Positions 1-64,000 of a stretch of 64,000 nt of DNA are shown here, in pieces. How positions within the stretch are numbered: the first letter of the stretch is position 1; the number at the start of each line of letters is the position of its first letter. The translations under genes and the position numbers were made by a program. This DNA comes from a virus, in IMG/VR virus record IMGVR_UViG_3300031578_000014; one strand, 5' to 3'. The notes below the pieces were generated by a model. That model worked only from the letters and a program-made list of their open reading frames with translations. It was not told where the DNA came from and made no database searches.

Positions 1-16
1 GGAGCTCTTCTCCGAG

Positions 17-469
17 TTGGAGGGTAGACCCCTGCAGATCAGGGGCATGAGGAAGCGTCTTGAGCTATTGAGCAAGGCTGGTTTCTTGGATCGGGTGAAG
101 ACGCGTGGGCGGTGGATAACCGTTCTTAACCTGAGACATGGCACTGGTGGGGTATCTACTGGCACTCAGGGGTGCCACATCTATAGTAATGATGTTGATG
201 CTATAAAAGATACTCTTATACATCAACAACAAGATTCTATATGTGGCACTGTCAGTGCCACTGAAAAGAATCGCCTTTCGTTGGCGGAGGCCGGGATATG
301 GGAACCGACCTGCAGCGAACTAGCAGAACTGGAATGGGTGACGCCGGAGTACGTAGACGATCTTGTGGCCTATATGGGCGCTCAAATGGCCCGGGGCAAG
401 AAACTGGGTACTGGCTGGCTCGTGGAGCAGATCAGGAAAGCGAGGGAGGCGAAATGTCTGACTGGATGA
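17..469 (+). CDS. hypothetical protein, probably 5'-truncated by the window edge
   Basis: Track ORF 17..469; the frame stays open back to nt 2; no recognisable motif; contains the AT-rich/palindrome patch 139-261. Confidence 0.4.
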   Translation: MEGRPLQIRGMRKRLELLSKAGFLDRVKTRGRWITVLNLRHGTGGVSTGTQGCHIYSNDVDAIKDTLIHQQQDSICGTVSATEKNRLSLAEAGIWEPTCSELAELEWVTPEYVDDLVAYMGAQMARGKKLGTGWLVEQIRKAREAKCLTG

Positions 470-1071
470 CGACGGCGGAGGCGGTACAGGAGACGGGTTA
501 TCCTGGGCGCAGCAACGTGAAGACACTGTGCGCGCGTCACGGGATCACGATGCGAAAAGAACGGGGGAAGTGGCTGCTCAAGCGGGAGGAGGTCGAGGCG
601 CTGGCCGACCAGATGAGATACACAGCCGACATGAAAGCGTCAGGGATGAGGCGCTGTTCCCGGTGCCGTGAGTGGAAGGGCCCTGAGGGATTCTACGGCC
701 CGGAGCGGTACTGCATCCTATGCTGCAAGATCAGGAAGGCCGAGAGTAGGAAGGCCGAGAAGCGCAACAACCCCGAGCCGGAACCCCCAGAGGAGATCAT
801 CACCGGCGCGCCGGCCCAACCGGATGATAGCCTCAAATACGCCTGCATGGATAGGGGCTTCTACGCCAGGCCCATTCCCCGAGGCCTGACCAAGCACGAG
901 GCGTTCTGCCCTATCTGCGAGGCTCCCCGCTGCATGCTCCGGAGGGACTTGACCCCGGCTGAGGTTATGAGACTGCGCGTCAAAGGGGCGCGAGTGCCAA
1001 CGGTAGAGACGGTGACGTTGCCGAAGACAGCCCCTTCCTCGAAGGGAAGGACGTTCGCGAGTCGCAAATGA
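454..1071 (+). CDS. HTH DNA-binding protein (excisionase/MerR-like HTH) with Cys-rich C-terminal half
   Basis: ATG 454 behind a GAGGGAGG RBS, in frame with track ORF 298..1071; MSDWMTTAEAVQETGYPGRSNVKTLCARHGI..KWLLKREEV looks like an excisionase-type HTH; CSRC, CILCC, CPIC..C motifs. Confidence 0.6.
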   Translation: MSDWMTTAEAVQETGYPGRSNVKTLCARHGITMRKERGKWLLKREEVEALADQMRYTADMKASGMRRCSRCREWKGPEGFYGPERYCILCCKIRKAESRKAEKRNNPEPEPPEEIITGAPAQPDDSLKYACMDRGFYARPIPRGLTKHEAFCPICEAPRCMLRRDLTPAEVMRLRVKGARVPTVETVTLPKTAPSSKGRTFASRK

Positions 1072-1943
1072 AGCACGGTAGTCTGTTCGCTGGCATTGGA
1101 GGATTCGACCTCGGTTTTGAGCGAAACGGGATCGAAACGGTTTGGACGGTAGAGAAGGACAAGAACTGCAATCAGGTACTGGCTACGCACTGGCCGAATG
1201 TGAGACGCCATACAGATGTCAAGGAAGTCGGAAGACACAACCTCAGTCCAGTTGACATTATCTCTGGAGGATTCCCCTGCCAAGACGTATCAGTGGCCGG
1301 ACGCCGTGAGGGATTGGCTGGAGACCGGAGCGGGCTTTGGTTCGAGTTTGCACGCATTGTTGAGGAGATGGCGCCTCAGTGGGTCGTGGTCGAAAACGTC
1401 CCCGGCTTGCTTTCGTCTCAAGCAGGCCGAGACTTCCTGGTTGTCCTCCGAGCGCTGGAAGAACTCGGGTATTGTGGAGTCTGGCGCGTGCTTGACTCTC
1501 AATACTTCGGAGTACCCCAGCGACGCCGTAGAGTGTTCATTGTTGGAAGTCTTGGAAACGCAAGTAGCGTCGAAGTACTATTTGATGCCGACGGAAAACT
1601 TCTGGAGACGGTGGAGGGAGGGTTGGTTTCCAATACTCTTATCGGAAGAGGGACGGTTGATGCCTCTGGAGGAGCCGGCATTAGAAACTTAGTAGTAGCA
1701 ACGCTACGCACGTCTGGTGGCCCGGACAGCCAATATAGAAATGAATACATAGGCGATCGCCGGAATGGTGGCCTACGACTGAGAAAGCAAACGCCGATAG
1801 AATGGGAACGCTTGCAGGGATTCCCTGACGGCTGGACTGAGGGATTGAGTGACAGTGCACGGTACAGATGTTTGGGCAACGCGGTGACGGTAAACGTCGC
1901 CGAGTGGATCGGAAGAAGGCTAGTCAATGCTAATCTGCGCTGA
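1068..1943 (+). CDS. DNA (cytosine-5)-methyltransferase
   Basis: C5-MTase motifs FAGIGG (I), GFPCQDVS (IV), ENVPGLL (VI), QRRRRVFIVG (VIII), GNAVTV (X). Confidence 0.95.
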   Translation: MKHGSLFAGIGGFDLGFERNGIETVWTVEKDKNCNQVLATHWPNVRRHTDVKEVGRHNLSPVDIISGGFPCQDVSVAGRREGLAGDRSGLWFEFARIVEEMAPQWVVVENVPGLLSSQAGRDFLVVLRALEELGYCGVWRVLDSQYFGVPQRRRRVFIVGSLGNASSVEVLFDADGKLLETVEGGLVSNTLIGRGTVDASGGAGIRNLVVATLRTSGGPDSQYRNEYIGDRRNGGLRLRKQTPIEWERLQGFPDGWTEGLSDSARYRCLGNAVTVNVAEWIGRRLVNANLR

Positions 1944-3753
1944 CTCTAGGGCTGCGCTGGCAGAGATAGAAGAGGGGAGCGTGCAGTGCTGCATTACGTC
2001 GCCTCCGTATTGGGGGCTGCGAAGGTACGGCGATGCAGCGGAGATGGTCTTTGGCGGGGATCCTCAATGCGACCACGTTTTCAGCGGAGAGGTCGTTAGC
2101 GACATAAGGGAGGACGCAGCCCACGGCAAGACTAGGACCACGGATCGCTTCTATGGTGATGAGTCGAGGCGGTTTGACGGCAATCATCAGAAGCATGTCT
2201 CTACTCAGTTCTGCTCCCTCTGCGGCTGCTGGCGTGGTCAGTTCGGATTGGAGCCCACGCCTGAGATGTACGTGGAGCACACGCTGGAGTTTTTGCGGGC
2301 AATCTGGCGGGTGCTGAGGGATGACGGGGTTCTTTTTCTTAACCTGGGGGATTCCTATGCGGGCGCAGGCGATAGACGCGGGGGCAAGGGTGATGAGCAC
2401 GGCCAAGGAAAGAAATGGGCGACCTCCGCAGAGAGTATCGGCCTCAAGCCCAAAGACCTCTGCGGAATCCCCTGGCGCGTAGTCCTCGCGGCACAGGCGG
2501 ACGGGTGGTATTGGCGGCAAGTAGTTCCCTGGCTGAAGAGAAATCCCATGCCCGAGAGCACCGACGATAGACCCACAACCGCCCATGAATACTTCTTCAT
2601 GCTGACCAAGAGCGGCAAGCCTACCTACTGGACTCACAGAGACCGGGATGGTGTGCGGAAGAGACCAAAGGCAGACTACCGCTGGCAGAATCAGTTGACC
2701 GGAGAAGAAGTCTCGGAAGCCCCTGATGACTGGAAGCAGGTAGTCAAGTGCCCCGACTGTCAAGACGGTGAGATCATCCATGAGCAGTGGGGCGTGTCGT
2801 GGGCAGTGGAATGTGAGCGGTGCAAGGGCAAGGGAACTGTTCAACTCTGGAAGCGCGTCAACCTCTGGCGGGGGCATGACTACTACTGGGATGCGGATGC
2901 GATAAGGATGCCGGGCACAAGCGGACCATCGGACATCCGCAAGATGGTCGAGAAGAAAGACAGGATCGGCGGCAAGCACAAAACCTTAGACGATCCTCTG
3001 TCGAAAGCCAGCGCGAGCACTAACATAGGGCGCAAGCGGGCGGTAGGGAATCCCTCTGGCCGCAACCGCCGCACAACCGACTGGTTCTACGAGTCCATCC
3101 GCTACATCCTAGAGGGCGGCGAGCAAATGTTAGTCAGCCCAGAAGGGGATCCCCTGGCCCTGTGCGTGAACACGAGACCATACAAGGGAAGCCATTATGC
3201 GACGTTTCCGCCGGGGCTTATTCTGCCGATGATCCTAGCAGGAACCTCTCAGAAGGTCTGCGCTGAGTGCGGGGCGGGGTGGGAGAGGGTGACGGAACGG
3301 GAAACAAAAGAACCTAACTATCGCAAGGGAAACAGGCCGGAGACGGAGCACGCATATTGGGGCGAGTCGAATACACGCACTTTGGCAATGGTCCAAGATG
3401 TTCATACCCTCGGCTTCCGCCCCACCTGCTCCTGCGGCGATATGGTTGAGTGCGAACGGTGCCACGGCACAGGGATAGACCCAGAGGATGAGCCGGAGAT
3501 GGCTTGTCGCTATTGCCTCGACGCAGGCTACCAGCCAGAGACGAAGCCTCCAAAGAAGGCTATCATCCTTGACCCCTTTTGTGGTAGGGGCACGGTTCTC
3601 AAAGAGGCAAGAGCGCACGGCCGGGATTGGATAGGTATAGACGTCGATCCTCAGTCTATCAAGCTGGCGGAGGAATGGTTGAATCTAGGGGACGTCACCT
3701 ATGAGATTGACGAAGAGCACTGGATACAGCCGAGGCTAGGTTTACACGCGTAA
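1927..3753 (+). CDS. DNA methyltransferase, beta-class (SPPY; N4-cytosine or N6-adenine) with DnaJ-type zinc-finger insertions
   Basis: CCITSPPYWGL catalytic motif precedes AdoMet motif ILDPFCGRGTV; inserted CPDCQDGE..CERCKGKG and CERCHGTG..CRYCLDAG (CxxCxGxG-like pairs). Confidence 0.85.
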   Translation: MLICADSRAALAEIEEGSVQCCITSPPYWGLRRYGDAAEMVFGGDPQCDHVFSGEVVSDIREDAAHGKTRTTDRFYGDESRRFDGNHQKHVSTQFCSLCGCWRGQFGLEPTPEMYVEHTLEFLRAIWRVLRDDGVLFLNLGDSYAGAGDRRGGKGDEHGQGKKWATSAESIGLKPKDLCGIPWRVVLAAQADGWYWRQVVPWLKRNPMPESTDDRPTTAHEYFFMLTKSGKPTYWTHRDRDGVRKRPKADYRWQNQLTGEEVSEAPDDWKQVVKCPDCQDGEIIHEQWGVSWAVECERCKGKGTVQLWKRVNLWRGHDYYWDADAIRMPGTSGPSDIRKMVEKKDRIGGKHKTLDDPLSKASASTNIGRKRAVGNPSGRNRRTTDWFYESIRYILEGGEQMLVSPEGDPLALCVNTRPYKGSHYATFPPGLILPMILAGTSQKVCAECGAGWERVTERETKEPNYRKGNRPETEHAYWGESNTRTLAMVQDVHTLGFRPTCSCGDMVECERCHGTGIDPEDEPEMACRYCLDAGYQPETKPPKKAIILDPFCGRGTVLKEARAHGRDWIGIDVDPQSIKLAEEWLNLGDVTYEIDEEHWIQPRLGLHA

Positions 3754-3774
3754 AGATGAAGAGGGATACATAGT

Positions 3775-4536
3775 ATGAGTGAGGGCTGCGGGCAGAAGAT
3801 AGGGCCTTTTGATTGCTGCACTATCGTCACGGGCGAAGCTAGTGAGTTTCTAGTCGAATTGCCGGATGAGATAGCAGACTTTCTGCTCTTAGACCCGCCA
3901 TTCGATGTTCAGGGTTGGACAAGTAGTCATCATGGCTATCAGTTTGCGGCAGGCGCCAATTGGTCGTCGTGGGCACGTCAATGGGTCAGAGAATCCTACC
4001 GCATAGCTAAGGATGGGGCCGCGGTATTCGCGGTGGGCAACTATCAGGGATTCCATTACTTGGCATACGAGTTGGCTAGGGCGGGCTTCTCGCATCATAG
4101 CGATTATCAGGTCGCATATAAGGGCAGCCGCAAGCGCCCGACATTCAACAAGTTTCACGTCGTAACGGAATCTTGGTTCTATGGGACAAGGGGCGACTCA
4201 AACAGGTTCAAACAGCAGCAAGCGACGATAGTTCCCCTGACAGGAAACAATACGCATCTTTCATATTGGCTTGATCCGGACGGGACGGTACGGCGCTGGG
4301 AGAAATCCGAACAGCTGCTATCGTACTTTATCGATCTGACCACTGTGCCTGGCCAGCTAGTCATAGACCCATTTGTCGGATCGGGCACTAGCATCCTAGC
4401 GGCTTGGCAGGGGGGATGTCATTTCCTGGCGTGTGACATCAATCCCGAGCAAGTGGGGCGCGCCAGGGAGAGGGTGAGGAATACGCAACCGCCGCTATTC
4501 GTGATGCGGCCCGAACAACAAACGATGGAATTGTGA
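3775..4536 (+). CDS. DNA methyltransferase (DPPF; N6-adenine/N4-cytosine type), paralog of 21232..21894
   Basis: LLLDPPFDV catalytic motif and VIDPFVGSGTS AdoMet motif; N- and C-termini nearly identical to 21232..21894. Confidence 0.8.
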   Translation: MSEGCGQKIGPFDCCTIVTGEASEFLVELPDEIADFLLLDPPFDVQGWTSSHHGYQFAAGANWSSWARQWVRESYRIAKDGAAVFAVGNYQGFHYLAYELARAGFSHHSDYQVAYKGSRKRPTFNKFHVVTESWFYGTRGDSNRFKQQQATIVPLTGNNTHLSYWLDPDGTVRRWEKSEQLLSYFIDLTTVPGQLVIDPFVGSGTSILAAWQGGCHFLACDINPEQVGRARERVRNTQPPLFVMRPEQQTMEL

Positions 4537-4832
4537 GACAACTAGGCAAGGCCGGAACGAACTATACAGTGAGCAAAGTCTACGCCGCACCTCTGGGCGG
4601 ACCGGCGATGCGGGCTTACCTACGAGTCAGCGAGAAGGCTTGCGAGAGGTTCGGCACCTTGCCCTGCATCGAATGCCCCTTAGAGCCGTTCATCCCTGAT
4701 AAGGTCCCAGGCTGCGGCGCGGAGATCTGCGAGTCATGCCTTTCCAGGCCAGAGTGTCCTTGTGGCAACCTTAGATTCAGGGATGCACTACTTGAAGAAA
4801 TAGGAACCCAAGTTACTTTAATAAGTGGATAA
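4533..4832 (+). CDS. small Cys-rich hypothetical protein
   Basis: Track ORF; GTGA overlap with upstream stop; CIECP, CGAEICESC, CPCG motifs; 3' end carries promoter copy 4792-4827. Confidence 0.5.
   Translation: MRQLGKAGTNYTVSKVYAAPLGGPAMRAYLRVSEKACERFGTLPCIECPLEPFIPDKVPGCGAEICESCLSRPECPCGNLRFRDALLEEIGTQVTLISG
4792..4827 (+). promoter_or_regulatory. sigma70-like phage promoter, family copy 1 (TTGAAG-N16-TACTTT)
   Basis: TTGAAGAAATAGGAACCCAAGTTACTTTAATAAGTG; one of five near-identical elements with fixed spacing. Confidence 0.5.
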
Positions 4833-4879
4833 TCCTTTGAGCGCAGAAGAATCTGCATGACCAAGAAGGGAGAAAACAA

Positions 4880-5176
4880 ATGTCACACCCTTGGGAAGAT
4901 GTCGGAGGAACGCCCTGCCCCGAGTGTGGAGAGCCAACGGGTACTGTGATGCGTTCGGCTAGGGAGGAGAGGCCGAGTGGTCCGATTGAGATGCGCTATA
5001 GGTTCTATAAGGTCGAGCCGCATGGGCGCATGGGCAATGTGAGCAATCACGAAGATCACTTCGTCGGCGTCTATTGCCCGGCTTGTGGGTATGACGATGC
5101 TGACTACTCGACTCCAGCAACCTTACGCGAGATAGTCAATCCGCTGATTGAGGCATGTAATGAGTTCCTCGCGTAG
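4880..5176 (+). CDS. zinc-ribbon protein, paralog A
   Basis: MSHPWEDVGGTPCPECG...YCPACGYDD; about 70% identical by eye to 5547..5864. Confidence 0.7.
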   Translation: MSHPWEDVGGTPCPECGEPTGTVMRSAREERPSGPIEMRYRFYKVEPHGRMGNVSNHEDHFVGVYCPACGYDDADYSTPATLREIVNPLIEACNEFLA

Positions 5177-5239
5177 CCACGGCGGAGCCCGCAACGGCTC
5201 AGGGCAATCATGCCCGCAGAGAGAGGAGGAGGAAGAATC

Positions 5240-5509
5240 ATGCAAAGGCAAGCCAGAATTGAATCAAGTTCCGGTGGTGCATACACGGCCCATACTTGGA
5301 ACAACCGGACGGGTGAACATGCGCATGAACTCGTCTCAATGGACAACGGCGAGCATTTAGCCGTGTGGCCCCAACACGATGGCCCTGACTTTGACGGTTA
5401 CTACGCTGTTGGTCCAGACGGGGTAGTGCGCGGCTCTGACCGCCAAGAATATAACGAGTACCGATCCGCCCGATTCAGGGCTTGGTGTGGGGACTGGCGT
5501 AACCACTGA
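5240..5509 (+). CDS. hypothetical protein
   Basis: In-frame ATG 5240 behind GAGAGGAGGAGG RBS within track ORF 5210..5509. Confidence 0.55.
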   Translation: MQRQARIESSSGGAYTAHTWNNRTGEHAHELVSMDNGEHLAVWPQHDGPDFDGYYAVGPDGVVRGSDRQEYNEYRSARFRAWCGDWRNH

Positions 5510-5546
5510 GCGGGGCACAGTCAGCATATAGAGAGGAGAGGATACA

Positions 5547-5864
5547 ATGACACACCCTTGGGAAGATGTCGGAGGGACACCGTGCCCGGAGTGTGGGGCA
5601 CCGACAGGCACCGTGATGCGCCACTCTGAAGAGGAGCGGCCGTCCGGTCCAATAGAGATGCAGTACAGCTTCTATAGGGTCGAACCCCATGCGCGGATGG
5701 GCAATGTGAGCAACCGAGAAGACCACTGGGTCGGCATCTATTGTCCAAGCTGCGGGTATGACAATGCCGATTATGAAAAACCACTGAGTTCGCGGGAGTG
5801 TTTGAAGCAGATATGTGACGACCTGACCAGGGTCTGCCAAATACTCAAGTTGACCTATCATTGA
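5547..5864 (+). CDS. zinc-ribbon protein, paralog B
   Basis: MTHPWEDVGGTPCPECG...YCPSCGYDN; paralog of 4880..5176. Confidence 0.7.
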   Translation: MTHPWEDVGGTPCPECGAPTGTVMRHSEEERPSGPIEMQYSFYRVEPHARMGNVSNREDHWVGIYCPSCGYDNADYEKPLSSRECLKQICDDLTRVCQILKLTYH

Positions 5865-5920
5865 TCCCTCTGACCCTAGCATTGATCGGCGCACAGGACT
5901 AAACAACAAAGGGAGCAATC

Positions 5921-7993
5921 ATGATACCACTTCACCTTGAAATGAGTAACTTTATGTGTTACGCGGGCGCATCCCTTTCCTTCGACGCCATCCACCTCGC
6001 TTGCCTCACCGGTCAGAATGGTCATGGAAAGTCGGCCATTCTGGATGCCATGACTTGGGCGCTGTGGGGCAAGGCCCGCACTCAGAGGGACGATGACCTG
6101 ATGCGCCTGGGCGAGACGGAGATGTGGGTACAGTTCGATTTCGCCCTGGGCCCCAACCGGTACAGGGTGCTGCGCCAACGGCACAAGGTAGGAAGGGGAA
6201 CCTCCACCCTGCAATTTCAGATCAGGGAGGGAGCCAACTACCGAGCGCTCACCGGTGACACTATGAGGGACACCCAGGACCTGATCATTAAAACGCTGCG
6301 CATGGAGTATGAGACATTCATCAACTCCGCCTTTCTCGTACAGGGCAGGGCAGACGAATTCACCACGAAGGCACCGGCGGAGAGGAAGAAGGTTCTGGCT
6401 GACATCCTGGATCTATCTCTCTACGACACGCTAGAGGAGCGCGCTAAGGAACGCAGCCGGGAAGCCAATCAGAACTTGCAGCTAATCGAGGCCGCTATAG
6501 CGCAGATGGAACAAGAACTAGCTCTGCGCCCTGAGCATGAGAGGGAGTTGGAAACCGCAGAGGCGGACGCGAAGAGCCTAACGGAAGAGTTGAAAGCGGC
6601 TCAGGAGAAGTTGGCGGAACTGCGGGAGAAGGGCGCGGAGCTGGAGCAGAAACGCGCGCAACTAGAGGGTCTGGGCAAGGAACTGAGCGCCCGGACTAAT
6701 GAACTGGCCGTATTTGAGAAGAGGATCGCGGCCGTAGGAGAGACGGATGGGCAAGAGCAAGTGCAGATGGAAGAGATTCGCCGGCAACTGGAAGCGCTGG
6801 CGGAACTCGATCCGGAACGTGCGAACCTACAGGTTCAGATAGAAGGGCTATCTAACGAGCAAACCGCACTGAACACGGCCAATGCCCAACTGAAACGGGA
6901 GATGGACAAACTCAAATCGGAGATCGGCGTCTTGACCGGGGCGGAGGCGAAATGCCCTACCTGTCGCACGGCATTGACCGAAGAGCACCGAGACGAAGTG
7001 CTTGCAGAAATGGAAGCGGAAGGCAAAGAGAAGGCAGACCTGTATCGGGAGAACGCTGCCCGCCTGAAGGACGCGGGGACGGAATGCGGCAAAGCGCGTG
7101 ACGCCCTGGGAGAACTAGAGGCCAAACTCCGGGCGGAGAAAGCACTAAGGGAAAGGGAAGTCGCACTGACTCAGGCACTAGCCGAGGCCGCCAGTCAAAA
7201 GGAACGACTGGCGGAGTGGGAGGAGGGCGCCGGGAAATTGAGGGAGGCTCTGGAAGAGGGGCAGGAAAAGCGCGTCACCCTGACGGTAGAAGTGGAGGCG
7301 CTGGAGCGCATCGCCCGGGACGTGAACGAAGAGCGCAGAAAGGCGAATGATCTGGACATTCTGGCATCCCGGGCGGCACAGCAGGTCGGAGCCGCGAAGC
7401 AGCGACTGGATCATTGCGACTACCTAGAGAAGCAGAAGAAAGAGCGTCAGGCGGAGCGCGATCAAGAGGGCGCCCGCTGGACGCTCTACGAGGAATTGAA
7501 AGTAGCCTTCGGCAAGCGGGGCATCCAGGCCATGATCATCGAGGCTGCCATTCCTGAGATCGAGGAAGAGGCCAACAAGCTCCTCAGCAGGATGACCGAT
7601 GGGATGCACGTGCAGCTAAAGAGTCAGCGGGAGACGCAGAAGGGCGACATCAGGGAGACGCTGGACATCGAGGTGGCCGACTCTCTGGGCCCTAGGGACT
7701 ACGGCCTGTTCTCGGGAGGGGAGGCGTTCCGAATCAACTTTGCGATCAGGATCGCCATCTCGAAGTTGCTGGCGCGCCGGGCTGGAGCGCAGCTGCGGAC
7801 GCTGATCATAGACGAAGGGTTCGGCACTCAGGACGCTAGCGGTAGGGAGCGGCTGGTGGAGGCTATCGCCTCCGTGGCTGATGACTTCTCTATTGTCCTG
7901 GTAGTGACCCATGTGGATGAATTGAAGGACGCCTTCCCTGTGAGGATTGACGTATTCAAGACCCCGCAGGGTTCGCAGATAGAGGTGAGCTAG
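5921..7993 (+). CDS. sbcC: SbcC/Rad50-like SMC-type ATPase
   Basis: Walker A LTGQNGHGKSAILDA, long coiled coil with central CPTC zinc hook, signature LFSGGE, Walker B LIIDEGFGTQD. Confidence 0.9.
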   Translation: MIPLHLEMSNFMCYAGASLSFDAIHLACLTGQNGHGKSAILDAMTWALWGKARTQRDDDLMRLGETEMWVQFDFALGPNRYRVLRQRHKVGRGTSTLQFQIREGANYRALTGDTMRDTQDLIIKTLRMEYETFINSAFLVQGRADEFTTKAPAERKKVLADILDLSLYDTLEERAKERSREANQNLQLIEAAIAQMEQELALRPEHERELETAEADAKSLTEELKAAQEKLAELREKGAELEQKRAQLEGLGKELSARTNELAVFEKRIAAVGETDGQEQVQMEEIRRQLEALAELDPERANLQVQIEGLSNEQTALNTANAQLKREMDKLKSEIGVLTGAEAKCPTCRTALTEEHRDEVLAEMEAEGKEKADLYRENAARLKDAGTECGKARDALGELEAKLRAEKALREREVALTQALAEAASQKERLAEWEEGAGKLREALEEGQEKRVTLTVEVEALERIARDVNEERRKANDLDILASRAAQQVGAAKQRLDHCDYLEKQKKERQAERDQEGARWTLYEELKVAFGKRGIQAMIIEAAIPEIEEEANKLLSRMTDGMHVQLKSQRETQKGDIRETLDIEVADSLGPRDYGLFSGGEAFRINFAIRIAISKLLARRAGAQLRTLIIDEGFGTQDASGRERLVEAIASVADDFSIVLVVTHVDELKDAFPVRIDVFKTPQGSQIEVS

Positions 7994-8005
7994 GGAGGAT
8001 GGGGG

Positions 8006-8314
8006 ATGGTAAGTGAGGAAGAGATGTGCGAGATCATGAAGGGCGTGCGATGTATTGGGCCTAATAACGCGGGCGTGAAAGAGGCCGCCCACGCTATCGC
8101 CGAAGCGATGAAGGAGGGCGTGGTGTGGGAGGGCCCTGCAAAGATCGGCAAACATGGAGGCGTAGACCTAATCAGTCCCGTCTCTGGCGAAACGTATGGT
8201 GCCTTCTCCCCCTGGCCTCCCGGTAGGCTGGAGGAGACGCCAATCGGCCAGCGCCTCCAGCTGACCGTGACGAAGGTACAAGCCCCGCAGGGATCACAGA
8301 TAGAGGTAGCATAG
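8006..8314 (+). CDS. hypothetical protein inserted between sbcC and sbcD
   Basis: Track ORF with GGGAGGATGGGGG RBS; last 9 aa (PQGSQIEVA) repeat the SbcC C-terminus. Confidence 0.5.
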   Translation: MVSEEEMCEIMKGVRCIGPNNAGVKEAAHAIAEAMKEGVVWEGPAKIGKHGGVDLISPVSGETYGAFSPWPPGRLEETPIGQRLQLTVTKVQAPQGSQIEVA

Positions 8315-8324
8315 GAGAAAGCGA

Positions 8325-8771
8325 ATGGTTGAGCGTACTGCATACAAGACGACAACAGTACCCGTGAGCAGGAGTCAAGAAGCGATTCGCAACCTCTTGG
8401 TTAAGTATGACGTGATAGGTTGCCAGTTCACAGAGAACTTTGAGACTGGCGAGATCGTTCTACGGTTCGTCAAAAGGGTCAATGAGATACCGAGAACTGT
8501 CCGCATAGTGCTACCAACCGAAGACAACGAGAAGCAGGCATACCGGGCGCTCTACTACTGGATGAAGAGCCAACTTGAGGCGGTTGACTTTGGATTGCTG
8601 TCATTTGAGCATGTCTTTCTGGCGCACTTTGAATGGATGCTAGAGAGCGGTCAGACAGCTACTGTTGCAGACATAATTCTCCCGAGGTTATCGGCACAGG
8701 GATCAGGATGTTTGTTAGAGGCGCCGCTAGAAGACGACGATGTGCCTAATGGTGAGTTTAGGGAGGTCTAG
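8325..8771 (+). CDS. hypothetical protein
   Basis: Track ORF with AGGAGAAAG RBS. Confidence 0.6.
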   Translation: MVERTAYKTTTVPVSRSQEAIRNLLVKYDVIGCQFTENFETGEIVLRFVKRVNEIPRTVRIVLPTEDNEKQAYRALYYWMKSQLEAVDFGLLSFEHVFLAHFEWMLESGQTATVADIILPRLSAQGSGCLLEAPLEDDDVPNGEFREV

Positions 8772-8788
8772 GACGAGGGGAGCGAAAA

Positions 8789-9985
8789 ATGAGAATCCTA
8801 CACTTTGCCGACCTACAACTGGGCGTAGAGACCTACGGAAGACCTAACGGGAAAACGGGACTGAATACTCGGGTCGAGGACTTTCTGCGGGTACTGGACA
8901 CTGTGATCGACCACGCCCTGGGTTGCGGGGTTGACCTGGTTCTGTTCTGTGGGGACGCCTTCGAGTACAAGACCCCCACGATGACCGTCCAGAGAGAGTT
9001 CGCATCTAGGGTGAAACGGCTCTCCGACGGGGGAGTGCCTACGATTCTAGTAGTGGGCAACCACGACCTCCCCGCGGCTATGGGCAAGGCTCATACCGTG
9101 GAGATCTTCCGGACCCTAGACGTGCCGGGGGTGATCATAGCCGACAAACCCGGAACGCACATCGTAGAGACGAAGTCGGGACCGGCGCAGGTGGTGACTA
9201 TCCCCTGGCCGTTGACCAGTCACCTGCTGACCCGGGAGGACGTGAAGGGGATGAATCCCGAGGAGATCAATGAACTGATCGCGGACGTGATAGGGAAGTG
9301 CATCAAGGAAGAGGCAGCCAAGCTGAATCCTGATCACGTTTCCATCCTGGCGGCACATCTAGCCGTGTTCGGCGGGTCCTACGGGTCACAACGAAGCGTA
9401 ATGCTGGGCAGCGAAGTCGTACTACCGCTGGACTCCGTATCGCTACCTCAGTTCGACTACGTCGCTCTCGGGCACCTCCACCGATACCAGGTGTTGAAGG
9501 ACAGCCCGCCGGTGATCTATTCAGGGAGCCTGGAGCGGGTAGACTTTGGAGAGGAGACGGAAGAGAAAGGCTTCATAGTCGTGGACATCGACTCCAGTAC
9601 CCAGATTCAGTTCGTGCCCCTGAACGCCCGAAGGTTTCTGACCATCGATGTCTCAGTAGAGGGGGCAGACCCTACAGCGCAGGTGCTGGAGGAGATCGGC
9701 AAGCACAACCTGGAAGAGACGGTCATTCGGCTGATCATTCGGGGCGACGAAGAGACGGCGCTCGGGCTCCGAGAAGGGGAGATTCAGCAAGCATTAGCGG
9801 GGGCGCACTACGTAGCCCCTATCATCAAGGATACACGAAGAACTACCCGCCTGCGGTTGGGCGACAGACCCTACGAGGAGATGACGCCCCTAGAGCTCTT
9901 AGAGACCTATCTGCAGTCGATAGGTACGGTGCCGGAGCGGATCGAGGTATTGGCAAGGGCAGCGGAAGAGTTGATGGCGGCATGA
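8789..9985 (+). CDS. sbcD: SbcD/Mre11-like nuclease (calcineurin-like phosphoesterase)
   Basis: ILHFADLQLG, CGDAFE, VVGNHD, LAAHL, GHLHR phosphoesterase motifs. Confidence 0.9.
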   Translation: MRILHFADLQLGVETYGRPNGKTGLNTRVEDFLRVLDTVIDHALGCGVDLVLFCGDAFEYKTPTMTVQREFASRVKRLSDGGVPTILVVGNHDLPAAMGKAHTVEIFRTLDVPGVIIADKPGTHIVETKSGPAQVVTIPWPLTSHLLTREDVKGMNPEEINELIADVIGKCIKEEAAKLNPDHVSILAAHLAVFGGSYGSQRSVMLGSEVVLPLDSVSLPQFDYVALGHLHRYQVLKDSPPVIYSGSLERVDFGEETEEKGFIVVDIDSSTQIQFVPLNARRFLTIDVSVEGADPTAQVLEEIGKHNLEETVIRLIIRGDEETALGLREGEIQQALAGAHYVAPIIKDTRRTTRLRLGDRPYEEMTPLELLETYLQSIGTVPERIEVLARAAEELMAA

Positions 9986-10016
9986 TACCCGCCCTAACTA
10001 ATGAGGAGGTAACACG

Positions 10017-10406
10017 ATGACAATCCAGGAGAAAGCGATAGCTGCGTGGCACGAGCACTTGGAACAGGTAGGTGTAGACGAGGAAAGGCTTAGCGAGGAA
10101 GCCTTGAAGAGACAAGAGGAAACGGCCAAGGTAGTCGCCACCAAGTTTGAGGCTTGGTATGGGGAGCCTGCTGACAGAATAGAGGCGTCCCCGTACTTTG
10201 ATACCGCTAAGATAGAATACGGCGGACTCAGACTGAACGGCTACGTCGATAATCCCAAGGAATTCTACCTGACGCTACACGGGATCTGCCCAAAGTGCGA
10301 AAGGGAGGAGCAGTCGGATACCTTCACGACGCTGTGGGAACTCGGCCGTCTGCTAGAAGAGGGCTTTGCTCCCGCAGAGTTCCACGAGTGCGGGGCAGAA
10401 GAGTAG
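10017..10406 (+). CDS. hypothetical protein
   Basis: Track ORF with GAGGAGG RBS; CPKCE motif. Confidence 0.6.
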   Translation: MTIQEKAIAAWHEHLEQVGVDEERLSEEALKRQEETAKVVATKFEAWYGEPADRIEASPYFDTAKIEYGGLRLNGYVDNPKEFYLTLHGICPKCEREEQSDTFTTLWELGRLLEEGFAPAEFHECGAEE

Positions 10407-10630
10407 GAATAGAGGCGGCGGCATGATAATCTGCCCCGTTCGCGACGTAGGTTTGACCATCGGTCCGCCAGTGCTGGCCGATTGGGAGAACGCTGGCTCA
10501 GGCGGCGGGGCGGCATAACGGGGGCGGCGGCGTGGCGCTTATGACACGCACCCGTAGACCGAGGGTGGCCTGAGCAATATCGGTCCGAAGAGAAGGCCAT
10601 TAGCTGGGTGAAAGACCAGCCCGCCCCCAC

Positions 10631-10667
10631 TTGAAGGAATCGCCTCTCACTTTACTTTAACAATCAG
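10631..10667 (+). promoter_or_regulatory. sigma70-like phage promoter, family copy 2
   Basis: TTGAAGGAATCGCCTCTCACTTTACTTTAACAATCAG immediately upstream of the RBS/ATG at 10677. Confidence 0.55.
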
Positions 10668-10676
10668 GAGGGAGCG

Positions 10677-10928
10677 ATGGAAAGAACACTGAGCTACAAG
10701 GAAATGAGAGTTCTGGCAACGGAACCGCAACCCGAGGGCGTGATCATCGCAGACGCGGTAGACGAACTGATGGAAGGGTACGAACGGGACGAGGCAACCC
10801 TTCTGGAGGAAAGGAAGGCAATGGCTGCCGAGATCGTCAGCGAGAAGATAGAAGTCTGCAAGGCGGTCCTCGCGGACATTGAGGACCGCTACGGGTATGT
10901 GCCATTGAGGAGGGAGCGATGCCTATAG
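10677..10928 (+). CDS. hypothetical protein
   Basis: Track ORF, AGGAGGGAGCG RBS. Confidence 0.6.
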   Translation: MERTLSYKEMRVLATEPQPEGVIIADAVDELMEGYERDEATLLEERKAMAAEIVSEKIEVCKAVLADIEDRYGYVPLRRERCL

Positions 10929-11905
10929 AGGGGATGGAAGAGGTGGAACAGCTTCAACGGCTGGGCCACATCAGGAGGGGATACCAGACGCAGGTCACTG
11001 GCCAGGACGGTAAACCGAAAACAAAGCCAGTGGCGACGTCATACTTCATCGTGCCCCCCGAGGTTGAAGAGCACCTGAAGGCCGAGGGCTGGATCAAGGA
11101 CGGCGAAAAGCCGACCGTGCTACCTATCCATTTTCTGCTGGAGTTGGACAAAGCATTGCCCCATTTTCTCATGCAATTCGCCGGAAGTGGCAAGCTCCGC
11201 TGCTCGGGGGATGGTGCCGCGGTGTGGTTCAGGAAGTGGATGGAGAAAGAGGGCGGGAAGTGGAATGTCCAGACGCTAATCTTCGACCGTGTGGCGCGGT
11301 GGGACGCGATCACGGACCGTATGACCGAGGTCTGGAAGCGAGAGTATGGCACCGCGGAGCGGTATGGCGGGGAGGCGGGCAACACGTTTGTATGCCTCAA
11401 AGAGGAATGCCCGCAGTTCAAAAAGCGATCCTGCAAACCGACCGGATTCCTCAAGTTCGGAATCGAGGGACTGGAGCGCCAGGGCTACTATCAGATGGTC
11501 GTGCATCAATCGGCCCTGCGCCCCCTCTACTCGCAGCTCAGGTGGGCGAGGGATCTCATTGAGCAGTATTTGGGAAGGCCGACGATCCTCCACGCGTCCT
11601 ATGTGATGACCATGCGCGGACCTGAGAAGATGAACATCGGCGGCAGGCCAACGGATGTATGGACGCCCTGGGTGGAACTGGAGCCGACGTGGCTGAAGAA
11701 GGCCAAGGCGGGCCGGGTGAAACTACCCTGCGCGCCGCAGATCAGAATCACGGACATCTACAACGGGGACGGGATCCCCGGGATTCAGATGGAAGACGCA
11801 TTGGACATGCCGCCGGAAGTGATGGAAGACCTGAACTACGAACCTGAGGAAGAAGATGAGATCGCTGTATCGCCTGAGGAGGTTCCTAGCCCTGCGGGCG
11901 CCTAA
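10919..11905 (+). CDS. hypothetical protein (early region, function unassigned)
   Basis: Track ORF, GAGGAGGGAGCG RBS; acidic C-terminal tail; no motif I can name. Confidence 0.6.
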   Translation: MPIEGMEEVEQLQRLGHIRRGYQTQVTGQDGKPKTKPVATSYFIVPPEVEEHLKAEGWIKDGEKPTVLPIHFLLELDKALPHFLMQFAGSGKLRCSGDGAAVWFRKWMEKEGGKWNVQTLIFDRVARWDAITDRMTEVWKREYGTAERYGGEAGNTFVCLKEECPQFKKRSCKPTGFLKFGIEGLERQGYYQMVVHQSALRPLYSQLRWARDLIEQYLGRPTILHASYVMTMRGPEKMNIGGRPTDVWTPWVELEPTWLKKAKAGRVKLPCAPQIRITDIYNGDGIPGIQMEDALDMPPEVMEDLNYEPEEEDEIAVSPEEVPSPAGA

Positions 11906-12088
11906 TTGGCTACTAGCCAAGGAACTGCGGTTGCTCTGGAAGCGGCTATGGGAGTGGGTGGAATGACTACCCGCCTGACGCCTAAAGACATCATCATCGC
12001 TGCATTCATCTCCATAGGTCTGTGTCTGCAATTCATTATGGCACTAATCAGGGGATTTCTGACAGAGGAGACTACCGATGAGGAATGA
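11906..12088 (+). CDS. small membrane protein (start uncertain; ATG 11948 or 11963 possible)
   Basis: Hydrophobic IIIAAFISIGLCLQFIMALI segment; TTG start in track. Confidence 0.4.
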   Translation: MATSQGTAVALEAAMGVGGMTTRLTPKDIIIAAFISIGLCLQFIMALIRGFLTEETTDEE

Positions 12089-12428
12089 GGAAACACTACG
12101 AAAGGCACTGAGTCTGTACGAGCAGCTTAGAGACCTGTCCTATGACATGGGGTACTATTCAGCCTGTGCAGAGAAGACGGAAGATAAGAAGTACGAGTCA
12201 CTGCACACTGACGCTATAGCCAAGCGCAACAAGCTCACGCGCAAGATGGCGGCTGCCCTCGATGCTACCGCTGGTGACACGGAGATGGACCAACTAAGGA
12301 AGTGGATAGAGAGTGAACAGAAATACTACACGGTGAACGACGACGGCTCTGTAACGGATTATTCGGGTGCCTACGGGACAATCTTAGACCGCATCCGCAC
12401 CAAGTTCGGCTACGGAGAGAAGCCATGA
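12078..12428 (+). CDS. hypothetical protein, 'M(S/R)NEE(R/T)LR' paralog 1
   Basis: N-terminus MRNEETLRKAL..LRDLSYD shared with 12425.. and 13409.. Confidence 0.6.
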   Translation: MRNEETLRKALSLYEQLRDLSYDMGYYSACAEKTEDKKYESLHTDAIAKRNKLTRKMAAALDATAGDTEMDQLRKWIESEQKYYTVNDDGSVTDYSGAYGTILDRIRTKFGYGEKP

Positions 12429-12715
12429 GCAATGAGGAGCGGCTGAGGACAGTAGCGAAGGAAGCGTTCATTATGCTGCGGGACGTATCCTACGACCAGT
12501 ATGAGCCAGAGGAAGTCGAGGAGATGATGGGCAAGCTTGAAACGACCATCACCGAGACCGCCGACGGCCCGCAGTTGGACCGGCTGGTGGAGTGGCTGGA
12601 GGAGAAGAGGATGACGCCGGCCAACACACCGGGAGACCGGGGCTGGGAGTCGGCATTTACGGTAGTGCTCCACCACATCCGCGAGATGCAGCAAGCCGGA
12701 GGACGCCTTGATTGA
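12425..12715 (+). CDS. hypothetical protein, 'MSNEERLR' paralog 2
   Basis: MSNEERLR.., LDRLVEWLEE, HHIREMQ shared with 13409..13726. Confidence 0.6.
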   Translation: MSNEERLRTVAKEAFIMLRDVSYDQYEPEEVEEMMGKLETTITETADGPQLDRLVEWLEEKRMTPANTPGDRGWESAFTVVLHHIREMQQAGGRLD

Positions 12716-12893
12716 GCTGGAGATCATCCTGACGGGCGTAGTGGCGGAGAAGATTCAGCAGATCGCCGAGAGGTTGGGTTTACGCGTGGAAACTGTAGTA
12801 GTGATGGCGTGCCAGAAATACGTGAAGTGGGTGGACCAAAGAGGGTTACCCCGCATCACGGGGGTAAGGATGAATGACTCCGATATGCGTTGA
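12708..12893 (+). CDS. small protein, possibly ribbon-helix-helix-like
   Basis: TTG start; short strand + two helices pattern (EKIQQIAERLG, ETVVVMACQKY); weak. Confidence 0.35.
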   Translation: MIELEIILTGVVAEKIQQIAERLGLRVETVVVMACQKYVKWVDQRGLPRITGVRMNDSDMR

Positions 12894-12993
12894 TTGCTAT
12901 AGAAGTGTATTGCCGGCTGATACGGTCTTGGGGGTTGTGCTGATAGTTCTGGCGCTTGCATATCTGATCTGGCAGGTCAGGAGGCTCCGATAG
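12874..12993 (+). CDS. 39-aa membrane peptide
   Basis: MTPICVDCYRSVLPADTVLGVVLIVLALAYLIWQVRRLR read from sequence; below track cutoff. Confidence 0.35.
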   Translation: MTPICVDCYRSVLPADTVLGVVLIVLALAYLIWQVRRLR

Positions 12994-12999
12994 GGACGT

Positions 13000-13314
13000 A
13001 TGACCGCAGAGATCATCACCGAAATCAAAGCTATCAGGGCAGACCTCTCGGGAGATGCAACGTCGGCTCAGATGGGCTTGATAATGCACCTCACCCGAGA
13101 TGCTACGCTTGACTGCCACTGGGACGATAACCCTATCGTAGAGAGTATCTTTGGTGATAGCCGGGTAAGCGAGTTGAGCAAGGCGGACGCCAGCCGGTTC
13201 ATCGACTACTTTGGCCGCAAGGGAGAGGACGGCTGGGAAGTCCAGCACGTGGAGCAGATGTCGGTCCTATGGCATGAATTCATGAAGCGTCAAGGGCAAC
13301 AGGAGCTATTCTGA
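13000..13314 (+). CDS. hypothetical protein
   Basis: Track ORF. Confidence 0.55.
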   Translation: MTAEIITEIKAIRADLSGDATSAQMGLIMHLTRDATLDCHWDDNPIVESIFGDSRVSELSKADASRFIDYFGRKGEDGWEVQHVEQMSVLWHEFMKRQGQQELF

Positions 13315-13412
13315 TGAGAAGGCTTCAGGACATCCTAATCGCTATCATCACGCCGTTCGGCCAGCTCGTCCAGTTCATCGGCGCGCTGCTGAGAGTGAGG
13401 AGGAAGCCATGA
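13314..13412 (+). CDS. 32-aa hydrophobic peptide
   Basis: MRRLQDILIAIITPFGQLVQFIGALLRVRRKP; ATGA overlaps at both ends. Confidence 0.3.
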   Translation: MRRLQDILIAIITPFGQLVQFIGALLRVRRKP

Positions 13413-13726
13413 GCAATGAGGAGCGGCTGAGGAAGGCGCTTAACTGGCTCATGCACTTGCATCACGGGGTGAGCAAGGGCGGTGAAGAGACAAGCCCGCC
13501 AAGTGACGATGAATGGAAGCAGTGCCTACAGGAGGCCGAAGACGTGCTCAACGCCACTGCTGGTCGCCCTGAGATGGACCGGCTGGTGGAGTGGCTGCAA
13601 TCTCTCATGGACGAAGCACAGAAGCATACGCCGCCCGGCTTCGAGATGATGTTTCCTGCGGTACTTGTGAGCGACGTCCTGGAGCACATCCGCGAGATGC
13701 AAACGGGGCCGGGACACTCTAACTAG
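13409..13726 (+). CDS. hypothetical protein, 'MSNEERLR' paralog 3
   Basis: MSNEERLRKAL.., MDRLVEWLQS, EHIREMQ. Confidence 0.6.
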   Translation: MSNEERLRKALNWLMHLHHGVSKGGEETSPPSDDEWKQCLQEAEDVLNATAGRPEMDRLVEWLQSLMDEAQKHTPPGFEMMFPAVLVSDVLEHIREMQTGPGHSN

Positions 13727-13780
13727 GAGGTCTATCTGAGTCCGGTTGGGGATCACCACCCGGCCCCGAGAGGAGAGAGG

Positions 13781-14449
13781 ATGGATAAGCAACAGATACG
13801 GAGTCACTTTGAGGAACGCGCCCTAGATTTGGGTAGCAATGAGTGGAGTGTTAGGGAGCTTGAACTAGACTACATCTGTGAGACCATCGCCGTCCAGCAC
13901 GAGGAGGATGTAGCGAGCTTGGTAGCGGTTCGTGATATGTACGCCATAGAGATAGAGGGTCTACAGGCGCAGGTGGCGCAGGTGGCGGTGATGGCTACAG
14001 CGATAACCGATGTGCTAGAGCGGCGTGGACGTGGAGACAGTTGGCTCGGAGAGACACTAAGGGCTGCCCTCTCCGCTGCCCCGAAGGTGGTGTGGCACGG
14101 AATGGCAAAAACAAGGTTCAATGTTCATGGAACGCCTGTGTTTTTCTTGCCAGGAGACGCCAAGGTAGTGAGCGGCCATGTTGTATTCATTCAGGCATCG
14201 AGTGTGGAAGAGTTCGAGAATATCCGCAGCGATGGCCATGTCGATGTCTTTGTCGTAGAGTATCCACCCAAGGGCGAACAGGCCCCGGATACCGTACAGT
14301 GTTCACGGCGCCCCGAACAACCCCAAGAGAGCGAACAGGGCTACAAGCTAGCTAGGGGCGTGCTTCCGTGGGATGAGAGCGGCGAACGACCAGAGGACGT
14401 GATAGCACGGCTCAGAGGTAGGCCAACAGAGAGTGAACAGAAATCATGA
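13781..14449 (+). CDS. hypothetical protein
   Basis: Track ORF, GAGAGGAGAGAGG RBS. Confidence 0.6.
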   Translation: MDKQQIRSHFEERALDLGSNEWSVRELELDYICETIAVQHEEDVASLVAVRDMYAIEIEGLQAQVAQVAVMATAITDVLERRGRGDSWLGETLRAALSAAPKVVWHGMAKTRFNVHGTPVFFLPGDAKVVSGHVVFIQASSVEEFENIRSDGHVDVFVVEYPPKGEQAPDTVQCSRRPEQPQESEQGYKLARGVLPWDESGERPEDVIARLRGRPTESEQKS

Positions 14450-14613
14450 TAGCGTTCTTCGTAGGACTATGTTGCATTGCTTGTATACTCGATATGATTT
14501 CCTGCGCGACTACCGGAGATGAACGGGATAACAACCGGGTACTCTGGGCACTGCGGCTGTTGGCAGTGGCTAGTATGGCAGCGGTCTTACTACAAATGCT
14601 GGCGGGAAGTTGA
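14446..14613 (+). CDS. 55-aa two-TM membrane peptide
   Basis: MIAFFVGLCCIACILDMI...LRLLAVASMAAVLLQMLAGS; ATGA overlap with upstream stop. Confidence 0.35.
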   Translation: MIAFFVGLCCIACILDMISCATTGDERDNNRVLWALRLLAVASMAAVLLQMLAGS

Positions 14614-14629
14614 CAGCGAATAGGAGGGG

Positions 14630-14905
14630 ATGATGGACGGGCTGGATGCAATCAAGGATCTCGCAGTCAGGGCCGGGAAGTTTCAGGCTGAGTTAGACGA
14701 GATGGGCTGCGGCGATCCGCTGAAGAAGGAGAACGCCGAACTCCGCCGCCAGCTTACAATCTGCCAAGACGAACTAATCGAGGCAAGAGATGCGTTTGTC
14801 CAGTTTGACTATGACAAGATACAAGAAGAGGTAGACTTGCTTCGTCGAGAGAACAAACGCCTACGCAAGAGGATGATAGGCATGGTGCCGCTAGGGAGGT
14901 CGTGA
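14630..14905 (+). CDS. coiled-coil hypothetical protein
   Basis: Track ORF, GGAGGGG RBS. Confidence 0.55.
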   Translation: MMDGLDAIKDLAVRAGKFQAELDEMGCGDPLKKENAELRRQLTICQDELIEARDAFVQFDYDKIQEEVDLLRRENKRLRKRMIGMVPLGRS

Positions 14906-14918
14906 CGGGGATGGTGAG

Positions 14919-15758
14919 ATGAGAGAGAATACCAAGGTACTGATTGAGGAAGCGCATCGGGTGCTGGCGTCTCATCATCCAATGACCTTGCGCCAAGTCT
15001 TCTACCGCTTGGTGGCAGCGCAGGTCATTGAGAACAGACAGAACCGGTACAAGTCCCTGTCTCGGACCTTGGTGCGGGCTAGACAGGAAGGGATGATACC
15101 CTGGGAGTGGATAGAGGATCGCCTGCGGATTCCAAGGGAGGTCGGCATGTGGGGCGACCTGGCTGCTTTTGGTCGGGCAGTCATCAAGGGCTATCGGAGA
15201 GACGTGTGGGCCAATCAGGCAGACTATATTGAGGTCTGGCTTGAAAAGGACGCGCTCTCAGGGATCTTCGAGAGGGCATTGAGGCCCTATGGTGTGACGC
15301 TCAATGTGGGGCGGGGCTACGATAGCTGGTCGTCTATATGCTCCGCGAGCCAACGCTACGAAACAGAACGCGCCGAAGGCGGCGCGGATACGACAATCCT
15401 CTACTTCGGCGACTTCGACCCATCGGGCGAAGACATGGTGCGCTCCCTCGAGGAACGGCTTGGCTTCTTCGGTTGCTGGCCGACGATCTTTAAGATAGCG
15501 ATCACCGCCGAAGATATTGAGCGGTATGATTTGCCGCCAAACCCGGCGAAACTGAGCGATTCGCGGGCAGACAATTTCATCGCCCTTCACGGAAACAACT
15601 GCGTCGAGCTTGATGCCCTGCCCCCAGATGTATTGAGCGCGATGATTGAGCAGGAGGTCGATGGTCTGATGGATCTGGACGCCCTTGCAGAAACGCGCAA
15701 GCAAGAGAAGGAAGACATAGGCCAGCTGCGCACCTTCTTTGAGGGGCGGGTCGGATGA
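14919..15758 (+). CDS. Topo VI-A/Spo11-like protein (5Y-CAP + Toprim, 'mini-A'-like)
   Basis: TLRQVFYRLV (R..[FY]Y catalytic-Tyr-type motif), VWLEKDALSGIF (Toprim Glu), ILYFGDFDPSGEDM (DxD Toprim motif). Confidence 0.65.
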   Translation: MRENTKVLIEEAHRVLASHHPMTLRQVFYRLVAAQVIENRQNRYKSLSRTLVRARQEGMIPWEWIEDRLRIPREVGMWGDLAAFGRAVIKGYRRDVWANQADYIEVWLEKDALSGIFERALRPYGVTLNVGRGYDSWSSICSASQRYETERAEGGADTTILYFGDFDPSGEDMVRSLEERLGFFGCWPTIFKIAITAEDIERYDLPPNPAKLSDSRADNFIALHGNNCVELDALPPDVLSAMIEQEVDGLMDLDALAETRKQEKEDIGQLRTFFEGRVG

Positions 15759-16129
15759 GGCTGTCTAGCGGAGGCATTCGCTCTGATCTAGGCATCTTTG
15801 TGCGCTCTTCCTGGGAGGCAAATTACTGCAGGTATTTGAACTGGCTAGCCAGCCTTGGCGAGATCCAGGGATGGGAATACGAACCAGAGACCTTTGAGTT
15901 TGACGCAATCAAAAGGGGAACACGCTCATACACGCCAGACTTCAAAGTGACTAATCTGGATGGCTCCGTGGAGTACCACGAGGTCAAGGGCTGGATGGAT
16001 CCTAAGAGCAGCACGAAACTGAAACGAATGGCGAAGTATCATCCTGACGTCACAATCATCCTAATTGACAAGGATGCGTACTACGCGATCCGCAGGGAAT
16101 GCAAGCACCTGGTTCCGAATTGGGAATAA
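15755..16129 (+). CDS. PD-(D/E)xK nuclease (TnsA/DUF1064-like)
   Basis: YTPDFKV...VEYHEVKGW = D...E-x-K signature; ATGA overlap with upstream gene. Confidence 0.6.
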   Translation: MRLSSGGIRSDLGIFVRSSWEANYCRYLNWLASLGEIQGWEYEPETFEFDAIKRGTRSYTPDFKVTNLDGSVEYHEVKGWMDPKSSTKLKRMAKYHPDVTIILIDKDAYYAIRRECKHLVPNWE

Positions 16130-16145
16130 CGGTGGAGGGGAAGGA

Positions 16146-16328
16146 ATGAGGTACCATGTTGAGTTCACAACGGGTAAGTGGGCAGAAGGGCCGTTAGAGG
16201 ATTGGTTGAACATGAAGGCCGAGCATGGCCTTCGCTTACTGGCAACTGTGTGGGTAGACCAAGTAGGGGCCGGGACCAAGGTGATGAAACGTCTAGCCTT
16301 CATATTTGAGAAGACTGACGATGCGTAA
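16146..16328 (+). CDS. hypothetical protein
   Basis: ATG 16146 behind GGTGGAGGGGAAGGA within track ORF 16065..16328. Confidence 0.5.
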   Translation: MRYHVEFTTGKWAEGPLEDWLNMKAEHGLRLLATVWVDQVGAGTKVMKRLAFIFEKTDDA

Positions 16329-16656
16329 ATGGATCTCGGATCTAAACGCACAGGTCATAGAACGCGACGAGGAACGATGTATCCTCTGTTCTACGCCAGC
16401 GATGTATAAGCCACACCACATCGTCCCCAGGTCTAGGGGCAAGAGGTGGAGTCCGAAGCTCTGGCGCGCGGAGAATATGTGCTGCATGTGCCTCCCGCAC
16501 CACAACGACGGCCAGAAAACCTGGATGCGGATCGAACTACTCGAGAAGATGGTAGAGCTATACGACTACGACATGTCGTGGGTCAGGGAATTCGGAATCG
16601 CCTGGCCTCCGGATAAGGTAACCCGCACAGAAGAAAGGGCGTATTATTCAACTTGA
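16321..16656 (+). CDS. HNH endonuclease
   Basis: CILCS..HHIVPRS....CCMCLPHHN; ATG 16321 overlaps upstream stop. Confidence 0.75.
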   Translation: MRKWISDLNAQVIERDEERCILCSTPAMYKPHHIVPRSRGKRWSPKLWRAENMCCMCLPHHNDGQKTWMRIELLEKMVELYDYDMSWVREFGIAWPPDKVTRTEERAYYST

Positions 16657-16761
16657 CAGGCTTGCATTCTGGTATAAATTGTGATAGGATGCTGAACTAT
16701 GCACAAGCGGAGTCGAAGTAACAATCCTGCATTGACTAAAGGGGTTCGTTTGTGCTATAAT
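16653..16761 (+). promoter_or_regulatory. tandem sigma70 promoters of a moron cassette
   Basis: TTGACA(16653)-N16-TAAATT with TGG extended -10; stronger TTGACT(16732)-N18-TGCTATAAT(16756-61). Confidence 0.6.
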
Positions 16762-16772
16762 GAGAGGTACAG

Positions 16773-17024
16773 ATGGAAGGCTGCCTTCAGGACATGGAGC
16801 TTGCGTTTCTGGAGGAGTTCAATCAATGGTGGCCTTTCGCAAGGAAGCGCCTTATCGAGGGAGGTCGCGTGTACTTTCACGTAGCGCTGGAGGTAACGAA
16901 GGCAAGCAAGGGCGAGAAGGGGCCAACGTGGTTTGTGCAGGGCTCTCTAAACTCCAGCCACAAACCTGGGGGCGAAGTTATTGATTTCGTTGAACGGGCG
17001 AGACATACAAAAAGCGGTCGATGA
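16773..17024 (+). CDS. moron-encoded hypothetical protein (possible +1 continuation to 17130)
   Basis: Track ORF with GAGAGG RBS; own promoter and terminator; A5 run 17009-13 links to an open +1 frame ending 17130. Confidence 0.55.
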   Translation: MEGCLQDMELAFLEEFNQWWPFARKRLIEGGRVYFHVALEVTKASKGEKGPTWFVQGSLNSSHKPGGEVIDFVERARHTKSGR

Positions 17025-17166
17025 AGCGCGGAAGCGCGTCGGGTCCGAGCTCGCCGAACTCTTGACGGCGGAGGCCATGACAGAGGAGGAGATGGATGAA
17101 GTAGAGGAACCCACAGAAGATTCGGAATAATCATTTAACCTGATTGTCGATCTAGACAAGATAACT

Positions 17167-17207
17167 AGCGACAAGCCCGGATACTCCGGTAGCTTGTCGC
17201 TTTTTTT
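17167..17207 (+). terminator. intrinsic terminator (copy 1 of a duplicated terminator module)
   Basis: AGCGACAAGC-CCGG-atact-CCGG-ta-GCTTGTCGCT followed by T7. Confidence 0.8.
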
Positions 17208-17225
17208 ATGAAGGAGGGAGCGGTG

Positions 17226-17564
17226 ATGGGAAGTCTGAGTGTGGTGGCGCTACTGGTGATCGCAATACATGCGCTAGTGGGATGGATGCTATGTGAGATC
17301 GCAAAGCGCATGCTGGCCCTGAGGGTTGTGGGCGCGGTGGCGATGGAGGGCGACTGGGAGACCGCGCAGGAATGGAAAGTGAGGGCGATGGCTGCAGTCC
17401 TATACAGAACGCTGCCGCGCTGGCTCAAGATCTCGGAAGTCACGCTGGCCGACGTTTCTGTGAATGAATGGCGCAAGGCCGTTGAATGGTACCGGAAACA
17501 TCAACCTCGTGAGGATACGGCTCTGTTCGGCTGCCAGTGCTGCGAGAACACGGGACCTTGGTAG
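17226..17564 (+). CDS. membrane protein upstream of SleB-like hydrolase (holin-like by position only)
   Basis: ATG 17226 behind AAGGAGGGAG; N-terminal TM SLSVVALLVIAIHALVGWML. Confidence 0.45.
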   Translation: MGSLSVVALLVIAIHALVGWMLCEIAKRMLALRVVGAVAMEGDWETAQEWKVRAMAAVLYRTLPRWLKISEVTLADVSVNEWRKAVEWYRKHQPREDTALFGCQCCENTGPW

Positions 17565-17980
17565 GGTACTACATCGCCCTGATCGTCCTCACGGTCCTCA
17601 TGGAGGCGGGGGGTGAACCCCTTCTAGGCCAGGAGATGGTCGCCCGGGTCGTAGTCAACCGGATGAACGTCTCAGGGATGAGCGCGGAAGAGGTTCTGTA
17701 CCAACCGGGGCAGTTCGCGGTCTGGGTGAATCTGGACGTGAGGATGAAAGTCCTTAAATGCGCGGCCAGGGAAGAGTTGACGCCGGGATGTCTGGGGATC
17801 GGCAAAGAGGAATGGTGGCGGACATATCGTATGGTCCTGAGAGTCTACGGGGGCAGTGAGGCCCCTCCCGGACTAGAGGGGATGATGAACTTCGACAACC
17901 CCGCATTCTGGCCCCAAGGGCTGCCTAAGTGGCTAAGAGGGGATTGCCAGCAGATAGGGAAACACAGGTTCTGTCGGTGA
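17537..17980 (+). CDS. cell-wall hydrolase, SleB/CwlJ-like
   Basis: EAGGEPLLGQEMVARVVVNRMN...LYQPGQFAVW matches the SleB-type hydrolase core; start codon uncertain. Confidence 0.7.
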   Translation: MLREHGTLVGYYIALIVLTVLMEAGGEPLLGQEMVARVVVNRMNVSGMSAEEVLYQPGQFAVWVNLDVRMKVLKCAAREELTPGCLGIGKEEWWRTYRMVLRVYGGSEAPPGLEGMMNFDNPAFWPQGLPKWLRGDCQQIGKHRFCR

Positions 17981-18468
17981 GGGAGCGCGTAGTGGCAAAT
18001 CCAAATTGGCGGCGGGAAATCTTGGAGCGAGATGAACACAAATGCCAACTATCAAGAGTATTCGGAATCACCGAGCTAACGGGAGTCCCTTGCGCGGATG
18101 ATCTACAAGTCCACCATAGGACGTATAGACACTACGGACACGAAAGCCTAGAGGATGGGATCACAGTTTGTACTCGATGCCATGACATGCTCACGGATGC
18201 GATTCGGCGGCAACGTATGACTAGGCGCGAGATTGCCGCATCTGACTGTGAGAAGCTACGTCCAGAGATAGAAAGGGAGCAGACAGATGAAGAAGTTGCG
18301 GTTTCGGATTATCGGAGAGTCACCCCTGGTTATGCACAACGGAAGGCTAGCGGATCCGCTAGATTCAATCAGTCGCAAGATGAAGGAGGTTTCATCCAAG
18401 CGGAAGAAGGTGGACGCGGACCACGAGGAACTAGCCCGCCTAGAATGGCACGGCGGTCTATACCTTGA
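17977..18468 (+). CDS. HNH endonuclease (3' third overlaps next gene)
   Basis: ERDEHKCQL...LQVHHRTYRHYGHE...TVCTRCHDMLTD; GTGA overlap start 17977; R/G/S-rich tail overlaps 18287.. by 182 nt. Confidence 0.6.
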   Translation: MRERVVANPNWRREILERDEHKCQLSRVFGITELTGVPCADDLQVHHRTYRHYGHESLEDGITVCTRCHDMLTDAIRRQRMTRREIAASDCEKLRPEIEREQTDEEVAVSDYRRVTPGYAQRKASGSARFNQSQDEGGFIQAEEGGRGPRGTSPPRMARRSIP

Positions 18469-18868
18469 TGAGGGCAGACCGTGTATCCCGGCAGAGAACC
18501 TGGAGGCGGCACTATCCGGCAAGGGTGGGGCGGCGCGCAAGGAGAAGATGGGCAAGCAAGCTGAAGCCGCGATGTTTCTCCCGGGCAATGCCCTGCTGGA
18601 ATATGAGGGCCCGACGGACATCGACAAGCTATGGGCAGATGAGCGTTTCCGTCTTCGCGTAAAGGTCAAGGTCCAGGCTAACGCAGTCATGCGTACACGT
18701 CCTATCTTCCGTGAGTGGGCAGCCAGCTTTGACGTCGCCTTCGATGCGGACCTAGTCAACGAAGAGGACGTAGGGCGATGGGTCAAAGTTGCTGGCGAGG
18801 TCGTTGGCATCGGTGACTGGCGGCCACGGTTCGGGCGATTCCGAGTTGAATCGGTTGAGCTAGTCTAG
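18287..18868 (+). CDS. hypothetical protein
   Basis: Track ORF with AAAGGGAG RBS. Confidence 0.6.
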   Translation: MKKLRFRIIGESPLVMHNGRLADPLDSISRKMKEVSSKRKKVDADHEELARLEWHGGLYLDEGRPCIPAENLEAALSGKGGAARKEKMGKQAEAAMFLPGNALLEYEGPTDIDKLWADERFRLRVKVKVQANAVMRTRPIFREWAASFDVAFDADLVNEEDVGRWVKVAGEVVGIGDWRPRFGRFRVESVELV

Positions 18869-19268
18869 GCGTGGCGAGGCTAGGCGCGGCGGGGCACGGC
18901 GCGGCCAGCACGGGCACGGCCTGGCGCGGCCGGGCATGGCAAGGCAGGGAGTAGGAATCATCGCCCACGGCGAGGCCCGCCCAGGCGCGGCGCGGCGAGG
19001 CATGGCCTGGCCGGGCGGGGCGAGGCCGGGCCGGGCAAGGCAGGGATTCACTCTGGGGAGGGGGCACGTTTGGGCGGGGTATGGCATGTCAAGGACTTTC
19101 TTGAGTGACATAGCTTGGCGGGGCTTGGCGCAGCGTGGAGCGGCGGGGCATGGTCGGGCGCGGCGGGGCGAGGCGAGGCAGGGTTCCAGTCTGGCGATCA
19201 TAAGATTCGTGGCTTGGCCCGGCTGGGTTGGGCGGGGCGGGGCGCGGTAAGGCACGGCATGGCAGGGC
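18866..19268. repeat. four blocks of tandem NNGGC pentanucleotide repeats
   Basis: Blocks 18866-18950 (17 units), 18967-19046 (16), 19115-19184 (14), 19209-19268 (12); each ends in (A/G)AGGC-AGGG or ATGGC-AGGGC. Confidence 0.9.
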
Positions 19269-19283
19269 AAACTAGGAACCAGC

Positions 19284-19847
19284 ATGGTGTTTGAAGCACA
19301 ACTGGCGTTGTGGGAGAGGCAGAAGGAGGAGACCAACGCGGCATGGGCGGCGTTTCAGGTCTACCGGGACCTGCTGCCGGGAGACCGCAATTTGTTGGGA
19401 GCCTATAGGATAGCTAAGGGTCAAGAAAAGGCCAATGTTTGCGGGACTTGGAGACGTTGGTTTGAGCAATACAATTGGAAGAAAAGGGCGGAAGCGTATG
19501 ACCTGCACGTTGATGAGAAGATGCGTCTTGAATTGGAGCGGCAGCGAATCGAGGCCCGCAAGGAAACCGCCGAACTCGGGAAAATGCTCAGGCGCAAGGC
19601 GCAAGAGGCGCTGAGTGTTTTCAGCGGCATCAATGAAGGGGTGGAGAGCAAAGACGGCGAGGAGATTCATACAGCAGAGCCAAACTTGACCCCATACCAG
19701 ATGGCCCGTCTGGCATCAGTGGGCGTTGCCCTGGAGAGACTGGCCTTGGGCGAACCTCAGACCACAACGGATGTCACATCAGGCGGCGCAAAGGTGCACT
19801 TCTTCCTCCCCGAAAAGGAAGGAGATGGCAGGGACGGGGATGAATGA
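19284..19847 (+). CDS. terS: terminase small subunit
   Basis: Position immediately 5' of and overlapping terL; N-terminal HTH-like region then charged coiled coil. Confidence 0.6.
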   Translation: MVFEAQLALWERQKEETNAAWAAFQVYRDLLPGDRNLLGAYRIAKGQEKANVCGTWRRWFEQYNWKKRAEAYDLHVDEKMRLELERQRIEARKETAELGKMLRRKAQEALSVFSGINEGVESKDGEEIHTAEPNLTPYQMARLASVGVALERLALGEPQTTTDVTSGGAKVHFFLPEKEGDGRDGDE

Positions 19848-21235
19848 GCGCTATGGACGACACGATGATCAAGTCGCAGCCAGGCCCACAGATGGCCTTT
19901 CTAAGGTCGAGTGCCGACATCACGTTCTACGGGGGCGCGGCGGGCGGCGGCAAGACCTACGCCCTGCTGCTGGAGCCCATATTCCACATCGACAACCCGG
20001 ATTTCGGCGCGGTCATCTTCCGCCAGACCTACCCGCAGATCATGCAGGAAGGCGGCATGTGGGACGAGAGCGCCAGACTGTATACGCTCTTAGGTGCCCA
20101 GCAGAGAGCGATGAGGTTAGAATGGCGCTTCCCATCGGGTGCCCGAGTGAGATTCGCATACATGCAATATGAGAATGACAAGTACAGACATCAGGGAGCA
20201 CAGATCCCCTTGATTGGCTTCGACCAGGCTGAGCAATTCTCCGCTGGGCAGTTCTTCTTCATGCTATCGAGGAACCGGAGCATGTGCGGGGTCAAGCCAT
20301 ACGTGCGCGCAACCTGCAACCCAGACCCGGACTCCTGGCTCGCGGGTTTCTTGTCGTGGTGGATCGACCAAGACAGCGGGTACGCGAGACAGGATAGGGC
20401 AGGGCATACTAGGTGGTTTGTGAGAAGCGGCGATGAGCTGGTTTGGGGAGACACGCGGGAGGAGTTGGCAGAACGGTTCCGCGCAGTGGAAGGCATACAG
20501 CCCAAATCGGTCACCTTCATTCCGGCGAGCGTTCGTGACAATAAGATTCTGCTGGAGAGAGACCCCGGCTACCTCGCAAACCTGATGGCCCTCCCTACGA
20601 TTGACAGGGAGCGGCTTTTGGAGGGCAACTGGAAGATCAGGCCGGAGGCTGGGCTGTTATTCAACAGGGGGTGGTTCGAGATCATCCCAGCTGCTCCTCG
20701 AGGCGGCAAGATGTGCAGGTTCTGGGACTTGGCGGCCACGAAGAAAGAAATGAAGAAGGCCGATCCCGACCGGACCGCTGGCGTCTTGCAGAGACAGACA
20801 GAGGGGCTATACATCGTTGAGGACTGTATCGAAGTCACGGACGGCCCCGCAGAGGTGGATCGGCTTCTGGTGAATACAGCATCTCAGGACTTTCAAAGGG
20901 CACAGGAGACGGGGGCGCGTTACATGGTCCGCTGGGAACAGGAACCCGGGGCCTCGGGCAAACGCGACAGCGCCCGCATTATGAAGATGCTGGCCGGGTA
21001 TGATGCCGCACCCATACGGCCGCAGGGAGACAAAGTGGTTCGTGCCAAGCCATTGAGCAGCCAAGCGTTTGCCGGCAACGTCAAACTACTGGCGGGCCCT
21101 TGGAATGAGGCCTGGCTGACGCATATGCACAACCAGCCGCAGTTCGGCCACGATGACATTATGGATGCCAGTAGTGGAGGGCACAACGTATTGACCCGGA
21201 GTCCTTATGTCTGGGCCAGGGGAGCGGCGGGATGA
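19844..21235 (+). CDS. terL: terminase large subunit
   Basis: Walker A FYGGAAGGGKTYALL, Walker B-like LIGFDQAEQ, C-terminal nuclease-like region; ATGA overlap with terS. Confidence 0.85.
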   Translation: MSAMDDTMIKSQPGPQMAFLRSSADITFYGGAAGGGKTYALLLEPIFHIDNPDFGAVIFRQTYPQIMQEGGMWDESARLYTLLGAQQRAMRLEWRFPSGARVRFAYMQYENDKYRHQGAQIPLIGFDQAEQFSAGQFFFMLSRNRSMCGVKPYVRATCNPDPDSWLAGFLSWWIDQDSGYARQDRAGHTRWFVRSGDELVWGDTREELAERFRAVEGIQPKSVTFIPASVRDNKILLERDPGYLANLMALPTIDRERLLEGNWKIRPEAGLLFNRGWFEIIPAAPRGGKMCRFWDLAATKKEMKKADPDRTAGVLQRQTEGLYIVEDCIEVTDGPAEVDRLLVNTASQDFQRAQETGARYMVRWEQEPGASGKRDSARIMKMLAGYDAAPIRPQGDKVVRAKPLSSQAFAGNVKLLAGPWNEAWLTHMHNQPQFGHDDIMDASSGGHNVLTRSPYVWARGAAG

Positions 21236-21894
21236 CAGGCTGTGGTCGCTCGATAGGGCCATACGATTGCTGCACCATCATCACGGGTGACGCTAAGGAG
21301 CTTGCCCCGGCGATACCAGATGAGAGCGTGGACCTGATCTTTACTGACCCCGTGTATGACAGGATTGAGGACTATCGGTGGCTGGCAGAGACGGCGGCGA
21401 GGGTGCTCAAGGATGATAGGGCGTGCTTGGCATGGTACGGTGGGCCTGTGCCGTTTGATGTACAGCGTGCCATGGGTGAGTCGTTGACATGGCAGCTCAA
21501 TTATACGGTGCCAGCGAAAGCGAATAAGTTGATTGGGTACAATCTATTCACGTGGACGACATCGTGCCTTTGGTTTCGCAAGGGCAAGGGGTTCCCGATA
21601 AAGCGCATACCAGACACATTCATTGACGGCAGGAAGCCAGCAAATGGCTTCAAATGGAATAAGAACCCTGCGGTTATTGAGCGGTGGGTAGATGCGTTCA
21701 CGAAGATTGATGCAGTTGTGGTTGACCCGTTCACTGGGCACGGCGTTGTCCCCGCTGTCTGCAAGATGCTGGGCCGTCACTACCTAGCCTTCGAGATAGA
21801 CCCCGACGTGGCAGAGCGGGCTAGGGAGCGGGTGAGGAACACGCAGCCCCCGCTATTCGTGATGCAGCCCGAGCAAGTAGAGATGCAACTATGA
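21232..21894 (+). CDS. DNA methyltransferase (DPVY), paralog of 3775..4536
   Basis: IFTDPVYD and VVDPFTGHGVV motifs; shared termini GCGRSIGPYDCCTIITGDA / RARERVRNTQPPLFVMQPEQ. Confidence 0.75.
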   Translation: MTGCGRSIGPYDCCTIITGDAKELAPAIPDESVDLIFTDPVYDRIEDYRWLAETAARVLKDDRACLAWYGGPVPFDVQRAMGESLTWQLNYTVPAKANKLIGYNLFTWTTSCLWFRKGKGFPIKRIPDTFIDGRKPANGFKWNKNPAVIERWVDAFTKIDAVVVDPFTGHGVVPAVCKMLGRHYLAFEIDPDVAERARERVRNTQPPLFVMQPEQVEMQL

Positions 21895-21936
21895 ACCTAT
21901 TTACACGCGTAAAGGGAGCGACTGAGAGGGTCAACT

Positions 21937-23586
21937 ATGGCAAGTAAAGTAGAGCGGGCAATCCCCGACAAGATCTATTCAAAACAGCCTCGGTTCCTGG
22001 ATCCCAAACAGGTATTTGGCTCGGTGTTCGGATGGGTACAGCGCGCCGACATGGAGGAGAAACCATACCAGGCTAACTCTATGGCTAGGGATCAATGGCT
22101 GCGCGGTTTCATTCGCAGGGAACCCCACCTCTTGGGAGTGATGAACTCAGTCATCTCGATCGACAAGAACAGGGGTTGGTCTATCGTCGGCGGGCGCAAC
22201 CAGGTCATTCGCTTCACGAATGTGATGCACTCCGCAGAGCACGGCGCGGGGTGGAGGTACTACCTCGGGAGAGGGGCTAAAGGCTTCTACAACGCGGACC
22301 TGGGGTTCATCGGGGAAACCGGCCGCGACGGCAAGGATGGACCATTGAGGGCCCTCTACAACGTGGATTCGGCCCGGTGCCGTCTGACCGGCAACTGGGA
22401 GGAACCCCTCACATACAGGGCAAGACAGGGCGGAGAGTTCAATTGGGCGCCCGGTGACTTCTTCCGCGTAACGCCGATGCCGTCGGACGAAGAAGCCCTG
22501 TTCGGTTTGGGGTTGTGCGCCGTCAGTAGGTGCCTCGATCTGGCGAAGATCATGATCGCCATCTATGAACACGACCAGGAGAAACTAGGCGCTCGCGCTC
22601 CTAAAGGGCTGCTGCTCCTCCAGAACATCGCTGAGAGCACGTGGGAAGAGGCTATGGAGGCCAGGGAAGACAAGCTGACCGCAAAGCAACGCGATTGGTA
22701 CGGGGGCGTGGCTGTACTCGCTTCTGAGGCGGCAGGTGGAGAATCGATGGACGCTAAACTAGTCGCCCTTTCTCAGCTGCCCGAAGGGTTCGACCTAGAG
22801 AAGTTTACCAACCTCTTGATGTACGGGTATGCCCTTGCCTTTGGATACGACCCCTCGGAGTTCTGGCCGGTACAGTATGGATCCCTGGGGCGGGGCACGG
22901 AGACGGAGATTCAACACAGGAAGGCCACCGCCAAGGGAGAGATGGACTTCACTACCGGATACCAGGAAGCGCTACAGGAAGAACTACCTGAGACCCTGCA
23001 TTTCGAGTTCGAGCAGAGGGACATCGGGGGAGAAATCCTGGACGCGGAGCTCACTGAAAGGGTCGTGGGGTGGGTAACTCAGGCGTATGAGACCGGTCTG
23101 TTACAGGGCCAGCCGCTTCTAACCAGGGAACAGGCGATCTCCCTTCTGGTGGAGAAGGGCGTAGTGCCGGAGGAATGGACTGCGATCGAGGAAGACGTAG
23201 AAGGCACTGACGTGGAGGACGTGGACCGCTGGCGCAAGGTGCAGCGGCAACGCGCCCTAGAGATGCCTCGGGTGAGGCTGGCTATCGAAGCCTTCCCTGA
23301 GGAGCCAATCATCAAATACATCTATGACCCCGTCAAGCACCCGCTTGGGAGAGAACTGTACTTGTGGGATAGGGCAGCGGACGCGGTGGCCCGCAAGAGT
23401 TGGAGGGTGATCAAGCGTGAGACCGGAGAGGTGATCTATTCCGAGGGCGGAGTGACGATCACTGAGGAAGACGTGAACAGGGCTATACAGGAGGGCGGCA
23501 AGAGAGTCGATCCGGAGCTCGCAGAACTGTTCACGGCTCCTGAGGGGACGGAGAGATCATTGTGGCAGCGGATTCTCGGACGATGA
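21937..23586 (+). CDS. portal protein (by size and position)
   Basis: 549-aa ORF following the terminase genes; no motif check possible. Confidence 0.55.
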   Translation: MASKVERAIPDKIYSKQPRFLDPKQVFGSVFGWVQRADMEEKPYQANSMARDQWLRGFIRREPHLLGVMNSVISIDKNRGWSIVGGRNQVIRFTNVMHSAEHGAGWRYYLGRGAKGFYNADLGFIGETGRDGKDGPLRALYNVDSARCRLTGNWEEPLTYRARQGGEFNWAPGDFFRVTPMPSDEEALFGLGLCAVSRCLDLAKIMIAIYEHDQEKLGARAPKGLLLLQNIAESTWEEAMEAREDKLTAKQRDWYGGVAVLASEAAGGESMDAKLVALSQLPEGFDLEKFTNLLMYGYALAFGYDPSEFWPVQYGSLGRGTETEIQHRKATAKGEMDFTTGYQEALQEELPETLHFEFEQRDIGGEILDAELTERVVGWVTQAYETGLLQGQPLLTREQAISLLVEKGVVPEEWTAIEEDVEGTDVEDVDRWRKVQRQRALEMPRVRLAIEAFPEEPIIKYIYDPVKHPLGRELYLWDRAADAVARKSWRVIKRETGEVIYSEGGVTITEEDVNRAIQEGGKRVDPELAELFTAPEGTERSLWQRILGR

Positions 23587-23753
23587 ACGCGGGAGTAGCC
23601 TGGATCAAGAGAGCCATCGCGGGGGCCACGTGGGCTCACGTTTCGATGGAGCCTCCTATGCCCCAGCCCAGGGAGTGGGTGTTCGTCGGCAGGACTGACA
23701 ATGGACCGAGGAACGTGTTTTGGTGGGAGATCGTTCAGGTATGGTGGAACTGA
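23583..23753 (+). CDS. small hypothetical protein
   Basis: ATGA overlap with portal stop; within track ORF 23562..23753. Confidence 0.4.
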   Translation: MNAGVAWIKRAIAGATWAHVSMEPPMPQPREWVFVGRTDNGPRNVFWWEIVQVWWN

Positions 23754-23763
23754 GGAGGGAGCG

Positions 23764-24120
23764 ATGAGTAGGGAGCTTGACGCCTTAGTAGAGAAGCACA
23801 TCTTCGGGAGAGACCCAAGTTATTACGACTGCCCCCACTTCGATGAGAAGGGGCGTATGCTCTCGTTCTGCATTTGCCCCGAGATGCCGCACCGGAGTTC
23901 CGATCCAACGTCAGCATGGCCGATTATTGACCACCTCACGGCTGAACTACTACTCACCTTTCGGATTCAGATCACAAAGCCGGGTGAGGCAACAGTTGAA
24001 TGTTGGGGTCCTTATTCAGCCCCCTTGACCGAGAGCGGACCTGTTGCAGAGGCGATCTGTATGTGCGGGTTAGCCGCTATGGGTGTTGATGTCGTGAAGG
24101 AACTCGCGGCGCAAGGATAG
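23764..24120 (+). CDS. phage ABA-sandwich-domain-like protein, paralog 1
   Basis: MSRELDALVEKHIFG N-terminus; C-terminus VVKELAAQG shared with the next gene. Confidence 0.55.
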   Translation: MSRELDALVEKHIFGRDPSYYDCPHFDEKGRMLSFCICPEMPHRSSDPTSAWPIIDHLTAELLLTFRIQITKPGEATVECWGPYSAPLTESGPVAEAICMCGLAAMGVDVVKELAAQG

Positions 24121-24132
24121 AGGAAGGGAGCA

Positions 24133-24561
24133 ATGGGTACGGAGCTTGACGCGTTGGTAGCCGAGAAGGTGATGGGCCTCGATGTTGAGTGGAATACTGA
24201 GACGCCATGCCCCTATTGCGATTCAGAGATGCGCTACTGTGGGGATAGATCGCGGTGTACTCAGTGTGGCGAATGGCGCTATGGCCCATATAAGGAATAC
24301 TCCACCAACATGGCCGCCGCATGGGAAGTGGTGGAGAAGCTATGCAACTGGGATGTGGGCGACAACATGCTAATACTGATGGGGCAGGGCCCAGACCCGT
24401 CTAACCCTGACGATCCGGGCAACTGGTGGGAAGCGGAAATCAACGGCATTAAGATTGGCAAGGTCAAGGCCAAGGCTGATACCGCGCCTCACGCCATCTG
24501 CCTAGCGGCCCTCAAGGCCAAGGAAGTCGATGCTGTAAAGGAACTCGCGGCGCAAGGTTAG
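24133..24561 (+). CDS. phage ABA-sandwich-domain-like protein, paralog 2
   Basis: MGTELDALVAEKVMGLD; CPYC..CTQC zinc ribbon; ends AVKELAAQG. Confidence 0.55.
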   Translation: MGTELDALVAEKVMGLDVEWNTETPCPYCDSEMRYCGDRSRCTQCGEWRYGPYKEYSTNMAAAWEVVEKLCNWDVGDNMLILMGQGPDPSNPDDPGNWWEAEINGIKIGKVKAKADTAPHAICLAALKAKEVDAVKELAAQG

Positions 24562-24571
24562 AGGAGGGAGC

Positions 24572-24724
24572 ATGGAAACGGTTGTAATACGAGACAGCAA
24601 GGGAAAAGCCCGGAAGGCGGTAAAGATAGGAAACCGGTACTACGTGGAGGTTCCTGGAAACAGCGGCATTTTTGATGATCGCATGGAGAACCATGTCGTG
24701 ATACTACAGGGGGCGAACCGATGA
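24572..24724 (+). CDS. 50-aa hypothetical protein
   Basis: ATG behind GAGGAGGGAGC; ATGA overlap with the next gene. Confidence 0.4.
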   Translation: METVVIRDSKGKARKAVKIGNRYYVEVPGNSGIFDDRMENHVVILQGANR

Positions 24725-25260
24725 CCTGCATAGTAGGGCTAACAGACAAAGGCAAGGTCTACATCGGAGGGGACTCCGCTTCGGGTAATGGATCCATGAC
24801 ACAGGTAAGCACGGTGCCCAAGCTCTTCCGGAAGGATCCGTTCGTGATCGGCTATACGTCGTCTTGGAGGATGGGTCAGATTCTACAGCACCACCTCCGC
24901 GCCGATGACCTCAAGGAAAGCGACTCGGCACACGAGTTCATGGTATGCGTGTTTATCGAGAAGGTGCGCCAGCTATTCAAGACCTTTGGCTATGCCAGAC
25001 GGGAGAACAACGAGGAGACGGGCGGGACATTCCTAGTGGGCTACTGCGGCCACCTGTACTTTATAGGCAGCGACTATCAGGTCAATGAGACCCTAGACGG
25101 CATGGACGCCTGTGGATGCGGTGCTGAGGTAGCACTGGGGGCACTCTACGCAACCAAGGGAACCCAGCTGAACCCCTTCCAGCGGCTCGACATCGCTCTT
25201 GAGGCAGCTGCGCACTTTAGCAGTGACGTTCGGCCGCCGTTCCGCGTCGAAGTTATATGA
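24721..25260 (+). CDS. proteasome-beta/HslV-like Ntn threonine peptidase
   Basis: M-TCIVGL start; with Thr2 as residue 1, Asp17 (GGDS) and Lys33 (VPKLF) fall at canonical positions; GCGAEVALGAL glycine motif. Confidence 0.7.
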   Translation: MTCIVGLTDKGKVYIGGDSASGNGSMTQVSTVPKLFRKDPFVIGYTSSWRMGQILQHHLRADDLKESDSAHEFMVCVFIEKVRQLFKTFGYARRENNEETGGTFLVGYCGHLYFIGSDYQVNETLDGMDACGCGAEVALGALYATKGTQLNPFQRLDIALEAAAHFSSDVRPPFRVEVI

Positions 25261-25270
25261 CAGGAGTCAA

Positions 25271-26242
25271 ATGAGAATCGCCTTCACTGAGCAAACGGTA
25301 ACCAAGACCTTCGGGAGCACTCGTCGGATAGTCGAACTTTCCAACGCCCTGAAAGTCTTAGGGCATGATGTGACGGTCTACACGAAGAACGGGCAGCCGC
25401 CCAAGTGGATCCCGCTCTTTACGCCCGTAAAGCTATGGTCGGCGATTAGGGGAACTTACGACCTGGCTCTGTTCAACAACTCCAAGCCGGACGAACTACG
25501 CTTAGTGAGGAAGACAGACGCGAAGGTCCGCGCCTTCTACGTCCTGGGGTGGGGAGAGACCAGGCTGGACGACATCGAGCAGCACATTAAGGGAGGCAGC
25601 CCGGACCCAGGGATAAGGGTGATCAGAAGCGTCTTCGACGATCCGGAGTTCTTGGTGCTGGCTTGCTCGACGTGGATAGGGCAGCACCTCCGAGACCGAT
25701 ACAGAAACGATGCCGAAACGCTGTTAGGGGGCATCAACCGGCAGCACTTCCGCCCATACCCCAAGGCCAAGGGGTTAAGGGTCTACTACTCGGGGGACCC
25801 GCGAAAGCGCAAAGGCACCGACACTACCAGGAAGGCGATTAGCCAGATGATTCACCGGATGAATCACACGGCCATTGCCCGCACCTACTGGGGAGAGGGT
25901 TTGAGTCAGGTGCAGATGGGGCAATGGTATTCGGAGGCTACGATCTTCGCCGACGGGCAACTATGGGCGGGATGGAACAACCCCGTCCTCGAGGCGATGG
26001 CCTGCAAGACCCCGGTAGTCTGTACGGACATCGGAGGGGTAAAGGATTTCGCCTTTGATGGGGAAACGGCACTGCTGGTGCCACCTAAAGACGTGGACGC
26101 TATGACGGAGGCGTTGATTCGTTTGGTCAAGGATCAGGCATTGAGAGATCGGCTGGCGCAGAATGCTTACAGTCACGTTAAGCAGTTTGCATGGGAGAAG
26201 ACGGCGAGAAGGTTAGTTCAGTTAGTGGAGGAGCGACTGTGA
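25271..26242 (+). CDS. glycosyltransferase, GT-B fold (GT1/GT4-like)
   Basis: EAMACKTPVVCTDIGGVKDFAFDGETALLVPPKD C-terminal sugar-donor motif. Confidence 0.8.
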   Translation: MRIAFTEQTVTKTFGSTRRIVELSNALKVLGHDVTVYTKNGQPPKWIPLFTPVKLWSAIRGTYDLALFNNSKPDELRLVRKTDAKVRAFYVLGWGETRLDDIEQHIKGGSPDPGIRVIRSVFDDPEFLVLACSTWIGQHLRDRYRNDAETLLGGINRQHFRPYPKAKGLRVYYSGDPRKRKGTDTTRKAISQMIHRMNHTAIARTYWGEGLSQVQMGQWYSEATIFADGQLWAGWNNPVLEAMACKTPVVCTDIGGVKDFAFDGETALLVPPKDVDAMTEALIRLVKDQALRDRLAQNAYSHVKQFAWEKTARRLVQLVEERL

Positions 26243-26451
26243 TAGGTGCCTATCTCATAGATGCGTACTTTCGACAACGGAACCTCTTCGATAGGCTGCA
26301 TGAGGAAGAGACGCGAATGGGAGAGATCATCGAGGAGGCAAGCAAGGCATTCGAGCTAGAGAACGGACACCCTCCAATCACTCAGGCAGAGAAGAAACGA
26401 GCACTACTGAATCACGTAATCGCGGAGAGGGAGGCTAGGGACACGAGATGA
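26239..26451 (+). CDS. hypothetical protein
   Basis: GTGA overlap start in track ORF 26191..26451; 3' end repeated at 26979-27014. Confidence 0.45.
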   Translation: MIGAYLIDAYFRQRNLFDRLHEEETRMGEIIEEASKAFELENGHPPITQAEKKRALLNHVIAEREARDTR

Positions 26452-26708
26452 CAACCGATGCAGAAGTGCAAGGGGTATTCGAGGAGTTCTGGCAGCCTAT
26501 CGTCATGCCTAACGGGGAATGGAATCTGGAGCAGGTCAAGCGGGAACTCTATGACTACCGCCGGATGATGACAAGCGTTTCTGAGGTCTATGACCAGATC
26601 ACAAATGGCCGGATCAGTAAGCCAAACACAGACGCTTCAGTAGTGATAGACGAAGCCGACGATGTGGTGAATGACCTTATCCGGGAGGCTACCGCGAAAG
26701 GTGTGTGA
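26448..26708 (+). CDS. hypothetical protein
   Basis: Track ORF, ATGA overlap. Confidence 0.55.
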   Translation: MTTDAEVQGVFEEFWQPIVMPNGEWNLEQVKRELYDYRRMMTSVSEVYDQITNGRISKPNTDASVVIDEADDVVNDLIREATAKGV

Positions 26709-27027
26709 GCATGGCGCCAAGCCTACGCCCGTCATATTGTGGGATGAAGATAGACAGGACATAAAGATTGCCAAGGTTGATCCTTGTCTTGCTTGTACGA
26801 TACATGAACTGAACGCCAGGGGAATCAGAACGATTGCGTGTTGTTGTACGCACGGGAAGTGGCCCCATGCCTCCATTCGGATTCAAACAGCCGACGTACA
26901 ACGGGCAGAAAATGTGGGGCACCATGCCATCTATCACGAAGGCTGCTGGTCAGTTGAAATACCGTACTGGTTATTGCAGAAGAAACGAGCACTGCTGAAT
27001 CACATAATCGCGGAAGGGGGAGCATAG
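26701..27027 (+). CDS. Cys-rich hypothetical protein
   Basis: GTG 26701 in track ORF 26671..27027; CLAC...CCCTH motifs. Confidence 0.45.
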   Translation: MCEHGAKPTPVILWDEDRQDIKIAKVDPCLACTIHELNARGIRTIACCCTHGKWPHASIRIQTADVQRAENVGHHAIYHEGCWSVEIPYWLLQKKRALLNHIIAEGGA

Positions 27028-27032
27028 TCACC

Positions 27033-27395
27033 ATGATACTACTAAACAGCCTCGTGAGCATTGCTTGGGTAGTCCTGATCTGCATACTTGGCGCGCTGTT
27101 CATCTATAGCCTACTGATCGTACCACATCTAGAACACAAGGCGACAGGGAAGCGTTTGGCCGAGATGGACGCTCAGGAGGATCAACTGCCAAAGGTAGGC
27201 CCCGCGGAATTCTGGTGCCAACGCTATGAATACCTCTCCCGCATCCAGCAAGCTAGAGATCGGCGTTCCCGGGACATCGAAGACGCGTGGGTACGGTATT
27301 GGAAGGAGCTGGTAGCGATAGAAGCCGAGTTCGCTGAGCTAGAGGCATCACAAGGGGAGAACGAATGCGATACAAGCGCCTGCGCAGATGCCTAA
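27033..27395 (+). CDS. membrane-anchored hypothetical protein
   Basis: N-terminal TM LVSIAWVVLICILGALFIYSLLIV. Confidence 0.55.
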   Translation: MILLNSLVSIAWVVLICILGALFIYSLLIVPHLEHKATGKRLAEMDAQEDQLPKVGPAEFWCQRYEYLSRIQQARDRRSRDIEDAWVRYWKELVAIEAEFAELEASQGENECDTSACADA

Positions 27396-27613
27396 ACCCC
27401 AATTGTCTGCATACAGTGGGCGGCGGCAAGATGACCCTCGAATCAACCTGGGTCAAGGAGTACGTTAGGCTGACCTGTCAGAGGTGCGGGGCGATTAGCG
27501 TATTCAATCCCATAGGGAAGGTCTCTCCTGATTTGAGGCGCCACATCTACGTTCAGAGGGGCAGGGGACCTATAGAGCACGTGTTTCCAAAGTCCAGAGT
27601 ATTGAGGGTCTGA
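27365..27613 (+). CDS. zinc-ribbon hypothetical protein
   Basis: CLNPNC...CQRCG. Confidence 0.5.
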   Translation: MRYKRLRRCLNPNCLHTVGGGKMTLESTWVKEYVRLTCQRCGAISVFNPIGKVSPDLRRHIYVQRGRGPIEHVFPKSRVLRV

Positions 27614-27616
27614 GAG

Positions 27617-27850
27617 ATGCACTGGGACGGCGACAAGATCATCAGCGACGGGCTAGACAAGAAGGCCGCTCAGGAAGTGCGGGAGAAGGGGCTACTGACT
27701 AGGCTGAACCGCGTGCTGACGCCCGAGGGGTACGTGCTGTTCTATACCTATGACCCCGAGCGCGTAGGCGAACCGGACGCCTTGGTGGGGCTGAGTATTG
27801 AGAGGTATAAGCCCAAAGAGGGAGAGAAGAGCCTGGCGGTGATGGGATGA
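27617..27850 (+). CDS. hypothetical protein
   Basis: Track ORF. Confidence 0.5.
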   Translation: MHWDGDKIISDGLDKKAAQEVREKGLLTRLNRVLTPEGYVLFYTYDPERVGEPDALVGLSIERYKPKEGEKSLAVMG

Positions 27851-28590
27851 ATAGCGCGGCATTCTGGATAGCAGCCGGGGAGCCGTATCTTAGAGAAGCG
27901 GTCAAATCGGCGCAGAGCCTGCGACGGCACATGCCAGATGTAGTGCGGGTACTCCTGACACAGAATATGTATCTAGGTTCCTATATCCGCGATACGGCGG
28001 CGTTCAATGAGGTCATCGGGATGGTGAATCCCGAACCTGACGAACCGTGGTATCCGTTCAGCATCGCGTGTTTTGAGTGGGCGGCGCGCAATCTTCAGGC
28101 GCCTTTGCTAGAGCCTACTCCCGATGTGCTTATCAATCTGGACGTTGATACCTATGTGATCCAGCCCTTCTATGATCTGCTGGAAGTGCTGACACGATTT
28201 GACGTAGTAGGGACGCATGCGCCGGCACGCTACACGAGCAGGACCATAGGGCCCGTTCCGGAGGCCTTCTGCGAGCTCAATCTAGGCATGCTCGCCTTTC
28301 GCAACAGCGACAAGATGAGGGGAGTGCTCAGGGAATGGGCGCGGCGCTACGAAGCGCATAAGGACGTCTACGGTGACAACGACCAGGCTTCTCTCAGGGA
28401 AACCCTCTGGAGAACGGAGGATGTGAGGATTTGGGTAGCGCCTCCCGAGTATCATTTCAGGTTCATCTTCGGGGGGTTCGCACGGTATCCAGTGAGGGTG
28501 CTGCATGGACGGGCGGAAGACATTGAGCAAGTGGCCTACAGGGTGAACAAGCCTCTCGGAATGAGGATATGGAAGAAGGGGGAGTTGTAA
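27847..28590 (+). CDS. putative nucleotide-diphospho-sugar (GT-A, GT8-like) glycosyltransferase
   Basis: INLDVDTYV DxD motif and LNLGMLAF downstream. Confidence 0.5.
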   Translation: MNSAAFWIAAGEPYLREAVKSAQSLRRHMPDVVRVLLTQNMYLGSYIRDTAAFNEVIGMVNPEPDEPWYPFSIACFEWAARNLQAPLLEPTPDVLINLDVDTYVIQPFYDLLEVLTRFDVVGTHAPARYTSRTIGPVPEAFCELNLGMLAFRNSDKMRGVLREWARRYEAHKDVYGDNDQASLRETLWRTEDVRIWVAPPEYHFRFIFGGFARYPVRVLHGRAEDIEQVAYRVNKPLGMRIWKKGEL

Positions 28591-28787
28591 TGGGAGCAGC
28601 GACACGTAGTCCCCGAAAGGTCGTAAAGGTAACTGATCCGAGCTATTCACCGCCCCGATTCTATCGACTCAGGCATCGATGGTCCTTGATAGATTGGGGA
28701 TTGTTCCGGGCGGCGTTAGTGGGTCATTTGACCGCACTACTAACTGTTCTACTGATCTTGATTGTACTTGAGATGTGTACTGGATGA
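28590..28787 (+). CDS. small membrane protein
   Basis: TAATG overlap; C-terminal TM LTALLTVLLILIVLE. Confidence 0.4.
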   Translation: MGAATRSPRKVVKVTDPSYSPPRFYRLRHRWSLIDWGLFRAALVGHLTALLTVLLILIVLEMCTG

Positions 28788-28801
28788 AGGGAGAGGGAGC
28801 T

Positions 28802-29200
28802 ATGATGTACCAGTGCGAATACTGCAAGACCAGACACGAAGAATGGACGCCCAACTGCCCCAAGTGCGGGGGGCCTCTGAAAGTCCCTAAAGGCACCTTC
28901 TACTTACACCGGCCACGTTGTCCCAGATATTCACTCCCGGTTGATGAAATCCTTCCCGAAGACCCGAAGGGCTGGGGAGAATGGTTTTCAGAATATGCCT
29001 TCGTAGACGCGTTAAATCATACACCTTCGGGTAAGGCACCTCCCGCAGAGGACTTCCGGATCGAACCGTATGAGGAGATAGACGAAGACAGGGGTTGTTT
29101 CGCAGAAAGGCATCCGAACCTTGACCGCGTTGGACAAGCCTTATCAATAGCGATTCTGGTTGCGGCGATGAGCTTGCTGATACTGCAGGCCTTGGCATAA
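28802..29200 (+). CDS. zinc-ribbon protein with C-terminal TM
   Basis: ATG behind GAAGGGAGAGGGAGC; CEYC..CPKCG; SIAILVAAMSLLILQALA. Confidence 0.55.
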   Translation: MMYQCEYCKTRHEEWTPNCPKCGGPLKVPKGTFYLHRPRCPRYSLPVDEILPEDPKGWGEWFSEYAFVDALNHTPSGKAPPAEDFRIEPYEEIDEDRGCFAERHPNLDRVGQALSIAILVAAMSLLILQALA

Positions 29201-29211
29201 AGGAGGGAGCT

Positions 29212-29424
29212 ATGAACGGAGCGATATGGTACGAAGGCACAGGTGGCGTTGGAGGATCCCCAGACGGAGTAGTGATGATAGATAAGATCGTGAATATCAC
29301 CGAGGACGACAAGCATCACTATACGCTTATTCATCTTGTTGATGGGGGGCTGATTAGGAGTCAGACTAGCGTGGCTGAACTAAGGGGTAGAATCAACTCT
29401 CTTCTCGGGGGAAGAGAACTGTGA
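29212..29424 (+). CDS. 'MNGAI' family protein, paralog 1
   Basis: MNGAIWYEGTGGVGGSPDGVVMIDKI. Confidence 0.55.
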   Translation: MNGAIWYEGTGGVGGSPDGVVMIDKIVNITEDDKHHYTLIHLVDGGLIRSQTSVAELRGRINSLLGGREL

Positions 29425-29461
29425 CCCATCACTTCATCAACCTGAAGACAAGGAGGGAGAC

Positions 29462-29767
29462 ATGAACGGAGCAATACAATATGAGGCGAGCCGCGGGGTA
29501 GGCGGAAATCCGGATGGGATAGTGGTGATAGACAAGGTCAAGTCTATCCAGGAGACAAGGTACGGCTACAGGCTCATTCTTCTCAGCGACGGTAGCCAAA
29601 TCAGGACCAGAACAACCCTGTTCGACTTGGGCAGGAGAATCAATGACGTGGCGGCTTTCCTTGCCCAGGAACAACCTACAGTCTGTAACATCGTGGCCTT
29701 GCCCGAACCCTTGCCCGGGCAGCCGCTCAGATCAGGGGACAAACCACGGCCGCTCAAGGAGGGATGA
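29462..29767 (+). CDS. 'MNGAI' family protein, paralog 2
   Basis: MNGAIQYEASRGVGGNPDGIVVIDKV. Confidence 0.55.
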   Translation: MNGAIQYEASRGVGGNPDGIVVIDKVKSIQETRYGYRLILLSDGSQIRTRTTLFDLGRRINDVAAFLAQEQPTVCNIVALPEPLPGQPLRSGDKPRPLKEG

Positions 29768-29898
29768 ACATGAATCAACTATTCGAGGCAATCTTTACGG
29801 TTTGGGCGATGTGCCTCATTGTAGCCGCGATGGTCGCCTTGCCCATCTTGGTGATCTGGCACGTAGTAACGGGTTCTCTCAGGTGGCTTGACGGATGA
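29764..29898 (+). CDS. 44-aa membrane peptide
   Basis: MNMNQLFEAIFTVWAMCLIVAAMVALPILVIW...; ATGA overlap. Confidence 0.35.
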   Translation: MNMNQLFEAIFTVWAMCLIVAAMVALPILVIWHVVTGSLRWLDG

Positions 29899-29948
29899 TC
29901 CACCACTTCATCAACCTAAGCGCCAACATATAAGAAGGGGAGGGAGCC

Positions 29949-30179
29949 ATGAACGGAGCGATCAGATACGGGACGACAGATGGGAGGTTTAGCGGTGTGG
30001 CCGTCATAGACAACATCACACACATGGATGAGGCGGCGGATGGGTACGTGTGGATCTATTTCAACGATGGAACTAGCGTTCGCAGTTCAACCGCTATCGA
30101 CACGCCGCAGAAGAGAATCTATGAAGCCGTTGTAGAGATAGCCCGCGCTTGCCAGTTCACTATATTGGAGATGGAATGA
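29949..30179 (+). CDS. 'MNGAI' family protein, paralog 3
   Basis: MNGAIRYGTTDGRFSGVAVIDNI. Confidence 0.55.
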   Translation: MNGAIRYGTTDGRFSGVAVIDNITHMDEAADGYVWIYFNDGTSVRSSTAIDTPQKRIYEAVVEIARACQFTILEME

Positions 30180-30667
30180 TCCGCCACTTCATCAACCTGA
30201 GCGGGGGCTTAGAAGCGATAGAAGGACTCGAAGCGTTTGAATTCGTGCGCATCCGCTCCACCGACTGTGAGCACAAGATGGGGCCTCCTCAGTGGGAGGC
30301 TATTCTAGCAGAGCTGGATGCGAACTTCCTCATGGCCCTGGCTCGGGGCGATGACTGTAGAGTCTATGATTCCTCGGCGGAAGGGGAATCGCACGCCCTC
30401 AGGTGGGGACTGGCATGGATCCGGTTCGTCTTGAACGCGGCATGGTTCGGCAGGGTGACGCGGCCGGTGATGATAGACGGCGAAGACAGGAGCGGCCTCT
30501 TTCACCGGGCGTGGAGAAAGACAGGCAAGAGGACCAGGCGCAAGATACGGTACTTCCGGAACTTCCTCACTACAGACGAAATCCGCCTTGAATCCGTGTG
30601 TGTCAAGGCCAAGCATGACGGCAACTGGAAATACTACAGGGAGGCGCTAACAAATGCCGGAAGATAG
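30176..30667 (+). CDS. hypothetical protein ('MIRHFINL' gene, the intact copy)
   Basis: ATGA overlap start in track ORF 30149..30667; its first 8 codons recur as stubs at 29421 and 29895. Confidence 0.55.
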   Translation: MIRHFINLSGGLEAIEGLEAFEFVRIRSTDCEHKMGPPQWEAILAELDANFLMALARGDDCRVYDSSAEGESHALRWGLAWIRFVLNAAWFGRVTRPVMIDGEDRSGLFHRAWRKTGKRTRRKIRYFRNFLTTDEIRLESVCVKAKHDGNWKYYREALTNAGR

Positions 30668-30926
30668 GGTCATTGTAATCGTCGAGACTCATTCGCCACT
30701 TGACTTAGTTAGAAAGAGGCTGAGTGCTCAATACTGTTTCAAGAAGCCAGCGGACGCCGTTATCTGCGGGCGTAATCTCTATGAGGCCGTCAAGTTGGAG
30801 GCTGCGAGATTGGAAGGCTTTACGATGCCTCCGACAGAGGGGCCGGAGCCTAAGCTGATGGGCAAGGAGTTCTATGTTAGCGACGATCTTGAGCCTAACG
30901 AAATCATCATAGGACAAAGAAGCTAG
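30654..30926 (+). CDS. hypothetical protein
   Basis: Track ORF. Confidence 0.5.
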   Translation: MPEDRVIVIVETHSPLDLVRKRLSAQYCFKKPADAVICGRNLYEAVKLEAARLEGFTMPPTEGPEPKLMGKEFYVSDDLEPNEIIIGQRS

Positions 30927-30936
30927 GCGGTGTGTG

Positions 30937-31290
30937 ATGGCGAGAGATAGAATCTGCATTGATTTCGACAATGTCATCCACTTGATGGACTGGGAACCCG
31001 GCCAGAGCATCGCCCAGATAGAAGGGGATCCGGTGCCTGGAGCCAAGGAGGCGATCGCCCTGCTGAGGGAGAGGTATGAGGTAGTGGTCCTGTCAGCGCG
31101 TGCGGACAGTGTGAAGCGCAAGCGTGCTATAGCGCGTTGGTTAAAGGAACAAGGGATAGTCGTGGATCAGATCACTGCCATGAAGTTGCCGGCGCTGATG
31201 TATCTGGACGACAGGGCGGTGCACTTCTACGGACAGTGGGAGGAAACGCTGAGGGACATCGCAGCCTTTAGGCAATGGAGGGGGCAATGA
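30937..31290 (+). CDS. HAD-superfamily phosphatase-like protein
   Basis: ICIDFDNVIH (DxDxV motif I), VVVLSAR (motif II), YLDDR (motif IV). Confidence 0.55.
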   Translation: MARDRICIDFDNVIHLMDWEPGQSIAQIEGDPVPGAKEAIALLRERYEVVVLSARADSVKRKRAIARWLKEQGIVVDQITAMKLPALMYLDDRAVHFYGQWEETLRDIAAFRQWRGQ

Positions 31291-31463
31291 GATACGTGAT
31301 CATTGCCGCGGTCTGCTTGGTAGTCAGCGCGCGGCTGTTCGGCTACGCGATGCACGGTCTACCCTTCGCCGTCGCGGGGGTAGCAGGGGCGTTCTTCAGC
31401 CTGATGGGGTTGGGCGCGGTCCGGGCTATCTCAGACGATTCGAGGAGAGGGAGATGGGACTGA
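31287..31463 (+). CDS. small two-TM membrane protein
   Basis: MRYVIIAAVCLVVSARLFGY..VAGVAGAFFSLMGLGAV. Confidence 0.45.
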   Translation: MRYVIIAAVCLVVSARLFGYAMHGLPFAVAGVAGAFFSLMGLGAVRAISDDSRRGRWD

Positions 31464-31660
31464 CAGCGGCAAGCGTGCAGAGGGGCGTGAGCATCATGCT
31501 AGAGCGTCTGCGGGCCTACCCATTTGGCTATCCAAGCCCAGGCATGACCGGCCTCCCGTCGGAGATGATTGATGCAGCTAAACGGTGGCCTGAGGCATTT
31601 TCGCCCGAGGAACTAGCACTCTTGAACACGTTGGAGAAGGACCGGGAGGAGACTAGATGA
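31454..31660 (+). CDS. hypothetical protein
   Basis: Track ORF. Confidence 0.5.
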   Translation: MGLTAASVQRGVSIMLERLRAYPFGYPSPGMTGLPSEMIDAAKRWPEAFSPEELALLNTLEKDREETR

Positions 31661-32388
31661 TCGTCATCGTCTTGGGCATGCACCGTAGCGGAACGTCTCT
31701 CGTCTCCTCCGTTCTACACTCTATGGGTGTGAAGATGGGGGAAGAGGTACACCTGGAGCGGAGGGACCCCGACAGCCAGCCTCAGGGCTATTGGGAGGAC
31801 CAAGACTTCACCTCCCTCAATCGGTTGATCATCAGGGACGCGAAGGGCCACTGGCACCGCCCCCCGAAGAGAGAACGCATCCTACAGGCCGCGCGGGGTT
31901 GGAATGAGGACATGGCCCAGATCATCGCGACGAAACAGAAGGTCATGGAAAGCGAGAACCTGGCGGCGCGGACGCTAACGGGGGCGAGCAGCTGGATCGG
32001 TTGGGGATGGAAGGACCCCCGGAGCTGCCTCACTATCGAAGCGTGGTGGCCGCATCTTCTGGAGCGCGATATACGTTTCGTGCGGGTGCGGAGGGAAAGG
32101 CGGGCGATCATTGACAGCCTCATCAGGAGGGGCGAGCAGTTGGGCAATGTGCCGCTGGCGGAGCAGCGGGCGGCATGGATCCCCGTCATTCAGGACCACG
32201 AGAACCGGATCACGAACTTCTTCGTCAGGACGGGCAGTCCGTGCATCGACATCCACTATGAGCATCTGGTGAATCGGGGCGGGCACATCGCGCCACTGAC
32301 CAAGATCGCAGACCTGCTCGGGTTGGAAGGGCGGCAATTCATCGAGGGCCTGCAGGCAGCGGAGGCCAGGATAGAGTTCAGGGGGTAG
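31657..32388 (+). CDS. sulfotransferase-like protein
   Basis: VIVLGMHRSGTSLV = PAPS 5'-phosphosulfate-binding loop; WKDPRSCLT resembles the 3'-phosphate motif. Confidence 0.65.
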   Translation: MIVIVLGMHRSGTSLVSSVLHSMGVKMGEEVHLERRDPDSQPQGYWEDQDFTSLNRLIIRDAKGHWHRPPKRERILQAARGWNEDMAQIIATKQKVMESENLAARTLTGASSWIGWGWKDPRSCLTIEAWWPHLLERDIRFVRVRRERRAIIDSLIRRGEQLGNVPLAEQRAAWIPVIQDHENRITNFFVRTGSPCIDIHYEHLVNRGGHIAPLTKIADLLGLEGRQFIEGLQAAEARIEFRG

Positions 32389-32390
32389 GA

Positions 32391-32930
32391 GTGGACAACT
32401 ACATTGTCGAGAAGGCAACGGGCGAGAAGTGGTGGAATCTCATTCTCAAAAGGGTGAAGGCAAACGATGAAGTTAGCGAGCAGCCCTTCCGTCTCTTGGT
32501 AGACTGGAGCCTACTGAGTGAGCCTATTCCTGTCAAGCTAGCGGTGTGGACTCCAGGCCGGACGGTAGTTGCCCATAGTGAGATCAGGGACTTGGGAACG
32601 GCGGCCGGCCTGCGCATCGCGGGATTGAGCAACACCGTGGTCGCCCCCGGCTATCGCCGCCAGGGAATCTATACCGCCTTGATCAAGTTGCGGAATGCCA
32701 TCCTGGATGGTAGCGACTTCGACTGCGTTGCCGCCCGCGTGAAGAAGGGCTTCGAAGACCGATACATGGCGCAATACAATCCTCAGTTTCTAGGTTTTAC
32801 GTGCGTAAAGAAAGAGGACGCGTATGGTGCGGCCTGGCTACTACGGCCAATCCATTACTGGGATCACCTTGCTGTAGAGGAAGAGAAACCGATCATGAAT
32901 CACCTCGAGACGAAGGTGAAGAAATGGTGA
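32391..32930 (+). CDS. GNAT-family N-acetyltransferase
   Basis: VVAPGYRRQGIYTALI = GNAT motif A (R/Q-x-x-G-x-G/A). Confidence 0.6.
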   Translation: MDNYIVEKATGEKWWNLILKRVKANDEVSEQPFRLLVDWSLLSEPIPVKLAVWTPGRTVVAHSEIRDLGTAAGLRIAGLSNTVVAPGYRRQGIYTALIKLRNAILDGSDFDCVAARVKKGFEDRYMAQYNPQFLGFTCVKKEDAYGAAWLLRPIHYWDHLAVEEEKPIMNHLETKVKKW

Positions 32931-33544
32931 ACTACAGGGCCTTCGTGGGCAAAGAAGCGGAGTATGATAGGCGCGGGGCGGTGCAGTTCGTCGTTCTGAC
33001 CATGCTCGGCCTGCGTGAGCATCACTACCTGCTGGACATCGGCTGTGGATCTCTCAGGGGAGGGAGGTTGTTTATCCCCTACCTGTTGCCCGGAAGATAT
33101 TGCGGGATAGACCGTCCCGAGACCCAACCTATCGTAGAGGAAGGGCTCAAGAACGAACTAGGGGAAGGCGGGGCGAAGGATCCGCTCTTCATGTATAGCG
33201 ACAAGTTCTCCTTCGGCGGATTCGGGTGCAAGTTCGACTACATTCTAGCGCAGGCGGTGTTCTGCCACATCACCCTGGCAGAGATCAGTACCTGTATGGA
33301 ACAGGCGCGACTTGTCATGAAGAAGGAATCCGTCTTCGTGGTATCCTTCCACGCGGCGGAGATAGACGACAAGAGAGAAAAGCTAACCTACCCCGAAGTG
33401 GCGTGGTACCGGATGGACACGATCCGAGGACTGGCGGCCGACGCCGGACTTTCCTGCAATCGGTTGAACCGAGTCATGCTGGGGGCGACGAATCTTCACG
33501 AACAGTATAGCCGCATGGCCTGGGTGGCGATGCGGCTCAGCTAG
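32924..33544 (+). CDS. class I SAM-dependent methyltransferase
   Basis: ATGGTGA overlap start; LLDIGCGSLRGG motif I. Confidence 0.6.
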   Translation: MVNYRAFVGKEAEYDRRGAVQFVVLTMLGLREHHYLLDIGCGSLRGGRLFIPYLLPGRYCGIDRPETQPIVEEGLKNELGEGGAKDPLFMYSDKFSFGGFGCKFDYILAQAVFCHITLAEISTCMEQARLVMKKESVFVVSFHAAEIDDKREKLTYPEVAWYRMDTIRGLAADAGLSCNRLNRVMLGATNLHEQYSRMAWVAMRLS

Positions 33545-33563
33545 GGGGCGGAAGGAACTTCGT

Positions 33564-34196
33564 ATGTGGAAGTGGAATAGCCGAGCTCGGCGCTACTACA
33601 ACGACGAAACCGGACAGTTCATGCCCAGGACTACGGTGCTCAATTACGTGCAGGGGAGCATCAACGCCGGCGGGTTGGTTACAGACACGCTAGCTGATCT
33701 CGTGACCCAGGGACGGTTGTCCCCTCCCGATTGGCGCGACATGATGCGCGAGGAGATCAAGAGGGAATACATCAGGCAATACCTGTTAGGGATCGGCGGG
33801 CGAGACCAGATGACCTTCGAGGACTGGGGGCGGCTCGGGGGAATGCTCAAGGAGCAGTATGGGTACCTTGAGGGCTTCTATAAGGAGATTGACAAGCTCT
33901 CGGAAGGTCAGGTAGCCGTCAGGGCGAGGATGTACTCTGCCAGTGCTCGAGAGGCATACGAAAGGGCGAACGGGCAGGCCTGGGGCGGAGCTCCGTTGCC
34001 AGCCTATCCCGGGGACGGAAGCACCATTTGTCTAACGAACTGCGCCTGCAACTGGGAGATCCACAGCGCCGAGGCGGAGGAAGAGCGCATGCGGTGGACC
34101 TGTTATTGGAGGTTGGGCGCGGTGAAGACGGAGCACTGCGACGATTGCGTGGGGAGAGCGATGACATGGAACCCCCTCATAGTAGAGGCGGCATGA
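33564..34196 (+). CDS. minor head protein (MuF/SPP1 gp7-like), tentative
   Basis: Position in the head module; LTNCACNW resembles the C-terminal NCRC motif of MuF-like proteins. Confidence 0.4.
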   Translation: MWKWNSRARRYYNDETGQFMPRTTVLNYVQGSINAGGLVTDTLADLVTQGRLSPPDWRDMMREEIKREYIRQYLLGIGGRDQMTFEDWGRLGGMLKEQYGYLEGFYKEIDKLSEGQVAVRARMYSASAREAYERANGQAWGGAPLPAYPGDGSTICLTNCACNWEIHSAEAEEERMRWTCYWRLGAVKTEHCDDCVGRAMTWNPLIVEAA

Positions 34197-34266
34197 TTGT
34201 TGTAACAATTCGTAGAGGGCCCAGACGGCGGCTGACGCACGCCATAGGAGAAAGGGGTATCTAGGC

Positions 34267-34491
34267 ATGGATGAGGCGGAAAAGGCCACAGAAATCAGCG
34301 AAACTGAACAGCGGGCGTATGTACAGTACTATGCGCGGGGCGGCCTGAACGCGATTGAACACCTTCCAAAAGCGCTAGATGAGTATGCCGAGGCCCTGGG
34401 CAAACCCATCAAAGACCTTACCGACCTAGAGCGGCGGCAGGCCTTCTGCAGCTACATAATGTCAGGAAAGCATCTGGAGGAAGAGGAATGA
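34267..34491 (+). CDS. hypothetical protein
   Basis: Track ORF. Confidence 0.5.
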   Translation: MDEAEKATEISETEQRAYVQYYARGGLNAIEHLPKALDEYAEALGKPIKDLTDLERRQAFCSYIMSGKHLEEEE

Positions 34492-34730
34492 TACGATCTA
34501 GGGCGCGTGCCGTATCCGTAGATGAGAGGGGGTTTGTGATCGTAGACGGCGTGAAGCTCGGGCGGCGCGTGGTCAAGGACGGCGTAGTAAAGCTCGAGGT
34601 CTGCGACAAGGACCGGCGTCGTTCGGCTGAGCGTGGGACACGGCTGGTAGAGGTGTCCGTTCAAGAATTAGAGGAGGCATTGGCCGATGTTTCACAGAAT
34701 ATGGAAGTGCTGGATCAGGAAGGTTCATGA
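34488..34730 (+). CDS. hypothetical protein
   Basis: Track ORF, ATGA overlap. Confidence 0.5.
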   Translation: MIRSRARAVSVDERGFVIVDGVKLGRRVVKDGVVKLEVCDKDRRRSAERGTRLVEVSVQELEEALADVSQNMEVLDQEGS

Positions 34731-34917
34731 CTTTGAGATCGACTATGAGGCAGCGGCGCTGAACGGCAAGTGTAGGCGTTGCGGTAGGCAGCTAAGGGGC
34801 ACTCCTGGTACCCGCTCTCTATGGCGGCGTTTCTACCCCGCAGGGCGGAAGATAGCGTTCGGACCGCCGCATTATGACGGCGTTTCATGGAGGTACAATG
34901 CCAGAATATCTAGATAG
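34687..34917 (+). CDS. zinc-ribbon hypothetical protein (overlaps both neighbours; uncertain)
   Basis: CRRCGRQL motif; 44-nt overlaps. Confidence 0.3.
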   Translation: MFHRIWKCWIRKVHDFEIDYEAAALNGKCRRCGRQLRGTPGTRSLWRRFYPAGRKIAFGPPHYDGVSWRYNARISR

Positions 34918-35110
34918 GTCAAGAGATGGTTGCAAGGTGTGGGATTTCTCCCCATGGCCGAATGTTGAATGCTGCCAACTCTGTCACGATGGGGAGGAAG
35001 GGCATCACATGGCCGTCGTGACGGACCAACCGCAGGAGTGGATAGTGAAGGTCTGTCATCCCCTCGCGGAGCGTTTGAAGGCGATGGGGTATCTGCTTGA
35101 GGAAGCATGA
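34874..35110 (+). CDS. Cys/His-rich hypothetical protein (ATG 34898 is an alternative start)
   Basis: ECCQLCHDGEEGHH..VCH; GGAGG RBS before 34898. Confidence 0.5.
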   Translation: MTAFHGGTMPEYLDRSRDGCKVWDFSPWPNVECCQLCHDGEEGHHMAVVTDQPQEWIVKVCHPLAERLKAMGYLLEEA

Positions 35111-35156
35111 TGGCGTTTCATGGAGATCTCGACTAAAGTAGACGAAAGGCACTTCC

Positions 35157-35193
35157 TTGAAGAAATAGGTGCCCAGTTTACTTTAACTATTAG
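35157..35193 (+). promoter_or_regulatory. sigma70-like phage promoter, family copy 3
   Basis: TTGAAGAAATAGGTGCCCAGTTTACTTTAACTATTAG upstream of ATG 35205. Confidence 0.55.
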
Positions 35194-35204
35194 GGGGGAG
35201 CAGA

Positions 35205-35672
35205 ATGACCAAACGCAAGCCCATTCCTTTCGGGGACCTAGGGGAACTGATGGTCGATGCGGGGGCGTTGCCTGCCTTAGAGTACATTCGGCTGCTAGTA
35301 GACCTCTTCGGCGCAGAACCCATCATCGCCGCCGTGAGAAACCACGAGCGAAGACCGGTTGATTGGGATGTCACCGTGGAGAAGTGGATAGAAGGGCAAC
35401 CGCCCCAACGCCGGATGAAGCTGATTCAGGACGGTACAGCTATAAGGGCAATTGAGCACCACACGGATTCTCGCTGTAGGCTGCACTACGACATACCCGA
35501 GGATTTCGGCTATGAGCGGAAATGGTTCGTATCGATGGACGATAATTGTGGCTTGGCGGACAGTCTTATCGATGCAGTGAGACAGGCGGTCAGCGAGGCG
35601 AAGCAAGAAGAAGCGCGGGAAGAAGCATTGAGGGAGGCGCTGCCTCTTCCGCCAAGAACGCCTATCGGCTGA
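35205..35672 (+). CDS. hypothetical protein
   Basis: Track ORF, GGGGGGAG RBS. Confidence 0.6.
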   Translation: MTKRKPIPFGDLGELMVDAGALPALEYIRLLVDLFGAEPIIAAVRNHERRPVDWDVTVEKWIEGQPPQRRMKLIQDGTAIRAIEHHTDSRCRLHYDIPEDFGYERKWFVSMDDNCGLADSLIDAVRQAVSEAKQEEAREEALREALPLPPRTPIG

Positions 35673-35687
35673 ATCCTCTCAATCAGC

Positions 35688-35716
35688 TTGCACGTTCTCA
35701 GAAAATGTGGTATAAT
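35688..35716 (+). promoter_or_regulatory. near-consensus sigma70 promoter with extended -10
   Basis: TTGCAC(35688-93)-N17-TGgTATAAT(35708-16). Confidence 0.75.
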
Positions 35717-35722
35717 ACTAAG

Positions 35723-36569
35723 TAGACGTTGCTCCTCTGTTCGCGAAAGTCGGCTTTGCATGCCGTGCGCTTGACAGCCTAGCGACAGAGGCGCTACTTT
35801 TACTAAAGTTCAGAAATGGTGGAAGACCATGTGCGACAGAATAGAAGATTGTAGACTACGCCAAATCATTCTCTATGCCCATGAACATTACGGGGACGAA
35901 TGAATCCCTTGGCAGGTAGCCTTGATTAGCTGCCAGAAGGCGACAGAACAGGACTTGGAATGGGCCAAGAAACAGGCTGTAGAATTGGGCTTAGAAGATT
36001 TAGCTGGTGTGTGTTTAGAGAAATCGTAGGCAGCGGGGCGCTGCCTAGCTCCCCCGGCACATAGTATGGCCGGGCCGACAGCCCCGAGGGGCTTGTCTCT
36101 GGCTTCGCTGGCTGTGCCGCAAACAGCCCGCTGGTGGAGGGTGACGGGAGTAATCCTGCCCACCCCTGGCTTTTGCCCCTGAGCCTATCAGGGGCCTCTG
36201 GTCCGGGGAACCTGTCGCTATCGTTCTATCCGCCCACCGGCTGCGGATTGGGAAGCTGCCGACAAACAGCCGGAAGGCTATCGACGGCGTGACGGGCCTG
36301 GACTATTCCCACTGTCCCTTACCACATGATATAGCGCCGGGAGGCGGCAAGTACCCCGGCATGAGAAAGTAAGGGCACCGGCGGACCGCCCGACAAGGTG
36401 CCCAACGAGCCGATGAGCCAGGGAGCGATCCCCGGCTCTTTCTGCATACAGAACGTATACGATTGACTACCAAACGTATACGCTGAGTAGTTTAACACTG
36501 AATAGTTTACCCATGTAAAGCGTGAGCCATTGCGCCGTTCGGGAGTCGCTTCCCGGGCGGCGCTTTTTT
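35723..36569 (+). ncRNA. candidate long structured non-coding transcript (unclassified)
   Basis: Bounded by promoter 35688-716 and terminator 36532-69; no + strand ORF of 60 aa or more; many GC helices incl. a GGAA tetraloop hairpin. Confidence 0.4.
36532..36569 (+). terminator. intrinsic terminator
   Basis: GCGCCGTTCGGGA-gtcgct-TCCCGGGCGGCGC (13 bp incl. 2 G:U) followed by TTTTTT. Confidence 0.8.
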
Positions 36570-36598
36570 GTTGCCCAACAAATGGCGGGAGGGGTGGG

Positions 36599-36718
36599 AT
36601 GGCCGAGATTCTTATGAACGTGGGCGTGCAGGGGATGATCCTCGGCTGGGCCATAGCGTTGATCACATTCGCCATGGCCGGTTTCTGCATGCTGATACTG
36701 GCGAAGTTCGCGAGGTAG
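36599..36718 (+). CDS. 39-aa membrane peptide
   Basis: ATG behind GGGAGGGGTGGG; MAEILMNVGVQGMILGWAIALITFAMAGFCMLILAKFAR. Confidence 0.5.
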   Translation: MAEILMNVGVQGMILGWAIALITFAMAGFCMLILAKFAR

Positions 36719-36720
36719 CT

Positions 36721-36813
36721 ATGCCCTATACGCCAGAGACCGTACCTGACTACGTACCCGATGACAAAGCCGATCAGTGGGCGAAGGTCTGGAATAGCGC
36801 CTACGACACCTGA
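36721..36813 (+). CDS. ChaB-like N-terminal segment ending at an in-frame TGA
   Basis: MPYTPETVPDYVPDDKADQWAKVWNSAYDT resembles the ChaB N-terminus (MPY..LP..V..P..A....FNSAWD); in frame with 36892..38271. Confidence 0.5.
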   Translation: MPYTPETVPDYVPDDKADQWAKVWNSAYDT

Positions 36814-36891
36814 ATTGAGGAAGGCGGCAGTCAGGACGACTGCGAGGCTTCCGCTTTCGCGCAGGCCAGCGGCGCGATCAAGGAGAACGCT

Positions 36892-38271
36892 ATGAATGCT
36901 TTGGAGAGGTTGCGGGAAAGAATAAGCGCCGCCTTTGCGGAGGCGCTAGAGCCCTCGATCAAGGAGTCAAACGAGGAAGCAAGGGCGATCTCGGGCTGCG
37001 ACATGATAGCGCAGGTATATGCCCAGCTATGGGATTCGACCGATGAGCTGCTGAGGAACGCGTGGCTTCTGGATTTCTTCCTTGACGATGGCGTGCTCTA
37101 CATGGTCATCGCGAGTGAGGGCAAGCTATACCGCGCGAAGCTTGACGTCGACTCAGCGACAGATACGGTGATCTTGGGTGAGTGGCAACAGATCAAGGTA
37201 GACCATGTGCCCATCGAAACGAGGCTTACGGTAGAGCGCCAGGCAGACGGCAGGTGCCGGTTCGTGGCGATCGCCAACACGGCGATTCTGAACCGCGTCG
37301 GCGAGATCGACAGTATGGCCTTGTTCGACAACTTCATCCAGCGTGCCGAGGATAGCGGAAAGTACCCCTACGTCACCTTCTACCACATCAGCAATGAGAA
37401 GCTCCTCCCTACGTTCCGCATGGGTCAGTGTGACTACCTGGCTCGAGATGAGGTGGCCTACATCGTCACCGGCTTGCTAGACGAATCGACGCCTCTCGGT
37501 GCGGATATGGCGCGTGCCCTAGAGGAGAACGCCGAGATTTGGGGCACGTCTATCGGATTCAACCCCACGGCCCCGCCTGAGCTGGCGGAGATCGGCGGGG
37601 TAAGGATTCCCGTATATCGCGAGGGGGAGCATAGCGAGCTGTCGCTCATTCTGAAGGAAGATGCGGCGGCTCTCTTCACGGCAGTTATTAGAGAGGAGGT
37701 TAGCATGGACAGCAGAATCGCCAAGGCGCTAGAAGCGCTTGGACTGAGCGAGGAGCGGATCGCGGAACTCGGTACTTTGGTCGATGACGTCAAGCACCGT
37801 GTCAAGGATGAGGATATGGTGACGCGAGAAATCGAAGAGGCACCCGCGGAGACACCAGAAGTAGTGCTCGTAGAAGAGTTGGTAGAAGAGCCTGTGGAAG
37901 AGCCCGCAGAAGTGGTACTCGATGAGGAAGCACTGCCCGCGCTCGCCGAAGGACTCCTGAGTTCCGAACCCTTCCAGGGGATTCTCGTGCCCATCGTAGA
38001 GAGCCTGGAGGCGCTTGGCAAGAGGCTCGAAGAGGCGGTGGCTACACTGACCGCAACCCAGACGGAGGCGCTGGAGCCGATCCGTACCAGGCTCGATCAG
38101 TTGGAGCGGACCGACGACGAGAAGAAGGACGAGTGGATGAAGGACTTGCCCGCCAAACGGCAGCTCACTGTGAAATACCGTGCGCCGGGTAGGGAGCAGG
38201 GTGAACCGGCCCCTAAGACTTATGCGGAAACGGCTGAGGAAACCGTAGCCGCGATCAAAGGAGGCGCATAA
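36892..38271 (+). CDS. prohead protease / scaffold fusion (HK97 S78-like), tentative
   Basis: Position before the capsid gene; YVTFYHIS...VTGLLDES...WGTSIGFNPT protease-like core; long acidic coiled C-terminal half. Confidence 0.55.
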   Translation: MNALERLRERISAAFAEALEPSIKESNEEARAISGCDMIAQVYAQLWDSTDELLRNAWLLDFFLDDGVLYMVIASEGKLYRAKLDVDSATDTVILGEWQQIKVDHVPIETRLTVERQADGRCRFVAIANTAILNRVGEIDSMALFDNFIQRAEDSGKYPYVTFYHISNEKLLPTFRMGQCDYLARDEVAYIVTGLLDESTPLGADMARALEENAEIWGTSIGFNPTAPPELAEIGGVRIPVYREGEHSELSLILKEDAAALFTAVIREEVSMDSRIAKALEALGLSEERIAELGTLVDDVKHRVKDEDMVTREIEEAPAETPEVVLVEELVEEPVEEPAEVVLDEEALPALAEGLLSSEPFQGILVPIVESLEALGKRLEEAVATLTATQTEALEPIRTRLDQLERTDDEKKDEWMKDLPAKRQLTVKYRAPGREQGEPAPKTYAETAEETVAAIKGGA

Positions 38272-39656
38272 TGAGTGAACTTGAATCAGTATTGGCCCAC
38301 CTGGCAGACACCAGCGAGGCCAACGCTAGTGCGGTCCGGCAGTTGCTCAAGACCAACGATCAACTGGTCCGCCGCCTCACGATAGGGGACGACGCGACTA
38401 TCTTCGGATGTTGCGGGTTGTTCGACCTCTGTAGCAACCAGGATCTGATGTCGCTCTCCCTGGAGGGCGCCAACAAGTTCCTCGACTGGCTGGGGTGGAT
38501 CCTCACCGAAGTCTGCATCGAGAGACGGTCCTTCATCAACTTCGTGAGGCCGGAGCAGTATGCAGGCGCGTGCACCGCCGGGTATCTGGCGGATCCGTGC
38601 GCCGACCCGAACTCCTACGAGTTCGGTACCTGTGACTTCATCATCCAGGACTACGGGCGCTTGCGGAGAGAGGGCCACGTTCAGGACGTGACCTATGACT
38701 TCATGAAATACTGCGAACGCCAGCCGATGTACCGTCTGGATGGGTCTCTGATAACCAACCAGACCGAGTACGAGATGCGCTTCGCCACTGAGGTCATTCT
38801 GCAGGACCTGAAGCGATATACCGTCACCGGAGCGGCGGCCCCTGGCCTGTTTGACGGCCTGGAGTCTTTGGTGACCAACGGCTATGTCGATCCCAACGGC
38901 AAGCCCTGTTCCTCGATGGACAGTATCGTCATCGACTGGAATCAGAACACGATGGCTGGCGGAGCGGGCATCACCTGGAACGGTGGTGCGGTAGGTGCCG
39001 GGTTCAACTTTGTTGATGTGCTGATGGCCGTCTACAGGCACATCAAGCAAAACATCTCGTGGGCGCCTTCGCTGGCGGCGCGTCAGATGCAGGTCGGCGA
39101 GATGATCATCCTCTTGCCCGGCTTCCTCCGGCAGTGCCTGTTGGATTCGTTCACGTGCTGGTCTGTCTGCCCCGGTGCTCAGTATCAAGAGGTAGCGATA
39201 CAGAGCTACGAGGCCAGGCAGTTCCGCCTCTCCCTGAACGGCGGCATGTTTGGGGATGGGGCAATCAGCATCGACGGGTTTACGATCCCTCTCATTCAAT
39301 ACGATTGGGAGTTGACCAAGGGTCCGACCCGCGGGGACATCTACCTGCTCACCGGCGGCATCGGCGGGGTGAAGACTCTGCATGGTGAGATGCTGGATAT
39401 GAGCAAGATCCCCTCCAAGCATGACGGGTTTGCCTATACCGATGGCGGAAGGCTCCTGACGTGGGAGGAGCAGGACCATACCTGCGTAAAGCAGATTGTA
39501 GAGATGAGGCCTCGAATCGTCGCGTGGGCGCCGTGGACGTTGGCACGGTTCCACGATGTCAGGTGCGCGGTTCCTGGTGGACCTAAGAGCCCGGATCCTT
39601 GTGAGGAGAGTTACCACCCCGAGGAGTGCTTCTGCGTGGCTCAGTGCCCGGAATAG
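38271..39656 (+). CDS. major capsid protein (by position)
   Basis: 461-aa ORF directly after protease/scaffold, TAATG overlap; followed by a GC stem-loop. Confidence 0.55.
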   Translation: MSELESVLAHLADTSEANASAVRQLLKTNDQLVRRLTIGDDATIFGCCGLFDLCSNQDLMSLSLEGANKFLDWLGWILTEVCIERRSFINFVRPEQYAGACTAGYLADPCADPNSYEFGTCDFIIQDYGRLRREGHVQDVTYDFMKYCERQPMYRLDGSLITNQTEYEMRFATEVILQDLKRYTVTGAAAPGLFDGLESLVTNGYVDPNGKPCSSMDSIVIDWNQNTMAGGAGITWNGGAVGAGFNFVDVLMAVYRHIKQNISWAPSLAARQMQVGEMIILLPGFLRQCLLDSFTCWSVCPGAQYQEVAIQSYEARQFRLSLNGGMFGDGAISIDGFTIPLIQYDWELTKGPTRGDIYLLTGGIGGVKTLHGEMLDMSKIPSKHDGFAYTDGGRLLTWEEQDHTCVKQIVEMRPRIVAWAPWTLARFHDVRCAVPGGPKSPDPCEESYHPEECFCVAQCPE

Positions 39657-39663
39657 CATGATA

Positions 39664-39683
39664 GGGGGGCAGCGTCGCCCCCC
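39664..39683 (+). other. GC-rich stem-loop downstream of the capsid gene
   Basis: GGGGGGC-agcgtc-GCCCCCC; only a weak T tract follows, so not a canonical terminator. Confidence 0.35.
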
Positions 39684-39703
39684 CTTACTAGAAGGGGGCA
39701 TCC

Positions 39704-41572
39704 GTGCAGGAACTGACGGCCATAGTACCGTTCTGGAACGGACACGAGACGATCGAGCGGTTGCTGCGTAGTCTACCAGTCGACCTTCCGGTGATCATTG
39801 TGGACGATCACTCGGATAAGGCTCTCGATCTGGACGTGGAGATCATCCGCCCTCTGGAGAAGGGATACTTCTCGGGGGCGGTCAACGCTGGCATGCGGGC
39901 CTGCGACACTGATGTTCTCATTCTGAATCAGGATGTGTGGCTTGAGGACGGCTGGCTCGATCATCTGAACGGACTGCGGGAGAAGCATCAGATCGTCGGC
40001 GACGGGGTGATGAGTCACCCCGTATGGCCTCAGGGCTACGTGCAAGGAACGTTCATGTACGTAGCCCGCGCTGTGATTGAACGGGTAGGGTTCCTGAATG
40101 AACGGGACTACCCGCTATGGGGTTCGACGTGCGAATACCAGCTAAGGGCGTGCAGGAAGGGGTTCAGCGCCTATCCGACTGAGGAGTTCAATCAGTGGAT
40201 GAAGCATGAACCCAGGCCGGAGGGCAGCCCATTCGGACCAGCGATCACGGAAGCGATCAAGCGGGAGCCGAACAAGAAGAACCTGTTCATCCGCACGCCG
40301 CCGGCGATCTCCGTAGTGGTGCCTTGCTACAACTATGGGCGATACCTCACGGATTGCATCAATTCTCTGATAGGCGGTGATACATGCCTCGGGCTGATGG
40401 ACGGCCAGACCTTCCAGTCCTTCGAGGTCATTATCGTCGACGACGCCAGTACGGATGAAACGGCAGAGATCGGCCGGGCGTTCGCGGATCCTTGGAAGGG
40501 CATCCGATACATCAGGCACAAGAGGAACCTCGGGACGCCGTTCGCCCTGAACACCGGCGTAAAGGCGGCTCGGGGTCAGTACATAACTATCCTCTCAGCG
40601 GACGACATGCTGGAGCCGTGGCACCTTGACAGCCTATACCGGGAGTGCGAGGCCAACCCCCAGAGGGTGACCTATGGCGACCTGAGGCAGCTCAAGAGCG
40701 GCCAGAGGGACAAGGCGCTCAAGCTCCCTCAGTACAACTTCGAGCAGGTGTTGAAAAAGAACCCGATGTCGGCGGGGATCATGTATCCGAAGAAGGCCTG
40801 GAGAGAGGCCGGCGGGTACTCCGAGATCATGGTAGAGGGCCGCGAGGACTGGGCTTTCAATATCGCCCTCGGGATACAGGGATGGTGCGGGCTCCATGTG
40901 GGAGGCCCCCCTGGATACCTGATCCGGCGCGAGAAACAGAACAGAAGCCTGACCACGGCGACGGCGGACTACTACAGATTCTTCAGAAGGCAGCTGACGG
41001 CGCTGTTTCCGGCGGTATATGCAGGAGATCGACCTATGGGATGCTGTGGACCTAGAAAAGCCGCTGTGGTGGCGAAAAACCCCACAGCCCGGGTGCAAAG
41101 GGAGGTATACGACGTGGGAGTAAAGGGTATGGCGCTAGTCGTTTTTGAACTGGACATCGGTGCACCGAAGACGATCTATGGCCCGGTGACGGGTATAGCC
41201 TATCAGTTCGGTGGGCGCAGGAAAATAGGGAGGGTAGACAAGAGAGACCTCCGAACGGGAACGGCTAGGAACCCCGGCTTCTTAGAGATGTATCAAGGGA
41301 AGAAGAGGATCTTCAGGGAGACCAAGGACCCCGGCAAGGCGCCCCCGAGAAAGAAGGTAGAGCCTCCGGTCGAGGAGTTCCCGCTTCTCAGTACAGCGGA
41401 GATCCCGGACCCCAGCTCGATGAAGGTCAAGGAGATCAAGGAGTTCTCTGGAAGCCTGGATGATTGGAAGGCCCTCCGCGAGGCCGAAGAGAACGGCAAG
41501 AACAGGGGCACGGCGATCAAGTTCATAGATGCGGCGATAGCCGACGCTGAAGGACAGCCCGACTTGGAATGA
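39704..41572 (+). CDS. dual-domain family-2 glycosyltransferase
   Basis: Two GT-A modules: IVPFWNG..VIIVDDHSD..LNQD and SVVVPCYNYGRYL..IIVDDASTDET..LSADD; GTG start. Confidence 0.8.
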   Translation: MQELTAIVPFWNGHETIERLLRSLPVDLPVIIVDDHSDKALDLDVEIIRPLEKGYFSGAVNAGMRACDTDVLILNQDVWLEDGWLDHLNGLREKHQIVGDGVMSHPVWPQGYVQGTFMYVARAVIERVGFLNERDYPLWGSTCEYQLRACRKGFSAYPTEEFNQWMKHEPRPEGSPFGPAITEAIKREPNKKNLFIRTPPAISVVVPCYNYGRYLTDCINSLIGGDTCLGLMDGQTFQSFEVIIVDDASTDETAEIGRAFADPWKGIRYIRHKRNLGTPFALNTGVKAARGQYITILSADDMLEPWHLDSLYRECEANPQRVTYGDLRQLKSGQRDKALKLPQYNFEQVLKKNPMSAGIMYPKKAWREAGGYSEIMVEGREDWAFNIALGIQGWCGLHVGGPPGYLIRREKQNRSLTTATADYYRFFRRQLTALFPAVYAGDRPMGCCGPRKAAVVAKNPTARVQREVYDVGVKGMALVVFELDIGAPKTIYGPVTGIAYQFGGRRKIGRVDKRDLRTGTARNPGFLEMYQGKKRIFRETKDPGKAPPRKKVEPPVEEFPLLSTAEIPDPSSMKVKEIKEFSGSLDDWKALREAEENGKNRGTAIKFIDAAIADAEGQPDLE

Positions 41573-41886
41573 TCAAACTGGCGCTGGCGGTATGGGGGCT
41601 GACGTGGCTGCTCACTTTCTGGAGCGGCACCGAATGGCTCCGGGAGAAGTTGGGCGTCGGTTACGACACGGATGCCGGGGGCTTTCCCATCGAGAGGTGG
41701 GCTGCCACACGACTAGCAGAATGGGTGAACTGCCCGAGCTGCGCTGCGGTGGTCGCCACTGTAGCGGTGCTCGTATGGAACTGGCTCGGGTTGCCAGGGA
41801 TAGAAGGATTGGCGGTCCTCGGGATAGTTGTCTTGATCGTCAGGTGGTGGCAGGGAGCCAGAGTCAAGAAAGAATGGTGGGTATAG
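41569..41886 (+). CDS. membrane protein
   Basis: TM segments LALAVWGLTWLLTFW and AVLGIVVLIVRWW; CPSC motif. Confidence 0.55.
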   Translation: MIKLALAVWGLTWLLTFWSGTEWLREKLGVGYDTDAGGFPIERWAATRLAEWVNCPSCAAVVATVAVLVWNWLGLPGIEGLAVLGIVVLIVRWWQGARVKKEWWV

Positions 41887-41950
41887 GACGGCACAACCGA
41901 TTCCGTTCTCAAAACGACTCCATATCTCTGCATTCTAGTTCGGAGCTAAG

Positions 41951-42754
41951 ATGACCATAACTGTACTCAGGCCAGGTACCCACGTTGTGCCATTGGGCAT
42001 AGGACTTAGCGTCATATCTAGCGGTGGCGCTCCTGCTGGCAACGGGTTGTTGAACAACCTCATTACCTACTCGGCAGGCAACGAACTCAACGGCGACCGG
42101 CTAGACCTCCACGTCAACGCCCTGCACCTCACGGACGTGAATACCGTCACAAGCAACCCTGGCTGGCCTGGGGTCTATGCGAACTCTCGCCAGTACACGG
42201 CGGCGAATAACGAATATCACACGCGCCCGGGCGACGATGCCTTATTGTCCACCGGGGATATAGATTTCACGCTGGCGACGTGTGTGTATCAGGATTCAAA
42301 ACCGGGCGCATCTATGGCTATTGCAGGCAAAGATAATAATGGTGTCAACACAAGGGAGTATTTGGGTGTTTGGGATCAACCCACAGACCGCTATCGTTGG
42401 ATAGTGCGGGATGGCAACAACATCATTGGTGATGTCAACGCGGTGACTCTCGGCGCACCGGTCCTTGCCACATGGTATCTGATCGTTTGTTGGCATGACG
42501 CGGTGGCGAACACCGTATCTATCCAAGTCAACAATGGGGGAGTGGATGCCGCAGCGACGACTGGAGCGCCAGCTGATACGGCGGGGATTTTTAGAATCAG
42601 TTGGAACCAGGCGGGTTTTGACTGGGACGGTCGCATCGGCCCGACGATGTTCTGGAAGTCCGCAGCCGGGGCGGGCGGAGTATTGACAGCAGCGCAGAGA
42701 ACAGCCCTCTGGAATGGGGGCACGCCGCTCACTTACGCAGCCTTTACGGTATAG
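41951..42754 (+). CDS. LamG/concanavalin-like jelly-roll protein, tentative (virion-associated)
   Basis: Beta-rich sequence DIDFTLATCVYQD..WYLIVCWHD typical of Laminin-G_3-like folds; position in the structural module. Confidence 0.4.
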   Translation: MTITVLRPGTHVVPLGIGLSVISSGGAPAGNGLLNNLITYSAGNELNGDRLDLHVNALHLTDVNTVTSNPGWPGVYANSRQYTAANNEYHTRPGDDALLSTGDIDFTLATCVYQDSKPGASMAIAGKDNNGVNTREYLGVWDQPTDRYRWIVRDGNNIIGDVNAVTLGAPVLATWYLIVCWHDAVANTVSIQVNNGGVDAAATTGAPADTAGIFRISWNQAGFDWDGRIGPTMFWKSAAGAGGVLTAAQRTALWNGGTPLTYAAFTV

Positions 42755-42763
42755 GAGAATAGC

Positions 42764-43501
42764 ATGGCAGGACAGCCAGCGGTCAAGGGTCAGCCGTTCA
42801 CCTTCTACGCCTACCTGACCAGTCAAGCGAATACGAACATCTTCCAGGTCAACCCAACCCTAGCAGCAGGGGATGTCCTGGTATCGGTAGACGGCGGCGC
42901 CTTGGATCCTATCACGGTACTCCCAACTGTAGTTCCTGCTGGGGGCCCCCAGGTTCAGGTCAATCTCGCTGGCGCAGAAGTAGGGGATATGACAGCGGTT
43001 TGGTTCCACGACGTGCTCGGAGGCGAGTGGCAAGACGTGACATACATAGTCGGGACCGACATTCAGCAGATAGGGGACCTAGCTGTGCCCGGAGATGAAA
43101 TGGCACTGGAGGACGACGCTATAACGAGTGCCAAGTACGACGAAACGACAGCCTTTCCTCTCGAAGCGGAGGATGCTGGCGCGACTGAGGTAGCGCGAAC
43201 CGGGGCGGATGCGGATACCTTGGAGACCTTGAGCGATCAGATAGACGGCGTCTGTACTCTGGGGGCCGGCGCAGTAGAAGTGACCTATACGCTGCTTAGC
43301 ACGGTAGGGCCTTTTGATCCGATTCCCGACGCGGACGTTTGGGTGACTACGGACATTGGAGGCCTGAACGTGATAGCCGGTGGCAGGACAGACGCCCTTG
43401 GGGAAGTGGTCTTCTGGCTGGATTCCGGAACAACCGTCTACGTCTGGCGGCAGAAGACTGGATGGAACTTCACCAATCCAGATACGGAGGATGTACCCTG
43501 A
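42764..43501 (+). CDS. structural-module hypothetical protein
   Basis: Track ORF with RBS. Confidence 0.55.
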   Translation: MAGQPAVKGQPFTFYAYLTSQANTNIFQVNPTLAAGDVLVSVDGGALDPITVLPTVVPAGGPQVQVNLAGAEVGDMTAVWFHDVLGGEWQDVTYIVGTDIQQIGDLAVPGDEMALEDDAITSAKYDETTAFPLEAEDAGATEVARTGADADTLETLSDQIDGVCTLGAGAVEVTYTLLSTVGPFDPIPDADVWVTTDIGGLNVIAGGRTDALGEVVFWLDSGTTVYVWRQKTGWNFTNPDTEDVP

Positions 43502-44676
43502 TGTCGGATTGGGAGGGAAGCGGAACCCCGGTAGTAATAATCCCGCCTACTCCGAGCGCTGTGGTGGGAGTCTCACCGTCGATCGTGCCGGTGGCGAGTG
43601 CCCTGGTTGACGACAGCAAGAGCGCGATCTCTATGGCGAGGTATACGCAGCTCATAGGGTACCCTGAGTGCCAGTTCTTCGGTGTGCGCAATGAGGACGA
43701 AATCGCCGATTCGGAGTGTAGGACCATCTGGCTCAAGTCAGAGCGGGACATGGTACTCAAATATCTCTTAGAGGCGCAAGAGGAACTAGAGAACCACATC
43801 AGGTATCCACTCAAGCCGCGGTGGATAGAAGATGAGCAGAGGCCATACAGCTGCCCGGTGGAGGCTATGTGGCACAAGATCATTGAGGCGGGGGTACGGG
43901 CGGAGGACGATGTAGCCCTGGGACAGACGGTAGTTCTGAGAGTCGGTGGTCTGATTATCGACCCGGCGTTAGTGACGATCCCGGCCGTGACCTTTACGGA
44001 CATCAGCGAAGTCAGAGTATACCATCCCAGAGGGGATCCCTGCTCGTTGACTCCCGTAGAGATTCACCCTAGTTGTGTGACCATCGATGCGGGGGTACTG
44101 ACCATCGAGATTCCGAGATGTAGGCTGGTGACTGAGGCGGCTGCCGACAATCCGAGAGCAGGCATTGACTATGAAGACGATGACAACTTCGAGGACACAG
44201 TAGACGTGACGCGGGTCTACGATGACACCTCAGAGAACGCGACGCTGGTCTGGCCGCACAGGTGCAGCAGCGAATGCGGCGCGGCGAGCTGCGGCGAATA
44301 CACGAAAGATGGCTGCATGTATATCAGGAACGGAGAGGCGGGGATCGTCGACGTTCTCCCGGGTACGTACTCCGATGGGGCGTGGGTAGCCAGTTGCCTT
44401 ACCTCGAGACCGCAGATCGTACGGTTGAACTATAGGGCGGGGATGGATCCGTTGACCTATCAGGCGGAGGATGCTCTTCTGAGGTTGGCGCACTCGAAGA
44501 TGCCCAATGAGCCATGCGGCTGCGACATAGTACAGCGGTTGTGGGCTAGGGACAGGAACATTCCTGCAATAATGACGGCGGAGCGGGCAAACAATCCGTT
44601 CGGCATAAACGACGGGGCGTGGATAGCGTGGAAGTTCGCTAGGGCACTGAAGAAGGTTCGGGTGCATGTAATGTGA
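43501..44676 (+). CDS. structural-module hypothetical protein
   Basis: ATG 43501 overlapping upstream TGA, within track ORF 43339..44676. Confidence 0.55.
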   Translation: MSDWEGSGTPVVIIPPTPSAVVGVSPSIVPVASALVDDSKSAISMARYTQLIGYPECQFFGVRNEDEIADSECRTIWLKSERDMVLKYLLEAQEELENHIRYPLKPRWIEDEQRPYSCPVEAMWHKIIEAGVRAEDDVALGQTVVLRVGGLIIDPALVTIPAVTFTDISEVRVYHPRGDPCSLTPVEIHPSCVTIDAGVLTIEIPRCRLVTEAAADNPRAGIDYEDDDNFEDTVDVTRVYDDTSENATLVWPHRCSSECGAASCGEYTKDGCMYIRNGEAGIVDVLPGTYSDGAWVASCLTSRPQIVRLNYRAGMDPLTYQAEDALLRLAHSKMPNEPCGCDIVQRLWARDRNIPAIMTAERANNPFGINDGAWIAWKFARALKKVRVHVM

Positions 44677-45164
44677 TCCTGTTCAAAGAGATCAAGCCGA
44701 AGCGGTTCAAGGACGCGGCGTTCAGGGCTGCATTAGTTGATGAGATGCGCAAGGTCGGTGAAGACATCAAGCGTTCATTCAACCAGACCACGGCGACGTG
44801 GAAAAACCGCCCGGAGTTTGAGGTAGAGATAGCCCTGAAGTATGGGGCCGAGATCTTCGTTTGGACTGATGACAAGATTTACAACTATGTGAGCGGAGGA
44901 ACGGAGGAGCACATCATTCTTCCGGTGAACGCGCAGGCGCTACGCTTTAGAGAGGGGTTCATTCCCAAGACCAGACCGGGGACGTTGGTGTCAGTGGCAG
45001 GGGCGCAGTTCGGCAAGGTAGTTATGACGGCGGGGGTTATTCATCCCGGGACGAAGCCAAGAGACTTCGACAAACAGGTCAAGGCAAAGTGGGAGAAGCC
45101 GTTCAAGCGCAGGATGGAGCAGGCGATGAAGCGGGCAGCAAAGGCCAGCGGGCACGCGATCTAA
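44673..45164 (+). CDS. head-tail joining / tail-completion protein (HK97 gp10-like), tentative
   Basis: Position; basic N- and C-termini; GTGA overlap. Confidence 0.4.
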   Translation: MILFKEIKPKRFKDAAFRAALVDEMRKVGEDIKRSFNQTTATWKNRPEFEVEIALKYGAEIFVWTDDKIYNYVSGGTEEHIILPVNAQALRFREGFIPKTRPGTLVSVAGAQFGKVVMTAGVIHPGTKPRDFDKQVKAKWEKPFKRRMEQAMKRAAKASGHAI

Positions 45165-45209
45165 TTTGCCGGGAAACTTGCAAGCCAGGAAGAAGATTGA
45201 GAGGTAGCA

Positions 45210-45560
45210 ATGAGAGTGACGGTCATAAGGCGCAAACAGCAAACGGTTCTAGTCGAATGGCAGGACGAAGGTCGCTGGCGCGCGTATGTGCCTGCCGAAG
45301 CGGTCACAGACGATGAGTGCCCTTCGGAAGAGTTGCAGATGGGGATCCCCTATGGAGTACCGTGGGCGGAGGTCGTAGGGGACCTAGTGATCACCGGTAA
45401 GCAGATCGAGGACACGCTGAAGAGACACGGCATCTGGACTCTGGAGGACGCGAAGAAGAACCCGATGAAGGCAGCGACCGCGCTACAGGCGGTGCACAAG
45501 ATAGGCGTTAGCGCCCTGATCGCAAGGGCGGTGAGCGCCATGACAACGGAAGGGGGCTAG
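45210..45560 (+). CDS. hypothetical protein
   Basis: Track ORF with RBS. Confidence 0.55.
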   Translation: MRVTVIRRKQQTVLVEWQDEGRWRAYVPAEAVTDDECPSEELQMGIPYGVPWAEVVGDLVITGKQIEDTLKRHGIWTLEDAKKNPMKAATALQAVHKIGVSALIARAVSAMTTEGG

Positions 45561-45572
45561 AGGAGGTAAGCA

Positions 45573-47057
45573 ATGAGCGAGCCATTGAAGGGCGGAAATG
45601 GTGCACTGTTCGTGCAATTGGACGGACCAAACTCGGAGGTTCACTATCTAGGGTGTCACGAGTTGGGTGACATCGAAGAGCCGTTGGGTGACCTCACCCT
45701 ATTGTGGTGCCGGGATCCTTCGGCACCCAACAAGTTCCAGAAAATCGGTAGCTATGAGGGCGAGCCGGGGACGATCAGCTCGAGCATCCTGACGAATGTT
45801 CTGAAGACGGCGGACTGGCTCGAAGGGCTGCGCTGCCCAGCGACGATCTTCGTCAATATGTGGGAGTGCGGACGCGCAGACGTTTTCGAGAATTGGGTGA
45901 GGTCTTTCGTTCTGGAAGGTGTGCGAGTCTCTACGAAACGCCTCTCCAAGCTGGTAGTCAGAAAGCCGGGCGACCAAGATGAGTCGACCCAGAGCTTCGA
46001 TCTGCAGGCCGTGGCGCTGCACCGGTTGCTGGACGTGAACGTCAACCGGCAGACGATCACTGAAGAGCAGTCTCTCAACGATGTGGTGTTCTGCAACGAC
46101 CCCAGGTGTCAGGATGATTGCGGCGTGGCATTGGACTACTGCCAGACCGGGTTCATCGTCAGCGACCCACTGACGGGTAGCGCCGCGAACGTAGCCAACG
46201 TGCTGTCCACTGTAGACGGCGGCGCAGATGGTTGGCTGGAAACCGTAGAAGAGCCCTTCGCCGCAGCTATGGTCATCGCCAGCGTGATCTGCGTGGAGAT
46301 CGGCGGCGGGATAACGCGAACGATCGTCGCCCGGGGAACACAAGACGGCGGCCCTGTGGACATCGCCTATAGCGATGACGGTGGGGCTACGGCGTGGGTA
46401 CCCGTCGAAGTAGGGGCGGTAGATGACCAGTACGCCACGATGGGGGGAACCCTATTCGCGTTGGACCTCTACCATATCTGGCTGGTTTGCACTGGCGGGT
46501 ATGTTTACTTCTCCGATGATGCAGGGGTAACCTGGACCGCGCAGTCTGCAGGCACCCTGATCGGCACCCTGAACCACATCGATTTCGCCGATGAGAACTA
46601 TGGCGTGGCGGTAGGGGTCGCCGATGAGATGCTCTACACGGACGACGGGGGCGCGACGTGGCAGCTGATCCTAGGAGACAATGGGGCCATAGAGATCCTC
46701 TGCGTGGACGTGAGGGACCAGTACCGCTGGTGGCTAGGATATGTAGACGGCACCCTCTGGTACACCGAGGACGGCGGAGTCACCTTCGTTCAGAGGGATT
46801 ATCCCGAGGCGGCGACCCATACTCTGGGGATCACGGACATCACATTCGTCAACGATCTGGTCGGCTACATGATAGCCAACAAGGCCGGCCCCATAGGTGA
46901 TGTGTACCGCACGATCAACGGCGGGCGCAGCTGGCGCCTGCTAACGGACACGCCGACGAACGCGGGTCTAAACGCGATTTGGGCCTGCAACGTGAACATG
47001 GCCTATGTCGTAGGCGAGGCGGAAGGCACGACCGGAGTAGTTCTGAAAGTTGCGTAG
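45573..47057 (+). CDS. major tail (tube) protein with C-terminal Asp-box (BNR) beta-propeller
   Basis: Position just before the chaperone/tape-measure genes; five Asp-box repeats YSDDGGATAW, FSDDAGVTW, YTDDGGATW, YTEDGGVTF, TINGGRSW. Confidence 0.6.
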   Translation: MSEPLKGGNGALFVQLDGPNSEVHYLGCHELGDIEEPLGDLTLLWCRDPSAPNKFQKIGSYEGEPGTISSSILTNVLKTADWLEGLRCPATIFVNMWECGRADVFENWVRSFVLEGVRVSTKRLSKLVVRKPGDQDESTQSFDLQAVALHRLLDVNVNRQTITEEQSLNDVVFCNDPRCQDDCGVALDYCQTGFIVSDPLTGSAANVANVLSTVDGGADGWLETVEEPFAAAMVIASVICVEIGGGITRTIVARGTQDGGPVDIAYSDDGGATAWVPVEVGAVDDQYATMGGTLFALDLYHIWLVCTGGYVYFSDDAGVTWTAQSAGTLIGTLNHIDFADENYGVAVGVADEMLYTDDGGATWQLILGDNGAIEILCVDVRDQYRWWLGYVDGTLWYTEDGGVTFVQRDYPEAATHTLGITDITFVNDLVGYMIANKAGPIGDVYRTINGGRSWRLLTDTPTNAGLNAIWACNVNMAYVVGEAEGTTGVVLKVA

Positions 47058-47132
47058 GTATAGTGGGTCGGTGAGGAGGCGGGATATGCTCCCTGCCCAG
47101 CCTCCCGCCGGCCCTGATGAAAGGGGGCAAGA

Positions 47133-47744
47133 ATGAGTGAAATCTTCGTCACATCTACCGGGGTGGAAATCACCCTGAAGAATATCTCCCCGGCCCTTAT
47201 GGCCATGGTGCGAACTAGCGTCGAATTCCCCAAGAGGCCGACCTACGAAGCCAAGACCGTCGCCGGCGACATCGAAGTCCACGAGCATGATGAAACCACG
47301 CTGGAGACCGACGAGGATCGCGAGGCGTGGGATCGGTACTTGGTGGAGTTCATGCAGGCCGAGCAGGAACGGGCGCTGCGGGTCGGCAATGCGCTCTTCA
47401 AGCGCGGCATCGACTACGAAGCGCTAGAACTACCCGAGGATGACAGGTGGATCAAGGAGCAGAAGGAACTAGGTGTTAAGGTTCCTAAAGATCCCCTGGA
47501 GCGGAAGAGACACTGGCTGGAGACCGAGGCATTCACCACCGAAGATGACATCCGGCAGCTAAGTCTACGGTTGATGGCCCTGTCGGGTACGCCTGAGGAG
47601 GTGATAGCGGCTGTGGAGCGTTCCTTTCGAGGTGAAGTGGAAGGGGACGCCGCTGGAGAACCTGAAGATCGCGGCGGGAGCGTGGAGCTTCAGCATGACC
47701 TACCTGGAGACGATGGCGAGACAGGAGTGGGGGAAGACGGGTGA
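47133..47744 (+). CDS. tail assembly chaperone (G-like)
   Basis: Position immediately upstream of the tape measure; acidic protein. Confidence 0.6.
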   Translation: MSEIFVTSTGVEITLKNISPALMAMVRTSVEFPKRPTYEAKTVAGDIEVHEHDETTLETDEDREAWDRYLVEFMQAEQERALRVGNALFKRGIDYEALELPEDDRWIKEQKELGVKVPKDPLERKRHWLETEAFTTEDDIRQLSLRLMALSGTPEEVIAAVERSFRGEVEGDAAGEPEDRGGSVELQHDLPGDDGETGVGEDG

Positions 47745-47862
47745 TGAGTGGCAGGCACTGCCCGAGGAGGAGCGCGCCAATATGCTGGCCTTTACACGCG
47801 TAAAGCTCAAGATGGCCGCTGTGGAGATACAGGAACGGGAGCGGGAGATGATTCGTGGCTGA
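47608..47862 (+). CDS. tail assembly chaperone frameshift extension (T-like segment, +1 frame)
   Basis: Open +1 frame from 47608 overlapping the G 3' end and ending 8 nt inside the tape-measure gene; no independent RBS/ATG. Confidence 0.5.
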   Translation, partial: RLWSVPFEVKWKGTPLENLKIAAGAWSFSMTYLETMARQEWGKTGDEWQALPEEERANMLAFTRVKLKMAAVEIQEREREMIRG

Positions 47863-50467
47863 GAAGATCGGCCTCCAGGCCGTTCTTGAAGATGCACAAT
47901 TCCAGCAGGGCATAAAGCGCTACGTTCACGGTCTGGACGAGATGCAAAGGCGCACGACCGATACTGCCCAGACCAGCGGGGGTGCCATGTCGGGCTTGGG
48001 CGTGGCCCTGATGACCGGCCTCGGCGCCGCTATTGGTGTTGTCACGGCGCAGCTCATCCCTAAGCTGGTTTCCGGTCTCCAGCAGATCGGCTCTACCATC
48101 GTTGACATCGGTGGTAGAGCGATCATGACCGCTGCCCGCGTGGAGGAGATGGGCGTTGTCGTAAAGTATCTAGGCGAGCAGGCGGGCTACAGCGAGAAGC
48201 AACTAGATGCGTTTGTAGCGCAGATCAAAGAGGCTGGCATCCGCACAGATGTCGCGCAGGGCACCGTTGCCCAATTCGCACAGTATCAACTCGACCTAGC
48301 CAAAGCCACCGACCTAGTAGCCGTCGCTCAGGGCGTGGCGATCAAGGCGAATGAGGATTCCTCGGAGTCGATGCAGGTCTTGATCGACGCCGTTGTGACC
48401 CAGAACACGATGATGCTGCGACGTCGTGGCATCATCGTCAACATGGGCAAGGCGATGGAGGACCACGCCAAGCTCCTGGGCAAAGAGGCCGACGAACTGG
48501 ATGATGCCGAACGGGCACACGCAGCCCTTAACGCTACACTTGCGGCGGGGCAACCCCTGATCGGATTGTACGGGGCCGCTATGGAGACCGCCGGCAAACA
48601 AATCCGGTCTATACCCCGGTATGTCGCTGAACTTCTGCTCGAGATAGGCATCCCCTTCCAGACGACCTTCAGTGACGCCGTGTTCCTCCTGGTTGACTTC
48701 ACCGCCGCACTGACCATTGCTGCGCAAGAGGGCGGCTGGCTGAACACCATCCTCAAGGAACTCGGCGCGACGGTCAACACGTTGGCGGCTCCGTTCATCT
48801 CCTTTGGGCGCACGGCGATAGGGGTGATGCAGGACCTGTATCTAGTCATGGGTACCTTTAGGGGACCGGACGTGGACCTGATGCGCTCCAGTATCGCCGA
48901 TCTTGAGAGGCAAATCACCGGACTGAAGCCACCCGACCTGAGCAAGGGATGGCAGGATGAAGCTAGTGAGATAGTCAAGATCAATAGGGATCTGGGCGCG
49001 GCGATCGGGCGGATATGGGAGGACGTGAACCGCTCGATAAGCCAGAGCATGGATGACTGGAATCGACGCCGGGGGCAAGACCTGGGCAATTGGCTCAGGG
49101 ACCAAGCCAGAGACCTAGAAGACTTTCACCGGAGCATCGCCGAGGTCTTTGCCGATGTGGACGAACGAATCTCAGAGATGATGGCGGATCGGGAAAAGGA
49201 CCGGGCCAGGGAATCGGAGGCCTGGAATCAGCAAGTCCAGCGGGCGCAACAGCGGCACGAGGATGATATGGCCAACCTTCGCAGAGACGCGAACATGGCC
49301 GAGACCAAAGAGGAATATGATCTCATTCAGTCTATCATCGCCGAAAAGGAGGCGCAATTCAAGGATGAACAGACACTCGAAGCCAAGAACCGGCGGGAGG
49401 CCTTGGCAGCGGAGGAGAGGGAGTTTCAGGCTGAGCTGGCCAAGGAAAAGCGGCGGGCCCAGGAACGGGCCGCAGTGATGGAGGTGGAGTTCAACCGCCG
49501 CCGGGCAAGGGAAGAAGAGGACCGCCAGATCAGGTTGCGCCAGGACGAAGAGGAGTTCAACCTGCGCATGGCTCGCCAGAGGGAGGAGGCCGGCCGCAGG
49601 GAAACCGATCTCAAGGCGGCATCGAGCGAACGACTGGCGGCACTGAATGAAGAGATAGCGCAGATCCAGAAGAGGCAAGAGGAAGGGTACATTCAACAGC
49701 GAGCGGCGCTTTCATTGCAACTTGCCAAAGAGCGCATGGAACTGGTATCATCACTTGCCCAAATGCCCGCTCTCCACGCCAAGTACCTAGTGGAATCGGC
49801 CGCGGCCTACGACCGCTTATCGGAAGTGTTCGCACAGAAGCTAGGCATACAGTTCCCTCTCATCAAGGCCGCGTGGGACGCAGAGGATTGGAGTTCCCTG
49901 GGGGACATGGCACTATTGGCGATCTGGAGGGTCGACTGGGATACGCGTGCGAAAGTGCAAGGCGTGATCGCCGGGTTTGTGGTGGACTGGATGACATCGT
50001 ATATCAAGGGCATCCTGTCCTACGACGCAGTGGCGGCCTTGGCCATGGGGAGCATCATGGTCAAGGGCCTCCAGAAGATGCGGGAGAAAATAGGGGACTT
50101 CTGGACCCTCGGGTACAACGTGATGCTAGCCTTTGGCAAAGGGATGCTGTACCTGCAAGACTGGATCGCCGACGTGGTGCGGGACCTGATGGGGCGGGCG
50201 GTGCGGGCGGCCCTAGACAAGCTGGGTATCGGGAGTCCGAGCAGGGTCTTCCTAGAGATCGGGCAGAACCTTGACCTTGCTCTGGCGGAGGGCATCCGAT
50301 CTCTAGGGCACCTCCCGGCATTGGAGATGGGGCGCGTGGCGGGGGCGACGATGCACAGCGTTAGCAACGTCACGACGAATAACTACTATCAAAACCTGAC
50401 TGTTCACTCAGCGTCACCCGTGGAGCCAATCATTCAGGACTTTCACATGATGAGCTCTATGAGTTGA
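47855..50467 (+). CDS. tape measure protein
   Basis: 870 aa, N-terminal hydrophobic/Gly-Ala region, long E/R/A-rich coiled coil; position. Confidence 0.8.
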   Translation: MAEKIGLQAVLEDAQFQQGIKRYVHGLDEMQRRTTDTAQTSGGAMSGLGVALMTGLGAAIGVVTAQLIPKLVSGLQQIGSTIVDIGGRAIMTAARVEEMGVVVKYLGEQAGYSEKQLDAFVAQIKEAGIRTDVAQGTVAQFAQYQLDLAKATDLVAVAQGVAIKANEDSSESMQVLIDAVVTQNTMMLRRRGIIVNMGKAMEDHAKLLGKEADELDDAERAHAALNATLAAGQPLIGLYGAAMETAGKQIRSIPRYVAELLLEIGIPFQTTFSDAVFLLVDFTAALTIAAQEGGWLNTILKELGATVNTLAAPFISFGRTAIGVMQDLYLVMGTFRGPDVDLMRSSIADLERQITGLKPPDLSKGWQDEASEIVKINRDLGAAIGRIWEDVNRSISQSMDDWNRRRGQDLGNWLRDQARDLEDFHRSIAEVFADVDERISEMMADREKDRARESEAWNQQVQRAQQRHEDDMANLRRDANMAETKEEYDLIQSIIAEKEAQFKDEQTLEAKNRREALAAEEREFQAELAKEKRRAQERAAVMEVEFNRRRAREEEDRQIRLRQDEEEFNLRMARQREEAGRRETDLKAASSERLAALNEEIAQIQKRQEEGYIQQRAALSLQLAKERMELVSSLAQMPALHAKYLVESAAAYDRLSEVFAQKLGIQFPLIKAAWDAEDWSSLGDMALLAIWRVDWDTRAKVQGVIAGFVVDWMTSYIKGILSYDAVAALAMGSIMVKGLQKMREKIGDFWTLGYNVMLAFGKGMLYLQDWIADVVRDLMGRAVRAALDKLGIGSPSRVFLEIGQNLDLALAEGIRSLGHLPALEMGRVAGATMHSVSNVTTNNYYQNLTVHSASPVEPIIQDFHMMSSMS

Positions 50468-50500
50468 AGAAACTAGGGTCCAGTTTACTTTAACAGTCAG
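50464..50500 (+). promoter_or_regulatory. sigma70-like phage promoter, family copy 4
   Basis: TTGAAGAAACTAGGGTCCAGTTTACTTTAACAGTCAG upstream of ATG 50513. Confidence 0.55.
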
Positions 50501-50512
50501 ATAGGGGTAGCA

Positions 50513-51919
50513 ATGAATGGGCTCTGTGAGTGCGGTTGCGGTGAGCGGGTGAGCAAGCCAGGGAATCGGTTTGTCAAAGGGCATACCCTTCGTGGCCGGG
50601 GTCCCAACAGTCCTAACTGGAAGGGCGGCCCAGTCAAAGTGACCTGCGCCTTCTGCGGGAAGACCGTTCTCCGGAATAAGGATCAGGTCAAGAGGTCAAG
50701 CAATCACTTCTGCAACACAGCGTGCTACGCTCAGTGGAGATCAGAAAACCTGATCGGACCTAACCATCCCAGCTGGAACGGTGGTCCAACCGAAGTGACC
50801 TGTGCCTTCTGTGGCGAGAAGATCCGGCGGAAAAAGTCACGGGCCGATAAGTATAGCAATCATTTCTGCAGCGCAGCGTGCCAGGCTCGGTGGCAATCGG
50901 AAACTCGGAGTGGCCCCGACAGTCCCGGCTGGCAGGGCGGCCCAATTGAAGTCGCCTGTGCTTTCTGCGGGGAGACTATCCTGCGGGCTAAATGGCAGGC
51001 CGAAGAACACAGCAATCATTTCTGTAGCGCGGCGTGCCAGGTGCAGTGGAGATCGGAAAAGTGGAAAGGCCCCAACAGTCCTACCTGGAACGGGGGCCCA
51101 GCCGAAGTGGAGTGCGCCTTCTGTGGCGAGGCCATTCTCCGGGACAAGTCTCAGATCAAGATGTCAAGCAATCAGTTCTGCAACGCAGCATGCCATGCTC
51201 AGTGGAGGTCGGAGAATCAGAAGGGTGCGGCCCATCCGAGCTGGCAGGGTGGCCCAACGGAAGTAGCCTGCGCCTTCTGCGGTGAGAAAATCCTCCGGAA
51301 AAAGAATGAGATCAAGAAGTCAAGCAATCTCTTCTGCAGCGCAGAATGCTATGCTCACTGGAGATCGGAAAACTGGACTGGCGAGAATGGTCCTAACTGG
51401 AGGGGCGGCCCAATCGAAGTCATCTGTGCGTTCTGCGGAAAGAAGATCCGCAAATGTAAAGCCCAGACGGAGAGGGCGAGAAATCATTTCTGTAGCAAAG
51501 CCTGCCATGATCTGTGGCAAGCCGGGGTCAATGGTTCTAGCTGGCAGGGCGGCAAGTCCTTTGAGCCATATACCCCGCAGTTCAATGGAGCACTAAAACT
51601 GACCATTCGAGAACGGGATGGGTTTACCTGCCAACTGTGCAGCGAACCGGAGAACGGGAAGGCGCACCACTGCCATCATGTGGACTATGACAAGCAGAAC
51701 AGCGACCCAGACAACCTCAGCCTACTATGCCATAGCTGCCATTCGAAGACGAGTCGCAACCGGGCCTTTTGGACGAACCTATTCCAAGCGCAGGTAAAAT
51801 TGGGGCGAGCTAGGTCAAACTTACTATTGAATACAAAAGGGGGCCAAAATGAAGAAGGGAGCCCTTCTGCTGGCGGTTCTGTTGCTGGCCATGATTGGAG
51901 TGAGGCTGCAGATGGGTAG
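50513..51919 (+). CDS. HNH endonuclease with six tandem C4 zinc-finger (FCS/MYM-like) repeats
   Basis: 6 x ~52-aa unit W.GGP.EV.CAFCG......NHFCSAAC..W.SE; C-terminal HHCHHVDYD...NLSLLCHSCH. Confidence 0.8.
   Translation: MNGLCECGCGERVSKPGNRFVKGHTLRGRGPNSPNWKGGPVKVTCAFCGKTVLRNKDQVKRSSNHFCNTACYAQWRSENLIGPNHPSWNGGPTEVTCAFCGEKIRRKKSRADKYSNHFCSAACQARWQSETRSGPDSPGWQGGPIEVACAFCGETILRAKWQAEEHSNHFCSAACQVQWRSEKWKGPNSPTWNGGPAEVECAFCGEAILRDKSQIKMSSNQFCNAACHAQWRSENQKGAAHPSWQGGPTEVACAFCGEKILRKKNEIKKSSNLFCSAECYAHWRSENWTGENGPNWRGGPIEVICAFCGKKIRKCKAQTERARNHFCSKACHDLWQAGVNGSSWQGGKSFEPYTPQFNGALKLTIRERDGFTCQLCSEPENGKAHHCHHVDYDKQNSDPDNLSLLCHSCHSKTSRNRAFWTNLFQAQVKLGRARSNLLLNTKGGQNEEGSPSAGGSVAGHDWSEAADG
50618..51553 (+). 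repeat. six tandem ~156-nt coding repeats inside the HNH gene
   Basis: Repeat units read from the protein; other-frame track ORFs here are by-products. Confidence 0.8.
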
Positions 51920-54140
51920 GTGTGACATAGAGCATAAGATCATAACCCCGGATGGCCAGGAGTTCGTGTGCACGGGGAGGATCGTACCCGGTTCGCCGGA
52001 CCTCGACTGGCCTCTTGGAGGGGAAGGTCTGCCCCAAATCGAACACCTGCAACAAGAGGTGTATGGAATGCCGGGGGCGCTCTACAAGGGTGTCGTGGTC
52101 AAGCCGCGGCTACTGATCTTCACCGCGACCATGTGGGGAAACAATCAGAAAGCCCTTATGCAGATCAAGGCCCGGATGCAGGGGGCCTTGCGTTGGGACA
52201 GGGCAGACCGTGGCGACCCCTCGATCTATCGCATCACGGTCAATGGGGTCTCCAGGGATCTCTACGTGCGTTATGACAGTTCAGTAGAGCGCCGGGTGGG
52301 GCGCCCTGGTCTTATGTCAATCGTCGCGCTACGACTGATTGCTCACGACCCGTTCTGGTATGACCCGGTGACTCAGGAGCAAGTCTTGGATTGGGAGGAT
52401 GAGTTCACTAGCCGGTACATCCTGGCGAAGATAGACGGGGTGTGGGATCCGATGGGACCGCCAACCGCCGCCGGGACCGTGAGCACAATCGTCGTGGACC
52501 CCACCACCGGCGATGTCTACGTGGGCGGCTCGTTCGCGGCGTGGGACGGGTTGCCGGGCGTCACCGGGAACAACGTGGTCATGTGGGACGTGTCGGCGCA
52601 AGCCTGGGTAGCGATTGGCGGCGGACTGAACGGGGCGGTCCACGTCCTCTACATCACAGCCGACGGGACGCTGTACGTGGGCGGATTGTTCACCAACGGA
52701 TCGGGCGGCGCTGGGGATGGGGCGGCGGACTATCTGGCGCAGTACGACCCGACTACGGACACCTGGGTCAACGTTGGCGGCGGTCCTGGAGCGGGTGCGG
52801 TTACTGGCGTCTATGACATCGTGGAGGGCCACGACGGGGCGCTGTACGTGATAGGGGAGTTCACGAACTGGGGCGGCCTCGGATCGCCAGCGGGTGATCA
52901 TATCGTCCAGTTGCCTCTAGGCGGGGCCTGGGCCACGGTGGGCAATGGACTGAACCAGTTCGGGCGTTGCGGCGTGATCGCTCCGAACGGCCACCTCGTC
53001 GTCGGGGGCTTCTTCGGCACGGCGGGCGGCGTTGCCTGCAGCTACATAGCGGAATGGGACGGGACCGTTTGGTCGCCCCTGGGGGCCGGGACCAATGGCA
53101 CTGTGCTTGATGTGGTCTACGGACCCGACGGCAAGCTGTACGCTTGCGGCGTGTTCACTACGGCGGGCGGCCAGACTGTGAACTATGTCGCGTCCTTTAA
53201 CGGGGTTATATGGAGCAACCTGGACGGCGGGCTTGATGCTCAGGCGTGGAAAATGGCGATGGGTGACGACGGGAGGCTGTACGTCGTGGGATCGTTTGGG
53301 CAGGCTGGTGAGTTGACGTTGACCGATCGGGCGGCCTGGTGGAATGGGTTCGCCTGGGCGCACCTAGCGTTTGACTTGCCCGGCGCTCCGTCTGTGCGGT
53401 CGGTGACGGTGGACGGTGAGGACTTGTACTTTGGTTGGGACGCTGCGGGCACGGTCCTGGTGGCTGGAGACAATACTGTCACCGATGCCGGAAGCGTCTT
53501 TGCCCTTCCGATCATCGAGGTCAAGAACGCGGGGCTAGTCCGGTCCATCCGCAACGAGACCACGGGCCAGGAAATCCCCTGTGATGTGCTCATCCTCGAC
53601 GGCGAAATCGTCACCCTGGACCTGAGTGTAGGCCAGAAGACCGCCACGTCCAACCGGCGCGGCAATCGTTTGGGCGGCATCCTCCCCATGTCCGATATGG
53701 GTGAGTTCTGCCTAGAATCCGCCCCGAGGGCGCAGTACGGCGGCGTGCATGGGCAAAATCATGTGAGCGTGTTCATCACAGACGCGGACCCCAGGGAGAG
53801 TGGCGACGATAACAACCAGCTCTCAGCATGGGAGAGTATCACCGGGATCTCGCAGGGCAACACGGACCGGGGCAGGCTCTATGTGAGCATCGTTTTCGAC
53901 GGCGCGGACTATCACGTCAACCTCTACAGCGACGCGGCCAGGACTGAGCTAGTGGGGCATACGGCCGACTACGCTGCCCCTGGGGCCCAGGCGATCATAG
54001 AGGACAACGGCTCGGGTCTTGGAGGGACGATCACGGTTGACGCGGTAGTGGGAGCGGACGCGGACATTGAGGTCTGGTTCACAATCGTGACAATGTTCTG
54101 GCGGAATCGATGGTGGGACTTAGATAGCGCGGTGAGTTGA
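51849..54140 (+). CDS. distal tail/baseplate protein with six-blade propeller-like repeats (ATG 51912 is an alternative start)
   Basis: Position after the tape measure; repeats G.(L/V)Y(V/A)(G/I)G.F... x6 (GDVYVGGSF, GTLYVGGLF, GALYVIGEF, GHLVVGGFF, GKLYACGVF, GRLYVVGSF). Confidence 0.55.
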   Translation: MKKGALLLAVLLLAMIGVRLQMGRCDIEHKIITPDGQEFVCTGRIVPGSPDLDWPLGGEGLPQIEHLQQEVYGMPGALYKGVVVKPRLLIFTATMWGNNQKALMQIKARMQGALRWDRADRGDPSIYRITVNGVSRDLYVRYDSSVERRVGRPGLMSIVALRLIAHDPFWYDPVTQEQVLDWEDEFTSRYILAKIDGVWDPMGPPTAAGTVSTIVVDPTTGDVYVGGSFAAWDGLPGVTGNNVVMWDVSAQAWVAIGGGLNGAVHVLYITADGTLYVGGLFTNGSGGAGDGAADYLAQYDPTTDTWVNVGGGPGAGAVTGVYDIVEGHDGALYVIGEFTNWGGLGSPAGDHIVQLPLGGAWATVGNGLNQFGRCGVIAPNGHLVVGGFFGTAGGVACSYIAEWDGTVWSPLGAGTNGTVLDVVYGPDGKLYACGVFTTAGGQTVNYVASFNGVIWSNLDGGLDAQAWKMAMGDDGRLYVVGSFGQAGELTLTDRAAWWNGFAWAHLAFDLPGAPSVRSVTVDGEDLYFGWDAAGTVLVAGDNTVTDAGSVFALPIIEVKNAGLVRSIRNETTGQEIPCDVLILDGEIVTLDLSVGQKTATSNRRGNRLGGILPMSDMGEFCLESAPRAQYGGVHGQNHVSVFITDADPRESGDDNNQLSAWESITGISQGNTDRGRLYVSIVFDGADYHVNLYSDAARTELVGHTADYAAPGAQAIIEDNGSGLGGTITVDAVVGADADIEVWFTIVTMFWRNRWWDLDSAVS

Positions 54141-55252
54141 TGGCAGAGTATGAGGTCTGGATACTGCATCCTGCGACCGGAGTGCCTCTACTTTTGGCAG
54201 ATGACTTTGAGACGCTGGAATACGCCAAGAGCACCAATGATCTCGGAGCCTTTACATTCGCCATAAGTGAGGACGCCTTTGACATCTCTATGGCGCAGAA
54301 GGACGGGAGGGTAGTAGTTTGGCGCCAGCCGGAGGGCGGCAAGAGGGCCATCGATTTTGCGGGACTGATTCGGTTCAAGCGCAGGCAATACATGGAGGGC
54401 AAACACACCCTGGTTCTGAAGGGGCCCTGCTACAATCACATTCTAGGGAGGCGGATCATCGCCTACAACGCGGGTACGGCTCAAGCCCTCAAATATCAAG
54501 CGGCAGACGATCTTGAAAAGGCGCTAGTGAGGGAGAACCTTGGGGCCAGCGCGACTGCGGACCGGAACCTAGTGACCCCCGGATACCTGAGCGTGCAGGC
54601 GAACGCTGGCGCAGGAACGGTAGTATGGAAGCAAGCCTGCCGGCGCCAACTACTCACGACGCTGCAAGAGGTCTCTCTATCAAGCATGGAGACCCCTTCT
54701 ACTGGGGTATGGTTCGGAGTGGTGCCTCTCAATCGCGGATTCGATATGGAGTTCAGGACGAACGTCCAACAGTGGGGGCAGGATCACCGTCACCCCGGCG
54801 GAATCCACGGGCCGCAGATCTTCGCGCTGGAGCGCAACAACATGGCGGAACCCTGGTCTGAGGAAGACGCCTGGGACGAGATCACATTCGTCTATGTTCA
54901 GGGATCCGGCCAAGCCGACAACTGTATAATCCTCCCGGTGCAGGATGCGGCCAGGATCGGCGAAAGCCCGTTGAACAGGTGCGAAACCCTGCTGGATGAA
55001 AGCAGTGAAGACTACATCAGCCGGTTAGGTAGCGCTGGCAGAGCGGCCCTGGAGGAAGGCCGCCCGAAGAAGAGATTCGGGTTTTCCATCATAGAAACCC
55101 CCGCCAGTCTCTACGGGGTGCATTGGGGTCATGGGGACCTAGTGACAGGTAGCTATGAGGGCGAACAGTATGATCTTCACGTGGCGGCGGTACAGGTGAC
55201 GGTAAAGGGTCAGAGGGAGGAGATCAGGGCCAACCTGGAGTACGCGGCATGA
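54137..55252 (+). CDS. tail-associated protein (siphovirus Gp37-like), tentative
   Basis: Position; ATGA overlap. Confidence 0.4.
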   Translation: MMAEYEVWILHPATGVPLLLADDFETLEYAKSTNDLGAFTFAISEDAFDISMAQKDGRVVVWRQPEGGKRAIDFAGLIRFKRRQYMEGKHTLVLKGPCYNHILGRRIIAYNAGTAQALKYQAADDLEKALVRENLGASATADRNLVTPGYLSVQANAGAGTVVWKQACRRQLLTTLQEVSLSSMETPSTGVWFGVVPLNRGFDMEFRTNVQQWGQDHRHPGGIHGPQIFALERNNMAEPWSEEDAWDEITFVYVQGSGQADNCIILPVQDAARIGESPLNRCETLLDESSEDYISRLGSAGRAALEEGRPKKRFGFSIIETPASLYGVHWGHGDLVTGSYEGEQYDLHVAAVQVTVKGQREEIRANLEYAA

Positions 55253-55920
55253 TCGATCGGCTGGCGGCTATAGCGGAAGGTATCGAGCGGCTGGAGAGCG
55301 AGGAGGAGAGGCGGCTGATCACCGACTATCGCTGGCTGCGGCCTTGGAAGGATGATTTTCTGGGCCAAGTTCTACAGGAGCAGTATACCGTAGAGCTTTC
55401 TGGAGGTGGTAGTAGTGTTGTTCTGCAGAACAACCGTCACGGGGGCGTGGTCCGCCTCACGAGTGATAGCGCCGTTGGTTCTTGGGCGTACCTTTGGCTC
55501 GGAAACAACGCGGGCTTTGCGACGATAGACCCGGATGATGGGTATGAGCAGATATGCCGGGCGCAGCTATCTCACACCACGGAGACTTTCTTTTCTATCG
55601 CCTCAATACAGCCTGGGGCGGCCAACTACGTCGAGGTTTGCTGCAATACGGACTGGGGAAACAATTGGTACATCGCGTCGGACAACGACTCTTTGTTCGT
55701 GAGCTATACCGACAGCGGCGTAGCCATAGACACTGACTGGCACTGGCACACAATGATTGCGAGATCTGGAAGGATAGAACACCTGCTAGACGGGCAACTC
55801 ATAAACACGCACACAACCAAGGTGCCCACGGTAGCCATGACCCCGTTTCTGCGACAGCGCAGACGCGGCAACTTCGTTCGCTATACGGACGTTAACTGCT
55901 GGATAGTGGCGCCCGAATGA
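55249..55920 (+). CDS. tail fibre / receptor-binding candidate, paralog 1
   Basis: N-terminus ..RLESEEERRLITDYRWLRPWKDDFLG shared with the next gene; beta-rich C-terminal part. Confidence 0.45.
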   Translation: MIDRLAAIAEGIERLESEEERRLITDYRWLRPWKDDFLGQVLQEQYTVELSGGGSSVVLQNNRHGGVVRLTSDSAVGSWAYLWLGNNAGFATIDPDDGYEQICRAQLSHTTETFFSIASIQPGAANYVEVCCNTDWGNNWYIASDNDSLFVSYTDSGVAIDTDWHWHTMIARSGRIEHLLDGQLINTHTTKVPTVAMTPFLRQRRRGNFVRYTDVNCWIVAPE

Positions 55921-56624
55921 TAGATCAAGAGCTAGTCCGGCGCATCGTAGACGCTGAGAAACGGCTGGAAAGGCTACAGAGCCGTGAGGTCAGACGGTTC
56001 ATCACCGACTACGACTGGCATAGGGGTTGGAAGGACGACTTCCTGGGCGATAGCCTGCACGAGCAGTACACCCCTGTCTCTAATGGCGCAGGTAGCGGCG
56101 GCACCTTGCTGTCCACACATGGCGGAGCCTATCGGCTCACGGCGGGCGCAGGGGCGGGATTCTATCACTACCTCTATCTTGGTGATGCAGCTGACAGCTA
56201 TGGTACGCTGGACGCCGACTTAGGCTGGGTAATGCTGGCAAGGATGGCGGTTAGCGGCACAACCAGCGTATTGGGCTTGTTCGGTTCTCGTGATGTGGCA
56301 TGGGCGAACTTCATCAGGCTAGGGATTGACACGACCCTATCCGTGAACTGGCTGATTCAAACTAGGACTGGCGGTGGCGCAGTCAATACCGTAGCCAGTG
56401 CGGTGCCTGCGGATACCGGCAATCACTGGCACGCCGCGAATGTCTACCCGATAACGGGCGGGCTCAGACAAGTGGACTACTATCTGGACGGCGTGCAGAT
56501 TGCGACGACGACGATCTCGGTGCCCACGGCGGTCTTGACGCCAATGGCGATGTGCTATGCCGTTGCCGCAGCATCCCGCTACATGAACCTAGACTTCTGG
56601 GGGACGATACCAGGGAACCTATAA
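55917..56624 (+). CDS. tail fibre / receptor-binding candidate, paralog 2
   Basis: ..RLQSREVRRFITDYDWHRGWKDDFLG; divergent C-terminal half. Confidence 0.45.
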   Translation: MIDQELVRRIVDAEKRLERLQSREVRRFITDYDWHRGWKDDFLGDSLHEQYTPVSNGAGSGGTLLSTHGGAYRLTAGAGAGFYHYLYLGDAADSYGTLDADLGWVMLARMAVSGTTSVLGLFGSRDVAWANFIRLGIDTTLSVNWLIQTRTGGGAVNTVASAVPADTGNHWHAANVYPITGGLRQVDYYLDGVQIATTTISVPTAVLTPMAMCYAVAAASRYMNLDFWGTIPGNL

Positions 56625-56657
56625 CCTAATACCGGCGTCGATCCAGACAAGATAACT

Positions 56658-56697
56658 GGCGACAGGCTCTTTCTCTATTGAGCTTGTCGCCTTTTTT
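56658..56697 (+). terminator. intrinsic terminator (copy 2 of the duplicated terminator module)
   Basis: GGCGACAGGCTC-tttctctatt-GAGCTTGTCGCC + TTTTTT; left arm and 5' flank match 17149-17176. Confidence 0.8.
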
Positions 56698-56709
56698 GTG
56701 GAGGGAACT

Positions 56710-57069
56710 ATGGCAGGAGAACCAGGATACATCAAAGGGCTCAAGGATGATATGAAGGAAGTCACCCACATGGTCAGTGGGACGAGGGAGGCCATCGTGA
56801 GGATAGACACCACGCTGGCGGAGAACCTGCCAGCGATGAAGGCTCAGCTCTCACAACTGAACGGCACGGTGCGCCAGCATGATAAGGATATAGCCCTGCA
56901 ACGCCAAGCCCATGAAGACTGTCCGGCCAGAAAGGCGTCTGGGGGGAACTTGGTCATTGATCTGAGCGACAGGAAAACGAAGGCTGCGGTAGGCGGGATC
57001 GTAGGTGCGCCTACCCTGTTGCTGGCCTTGGAGATCATTCGCTGGGCAACGCAATACTTCTCAAGCTAG
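56710..57069 (+). CDS. lysis-cassette membrane protein (holin candidate)
   Basis: ATG behind GGAGGG; C-terminal TM AAVGGIVGAPTLLLALEIIRWA; immediately upstream of the endolysin. Confidence 0.4.
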   Translation: MAGEPGYIKGLKDDMKEVTHMVSGTREAIVRIDTTLAENLPAMKAQLSQLNGTVRQHDKDIALQRQAHEDCPARKASGGNLVIDLSDRKTKAAVGGIVGAPTLLLALEIIRWATQYFSS

Positions 57070-57078
57070 GGAGGAAGG

Positions 57079-59688
57079 ATGCAATACGAGAGGCCTGACG
57101 TCCTGAGGGGCGTACACTTCGGGCCCGGCACCTCTTGCGGGTTTGACATCGGCTGGTGGGCCAAAGAGATGAAGCAGATGGGCATCGGCTGGACCGTCTT
57201 CGTTGACGACGCCGGTTCCATGTATAACGCGGCCAAGGCCTGGCGCGAGAACGACATGACGCCCATTATGCGTATGTACGAGAAGTGGCCTGCGCCTCGC
57301 AGAATGATGGCTAAGAGCTGGCTTGCGGTCGAGAGGTATATCAAGGAAGGGATTACGAGGTGGATACTCACCAGCCATAATGAGACCAACCTGCCCGACG
57401 AATGGGAGAACAGGGCCTTGCCGCAGCCGATTGAGAAGGCGGCCGAAATCGTGGCGCCGCTCTGGCTGGCGGACGCCTTGAGGATCGCGCAGATGGGCGG
57501 CTATCCGGCGATTCCTCCCTTAGCTCATTGTGCGTATCATGGGGAGTGCTCCAGTATTCGTTACTCCAGGGCTTTCTTCAACTGGCTGGCAGCGAACGCC
57601 GATGGAGAGATGCGCTGGCTTCTGGACAATGGCTTGTGGCTGGCCGTTCACGACGCGGTGCTGAATCACGCGTGGATAGAAAACGGCGTTTGGCACTTCG
57701 AGCACCCCTACAACCTTGGACTGACCCCGCTAGACGACGATTGCTCCGCGATAGGTCATGAAGCCTACCGGGACATGATCTGGAATCGGTGGGGCAAACG
57801 GCTACCTATCATCAGCACAGAGGGTGGCGTATTTCACATCTTCCGTCAATGGGATAAAGACTATCCTATGTGGGTCCAGAACAGCCAAGATCACGGCAAC
57901 TGGAGCCTGGCGCTGGACAGGTGGTATAGGGATGTCTATTGGCCCGAGCACAAGTGGTTCTGGGGATACTGCCCCTGGATTCTGGCTCAGCAGGTTCTAG
58001 GGCATCAGGGAATCTGGGACGAAGAGGCTTGGTACAGGGTTGGCGAAACCAGGCCCGTCGTGCAACTGTTGAAGCAAAACCCGCCGCGTTCGATTGATGT
58101 GCCGACACCTGCGCCTACCCCAACCCCTACGCCGCCCCCTACGCCTACCCCTACGCCTACCCCTACGCCACCCCCTACGCCAACCCCAACTCCACCCGCC
58201 CCAGAGGGTTTCCCGCGACCTCCGGGCGACAACGGCATAGGTATTCATTTCGGGTTGGGGGACCGGCTAGTCGGCGCCGCACTTACTGAGGACATTGCTC
58301 GAGCGAAAGCCCTGAGGGCCACATGGGGCATGCTCGCCTTCGGCGCCGGGGAAGATGTGATGCTCGAGGCCGCGAAACAGTTGTGGGCGGCGGGCATCAT
58401 GCCAGTCGTTCGCAAGGTGCTGGGAATTAGCAAGTTGTACGACTTCGCAAGGGACGCCAGACTCCTGCTATCAGCAGGCATCCCTGCCTACATCCAGATT
58501 TTCAATGAACCTTCCGACAACCGGGAGTGGGAGAAGGAGCGGCCAGCCGACTTCATGCAGAAATGGGCCGGTCTCTGGGCCCTGAAAGCCAGTGAGGTCG
58601 TATCGGCGGGAGGATTCCCTGGGATCCAATGTCTTAGTCCGCCGGAGTTGTTCGCCCTGTTCGCCGTCCTTCCGCCCGATAGTCATATCTGGAAGCGTAC
58701 GTGGTTCTGCTCCCATAACTACGGCCTCAATCACCCTCCGAGTTGGAAGGAGGACTATTGGTCTGTTCTAGGCTGGCAGACGTTCGCCCGTATGTTTCAG
58801 GACTCCTTAGGGTTCGTGCCGCCTATCATCTGCGGGGAAGGGGGATGGCTTTACAAGGCATCGGACGACGATCGCTATCCGAGAGTAGATGATGCCCTAC
58901 ACGCTCAATACCATGGCGAGATGTACCGCTGGTTCCTAGACGGCAAGGTATCCGACGGAAGTCCCTTGCCCGACTACCTGTTCGCGGTCTGCCCTTGGAT
59001 TCTGAGCGGCCCTAGCGATGAGGCATGGTACGGATTCACCGAAAGGACAAAGACAATAAGCGCCGTGAAGGCGATACCCACGTTTGAACGAGGAACGATG
59101 CCACCTGCCCCGCCGACGCCAGAACCGGAAGAGGAGGAACCCGTGAGCACTGAATTGACCGTCTTTGAAGCGTGCCGAATAGTTGGCCTTGAACTGATTG
59201 AGGAAAGGCTTGCGCTGGAGAAGTATGTGGGCACGAGCCGCATCAAGACCCGCGGAGCAAGGGAATGGGATGGGATCGTCGTTCACTACACGGCCAGCGA
59301 CCTAGCGACGCAGACCTGCGCTAGCATCGCAGAATATCACACTAGGGCGAAGACCAAGAAAGGCCGTGGTTATCCCAGCATCGCCTATCACATCCTGGTC
59401 GACTGGGAAGCAAAGCCCCACTTCGCGGCGCCGTTCAGGCACATCACGATACACAGCGGGCTAGACACCGGACCAGGGTCTGTGAACGCGGACACCATCG
59501 GCATCTCGGTGATGGGACTGAATAAGATCACCGACGTCCAGGTGAGAACGGTGCGCAAGCTGATAGAAGCCCTCGGCTACTGGCGAGCCAACAGTAGGAC
59601 TACGCCGGCGTACCCGTATGTTCTGCCTCATTGCTATGTGTCTGATACTGCATGCCCTGGCAGATTGAGGGCGGCCTTAGCCGGATGA
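57079..59688 (+). CDS. multidomain endolysin: two glycosidase-like domains, Pro/Thr linker, C-terminal N-acetylmuramoyl-L-alanine amidase (Amidase_2/PGRP)
   Basis: C-terminal WDGIVVHYTAS...YHILVD...IGISVMG...ACPG amidase motifs; PTPAPTPTPTPPPTPTP linker (58101-58200). Confidence 0.7.
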   Translation: MQYERPDVLRGVHFGPGTSCGFDIGWWAKEMKQMGIGWTVFVDDAGSMYNAAKAWRENDMTPIMRMYEKWPAPRRMMAKSWLAVERYIKEGITRWILTSHNETNLPDEWENRALPQPIEKAAEIVAPLWLADALRIAQMGGYPAIPPLAHCAYHGECSSIRYSRAFFNWLAANADGEMRWLLDNGLWLAVHDAVLNHAWIENGVWHFEHPYNLGLTPLDDDCSAIGHEAYRDMIWNRWGKRLPIISTEGGVFHIFRQWDKDYPMWVQNSQDHGNWSLALDRWYRDVYWPEHKWFWGYCPWILAQQVLGHQGIWDEEAWYRVGETRPVVQLLKQNPPRSIDVPTPAPTPTPTPPPTPTPTPTPTPPPTPTPTPPAPEGFPRPPGDNGIGIHFGLGDRLVGAALTEDIARAKALRATWGMLAFGAGEDVMLEAAKQLWAAGIMPVVRKVLGISKLYDFARDARLLLSAGIPAYIQIFNEPSDNREWEKERPADFMQKWAGLWALKASEVVSAGGFPGIQCLSPPELFALFAVLPPDSHIWKRTWFCSHNYGLNHPPSWKEDYWSVLGWQTFARMFQDSLGFVPPIICGEGGWLYKASDDDRYPRVDDALHAQYHGEMYRWFLDGKVSDGSPLPDYLFAVCPWILSGPSDEAWYGFTERTKTISAVKAIPTFERGTMPPAPPTPEPEEEEPVSTELTVFEACRIVGLELIEERLALEKYVGTSRIKTRGAREWDGIVVHYTASDLATQTCASIAEYHTRAKTKKGRGYPSIAYHILVDWEAKPHFAAPFRHITIHSGLDTGPGSVNADTIGISVMGLNKITDVQVRTVRKLIEALGYWRANSRTTPAYPYVLPHCYVSDTACPGRLRAALAG

Positions 59689-59777
59689 ACGTAGGGTGAC
59701 TGAAAGCCCGACAAGCATAGGCACTTTACTGCCAAAAGTAAAGGGCCAATGATTGACCAGAGTTCAGGAGGGCATGA

Positions 59778-61007
59778 ATGACTAAATGGACTAGAGCCGA
59801 AGACCAGAAACTTCTTTCCCTTCGAGCCGAGAAGCCACCGAGAGAGTGGGTAGAATGCGGTGCGCTCCTTGGTAGGTCTAAGGAAGCTACCAGGTCCCAC
59901 TACCGCCACATTGCCAAGGGGAACATGGGTGATCCTGCTCCCAATGGGGAGGTAGGCGAGAGGGTGCATGGCATCCCGGTTGCCAAGTTCCTGAAGGCAA
60001 TCAAGGATAACCCTCAATCCTGTTCCCAATTGTCCCACAAGTTTGACCGCTCTGAGAGAACGATAAGCGACGTGGTCTCTATCTTGGGGGCCATGTCTTA
60101 TGAGATTATCCAGACGGCAACGGAGGATGTGCTGTGGGCCACCAGGGCTACTTGCGCAGTGCCGCCGCCCCCGACTATTTGGGATGAAGAGTACGGCCAG
60201 TTCATCATAGGAATCATCAGCGATACCCATTTTGGCTCTAAGTACGCACAGATCACAAACCTACACCGCTGCATTGAAGAGATGTATCATGACGGGGTTA
60301 GGCAGGTACTCTTCTGCGGAGACCTAACGGCAGGAGACAAAATATACCGAGGCCAGATACATGATGTCGTGACGCCTAGCGGCCCAGAACAGGCTGCGCT
60401 TGCTATCGCATACCTACCCCAACACGACGGGCTAACGTACTACATGATCGGCGGCAATCACGACTTCGCGTTCATCAAGGAGAATGGCTACAACGTCGTC
60501 AGAGATGTGGCAAGCCAGAGGGCTGACATCATATACATGGGCTTTGACCTGGCGGATGTGCCGATGCTACCGGGGACAGACGCAAGGTTGTGGCACCCGA
60601 TGGGTGGCGTGCCTTACGCCTACTCCTACAAGATGCAGAAGCACGTTGAGGAGATGGCCTTCGCAGAGCTACAGAAGGTCGTCGAGCGGCAACACTCGCC
60701 AGCAGTGCGGGTGCTCTTTGCTGGACATCTACATATTAGGGTCCTATTCGACGCCGGGCCAATAGTGTGCGCACAAGTACCCTGCTTTGAGGGCCAGACG
60801 CCATATCTGAAGCGCAAGGGCAAGACGCCAGTGATCGGCGGGTTCATCTATGAGTTCAAGATGACAAGCGACGGGCAACTCTTAGAGGACTGGCCACGGC
60901 GGAAGAACTTCGCAGAGATCCCCAATGACTATCTCAACTATCCTGTCCCGGTCGAGGAGTCTATCAAGATGGACCCGATCTTCGAGTGGACAGGAGCAAA
61001 GGGATAG
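59778..61007 (+). CDS. Myb/SANT-like HTH fused to calcineurin-like metallophosphoesterase
   Basis: MTKWTRAEDQKLLSL (SANT/Myb-like); ISDTHFG, CGDLTAG, GGNHD, GHLH phosphoesterase motifs. Confidence 0.65.
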   Translation: MTKWTRAEDQKLLSLRAEKPPREWVECGALLGRSKEATRSHYRHIAKGNMGDPAPNGEVGERVHGIPVAKFLKAIKDNPQSCSQLSHKFDRSERTISDVVSILGAMSYEIIQTATEDVLWATRATCAVPPPPTIWDEEYGQFIIGIISDTHFGSKYAQITNLHRCIEEMYHDGVRQVLFCGDLTAGDKIYRGQIHDVVTPSGPEQAALAIAYLPQHDGLTYYMIGGNHDFAFIKENGYNVVRDVASQRADIIYMGFDLADVPMLPGTDARLWHPMGGVPYAYSYKMQKHVEEMAFAELQKVVERQHSPAVRVLFAGHLHIRVLFDAGPIVCAQVPCFEGQTPYLKRKGKTPVIGGFIYEFKMTSDGQLLEDWPRRKNFAEIPNDYLNYPVPVEESIKMDPIFEWTGAKG

Positions 61008-61058
61008 CGTGAGGCTTTACACGCGCAAACAGGGCTTTCACATGATGTCCGTAATGAC

Positions 61059-61095
61059 TTGAAGAAATCAGGGCTGAGTTTACTTTAATAGTCAG
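61059..61095 (+). promoter_or_regulatory. sigma70-like phage promoter, family copy 5
   Basis: TTGAAGAAATCAGGGCTGAGTTTACTTTAATAGTCAG. Confidence 0.55.
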
Positions 61096-61189
61096 AAGAG
61101 AATCCGAGCTTACACGCGCAAATAGAAAGGAGGCAGTAGCAGAAACCTTGACTAGCGGAATCGGCCAGAAAAATAGGGAGGTGACTGAC

Positions 61190-61603
61190 ATGGTCGGAAG
61201 CATGCTTAGAAATGCAGGGCGAACCCTGCTTATTATCGCTGCTCTGCTCAGCTTGGTCTTCGTGATGATCGCAGCAGCGCCTACGGCACAGACCGAGATC
61301 CCGCCCCTCTGTACGTTGCTGACATGGCTGAGAACTATCGAAGGAGTGGTAGCAGCCGTGCCGATCGCCGTGGGGGTGGTCATCTCATTCTTGGTAGAAA
61401 CGTGGTCCGGTTGGGGTGCGATTGCTCCGAAGGCCAAGAGATGGATTGTGTTCGGAGCGACATTCATCCTACCCATAGCGGCCCTCGGGCTGTCTGCTTT
61501 GCTTTGCACCGAGACACTGACCGTAGAAGCCTTCTACGTGGCGTTAGCGGCGGGCTTCATAGCATTCGGCACGAGTACACTGGCTCACGCGCGGCAGCTC
61601 TGA
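61190..61603 (+). CDS. polytopic membrane protein (about 4 TM)
   Basis: ATG behind AATAGGGAGG within track ORF 61148..61603; four hydrophobic stretches. Confidence 0.6.
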   Translation: MVGSMLRNAGRTLLIIAALLSLVFVMIAAAPTAQTEIPPLCTLLTWLRTIEGVVAAVPIAVGVVISFLVETWSGWGAIAPKAKRWIVFGATFILPIAALGLSALLCTETLTVEAFYVALAAGFIAFGTSTLAHARQL

Positions 61604-61611
61604 CAACGAAG

Positions 61612-61633
61612 AGCGGGGGCTTCGGCCCCCGCT
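61612..61633. terminator. GC hairpin between convergent genes (possible bidirectional terminator)
   Basis: AGCGGGGGC-ttcg-GCCCCCGCT; weak T/A tracts. Confidence 0.45.
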
Positions 61634-61683
61634 TCATTCTGTGCGCCCAGCGTAACTATCGTGTCGAGGATCATGCGGCTGGA

Positions 61684-63126
61684 CTACTTGAGGGCAAGGG
61701 TGATCTCACGTCCTGTGATCGTGATGTGAATCCCAAGGGAGCGCAGGAGAGCCTTCATTTGCGCCACACGATCGGGGTCGTGCCAGGCGGCGAGGATGTC
61801 ATCTACCGCGGCGAGGTTCTTCCAGTCTTCCTTGAGGCGTTCGGGGTCTACCGTCGCCTTTTCCTTTTCCTGCAGGCGCGTGGCCGTGACTTCGCTAACC
61901 TCCTCCAGCCGCAGTTTGTGGGTGTAGAATTCGCTGCGACTTAGCAGACCGTCCTCATAGTCCCGTCTCCACCGATCGAGTGCGCTCCGGTGCCGGTCAA
62001 GGGCTTTGCGAAGTTGCTCGATCTCCTGGTTCGGGTTCTCCTTGATTTCGTAGCGGACCATCTCCGGGCGTTCTAACCGGTACTGCAGCCAGGCCGCCAC
62101 GTGCCCCTCCACGATCTCTAGCCGCATGCTCACCCGCGCGTCATGACGCAGACAGGCGTAGTATCTGGCATCCCCGCTTCTGGCAATCTTCATCAGGCCT
62201 CCGCACAGACCGCAATGGACCAACCCGCTCAGGGCATAGACTGTGTACGGCGCCCGAGGTCCCTGCCCCTTCCTGGCCCCCATCTCGCGCTGCGTTCGCT
62301 CCCAATCGTCAACGCTGACTAAGGCTTCATGATGCCCGTCGGCGAGGATCCATTCTGAACGCGGCTTGCGCTTGTGCTTGCCATGACGCTTCCAGGCGGT
62401 GAACCCTGCATAGAAAGGGTTCCGAAGGATGTACCTCACCGGAGTGACCCAGGTAGGATGCCGTTCGCTGGCGTAGAGGGGTAGTCTCCTCACGATCTCG
62501 CTCATAGACTCCCCTTCCAGGTACCAACGATAGATCAACCGCACTACCGCCGCCTCTGGCTCGTAGACCTCCGGAACCTGCCCGTTCTTGCGGTAGCCAT
62601 AGGGCGTTTTGCCCACGTGCCGGCCAGACTTAACCTCCCGGGTCATGCCCCGATCGTGCCGGGCCCGCAACTCCATGATTTCGTCCTGCGCCTTGGCCCG
62701 CTCGATGGAACGCATCCAAAGCCCTGCGCGGTCCCGGTGATTAGAGAAGTCTTTGGGCTCCTGAACTCTGGTGGGCATGGACATAGAGAGGATTTGCACG
62801 TTGTAGGAGGCTAGATATTCTTCCAGTTGGGCGACCAGGGCGTCGGTGCGCCCCAGGCGGTCCCGGCCCCTACAGATCAGCAGGTCGATTTGCCCTTCCC
62901 TGGCGAGGGTCATTAGAGAGGAATAGGGAGGCATGTCAACGGCGGCGTCGGCCAGGAAGATGTAGTTTCTGGAATGACCGGGGATCACAAGAGGATCGCG
63001 GACCTCGTGCCAGCCTTCGTTTTGCTCAATCAGCTCACGGCCGGCGGAGATCTGCGTGGGGATTGAGTCCTTGGTTTCGTCAGCCTGCGGTTTGCTCGAA
63101 ACGGCTGCCCAGAGGAGACATCGCAT
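61684..63126 (-). CDS. large serine recombinase (integrase)
   Basis: N-terminal resolvase-type catalytic region LLWAAVSSKPQ..; recombinase domain; zinc ribbon CGLCGG..YYACLRH; coiled-coil C-terminus. Confidence 0.9.
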   Translation of the reverse strand: MRCLLWAAVSSKPQADETKDSIPTQISAGRELIEQNEGWHEVRDPLVIPGHSRNYIFLADAAVDMPPYSSLMTLAREGQIDLLICRGRDRLGRTDALVAQLEEYLASYNVQILSMSMPTRVQEPKDFSNHRDRAGLWMRSIERAKAQDEIMELRARHDRGMTREVKSGRHVGKTPYGYRKNGQVPEVYEPEAAVVRLIYRWYLEGESMSEIVRRLPLYASERHPTWVTPVRYILRNPFYAGFTAWKRHGKHKRKPRSEWILADGHHEALVSVDDWERTQREMGARKGQGPRAPYTVYALSGLVHCGLCGGLMKIARSGDARYYACLRHDARVSMRLEIVEGHVAAWLQYRLERPEMVRYEIKENPNQEIEQLRKALDRHRSALDRWRRDYEDGLLSRSEFYTHKLRLEEVSEVTATRLQEKEKATVDPERLKEDWKNLAAVDDILAAWHDPDRVAQMKALLRSLGIHITITGREITLALK

Positions 63127-63131
63127 AGTAA

Positions 63132-63485
63132 CTATCGGCGATTCGCATCCCGGGCGATCTTCGCCACGTCAATGAGACTATGAATCAACTTCTCCCTTAC
63201 CGAAGGAGCCGAACGGATGACGTCGATCAGTTCCTTTTCAGAGGGGCTTAGTTCGGGGTTCGGACCCGTGGGCGGTTCATACCAACCCGCCGCCTCATAG
63301 AGTACCAGGACGTTCACCTCATAGGCTTGGGCCAGCGCGGCCAGCGTGGACGCTGCTACGCGAGGGCTCTGCCCATCTTCGAGGCGGGAGATGTTGGATC
63401 CGCTGATGCCGGAAGCCCGGAAGGCTTCATCAAGCGTCCACCCCTTGTGTTGGCGTAGTTGTCGGAGTTTGCTCCCTAGATTCAT
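63132..63485 (-). CDS. XRE/cI-like HTH repressor
   Basis: MNLGSKLRQLRQHKGWTLDEAFRASGISGSNISRLEDGQ; 5 nt upstream of integrase; ATG 63485 sits at the predicted TSS. Confidence 0.8.
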   Translation of the reverse strand: MNLGSKLRQLRQHKGWTLDEAFRASGISGSNISRLEDGQSPRVAASTLAALAQAYEVNVLVLYEAAGWYEPPTGPNPELSPSEKELIDVIRSAPSVREKLIHSLIDVAKIARDANRR

Positions 63486-63491
63486 GCTTCT

Positions 63492-63521
63492 ATCATACCA
63501 CAAACGCCCCTAGACTGTCAA
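63492..63521 (-). promoter_or_regulatory. repressor promoter (leaderless-type)
   Basis: Minus strand TTGACA-N18-TGgTATGAT, then 6 nt, then ATG. Confidence 0.7.
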
Positions 63522-63594
63522 TGAGCAGGCGGGAAGGGCCTTGAATCCCCTCAAATCTTTAAGATTGGATACCAAAACTTTAACATAAACCCCC

Positions 63595-63623
63595 TTGACA
63601 ACTTTCAAAAACAGAGGTATAAT
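63595..63623 (+). promoter_or_regulatory. consensus sigma70 promoter, divergent from repressor (PR-like)
   Basis: TTGACA(63595-600)-N17-TATAAT(63618-23). Confidence 0.8.
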
Positions 63624-64000
63624 GTAGGTAGAAACTTGAAAGGTTTCAATAGCCAAAGCCCCAGAGGGAGAGATAGATCCCGAGACCGGGCCGAGCCGGA
63701 CGAAGAACCGGACGAGACGCGGGAAGGCCAGAGGGCCGAGGGGGCGGGCAAGCAAGCCAGGAGCCAGGGCTAGAGGTTTAACTGGGAGATAACCCGGAGC
63801 GACCGGAGAGAGTACAGAACCGGACCGGGGTAAGGCCCAGGGAGGGGCGGCGGAAGGCGGCCTACCGAAGCGAGAGCGAATGGCACGCAGCCAGAGGCAA
63901 GAACGGGGCGCAGGAGCTGGTTGGCTCCTGCTGTGGTGGCCGGAAGCATTCGGGCCACCTAACAGCAGCCAACCGATAATGAAAGGGGGGCGCAATGACT

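Follow-up and report, generated by a model that had tools for sequence, protein, structure and literature searches.

A probable sulfated glycan coat on the particles of an uncultivated temperate phage, made by enzymes encoded among its head genes

The viral genome IMGVR_UViG_3300031578_000014 carries a series of transferase genes among the genes for its head, raising the question of what these enzymes build and on which acceptor they build it. We analysed a stretch of 64,000 nucleotides from this IMG/VR record (the window), which represents a novel, temperate, siphovirus-like phage lineage and encodes a serine recombinase at 61684-63126. The best explanation, to which we give an even chance, is that the island between the putative portal and MuF-like genes and a dual GT2 glycosyltransferase further downstream are two halves of one phage-encoded pathway for glycan synthesis and decoration, carried in late head-morphogenesis operons. 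The product would be a sulfated glycan coat, a modification as yet shown, to our knowledge, in no phage.

All features described here between 21937 and 41886 lie on the + strand. The upstream boundary of the island is a putative portal gene (21937..23586, 549 aa), named by its position after TerL (19844-21235; 52% identity to a Rhizobium phage TerL) and a DNA methyltransferase; its product is kept at 42-64% identity in all lineage loci and gave no match in PHROGs, NCBIfam, the PDB or 50,697 phage records. The downstream boundary is a MuF-like minor head protein (33564..34196, 210 aa), which matches phrog_24776 (6e-28), a family of unknown function, and contains a conserved CxxC ... PGxGxTxCLTxCxC motif of the MuF type; elsewhere in the lineage, this position is taken by canonical Phage_Mu_F proteins. 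In all lineage loci, a scaffold-like protein with an acidic coiled-coil C-terminus (36892..38271, 459 aa; no family match) is encoded directly upstream of the putative major capsid protein (38271..39656, 461 aa). The latter, labelled by position and a candidate glycan acceptor, is the most conserved protein of the lineage (42-79% identity); its invariant residues include twelve Cys and, in a conserved C-terminal tail, S440 and S447. Homology searches revealed no similarity to known capsid families, so that any placement "next to the capsid gene" depends on a positional annotation. The portal and MuF-like labels of the original prediction likewise drew no support from homology searches, but gene order, the MuF-type Cys motif and the Phage_Mu_F proteins of relatives are consistent with them, and we retain these labels, together with that of the capsid, as putative.

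The distance between the putative portal and MuF-like genes, predicted at about 10 kb, measures 9.98 kb and is filled with tightly packed genes, all on the + strand, that overlap (ATGA) and have Shine-Dalgarno sites. Between 21 and 40 kb, the sole strong terminator-like site is a hairpin at 36532..36563 (14-bp stem with 10 GC pairs, then a T-run), which resembles an intrinsic terminator and ends the portal-to-MuF transcription unit. The view of this region as a simple inserted island has to be abandoned, since minimal relatives already hold a methyltransferase and a sulfotransferase between portal and MuF and the GC3 of the enzyme genes (0.67-0.82) matches that of the structural genes. The island is not a recent insertion: it occupies an expandable slot that separates the putative portal gene from the scaffold-like gene and of which no larger version is known. 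Among relatives, this slot ranges from 0 to 12.9 kb and has repeatedly taken up genes for glycosyltransferases, sugar-nucleotide enzymes and methyltransferases, along with sulfotransferases of at least three families; its contents include GT2 and GT1-like enzymes, Methyltransf_24, FkbM methyltransferase, epimerase, UDP-glucose dehydrogenase and Sulfotransfer_1/2/3, with two adjacent sulfotransferases in some loci.

Each of the seven enzymes named beforehand was found in its place by Pfam, PHROG, profile searches or structure prediction, which establishes their families and conserved catalytic motifs; the transferase assignments hold, the GT-A enzyme having needed structure prediction and the GNAT being recognised by fold only. 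The GT4/GT1-type GT-B glycosyltransferase (25271..26242, 323 aa) matches Glyco_trans_1_4 (1.5e-18) and Glycos_transf_1 (4.5e-18) in Pfam and an EpsE/MshA-like C-terminal domain in NCBIfam. The product of 27847..28590 (247 aa) has no Pfam or PHROG match and only 12 homologues among 5.8 billion proteins, in which D99xD101 and an NDQ motif are invariant. Its AF2 model (pLDDT 78, pTM 0.81) retrieved glycogenin, alpha-1,3-GalT, BoGT6a, LARGE1 and GlyE with Foldseek at E about 1e-9, with TM values of 0.55-0.62 against the GT6 and LARGE1 matches and 0.42-0.54 against glycogenin, to which the sequence profile is weakly related (0.12); similar viral GT-A proteins are present in BFVD. The predicted structure and the motifs confirm it as a retaining-type GT-A glycosyltransferase with a GT8/GT6-like fold. 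Its gene always directly follows that of a conserved 77-aa protein (g77, 27617..27850); in L005 and L007, 59-69% identical homologues of this protein are encoded directly in front of the GT-A counterpart. The dual GT2 (39704..41572, 622 aa with a C-terminal extension of ~190 aa) forms the core of the module and contains two PF00535 domains (3.7e-38), in which the DD/NQD and DDxS/DD motifs and a 'CC' are invariant; its best PDB match, K4 chondroitin polymerase (3.6e-19), is reached only through a generic half-domain.

The decorating enzymes are encoded towards the end of the island. The PAPS-type sulfotransferase (31657..32388, 243 aa) passes the PF13469 cut-off (29.3 bits versus 27), and 40 homologues share an invariant 5'-PSB-like LGMHRSGTS, E47, GWKDPR and the 3'-PB R146-x7-S154; its profile matches TPST (7.7e-8), the CurM sulfotransferase (8e-7) and Stf1 in the PDB. 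Searches returned 21,510 cluster representatives at E ≤ 1e-10, and the subfamily occurs in at least 79 IMG/VR viral loci. PF13469 genes have been noted in relatives of OM43 phages and Synechococcus phage S-SRM01, where their "function ... remains unclear" (PMC10580990), and such a sulfotransferase is listed as a viral auxiliary gene reported earlier (PMC8290583), so phage-borne sulfotransferases as such have been described before. Two points count against the favoured explanation: sulfation is accessory, the A1-type enzyme being present in just about 15% of the lineage members in IMG/VR, and no PAPS-synthesis genes are encoded, so that PAPS must come from the host. The class I SAM-dependent methyltransferase ("MT12"; 32924..33544, 206 aa) stays below the Pfam gathering score, while its family profile finds PDB structures of class I SAM methyltransferases (3e-8); its motif LLDIGCGSLRGG is invariant, and it adjoins the sulfotransferase in minimal relatives (the L008 group) and lies near it in L007. 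The predicted GNAT-fold acyltransferase (32391..32930, 179 aa) has only 10 homologues, all lineage-type, and sequence evidence below threshold, Pfam included; the top 50 Foldseek matches of its AF2 model (pLDDT 89.9) are essentially all GNAT-fold acyltransferases, with RimI, NatD and Ard1 the best at E about 1e-6. The minimal HAD-superfamily phosphatase (30937..31290, 117 aa) matches phrog_1238 (8.2e-13) and, weakly and below threshold, Pfam (0.068); motifs I-IV (DFDNV / VLSAR / K..DD) are kept in four homologues, one of which has a sulfotransferase as its neighbour in L081, an unrelated locus. A conserved 163-aa protein (g163, 30176..30667; no Pfam or PHROG match) travels with the HAD gene, its homologues (54-58% identical) adjoining the HAD homologue in L005/L006 and L007.

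The proposal that sulfate and acetyl groups decorate the glycan stands as far as the presence of the enzymes goes, but for sulfotransferase and GNAT alike the best relatives of known structure act on proteins rather than sugars, which counts against a glycan acceptor, and sulfate and acetyl groups may be placed on something other than a sugar. We consider it rather improbable that the glycosyltransferases act on virion proteins while the sulfotransferase, GNAT and methyltransferase modify side chains or termini directly, by tyrosine O-sulfation, N-terminal or lysine acetylation and methylation. Such a scheme would fit the TPST1/2 enzymes as the best PDB relatives of the sulfotransferase profile (7.7e-8 to 1e-5, with the 'RSGT' PSB loop in common), the protein N-alpha-acetyltransferases (RimI, NatD, Ard1, NatA/C) as the best structural relatives of the GNAT, and the acidic C-terminal tail of the putative capsid protein, which has a Tyr in most members (EESYHPEE / ETSFYPE). 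However, this Tyr varies, even in members that carry the sulfotransferase (WF in L005; FF in L007 and L016), the TPST similarity is confined to the PAPS-binding core, PF13469 also includes the carbohydrate sulfotransferase NodH (PMC11625862), and the subfamily is repeatedly fused to or flanked by glycosyltransferases and sugar-nucleotide enzymes.

Comparison with relatives (53 IMG/VR lineage loci plus others, 45 with enough sequence) established a lineage-wide synteny. In 41 of the 45, the dual GT2 gene follows the putative capsid gene at a distance of no more than 3 kb, and in 44 it is found somewhere downstream. At least six diverged sublineages have sulfotransferase homologues of 33-60% identity in the interval from portal to scaffold/capsid. 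Fusions join the sulfotransferase to MT12 (P0194, 6e-58; P0234, 2.7e-65), to GT1 (P0167) and, as a pair of sulfotransferases, to GT2 (P0225); a GT2-like partner is weakly supported in P0155 (E=1e-5) and was recognised by sequence inspection only in P0143. In L095, the order is capsid, GT1 (the GT-B homologue) and dual GT2, and in the distant relative L149 scaffold and capsid genes are followed by a contiguous cassette of epimerase, GT, sulfotransferase-MT12 fusion, MT24, GT2, two sulfotransferases and a GT1-GT2-GT2 fusion, in which the GT-B homologue is joined to the dual GT2. At the sequence level, these fusions and the clustering show the sulfotransferase, methyltransferase and glycosyltransferases to be functionally coupled. 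Together, the fusions and the whole kit contiguous after the L149 capsid gene argue for one glycan pathway, and the synteny likewise bears out the earlier idea of a single toolkit that includes the dual GT2.

The least probable of the readings weighed here, and one we hardly credit, is that the slot is a permissive site for unrelated accessory genes ("morons") whose products each have their own target, be it a small molecule or something in the host. The hypervariable slot does also hold NUDIX, dCTP deaminase/dUTPase, CAP-domain and collagen-repeat proteins in relatives, and many small uncharacterised ORFs, an HslV-like peptidase and ABA-sandwich proteins in the window. Besides the fusions and the L149 cassette, a recurrent neighbourhood speaks against it: in 64 unrelated viral loci the sulfotransferase most often neighbours GT2 and SAM methyltransferases, with epimerases, GT1, terminases, capsid proteins and prohead proteases within 8 kb. 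The sub-blocks g77-GT-A, g163-HAD and sulfotransferase-GNAT are, moreover, kept in the window, L005 and L007.

If a single glycan pathway is accepted, its target could still be the host. It is unlikely, though worth serious consideration, that the enzymes build or decorate a host surface glycan (LPS, EPS, sheath or wall polysaccharide) through host lipid-carrier pathways during infection, with the aim of blocking superinfection or of changing the dying cell's surface, and not of modifying the virion. Gtr-type seroconversion is known for temperate phages, the present phage is temperate, the PHROG matches of the GT2 are annotated "GtrB-like", and in NCBIfam the glycosyltransferases come closest to EPS and teichuronic-acid enzymes. 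Small membrane proteins also count against the virion and could point to an envelope target: hydrophobic segments were read by eye in the translations of 27033-27395, 28590-28787, 28802-29200 and 31287-31463, of which the TM scan itself listed only the 31275-31463 ORF, and a DUF1360-like protein with two or three such segments (41569..41886, 105 aa) overlaps the dual GT2 stop with its start, is translationally coupled to that gene, has homologues after the dual GT2 in L005 and L007, and has a counterpart in L008 that matches PF07098 (1.6e-9). Against this, export and ligation machinery is absent, with no flippase, polymerase, ligase, GtrC-like or initiating phosphoglycosyl transferase found and no ORF with more than four membrane segments in the TM scan. 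Conversion genes usually lie near the attachment site and are expressed in lysogens, whereas the kit sits in late head operons >20 kb from the integrase, and the linkage of dual GT2 and capsid genes in 41 of 45 relatives is hard to explain by envelope remodelling.

DNA offers a further, very improbable target, whereby hydroxymethylated bases would be decorated with a modified glycan around packaging to evade restriction. Hypermodification of DNA with diverse glycans by phage glycosyltransferases has precedent, in pathways whose genes cluster with those for the C5 methyltransferase and 5mYOX (bioRxiv 10.1101/2023.12.21.572611). In the window, one C5-cytosine methyltransferase (1068-1943) is encoded along with three methyltransferases of the N6/N4 type, the kit adjoins packaging and head genes, the L008 sublineage has a TET-associated glycosyltransferase (TAGT, PF20691), and the variable dual GT2 tails contain HeH/HhH-like segments of the nucleic-acid-binding type in some relatives, which counts against the virion as well. 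Nevertheless, no TET/JBP (5mYOX), thymidylate-synthase-type hydroxymethylase or TAGT was found among the larger upstream ORFs of the window or in the checked downstream flank of the 73-kb contig, the glycosyltransferases lie >23 kb from the C5 methyltransferase, unlike the known clustered pathways, and the L008 TAGT is a separate gene near DNA methyltransferases, outside the head module.

We infer the acceptor, the order of steps, the identity of the sugars and the biological role, which may be shielding, adhesion or stability, as follows. The enzymes, soluble and cytoplasmic, would be made alongside the proteins of the head (portal, MuF, scaffold and capsid). Transcribed in one unit with the genes for the scaffold and the putative capsid protein, the dual GT2 would start and extend a short glycan from host nucleotide sugars, to which the GT-B (GT4-type) and the retaining GT-A (GT8/GT6-like) would add further sugars. 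MT12 would then methylate this glycan, the PF13469 enzyme sulfate it with host PAPS and the GNAT acylate it, while the small HAD phosphatase may trim a phosphorylated precursor or by-product. The acceptor would most likely be a head protein, such that virions are released with a methylated, sulfated glycan coat. A virion acceptor is suggested by the placement in the late head operon, by the lack of export and ligation machinery and by precedent in mycobacteriophages, whose capsid and tail-tube C-termini bear glycans from phage glycosyltransferases, according to the summary of Freeman 2023 given in PMC12619734.

The window represents the greater part of a phage genome of 73-76 kb, which was assembled independently from several samples. 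Between 1 and 60 kb every gene lies on the + strand, and the GC content is about 57%. The large terminase is 52% identical to Rhizobium phage terminases, and the window also encodes a tape-measure protein, a SleB-type peptidoglycan hydrolase and SbcCD-like proteins. Because a serine recombinase gene (61684-63126, - strand) is accompanied by an adjacent repressor-like HTH gene, we regard the phage as temperate; an ArdC-N antirestriction-like gene lies farther along the contig from the recombinase (entry names L090/L091). Four DNA methyltransferases (1068-4536 and 21232-21894) comprise one C5-cytosine and three N6/N4 enzymes, one of the latter (21232-21894) being wedged between the terminase and portal genes. 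Scans for tRNAs and Rfam families returned nothing, and a promoter scan stayed at chance level. The tail region contains proteins that are odd company for a siphovirus tail, namely a BNR/Asp-box repeat protein (45573-47057), a protein joining zinc-finger/TRASH-like motifs to an HNH nuclease domain directly 3' of the tape measure (50513-51919), and a Rax2/DUF5122 beta-propeller protein (51849-54140).

The putative portal (21937-23586) and major capsid protein (38271-39656) are named by position only. Neither has a match in PHROGs, NCBIfam, PDB profiles or a tblastn search of 50,697 deposited phage records, and searches for the identity of these proteins and of the protein p445 by PHROGs, NCBIfam, PDB profiles, tblastn and hhalign were all negative, including hhalign of the capsid-position protein against HK97- and SU10-type capsid profiles. 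Megablast of nucleotides 25000-34000 against the 50,697 records also found no match. Since neither these proteins nor the nucleotides find a match in the databases searched, the lineage is considered new, and it is notable in itself because its portal and capsid proteins resemble nothing known. The same capsid-position protein occurs on contigs binned in metagenome-assembled genomes of Anaerolineae (two), Chloroflexota and Gemmatimonadota, which hints at Chloroflexota as a possible host and makes a host other than an actinobacterium probable. An archaeal host, considered in view of a terminase 48% identical to those of Methanoculleus viruses, was ruled out by the SleB-type hydrolase, the Shine-Dalgarno sites and the bacterial contigs.

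Every enzyme named in the original prediction is present, and the transferase assignments are upheld by Pfam, profile, motif or structure-model matches. The GT-B glycosyltransferase (25271-26242) and the dual GT2 (39704-41572) pass Pfam thresholds easily, the latter matching PF00535 (3.7e-38) in two stretches, with the invariant motifs VDD...NQD in domain 1 and DDxSxD...DD in domain 2; an invariant GCCG occurs in its C-terminal extension. The 247-aa GT-A enzyme (27847-28590; GT8/GT6-like) has only 12 homologues among 5.8 billion proteins, and D99xD101 is invariant. It has no Pfam or PHROG match, and its profile reaches PDB glycogenin weakly (E=0.12); its AlphaFold model (pLDDT 78) can be superposed on glycogenin, alpha-1,3-galactosyltransferase, BoGT6a and LARGE1, all of them retaining GT-A enzymes (Foldseek, E ~1e-9).

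The predicted PAPS-dependent sulfotransferase (31657-32388) passes the PF13469 cut-off narrowly (29.3 bits against 27) in a full-length match (3-224), and most of its homologues carry precomputed PF13469 matches. In an alignment of 40 sequences the 5'-PSB loop L6-G7-M8-H9-R10-S11-G12-T13-S14, which aligns with the GMPRSGTT loop of TPST, is invariant except for S11 (at least 90%). A GWKDPR motif and the 3'-PB pair Arg146-x7-Ser154, in a region alignable with both TPST and the sulfotransferase of CurM, are likewise invariant among the 40 homologues, as is E47, the candidate catalytic base. PDB entries retrieved with the family profile are TPST1/2, the sulfotransferase domain of CurM and Stf1 from mycobacteria; we found no characterised member of this short subfamily. 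Genes for PAPS synthesis were not found in the window or in the downstream contig flank.

Three smaller enzymes complete the set. MT12, a class I SAM methyltransferase (32924-33544), has an invariant glycine-rich motif I, LLDIGCGSLRGG, and its family profile finds class I SAM methyltransferases in the PDB (E=3e-8); as a single sequence it scores 26.3 against a Pfam gathering score of 30. The HAD-like protein (30937-31290) matches phrog_1238 (8e-13) and displays motifs I (DxDx[TV]), II (S/T), III (K) and IV (DD) as CIDFDNV, VLSAR and K..PA..YLDD, conserved in four homologues; it falls below the Pfam threshold, and a PDB search with this protein alone returned nothing. The AF2 model of the GNAT (32391-32930; pLDDT 89.9) retrieves essentially only GNAT-fold acyltransferases as top Foldseek matches (E ~1e-6, TM 0.5-0.6). 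Its PF00583 score of 18.6 bits lies under the gathering cut-off of 20.7, and in place of the canonical motif A (R/Q-x-x-G-x-G/A) it reads R-R-Q-G-I-Y, ending in Tyr; acyl-CoA binding by this modelled fold is therefore plausible but not assured.

The gap between the putative portal and the MuF-like gene (33564-34196) spans 9.98 kb, into which about 27 genes are closely packed; many of these overlap, and Shine-Dalgarno sites are present. The only strong terminator in 21-40 kb (36532-36563) sits just 5' of the unit formed by the scaffold-like gene (36892-38271), the capsid-position gene and the dual GT2, near the end of a 1.2-kb stretch of the head module (35672-36892) that has no convincing ORF and no Rfam or tRNA match. 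Within this stretch, a 30-codon ORF (36721-36813; MPYTPETVPDYVPDDKADQWAKVWNSAYDT) is similar to the N-terminal extension seen on the MuF-like protein of the relative L014. Just 3' of the putative portal lie two tandem paralogues (23764-24120 and 24133-24561), both ending in ...VKELAAQG, the second with a Phage_ABA_S (ABA-sandwich) domain match. An HslV/proteasome-beta-like Ntn hydrolase with the N-terminus MTCIVG (24721-25260; phrog_1040, 1e-20), also present in the viral loci L007 and L141, adjoins the GT-B gene and could be an unusual prohead-processing protease. Three small ORFs (29212-29424, 29462-29767 and 29949-30179) are tandem paralogues that all begin MNGAI.YE..G, with one homologue in L007. 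The capsid-position protein itself has 12 invariant Cys over eight diverged relatives, including FGCCGLFDLC near its N-terminus, and a 471-codon antisense ORF lying exactly over its gene (38286-39701, - strand) can most likely be put down to GC-rich codon usage rather than to a true gene.

The enzyme genes between the portal and MuF-like genes had been described as an inserted island, but they are not a recent insertion, because their GC3 (0.67-0.82) matches that of the structural genes (0.71-0.77), being lower in small ORFs only, and because sulfotransferase homologues at 33-60% identity occupy the same slot in diverged relatives. An IMG/VR search with the capsid-position protein yielded 53 lineage loci, 45 of which have at least 3 kb of sequence after the capsid-position gene; the dual GT2 follows within 3 kb 3' in 41 of these 45 and anywhere downstream in 44, a linkage kept even though the proteins have diverged to about 40% identity. 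The minimal layout, seen in the L008 group of relatives with 44-62 kb genomes, consists of portal, a 48-aa ORF, MT12, sulfotransferase, MuF-like, scaffold-like, capsid-position protein, dual GT2 and a DUF1360 membrane protein. Two other relatives, L005 and L007, share the larger set of the window: GT-B, the conserved protein g77 (27617-27850) with GT-A, the conserved protein g163 (30176-30667) with HAD, sulfotransferase with GNAT, and MT12. Between the portal and scaffold genes, relatives have anything from 0 to 12.9 kb, and the 13.3 kb of the window exceeds them all.

Sulfotransferases of the same type as that of the window (A1-type) occur in 8 of the 53 lineage loci. A Pfam scan of 71 otherwise unclassified proteins from the portal-to-scaffold slot found GT2 (4), GT1-like (2), Methyltransf_24 (4) and one FkbM methyltransferase, together with Sulfotransfer_3 (3), Sulfotransfer_1 (3), Sulfotransfer_2 (1), epimerase/dehydratase, UDP-glucose dehydrogenase, NUDIX proteins and canonical Phage_Mu_F proteins. 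These contents identify the slot as a hot spot where the lineage gathers glycan-tailoring genes, and by these family assignments sulfation appears to have been recruited through more than one enzyme family. Adjacent sulfotransferase pairs are found in several lineage members (L115, L145 and L148). In two relatives a GT2 and GT1-like fusion of about 565 aa replaces the set of the window (L107:3024-4718 and L122:6811-8520). L007 carries, directly 3' of its portal and in the same slot as its sulfotransferase, a PAPS_reduct-family protein (L007:2369-3148; PF01507, 2.4e-6) that might tie in with sulfur-nucleotide metabolism; it lacks a homologue in the window. In L005, the DUF1360-like gene is followed by one for an Lcl_C-domain protein (L005:17241-18353), and since this domain family is associated with sulfated-glycan binding in Legionella, its place near a predicted sulfation kit is suggestive.

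Beyond the lineage, the sulfotransferase subfamily occurs in at least 79 IMG/VR loci, a lower bound because only two peptide patterns were used to find them, and an exhaustive profile search retrieved 21,510 cluster representatives at E<=1e-10. Across 64 dereplicated loci outside the lineage, the genes next to the sulfotransferase most commonly encode GT2 enzymes and SAM methyltransferases. Among larger genes up to 8 kb away there is an enrichment of GT1, epimerase/dehydratases, DegT aminotransferases and UDP-GlcNAc 2-epimerases, and terminases, capsid proteins and prohead proteases also lie within this distance. The best profile matches include tandem-sulfotransferase proteins and fusions of the sulfotransferase to MT12-type methyltransferases (P0194, MT12 HMM 6e-58; P0234, 2.7e-65). 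Other fusions join it to GT1 (P0167), to a GT2-like domain (P0155, E=1e-5; P0143, by sequence inspection only) or, in two copies, to GT2 (P0225). P0194 is encoded on L149, a distant lineage member whose scaffold is 31% and whose capsid-position protein is 22% identical (E=1e-7). There, contiguous 3' of the capsid-position gene, follow an epimerase, a TOD1/MUCI70-like glycosyltransferase, the sulfotransferase-MT12 fusion, MT24, GT2, two sulfotransferases and a 954-aa GT1-GT2-GT2 fusion. Another locus, L095, has the order capsid, GT1, dual GT2. Three independent lines, the neighbourhoods, the fusions and the contiguous kit of L149, therefore make the island and the dual GT2 parts of one module instead of an assortment of accessory genes, and we consider it likely that they serve a single glycan-decoration pathway, sulfation included. 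The proposal of a full toolkit for a decorated glycan is thus partly supported, namely as to a single pathway; the acceptor we infer.

That the pathway places its glycan on virion proteins is, in our judgement, an evenly balanced proposition, in which head proteins would be the acceptors of the phage-made glycan. It is favoured by the place of the module in late head operons, by the conserved linkage of the dual GT2 to the capsid-position gene, by the solubility of the enzymes and their distance from the integrase (see below), and by the precedent of mycobacteriophages, whose own glycosyltransferases add glycans at the C-termini of capsid and tail-tube subunits (Freeman 2023, relayed in PMC12619734). 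The C-terminal tail of the capsid-position protein is conserved, with Ser440 and Ser447 invariant, and by this analogy might, speculatively, provide a possible acceptor site. Against a virion acceptor stand the putative status of the capsid label, given the negative hhalign comparisons, the small membrane proteins in the island, the DUF1360-like membrane protein whose translation is coupled to that of the dual GT2, and the HeH/HhH-like segments that end the dual GT2 extension in some relatives. These membrane proteins bear on the main rival, remodelling of the host envelope, which we hold to be improbable. All kit enzymes are soluble, and predicted membrane segments number at most four in any ORF of the window, so that a flippase, a polymerase, a ligase, GtrC and an initiating phosphoglycosyl transferase are all missing from it; for Gtr-type seroconversion in particular, neither a GtrA flippase nor a multi-pass GtrC was found in the window. 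Nor does the kit lie near the integrase or attP as in a Gtr-type cassette: a stretch exceeding 20 kb separates it from the serine recombinase, and GT-B, GT-A and dual GT2 are all inside head operons.

A variant of decoration of head proteins is suggested by the closest solved relatives of two enzymes, TPSTs for the sulfotransferase and RimI/NatD for the GNAT, which could act directly on protein side chains. The candidate Tyr of the capsid-position protein is not conserved, however, PF13469 also includes the sugar sulfotransferase NodH (PMC11625862), and the fusions and neighbourhoods point toward sugars. Glycan hypermodification of DNA, pathways for which are described in phages (bioRxiv 10.1101/2023.12.21.572611), is an unlikely role for the kit. 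No TET/5mYOX, hydroxymethylase or TAGT gene turned up, by Pfam for the first two, in the larger upstream ORFs or in about 10 kb of the 73-kb contig beyond the downstream end of the window, and the C5 methyltransferase lies 23 kb from the glycosyltransferases. In the L008 sublineage, the TET-associated glycosyltransferase is a separate gene near the DNA methyltransferases. This gene (L008:3578-4402, also in L009 and L010; PF20691, 2e-40) adjoins an N6/N4 DNA methyltransferase, 5' of the terminase, and such relatives may glycosylate their DNA besides carrying the head-module kit.

Returning to a virion acceptor, the fullest reading is tentative and on balance doubtful: a whole lineage of uncultivated temperate phages, possibly on Chloroflexota, whose head proteins would carry a phage-made sulfated and methylated glycan, built by the capsid-linked dual GT2 and tailored by a short sulfotransferase subfamily widespread in viral and cellular metagenomes. 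Bolder still would be a processive dual GT2 whose product is a glycosaminoglycan-like sulfated polymer. If true, the reading would establish the first case of a bacteriophage particle that bears a sulfated glycoconjugate and define the short subfamily as glycan sulfotransferases, giving a function to more than 20,000 cluster representatives. Sulfated and methylated virion glycoproteins would make phage surfaces chemically richer than assumed, with a bearing on how phages adsorb to host sheaths or mucus-like matrices, on the charge of the particles and their stability in sediments, and on their recognition by immune systems. The enzymes would also offer compact soluble catalysts (~210-250 aa) for enzymatic glycan sulfation.

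As to known systems, sulfotransferase genes in phages are no new observation. PF13469 genes have been reported in OM43-phage-related viral genomes and Synechococcus phage S-SRM01, with a function called unclear (PMC10580990), and a phage sulfotransferase is listed among known viral auxiliary genes (PMC8290583). Viromes have listed such genes for years with no proposed role; unlike those reports, which lack pathway context, the gene here is embedded in a conserved glycosyltransferase and methyltransferase module in the head genes, and these partners and head assembly provide a testable context. The window sulfotransferase has no tblastn match to those earlier genes in the phage collection; tblastn of it and of a marine family member against the phage records gave one partial match, in the unverified, unannotated record "Pseudomonas phage Y4", which resembles a glycosyltransferase/sulfotransferase polysaccharide cluster and was set aside as uninformative. 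With TPST1/2, the CurM domain, Stf1 and NodH, the subfamily shares the 5'-PSB loop GxxRSGTS, with Arg for Lys, and the 3'-PB Arg...Ser, but it is short (~210-250 aa) and has its own invariant GWKDPR. Rhizobial NodH illustrates that sugars are substrates within PF13469 (PMC11625862).

Sulfated and methylated protein-bound glycans are known from Halobacterium salinarum, whose N-glycan involves two sulfotransferases, VNG1056C and VNG1057C (PMC11980604). Cytoplasmic sulfotransferases, sometimes two for two positions, act there alongside methylation as in the present model, whereas the archaeal pathway is dolichol-linked and uses a flippase and an oligosaccharyltransferase, none of which occur in the window. 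In giant viruses, virus-encoded, host-independent machinery with similar GT-A folds decorates structural proteins: chlorovirus PBCV-1 has multidomain glycosyltransferase/methyltransferase enzymes (PMC7826918), and Megavirinae glycan clusters include predicted, uncharacterised sulfotransferases (PMC11625862). Their hosts, however, are eukaryotic, their capsids unrelated and the homology at fold level only. Like the E. coli K4 chondroitin polymerase KfoC, the Pasteurella heparosan synthase PmHS2 and LARGE1, the dual GT2 joins two glycosyltransferase domains in one soluble polypeptide, and its best PDB sequence matches are KfoC (3.6e-19) and PmHS2 (2.4e-10). The KfoC match covers residues 192-318 only (N-terminal half, second GT2 domain) and is generic because this half-domain aligns to both KfoC domains; a KfoC-like polymerase was rejected on this ground, collinear homology of both transferase domains being absent. 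As for a supply of UDP-uronic acid, the window lacks a UDP-glucose dehydrogenase, and only one relative has one in its slot.

In some actinobacteriophages glycosyltransferase genes likewise accompany structural genes, and presumably methyltransferases can accompany glycosylation genes, as in the Corndog genome. The dual GT2 finds only partial, generic GT2 matches by tblastn among the 50,697 phage records (at most 37% coverage), the sole Mycobacterium-labelled one being M. avium gtfD, which is not a phage gene. In mycobacteriophages, according to accounts of Freeman et al. 2023 relayed in PMC12619734 and PMC12582341, decoration of capsid and tail-tube subunits by the phages' own cytoplasmic glycosyltransferases is proposed or shown, with glycans attached to C-termini. 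The present kit resembles that system in kind; unlike it, it is known from its genes, with glycosylation predicted, shares no sequence relationship and contains, in addition, a PAPS sulfotransferase, GNAT and HAD phosphatase. What is new is the context: a large subfamily of short sulfotransferases is systematically coupled to glycosyltransferases and one methyltransferase family and, in a single novel lineage of phages, forms part of head morphogenesis next to the lineage-defining dual GT2. Phage-encoded virion glycosylation being already known, sulfation is a candidate and testable extension of it.

Follow-up and report, generated by a model that had tools for sequence, protein, structure and literature searches.

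A non-coding promoter-to-terminator unit upstream of the prohead-protease gene of a phage: a probable leader cassette enlarged by orphan insertions

What is a stretch of ~850 nt with its own promoter and terminator, and without an apparent gene, doing in the middle of a phage head-gene module? The DNA in which we met this question is a stretch of 64,000 nucleotides from IMG/VR record IMGVR_UViG_3300031578_000014, referred to below as the window, and the unit occupies positions 35688-36569 on its + strand. The original prediction had proposed a single large structured phage RNA. Much of that description stood up: the unit is discrete and non-coding, its distal part is structured, and it has neither an Rfam family nor protein homology. 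The idea of ~850 nt acting as one conserved RNA, however, did not. We consider it somewhat better than even (about 55%) that we are dealing with an autonomous non-coding 'RNA moron' or leader cassette, located in a variable hot-spot of the head-gene module and enlarged by orphan insertions.

At the sequence level, the unit has the limits originally described (promoter at 35688-35716, terminator at 36532-36569), and the ORF listing bears out the absence of any intact + strand ORF of at least 60 aa between them. The GC content is 46-48% and then 65%, against ~57% in the genome around it. The sequence is identical in 18 contigs across several samples, and no SNP was seen within the unit among near-identical copies. 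Searches by blastn gave no match among INPHARED phages and PLSDB plasmids, and protein-anchored and pattern scans of IMG/VR found no relatives. The unit could in principle work at the DNA level and without any RNA, be it for recombination (a hot-spot), for packaging or as an end of the genome: two of the three circular-type assemblies with a placeable break point (72,909-bp genome) break in the unit, at window positions 35871 and 36591, and one Logan contig likewise ends at 35871. The break points of circular assemblies are, however, arbitrary or due to strain bubbles. The terminase genes lie at a distance of 17 kb, and relatives have kept the promoter and the terminators as such. All of this makes a DNA-level element highly improbable.

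The predicted promoter is of the extended -10 sigma70/sigmaA type (TTGCAC-N17-TGgTATAAT, 35688-35716, + strand), with transcription expected to start near 35723. It had been called near-perfect, which is true of the -10 element and its TG extension but not of the -35 element, which fits TTGACA at only 3/6 positions; for this reason the promoter is missing from a generic scan listing. The sequence TGNTATAAT occurs only twice in the 64 kb, and the same type of promoter, TTGCAY-N17-TGNTATAAT, is found at the equivalent position in seven related loci (L007, L008, L010, L011, L012, L036 and L044).

Comparison of these loci distinguished what is shared from what is peculiar to the window. The cassette is flanked upstream by a 210-aa phrog_24776 gene (o210) and an 80-aa gene (o80a), both conserved and of unknown function, and downstream by the prohead-protease gene and those that follow it. 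Six close relatives and several more distant ones, all of them placed in Chloroflexota (host MAGs: Anaerolineae and Ardenticatenia), have a unit at this position, upstream of the protease gene. Its length, window included, ranges from ~75 to ~850 nt; the like-designed units of L007, L008, L010, L011 and L012 measure about 150-550 nt, compared with 850 nt in the window. In relatives at 57-59% protein identity, the units hold tRNA-Met, MITE-like repeats or almost nothing, and similarity to the window is confined to 35687-35717, 36365-36448 and 36497-36575. A tRNA-Met is found inside the unit of L007, L012 and L043, and a 14-nt tRNA stub in that of L011; in L007 and L012 a terminator-like hairpin corresponding to T1 (below) stands between promoter and tRNA. 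Minimal versions (L044, L045) consist of a promoter, a short leader (35-75 nt) and a terminator directly before the ribosome-binding site (RBS), a promoter-terminator layout shared by L036, which has tandem terminators. Box plus terminator are also present in L043 and L046. In L040 the o210 homolog (4344-4967) adjoins the protease gene (5001) and the cassette is absent, which identifies the unit as an insertion-prone accessory. Since only the promoter and the last ~200 bases recur in relatives, we favor a leader- or tRNA-type cassette with lineage-specific insertions.

The recurring distal module opens with hairpin B (GGGCACC...GGTGCCC, 36373-36403, + strand), just 5' of T1, which folds in the window, L012, L007 and L010. 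Among these four sequences, 4 of its 7 pairs have changed on both sides with pairing kept, in a register set by hand, as MAFFT/RNAalifold aligned the stems of the hairpin A-B-T1 region poorly. Together, hairpin B and T1 (36365-36448) are 77% identical to L012. T1 itself, a terminator-like hairpin (36415-36438) that the original prediction had overlooked together with the short AT-rich spacer behind it, is predicted, with its GAGCC box, at 36407-36443 on the + strand (GAGCCGATGAGCC-AGGGA-GCGA-TCCCC-GGCTC, then TTTCT). The U-tract (TTTCT) is weaker than the T4-5 of relatives, and the T1 module is 87-90% identical in L007, L010 and L011. Hairpins of this type are common generic terminators in unrelated metagenome contigs, and a metagenome scan for relatives with the T1 hairpin pattern returned mostly these; the only true relatives it gave (L019, L020 and L029) were duplicates of L010 and L012. 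The spacer (36446-36505, + strand, 38% GC) shows local duplications in the form of direct repeats D2 and D3 and occupies the position of the tRNA-Met in L007 and L012 and of the tRNA stub in L011.

Beyond the spacer lies a TTTAC-N4-GTAAA palindrome (36506-36519, + strand), a putative phage-wide regulatory motif. Chance would predict 0.34 copies in the window, which has 8, and the palindrome is conserved at this position in L007, L010, L011 and L012. The main terminator, T2, completes the module with a second GAGCC box (GCGTGAGCCATTG; box and terminator at 36520-36569, + strand). The claim of a strong intrinsic terminator at this end is confirmed: by our count the predicted stem (36532-36563) has 14 pairs, 10 of them G-C, with the loop GTCG and followed by T6, and no other + strand terminator-like site in the 60 kb scanned is as strong. 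About 30 nt separate the end of T2 from the next RBS. Pair 2 of the stem covaries (AU:4, CG:2, GC:2), and box plus T2 terminator persist even in relatives whose protein identity has fallen to 33-36% (L043, L045 and L046). On the + strand of the window, the GAGCC-N3-GNGCC box is found at T1 and T2 only. In sequence, the neighboring proteins are less conserved than the T1 module, the GAGCC box and the T2 loop (RUCGC); because a plain terminator needs no such conservation, a specific partner, RNA or protein, may be involved. Two candidate pairings were discarded. Sites complementary to the GAGCC box, considered as an sRNA seed, were not enriched in the window, and an anti-terminator pairing of 36386-36397 with the 3' arm of T2 was, by eye, not conserved in L012.

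We then compared the predicted folding of the unit with that of shuffled sequences. The distal ~500 nt fold more stably than shuffles (z -2.2 to -5.4). Windows of 250 nt on the + strand across 36000-36625 gave z = -3.4, -2.2, -5.35 and -2.75, against roughly -1.9 to +1.95 for the flanking windows from 33.5 to 39 kb; within a 461-aa gene (39.0-39.5 kb), z went down to -2.2 to -3.8. The first 300 nt of the unit scored about -0.8 and the complete unit -5, with a stronger signal on the + than on the - strand. Excess structure is real but limited to the distal part of the unit. All of the helices named in the original prediction are found in the sequence and in the minimum free energy (MFE) fold, including the long-range pairing at the 5' end: a stem-loop at 35721-35804 on the + strand (AGTAGACGTTGCTCCTCTGT / ACAGAGGCGCTACTTTTACT, then CUUUUAC) formed by an 80% complementary inverted repeat. 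A weak terminator-like match lies within this region (35780-35796), and the sequence of the stem-loop is not conserved among relatives.

Farther into the interior, the 66-codon frame described earlier is present at 35829-36029 on the + strand, interrupted by the TGA at 35901-35903. This frame is AT-richer (46-48% GC), preceded by the Shine-Dalgarno-like GGTGGAAG and directly followed by a hairpin (36027-36047). With the TGA read as Cys it had no homolog among 5.8 billion proteins, and tblastn with this ORF gave no match in any related locus. The adjoining GC-rich (65%) orphan segment (36048-36364, + strand) is dense in hairpins (z -2.4 for 36027-36364) and includes a long imperfect inverted repeat at ~36130-36330 (z = -4.1). 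Its GC content at the three codon positions (0.67/0.70/0.61) gives no sign of codon periodicity, and it has no DNA match in relatives, phages or plasmids. A frame at 36154-36369, tried as coding against 1.84 billion representative proteins, matched spurious tandem-repeat proteins only. Global recoding of TGA, TAG or TAA as the reason for the lack of ORFs was likewise rejected, as the GC-rich part looks non-coding under all stop sets and TGA terminates many ordinary genes in the window.

One reading of this interior is that the 66-codon ORF, and possibly more of the sequence around it, is the wreck of an accessory protein gene whose promoter and terminator were kept. The layout is that of a classic moron with deviating GC, and the ORF combines GGTGGAAG, a single TGA break and a hairpin after it. 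Moreover, the cassette architecture recurs in this genome, since a second promoter-to-terminator cassette is present at 16732-17207, and it too carries an ORF, in that case a frameshifted one (a +1 shift is needed). We nevertheless consider a decayed coding moron unlikely. The ORF has no homolog of any kind, the GC-rich 340 nt have neither codon periodicity nor a true protein match, and the TGA is not an assembly error, since 18 contigs from several samples agree in sequence. The interior as a whole (35717-36364) lacks codon periodicity as well as homologs, whether in DNA or in protein, and the protein homology across the unit that would have marked a decayed gene was not found.

Could the unit instead belong to a known or new family of large RNAs? 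Rfam covariance models at gathering score gave no match in the whole window, and at E<=10 the region 35500-36800 yielded just five weak, chance-level matches to terminator-like or short motifs. The scan covered GOLLD, ROOL, HEARO, group I/II introns, RNase P and tmRNA and assigned no family, in agreement with what had been found by eye. Among the relatives only the tRNA model matched, and ARAGORN detected no tRNA or tmRNA in the window. GOLLD and ROOL are phage RNAs found near tRNA islands; GOLLD env-38 lies downstream of a Met-tRNA, and GOLLD is conserved toward its 3' end and variable toward its 5' end (PMC12286853). Our unit resembles both in being phage-encoded, hundreds of nt long and, through the tRNA-Met in the units of relatives, tRNA-associated. 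A new large structured RNA of this kind, with a conserved 3' domain and a fast-evolving 5' domain and acting as a scaffold, cage, decoy or ribozyme, would also fit the non-coding ~850 nt, the z scores (-5 overall, -5.35 locally, + strand exceeding - strand) and the covariation of hairpin B. The leaders of L010, L012 and L007 are structured too: they are unrelated in sequence, yet score z -2.2 to -3.7 against shuffles, which could reflect selection for structure as such. In addition, the z of the orphan interior (-2.4 to -4.1) is not explained by composition, a point that counts against the insertion reading.

Other observations make a GOLLD/ROOL-like RNA doubtful. Unlike those families, the unit has no covariance-model match, no conserved multi-helix core and no pseudoknots; its conserved part is about 200 nt of hairpins and terminators, namely the two terminator hairpins, hairpin B and the palindrome, whereas the large part exists in one phage lineage only. 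The 650-nt interior has no counterpart in phages that are 57-59% identical in the adjacent protein, and L011, L008, L044 and L045 lack any large leader. The top fold signal can be traced to a single long, imperfect inverted repeat, a feature that inserted palindromic elements typically show. Covariation was found for hairpin B and the terminator stems only; on the 650-nt interior the test is impossible because that sequence is an orphan. We thus give equally little credence to the transcript from the promoter to T1/T2 being a functional, lineage-specific large RNA whose conserved base is a small-RNA module (hairpin B, GAGCC box and terminator). If it were, it would be the Chloroflexota-phage counterpart of the tRNA-associated GOLLD and ROOL, with a 5' body under selection for compact folding yet changing too rapidly for alignment, and might act in infection as a decoy, a scaffold or an in-cis modifier of RNA polymerase at T1/T2.

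The genes around the cassette bear on its possible role in transcription. The first gene past T2 encodes a 39-aa membrane peptide (MAEILMNVGVQGMILGWAIALITFAMAGFCMLILAKFAR; 36601-36720, + strand), which in L008 and L010 is conserved and likewise called as a gene, and is followed by a prohead protease/scaffold-like gene (36722-38271, + strand; homologs P0004, P0009 and P0021). The best Foldseek match of its product is T4 gp21, and by its modeled fold the gene is a prohead protease. The placement directly upstream of the head-gene block therefore holds for the protease and capsid genes but not for the large terminase (19844-21235), which is 17 kb upstream of the unit and is followed by a 549-aa gene (21937-23586) that we take to be a putative portal, though it has no family match. 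Upstream of the promoter, a 155-aa ORF has no match in Pfam, PHROG or NCBIfam and no counterpart in relatives, which have a methyltransferase there instead.

The protease gene has a peculiarity of its own. Its N-terminal extension (36722-36891) is in frame but interrupted by a TGA (36811-36813) at a conserved Cys codon. TGA stands at the same codon in four diverged phages (window, L007, L008 and L010), and the codon is Cys (TGC or TGT) in L011/P0004, P0009, P0021 and L046; elsewhere in the window TGA is a normal stop codon. A 6-7-bp stem 14 nt past the UGA is paired in 5/5 sequences, with an inconsistent lower stem and one covarying pair (GU:3, CG:1, GC:1) in a region of 85% nucleotide identity. 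An initial impression that the extension is a ChaB domain found no support in Pfam. From its codons, the gene is a candidate phage selenoprotein gene; no report of a phage-encoded selenoprotein was found in the searchable literature, and this gene, if confirmed, would encode one.

Since the protease and capsid genes lie behind T2, their expression from the cassette promoter would need read-through of T2, by antitermination or by leakage. In phage lambda, PR', the 6S RNA and tR' form a late leader under Q antitermination. The cassette is similar in that a promoter is followed by a terminator with virion structural genes right behind, and its default product may, by analogy with 6S RNA, be a short non-coding transcript, of about 35-75 nt in the minimal L044/L045 versions. 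It differs in that no Q-like gene or Q-binding/pause element was identified, that the head module has the cassette in its middle instead of at its start, and that the leader varies from 35 to 850 nt and is able to hold a tRNA. This comparison raises the possibility, which we put forward tentatively, that late transcription of the protease-capsid operon really starts from this promoter and that T1/T2, the GAGCC boxes, hairpin B and the palindrome make up a dedicated antitermination switch. Such a switch might be worked by a protein on RNA or DNA boxes or by a put-like RNA in cis, the leader RNA being a sensor and not a by-product. The minimal loci, with promoter, terminator and RBS and nothing between, are consistent with this idea, as are a conservation of box and T2 loop above that of the proteins, the phage-wide occurrence of the palindrome and the exceptional predicted strength of T2. 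Against it, the co-oriented genes upstream (large terminase, putative portal and o210) should be late as well and would require another promoter; no antiterminator of the Q, N or any other type was identified; the promoter is absent in L040 and L038; and L011 keeps the unit even though hairpin B is lost.

The reading that we prefer, an RNA moron or leader cassette, accommodates both the shared ends and the orphan middle. Morons, which occur in lambdoid phages such as HK97 and HK022, consist of a promoter, a gene and a terminator and have been inserted between conserved genes. Like them, the unit has its own predicted sigma70-type promoter and factor-independent terminator, lies between genes that are adjacent in L040, deviates in GC content and varies in presence and content among relatives. 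In contrast to a moron, its cargo is RNA (tRNA-Met in relatives, non-coding in the window) in place of a protein gene, the sole ORF being the TGA-broken 66 codons without homologs, and it has two paralogous terminators with conserved boxes. It also resembles phage tRNA cassettes, with promoter, tRNA-Met and terminator at the same locus in L007, L012 and L043, except that by ARAGORN and Rfam the window unit has no tRNA. As judged from the DNA, transcription would start at the strong extended -10 promoter and then meet two GAGCC-box terminators, a weakened T1 and a strong T2; the activity of the promoter, the termination efficiency of both hairpins and read-through past them, if any, are likewise putative. 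The conserved job of the cassette would be transcriptional: its promoter would supply a tRNA or a stable small RNA, with T1/T2 insulating the protease-capsid operon or gating the entry of RNA polymerase into it. The logic of read-through at T2 may be akin to that of the lambda late leader and of morons in late operons. In the lineage of the window, the tRNA was presumably lost and ~650 nt of orphan sequence gained, probably as a decayed or recoded mini-ORF plus the GC-rich palindromic segment. This gain would explain why the unit is so large and where most of its predicted structure comes from, and no conserved large RNA machine is implied.

A putative RNA of ~850 nt is thus resolved into parts under selection, namely the promoter, hairpin B, the two GAGCC-box terminators and the phage-wide palindrome, and into the orphan parts of the cassette, the mini-ORF and the GC-rich palindromic segment. 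To our knowledge, phages of Chloroflexota are essentially unstudied. If the antitermination switch should prove true, the cassette would offer a testable entry to late-gene control in these phages.

The predicted transcription unit at 35688-36569 begins with the extended -10 promoter of the original prediction (TTGCAC-N17-TGgTATAAT, 35688-35716), in which the -10 element and its TG extension are perfect. On inspection, the -35 element matches the consensus at 3/6 positions only, which is why a generic promoter scan skipped it; TGNTATAAT occurs twice in the 64 kb window. The strong terminator proposed for the distal end (T2, 36532-36569) was borne out: 14 pairs at 36532-36563, 10 of them G-C, are followed by T6, which makes it the strongest terminator candidate on the + strand across the 60 kb scanned. 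Inside the unit there is no + strand ORF of at least 60 aa, and the frame 35829-36029 is indeed interrupted by a TGA (35901-35903). The original observation is thus confirmed.

The interior between the promoter and hairpin B (35717-36364) comprises an AT-richer mini-cassette, in the order ORF, TGA, hairpin, and a segment of 65% GC. A search for protein homology across the region, as a decayed gene might show, found no true match. The 66-codon frame had no homologs with its TGA read as Cys and no tblastn match in the related loci. Frame 36154-36369, compared with 1.84 billion representative proteins, matched tandem-repeat proteins via summed repeats only, and these matches were rejected as spurious. 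Codon periodicity is absent from the GC-rich part (GC by codon position 0.67/0.70/0.61 versus about 0.6/0.4/0.75 in neighbouring genes). An altered stop-codon set does not explain the missing gene, as 36030-36515 is still without one, and global recoding of TGA is ruled out because many ordinary genes of the window end in TGA. The suggested scan for known RNA families gave no Rfam match at gathering score in the whole window; at E<=10 the unit region had five matches, all at chance level. ARAGORN found no tRNA or tmRNA in the window, and neither INPHARED phages nor PLSDB plasmids showed DNA similarity. The 650-nt interior is lineage-specific.

All the hairpins originally named exist and are present in MFE folds. 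In 250-nt windows across 36000-36625, the + strand gave z scores of -3.4, -2.2, -5.35 and -2.75, and the - strand was less structured in the first three of these four windows. Flanking + strand windows (33.5-39 kb) ranged from roughly -1.9 to +1.95, and those inside the 461-aa gene (39.0-39.5 kb) reached -2.2 to -3.8. A long imperfect inverted repeat at 36130-36330 (z = -4.1) dominates the 65% GC segment. Predicted structure thus goes beyond chance in the distal part alone, the first ~300 nt having z about -0.8.

The window belongs to a 72,909-bp circular-type phage assembly with identical copies from several samples; every relative in the genome collections is a Chloroflexota MAG (Anaerolineae, Ardenticatenia). 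Five close relatives (L007, L008, L010, L011 and L012; 57-59% protein identity) carry a promoter-to-terminator unit of ~150-550 nt at the equivalent place. Local alignment confined their similarity with the window to three stretches: the promoter (35687-35717), hairpin B with an internal terminator-like hairpin, T1 (36365-36448, 77-90% identical), and a palindrome with T2 (36497-36575, 74-92% identical). Hairpin B (36373-36403) can form in L012, L007 and L010 as well as in the window, with 4/7 pairs changed on both sides and pairing kept, and the second pair of the T2 stem covaries (AU:4, CG:2, GC:2). T1 (36415-36438) has the pattern GAGCC-N3-GAGCCAGGGA-GNRA-TCCnnGGCTC followed by U4-5, a canonical intrinsic terminator whose hairpin type also serves as a generic terminator in unrelated metagenome contigs; the copy in the window has a weaker U-tract, UUUCU. 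Since a GAGCC-N3-GNGCC box is common to T1 and T2 and has no other + strand site in the window, T1 resembles a duplicated T2 module. Between the two, L007 and L012 carry a tRNA-Met and L011 retains the first 14 nt of one; in the window this place is taken by an AT-rich spacer containing local duplications. Leader content differs completely among relatives. A MITE-like element (cacccttcgatac, hairpin, actcaggatg) is present four times in the L010 leader and its flanks (2430-3130), so the locus tolerates small mobile insertions.

Distant relatives (31-40% identity) follow the same cassette logic. In L044, TTGCAC..TGtTATAAT is followed by a ~75-nt leader, a terminator and an RBS; L045 has TTGACA-N17-TAGAAT, about 35 nt, a GAGCC box with terminator, and an RBS. 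In L043 the promoter precedes a tRNA-Met, 330 nt of GC-rich repeats and AGCGTGAGCCGATGCGCCG with a terminator; in L036 small ORFs and two tandem terminators come after an extended -10 promoter, and L046 has a box and terminator. Directly after the L043 tRNA-Met, 2215-2300 contains about five 15-nt tandem repeats of GGCATAGCCGTGGGC. Within the window, a second cassette at 16732-17207 (TTGACT-N18-TGcTATAAT, ~400 nt, terminator GCGACAAGC..GCTTGTCGC plus T7, immediately an RBS) supports this design as a recurring architecture of the genome; its ORF is frameshifted, and a +1 shift at ACAAAAAGC is needed to reach a clearly coding-looking C-terminus. Strong terminators at 17146-17207 and 56637-56697, each with the same box GTCGATCYAGACAAGATAACT before and an RBS directly after, form a second class of box, terminator and RBS module, missed by a simple scan because their loops exceed 8 nt. 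The palindrome just before T2, TTTAC-N4-GTAAA, has 8 copies in the window (3741, 12779, 21900, 25418, 32796, 36506, 47791 and 61016) where chance alone predicts 0.34. Roughly half of the copies (3741, 21900, 36506, 47791) lie at or near gene boundaries, and the motif probably serves as the operator for a phage regulator or as a hairpin signal in RNA.

The gene that follows the unit (36892-38271, 459 aa, 38 homologs) encodes a prohead protease by fold: an AlphaFold model from the alignment of its homologs (mean pLDDT 68.7) had as top PDB matches the T4 gp21 prohead protease (probability 0.99, target TM 0.54) and herpesvirus assemblins. For the gene behind it (461 aa), no family match and no PDB sequence match was found; from gene order, it presumably encodes the capsid protein. 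Upstream, o210 (33564-34196, 210 aa, phrog_24776) and o80a (34488-34730, 80 aa) are conserved in all relatives; because their counterparts in the related locus L040 directly abut the protease gene, the unit occupies a variable hot-spot within the head module. In two of the three placeable circular-type assemblies (contigs of 73,050 and 73,036 nt), the break falls within the unit, at 35871 and 36591, and 35871 is also where a Logan contig ends; these breaks may stem from a strain-variable bubble or from a physical end. A promoter-like family, TTGAAG-N16-TACTTTAA, has five copies (4792, 10631, 35157, 50464, 61059), 4/5 of them 10-25 nt before an RBS and that at 4792 about 45 nt before; one is predicted to drive a 155-aa ORF just upstream of the unit. 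The ~13-kb block at 23600-36900, between the terminase/549-aa (putative portal) and protease-capsid genes, holds glycosyl-, methyl- and sulfotransferase-like genes, with more glycosyltransferase and BNR/beta-propeller proteins downstream; this content points to extensive modification of virion or DNA. Just upstream of the terminase region (large terminase, 19844-21235), dense short GGC-rich direct repeats spaced 10-15 nt (18858-19194) include 9 copies of a 78-nt family.

ORF 36722-36813 shares the reading frame of the protease gene and lies in its N-terminal extension (36722-36891). Its TGA (36811-36813) aligns with a Cys conserved in the protease homologs P0004/L011, P0009, P0021 and L046, and a TGA stands at the equivalent codon in L007 (5908-5910), L008 (5998-6000) and L010 (3389-3391), making four diverged phages with the window. 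A hairpin of 6-7 bp lies 14 nt downstream and is paired in 5/5 sequences, with one covarying pair at a local nucleotide identity of 85%. This combination is a candidate for the classic bacterial selenoprotein signature (motif U-x10-C), or at least for a conserved programmed stop. The searchable literature yielded no report of a selenoprotein encoded by a phage.

Selection acts on the promoter, hairpin B, both box-terminators and the palindrome, and the most economical reading of the unit is a moron-like RNA cassette or leader. The ancestral state would be a small-RNA or tRNA-Met expression unit, whose terminator may insulate or gate the protease-capsid operon; in that case, the operon must be reached by read-through of T2. 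Lambda PR'-6S-tR' and morons inside late operons follow the same logic. Conservation of the box, the T1 module and the T2 loop (RUCGC) exceeds that of the adjacent proteins, excess structure is also seen in several unrelated leaders, and no antiterminator was found when looked for in this phage; two other readings are kept alive by these findings. An antitermination switch, which overlaps with the moron-like cassette or leader, is possible though doubtful. The original interpretation is supported in part, the unit being non-coding and its distal part predicted to be structured; a true large functional RNA is improbable, its interior being lineage-specific and covariance models unmatched. GOLLD and ROOL are phage-borne and tRNA-associated, and GOLLD, of which env-38 lies downstream of a Met-tRNA, combines a conserved 3' part with a variable 5' part (PMC12286853). 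The unit only resembles them, membership failing on covariance models and on conserved architecture. The unit is a variation on known kinds, a moron, late leader or tRNA cassette, and owes its significance to the conserved box-terminator module and the neighbouring TGA codon rather than to the orphan 850-nt RNA as such.

Follow-up and report, generated by a model that had tools for sequence, protein, structure and literature searches.

A candidate selenocysteine codon in a predicted phage head-assembly gene

To characterize an in-frame stop codon near a predicted head gene, we analyzed a 64,000-nucleotide stretch of viral DNA (IMG/VR record IMGVR_UViG_3300031578_000014; hereafter the window), in which the parts of the gene described below lie on the plus strand. 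A Shine-Dalgarno-like GAGG (36712–36715) is located 5 nt upstream of ATG 36721, which opens a 30-codon ORF (36721–36810) reading MPYTPETVPDYVPDDKADQWAKVWNSAYDT. This ORF is stopped by TGA at 36811–36813. The same frame continues for 26 codons (36814–36891), reading IEEGGSQDDCEASAFAQASGAIKENA with no in-frame ATG, GTG or TTG, and runs into ATG 36892, 171 nt or 57 codons after 36721. ATG 36892 opens a 459-aa ORF (36892–38271) and is preceded at a distance of 6 nt by a strong Shine-Dalgarno sequence, AAGGAG (36880–36885). Similar elements exist in related phages, as GAGGT precedes the GTG start in L001, and GAGGAG and AAGGAGG occupy the place of the internal Shine-Dalgarno in L001 and L003 (L-numbers denote related phage contigs). 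If the TGA were recoded, the ORF 36721–38271 would give 516 aa, with the TGA at residue 31. A hairpin formed by GCAGTC (36827–36832), AGGAC (36833–36837) and GACTGC (36838–36843) starts 13 nt after the TGA. These data confirm the preliminary description of the locus, which had noted the split frame and the hairpin.

The 57-aa segment split by the TGA resembles ChaB, but only at profile level. Pfam found nothing for the 57-aa window sequence or the 30-aa peptide, PHROGs gave no hit for the module, and Pfam ChaB (PF06150) was hit below threshold by 4 of 10 modules (best E 0.005). In contrast, a 28-sequence family profile matched PDB 1SG7 (E. coli ChaB) at E=1.4e-5 over its whole length (profile positions 2–65, chain residues 22–88), and a half-profile retrieved many PF06150 proteins, though only weakly (E about 0.001–10). 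A homologue, P0010, carries a Pfam-annotated ChaB in the same N-terminal position on the same protease. The first 30 codons comprise the N-terminal stretch and the long helix, and align with the N-terminal halves of P0002, P0008 (homologous fusion proteins) and more than 100 family members. The AF2 model of one family member, P0017 (pLDDT 89), is a helical hairpin (H20–39 and H44–58), although Foldseek against the PDB gave no match better than E=1.1 and did not return 1SG7 among the 50 matches listed.

The 459-aa protein is prohead protease- and scaffold-like by prediction. Its AF2 model (mean pLDDT 64) gave as best Foldseek matches the T4 gp21 prohead protease (prob 0.98, E 0.028, TM 0.53 on the target) and many herpesvirus assemblins, none at E <= 0.001, suggesting a weak resemblance to this fold. 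Residues H165 and S220 are invariant in 13 homologues, and residues 345–418 form long scaffold-like helices in the model. No Pfam or PHROG family was matched, and a PDB sequence search with the protease profile returned only coiled-coil noise. The adjacent 461-aa ORF has no detectable family in Pfam, PHROGs or the PDB, and its capsid identity is inferred from synteny only. ChaB-like modules elsewhere are fused to Mu-like_Pro, Peptidase_S77, Phage_scaffold and Phage_capsid_4 proteins, and 2214 representative proteins carry the module. A blastn search of 33.5–39.7 kb against GenBank phages gave no match.

We next asked whether the TGA is genuine. The 175-nt stretch containing it is 100% identical in L118 (ENA), L119 (Logan) and L120 (JGI), and the 459-aa product lies on 18 contigs. 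Further supporting this, three other phage lineages, L001 (= L002), L003 and L004 (= L007), carry TGA at the homologous codon (L001:5998, L003:5908 and L004:3389), and the protease cores of the four lineages are 57–64% identical. Between these lineages pS is 0.35–0.90 whereas pN is 0.07–0.25 on both sides of the TGA, giving dN/dS of 0.07–0.24 upstream and 0.08–0.42 downstream while synonymous sites are near saturation. Because the window, L003 and L004 have no in-frame start codon between the TGA and the protease ATG, the conserved 26 codons can only be translated through the TGA. A search of IMG/VR by DNA pattern for more TGA forms gave four chance matches and no homologues.

Intriguingly, the TGA column is Cys in relatives. 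The close relative L005 (encoding P0002) has TGC, five more protease fusions (P0008, L018, L030, L043 and L060/L112) have Cys, encoded by TGC or TGT in the four L loci, and so do most members of the wider family. The continuous Cys-containing equivalents P0002, P0008, L018, L030, L043 and L060 are single ORFs. In the NJ tree the TGC lineage is nested among the TGA lineages, as sister to L003 at 79% identity; TGA is therefore ancestral to the clade, with a later change to Cys. The Cys is one of a coupled pair, the second usually lying 9 residues on: of 167 family members, 102 have both Cys, 43 have neither and about 5 have only one. All four TGA lineages keep the partner Cys, which is TGC 36841–36843 in the window. 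Nevertheless, about a quarter of the family lacks both Cys, so the residue is not essential for the fold.

The hairpin (36827–36843) has a 6-bp stem (36827–36832 with 36838–36843) and the apical loop AGGAC, which starts 19 nt after the UGA. We implemented the consensus bacterial SECIS (bSECIS) constraints quoted in PMC13188914, namely an apical loop of 3–9 nt with G in its first two positions, a stem of 4–16 bp, a spacing of 16–37 nt from the UGA and MFE <= −7.5 kcal/mol. All four TGA lineages passed, with GGA-containing loops, 6–7 bp and a spacing of 19–20 nt, although the energies of −7.8 to −8.0 kcal/mol only just clear the cut-off. L005 also passed, whereas the distant Cys homologues L018, L030, L043 and L060 did not, and only 4% of all TGA triplets in the window passed the same test. 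When codons were redrawn for the same peptides with the phage's codon usage, the hairpin reappeared at that position in only 2–5% of draws per lineage. The rare Ser/Thr codons AGT/ACT (13–14% usage) are kept in all five clade members, but the distant Cys forms L018 and L043 also use AGT. All 30 base-pair cells are paired across 5 sequences and one pair occurs as G-C, C-G or G-U; however, this covariation was not significant, as 109 of 500 shuffles reached the observed value. The synonymous resampling thus suggests, but does not establish, selection on the RNA structure, since the lineages are related and the Cys-form L005 keeps the hairpin. RNAfold of the 63 nt starting at the UGA (−24.2 kcal/mol, z = −1.0) placed a possible extended lower stem (GGAAG 36819–36823 with CTTCC 36848–36852) around the hairpin, which is specific to the window and not conserved in L001, L003 or L004. 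Rfam found nothing at gathering score over the whole window, and at E <= 10 over 35.6–37.0 kb it returned only chance-level hits and no SECIS family; such a match is not a defining feature, because bacterial SECIS elements are heterogeneous (PMC12013277, PMC13188914).

The TGA is not part of a global reassignment. TGA ends 38 of 74 ORFs, a scan of the window for other in-frame TGA junctions found nothing convincing, and no tRNA was found in the window or the two flanking loci that together appear to cover the genome. The phage encodes no tRNA(Sec) in the sequence examined and no recognizable Sec gene among its large ORFs. Distant relatives of the phage sit in Chloroflexota/Anaerolineae/Ardenticatenia MAGs, a phylum that includes Sec users (PMC1794560 Table 2; PMC5389517).

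Collectively, these results suggest that TGA 36811–36813 is most likely a selenocysteine codon, a reading we favor but which remains unproven because the host and its Sec machinery are unknown and no protein or translation data exist. At least two distinct TGA sequences, Cys homologues and a SECIS-like hairpin are the criteria used in the field to call new selenoprotein families (PMC1976440). In the proposed mechanism, ribosomes start at ATG 36721 and reach the UGA, where the hairpin acts as a bacterial SECIS and recruits the host's SelB with Sec-tRNA(Sec). A fraction of ribosomes would insert Sec, reading VWNSAYDT-U-IEEGGSQDDCEASAFAQASGAIK, and continue into the protease-scaffold ORF, giving a 516-aa protein whose N-terminal ChaB-like helical hairpin carries a U-x9-C pair in place of the family's C-x9-C pair. 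This pair probably forms a selenylsulfide staple across the inter-helix loop. The remaining ribosomes would release the 30-aa product, which is half of one small domain and hence more likely a by-product than a functional peptide. Having its own Shine-Dalgarno and ATG, the 459-aa protein is probably made independently, and the long form would be a minor isoform that carries a few copies of the Sec-containing module into the procapsid. SelB dependence, Sec insertion, the Se-S bond, internal initiation and capsid targeting are all inferred, and, against this reading, Sec appears to be found usually in catalytic redox sites, not in small structural domains. The preliminary description proposed programmed UGA read-through or recoding that yields a 30-aa peptide and a ~516-aa ChaB-protease-scaffold fusion, and its main claims are supported here; it did not name selenocysteine, which the paired Cys column and the SECIS-like hairpin make more likely than generic read-through.

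Other readings appear less likely. In programmed leaky termination of the Qbeta A1 type, a near-cognate tRNA, most often tRNA-Trp, would occasionally read the UGA merely to hold the long form at a few percent of the short form, whatever residue is inserted. Conservation of the TGA and coding constraint on both halves fit any read-through mechanism, the separate Shine-Dalgarno and ATG of the 459-aa form suggest that the ratio matters, and the quarter of the family without the Cys pair indicates that a non-Cys residue could be tolerated. No Sec machinery can be shown. Nevertheless, we consider this explanation unlikely, because the stop splits a single ~57-aa domain at the end of its long helix instead of separating two domains, and sits exactly at a paired Cys column whose partner is kept in all four TGA lineages, whereas family members that lose one Cys almost always lose both. 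Moreover, the one change away from TGA in the clade went to TGC, and a conserved hairpin lies at SECIS spacing, while downstream hairpins do not appear to be an established stimulator of UGA read-through in bacteria.

Decoding of the UGA as cysteine, by a host opal-suppressor tRNA or by a tRNA(Sec)-like tRNA-Cys delivered by SelB, would restore the ordinary C-x9-C pair and draws on the same comparative evidence; Sec-tRNA-like tRNA-Cys species that may act as opal suppressors have been described in deltaproteobacteria (PMC5389517). This seems improbable, since such tRNAs are reported only for a few lineages, none was found in the phage sequence examined, and TGA is the phage's commonest stop codon, so a general opal suppressor in the host would be costly. 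It is likewise very doubtful that the TGA is a true stop followed by an untranslated leader conserved for RNA or regulatory reasons. Every gene caller split the locus in this way, producing in addition a spurious 612-aa call in L001, and a strong Shine-Dalgarno precedes ATG 36892. However, the 22 gapless codons after the TGA show a protein-type substitution pattern (pN 0.10–0.25 against pS 0.35–0.72) and encode the conserved second helix, C-E-x-S-A-F-A-Q-A-N-G, of a domain that is a single ORF in hundreds of relatives, and frame continuity with the protease is kept in all four lineages. A sequencing or assembly error or a recent nonsense mutation, which the preliminary description had offered as the alternative, is refuted by the independent assemblies and by the same TGA in three other diverged lineages.

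Selenocysteine recoding is known in cells and in two poxviruses (PMC8310308), and our full-text literature searches found no description of a phage-encoded selenoprotein. It is somewhat more likely than not that this would be the first natural bacteriophage-encoded selenoprotein, defining a new family in which a ChaB-like module with Sec at the first position of the C-x9-C motif rides on the predicted prohead protease-scaffold. The Sec-Cys pair may form a selenylsulfide staple that, unlike a disulfide, can form and persist in the reducing cytoplasm and in anoxic sediments where these phages assemble and live. If this selenoprotein is real, phages can exploit host Sec decoding for their own structural genes, tying host range and virion composition to the host's Sec trait and to selenium availability, and phage selenoproteins may be missed in general because gene callers systematically split such genes. 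The UGA and hairpin form a compact, directly testable element of about 35 nt, and the widespread fusion of the module points to a common but uncharacterized capsid-internal passenger.

The locus can be compared with several known systems. As in bacterial selenoprotein genes with an in-ORF SECIS (prototype E. coli fdhF), an in-frame UGA aligns with Cys in homologues, a stem-loop lies directly downstream inside the ORF at a spacing within the 16–37 nt range, one member of the clade has converted to Cys, and the apical loop has G in its first two positions followed by G (AGGAC or CGGAG here; probably AGGUC in fdhF). It differs in being phage-encoded, in residing in a small helical passenger domain on a predicted capsid-assembly protein rather than a redox enzyme, and in its minimal hairpin (about −8 kcal/mol) without a curated Rfam match; Sec insertion has not been demonstrated. 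The glutathione peroxidases of molluscum contagiosum and fowlpox viruses (PMC8310308, PMC1802603) are virus-encoded selenoproteins that rely wholly on the host's Sec machinery, with the fowlpox SECIS within the coding region, but they are captured cellular GPx genes decoded by the eukaryotic SECIS/SBP2 system, whereas here the gene is a predicted phage morphogenesis gene with a bacterial-type signal and no cellular selenoprotein counterpart. In phages with genome-wide stop-codon reassignment, TAG or TGA appears to be read as sense with phage suppressor tRNAs; here one site only is involved and TGA remains the commonest terminator. Compared with ChaB, the module shares the MPY...LP..V...W..[FW]NSA[YW] ... 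AF..A...V signature but has an inserted loop bracketed by two Cys (C-x9-C, sometimes x7) that E. coli ChaB lacks, and it is mostly fused to phage head-assembly proteins. In the Qbeta A1 protein, as generally understood, a UGA in a phage structural gene is, as inferred here, occasionally decoded to give a minor longer protein incorporated into the virion, but that UGA ends a complete coat domain, the extension is C-terminal and Trp is inserted by near-cognate decoding, whereas here the UGA lies inside a domain at a conserved paired-Cys position and is followed by a SECIS-like hairpin. Finally, nested protease/scaffold genes of tailed phages, such as lambda C/Nu3 and Mu I/Z, appear to give a longer and a shorter product from a single frame through an internal Shine-Dalgarno and ATG, as inferred for the present gene, with a protease-like core followed by coiled-coil scaffold helices; in the present gene, the longer product would additionally require stop-codon recoding.

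We confirmed the sequence features reported in the preliminary description, whose coordinates are exact. ATG 36721 opens MPYTPETVPDYVPDDKADQWAKVWNSAYDT, TGA lies at 36811-13, and the next 26 codons (IEEGGSQDDCEASAFAQASGAIKENA, 36814-36891), which contain no ATG, GTG or TTG, run in the same frame into ATG 36892 of a 459-aa ORF (36892-38271). The hairpin GCAGTC-AGGAC-GACTGC occupies 36827-43, starting 13 nt after the TGA. The window is a tailed-phage genome encoding a large terminase, tail genes and an amidase. All genes lie on the + strand and the standard genetic code applies, with TGA the commonest terminator, ending 38 of 74 ORFs. The phage is about 73-75.8 kb and was seen in many samples. 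It carries a C5 and two N6/N4 DNA methylases and an SbcC/Rad50-like ATPase with a Mre11-like phosphoesterase (window 1,068-4,536 and 5,921-9,985). Outside the window, it has a serine recombinase next to an HTH repressor-like gene (contigs L114:11,907-13,349 and L115:13,355-13,708), so it is probably temperate.

The TGA is neither an error nor recent. The 175-nt stretch, TGA included, is 100% identical in contigs assembled independently by ENA, Logan and JGI, and the 459-aa product lies on 18 contigs. A search with the read-through product found relatives whose contigs show the same in-frame TGA at the homologous codon in three further lineages, represented by contigs L001/L002, L003 and L004/L007. 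The protease cores of these lineages are only 57-64% identical to each other and to the window. Across the lineages, pS was 0.53-0.90 in the upstream 28 codons and 0.35-0.72 in the downstream 22 codons, whereas dN/dS was 0.07-0.24 and 0.08-0.42, respectively. Synonymous sites are therefore essentially saturated while both halves remain under protein-level constraint. In the window, L003 and L004 there is no start codon between the TGA and the protease ATG, and the conserved second half can only be translated by decoding the TGA. Every lineage keeps the frame into the protease. In L001 (6001-7839), the 612-aa gene call P0005, which starts at the ATG directly after the TGA, is a gene-calling artefact.

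About 900 nt (window 35,700-36,575) has no convincing ORF and contains two hairpin-plus-T-run elements, one at about 36,401-36,447 and the other a strong 14-bp terminator at 36,532-36,563 followed by T6. Both are conserved in L003, L004 and L005 (a contig of the closest Cys-bearing relative), and the second also in L001. In L003 a tRNA-Met gene (L003:5647-5721) sits between them, whereas the window has no tRNA there. Directly upstream of the module lies a 39-aa hydrophobic ORF (MAEILMNVGVQGMILGWAIALITFAMAGFCMLILAKFAR, window 36,598-36,717, +), which is conserved and called as a gene in L001, L002, L004 and contig L118, and is thus likely a real small membrane protein.

Comparison with relatives showed that the TGA aligns with a paired cysteine. 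The closest Cys-bearing relative, P0002/L005, reads ...WNSAYDT-C-MEAGGSPEDCEES... with TGC at the TGA column. The homologous protein P0008 and the homologues on contigs L018, L030, L043 and L060/L112 also have Cys there, each as one continuous ORF fused to the protease. In an NJ tree the TGC lineage is sister to the TGA lineage L003 (79% identity) and is nested among the TGA lineages; TGA is therefore ancestral to the clade, and L005 is a later TGA-to-TGC change. The module is widespread, as an exhaustive profile search found 2214 representative proteins at E <= 0.001. Among 167 retrieved members, 102 have both Cys (spacing mostly 9 residues, sometimes 7), 43 have neither and about 5 have only one (e.g. 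P0090 F...C, P0163 A...C), indicating that the two Cys are a coupled pair. All four TGA lineages retain the partner Cys (TGC 36841-43 in the window). An AF2 model of a family member (pLDDT 89) places the two Cys at the end of one helix and the start of the next, flanking the inter-helix loop, where a covalent staple would lie, although the bond itself is inferred.

We next asked whether the hairpin fits the published consensus for bacterial SECIS elements (PMC13188914), which requires an apical loop of 3-9 nt with G in its first two positions, usually followed by G or U, a stem of 4-16 bp, 16-37 nt between the UGA and the loop, and MFE <= -7.5 kcal/mol. With a strict implementation allowing only uninterrupted stems, the window and L001 passed (loop AGGAC, spacing 19 nt, 6 bp, -8.0 kcal/mol), as did L003 and L004 (loop GGA closed by a C-G pair, CGGAG; spacing 20 nt, 7 bp, -7.8 kcal/mol). 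The energy margin is small, and the close Cys form L005 passed with the same values as L003 and L004. The distant Cys forms L018, L030, L043 and L060 failed, and 4% of all 1204 TGA triplets in the window passed. No Rfam model matched. Across the five clade members every stem position is paired, and one pair occurs as G-C (window), C-G (L001) and G-U (the other three), but with five sequences this is not statistically significant, as 109 of 500 shuffles reached the observed value. In a stronger test, synonymous codons were redrawn for each lineage's own peptide using the phage's codon usage, and the hairpin reappeared at that position in only 2-5% of draws. All lineages, which are however related, nevertheless keep it despite saturated synonymous divergence elsewhere, including the rare codons AGT and ACT (13-14% usage), although L018 and L043 also use AGT.

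The module belongs to the ChaB family at profile level. The family profile hits E. coli ChaB (PDB 1SG7) at E=1.4e-5 over its full length, and a canonical Pfam ChaB occupies the same position in the homologue P0010. The half-profile also retrieves many PF06150 proteins, though only weakly (E about 0.001-10), and the window sequence alone is below Pfam's detection. Compared with ChaB, the module has an extra loop bracketed by the two Cys. The 459-aa protein has no Pfam, PHROG or PDB sequence match. Its AF2 model (pLDDT 64) best resembles the T4 gp21 prohead protease (prob 0.98, E 0.028) and the herpesvirus assemblins; the protein has invariant His165 and Ser220 and ends in long helices typical of scaffolds. 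Immediately downstream, a 461-aa ORF (38,271-39,656, +), whose ATG overlaps the TAA, is presumably the major capsid protein by position. It is conserved (460-462 aa) in L001, L003 and L004 but has no Pfam, PHROG or PDB sequence match. Glycosyltransferases lie within or beside the head-gene module in this phage and its relatives (window 39,704-41,572, +, and 25,199-26,242), including a 622-aa protein with two GT2 matches right after the putative capsid gene; together with methyltransferases and a sulfotransferase-like gene, this hints at virion or cell-surface modification.

In other proteins, the module is fused N-terminally to Mu-like protease I (Mu-like_Pro), Peptidase_S77, Phage_scaffold, a 2'-5' RNA ligase domain and even a capsid protein (Phage_capsid_4), and more than half of the top hits are proteins of 400 aa or more with the module at the N-terminus. 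As a stand-alone gene it lies between the portal and capsid genes. The N-terminus of this protease-scaffold family is a hot spot for other passenger domains as well: P0002 has a Cys-rich zinc-ribbon-like insert, P0005, P0008 and P0013 share a ~150-aa 'WSGAASNY...CMLP' domain, and P0004 has an unrelated ~80-aa domain. We therefore infer that the module behaves as a passenger delivered into the procapsid.

Based on these data, we propose that translation starts at ATG 36721, preceded by the SD GAGG, and that at UGA 36811 the downstream hairpin recruits host SelB with Sec-tRNA(Sec), so that Sec is inserted in a fraction of ribosomes. The result would be a 516-aa ChaB-like(U31-x9-C41)-protease-scaffold protein, with the remaining ribosomes releasing a 30-aa half-domain. 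In this model, most of the protease-scaffold is made from its own strong SD (AAGGAG, 36880-85) and ATG 36892; SD-like purine-rich motifs occupy the same place in L001 and L003. The low efficiency usual for Sec decoding would make the long form a minor species. No tRNA was found in the window or in the two flanking loci that together appear to cover the genome, and its large ORFs include no Sec gene. The process would therefore depend entirely on the host, which is unknown; distant relatives sit in Chloroflexota, Anaerolineae and Ardenticatenia MAGs, and that phylum has Sec users. Our analysis thus supports the programmed recoding suggested in the preliminary description and sharpens it to selenocysteine, which we consider more likely than not, although the host is unidentified, the hairpin is minimal and there are no protein data.

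Leaky read-through by a normal tRNA would also explain the conservation and the coding constraint. However, it would not explain why the stop sits at a paired-Cys column, why the partner Cys is always kept, why the site splits one domain, or why a SECIS-spaced hairpin appears to be selected. Insertion of Cys at the UGA by a Sec-like tRNA-Cys (PMC5389517) cannot be separated from Sec by sequence alone. A true stop followed by an untranslated spacer is contradicted by the protein-type substitution pattern downstream of the TGA, and the identical independent assemblies and the constrained, divergent TGA lineages exclude a sequencing error or a pseudogene. Global reassignment of TGA is likewise excluded. 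Two other in-frame TGAs (window 10,880 and 960, +) lie just upstream of real ORFs with open frame on both sides, one before the Gp3-like gene 10,919-11,905 and one before the C5 methylase 1,068-1,943; without comparison across relatives, they look like chance.

The criteria used to call new bacterial selenoprotein families are at least two distinct TGA sequences, Cys homologues and a SECIS-like hairpin (PMC1976440), and by these criteria the module qualifies as a new candidate family. Full-text searches, in which subscription journals were largely unrepresented, found no phage-encoded selenoprotein, and known viral selenoproteins are poxvirus glutathione peroxidases (PMC8310308). The mechanism proposed here would be the known bacterial Sec-UGA/SECIS recoding, whereas the carrier, a phage morphogenesis gene, and the protein context, a small ChaB-like domain with a U-x9-C pair, are new.
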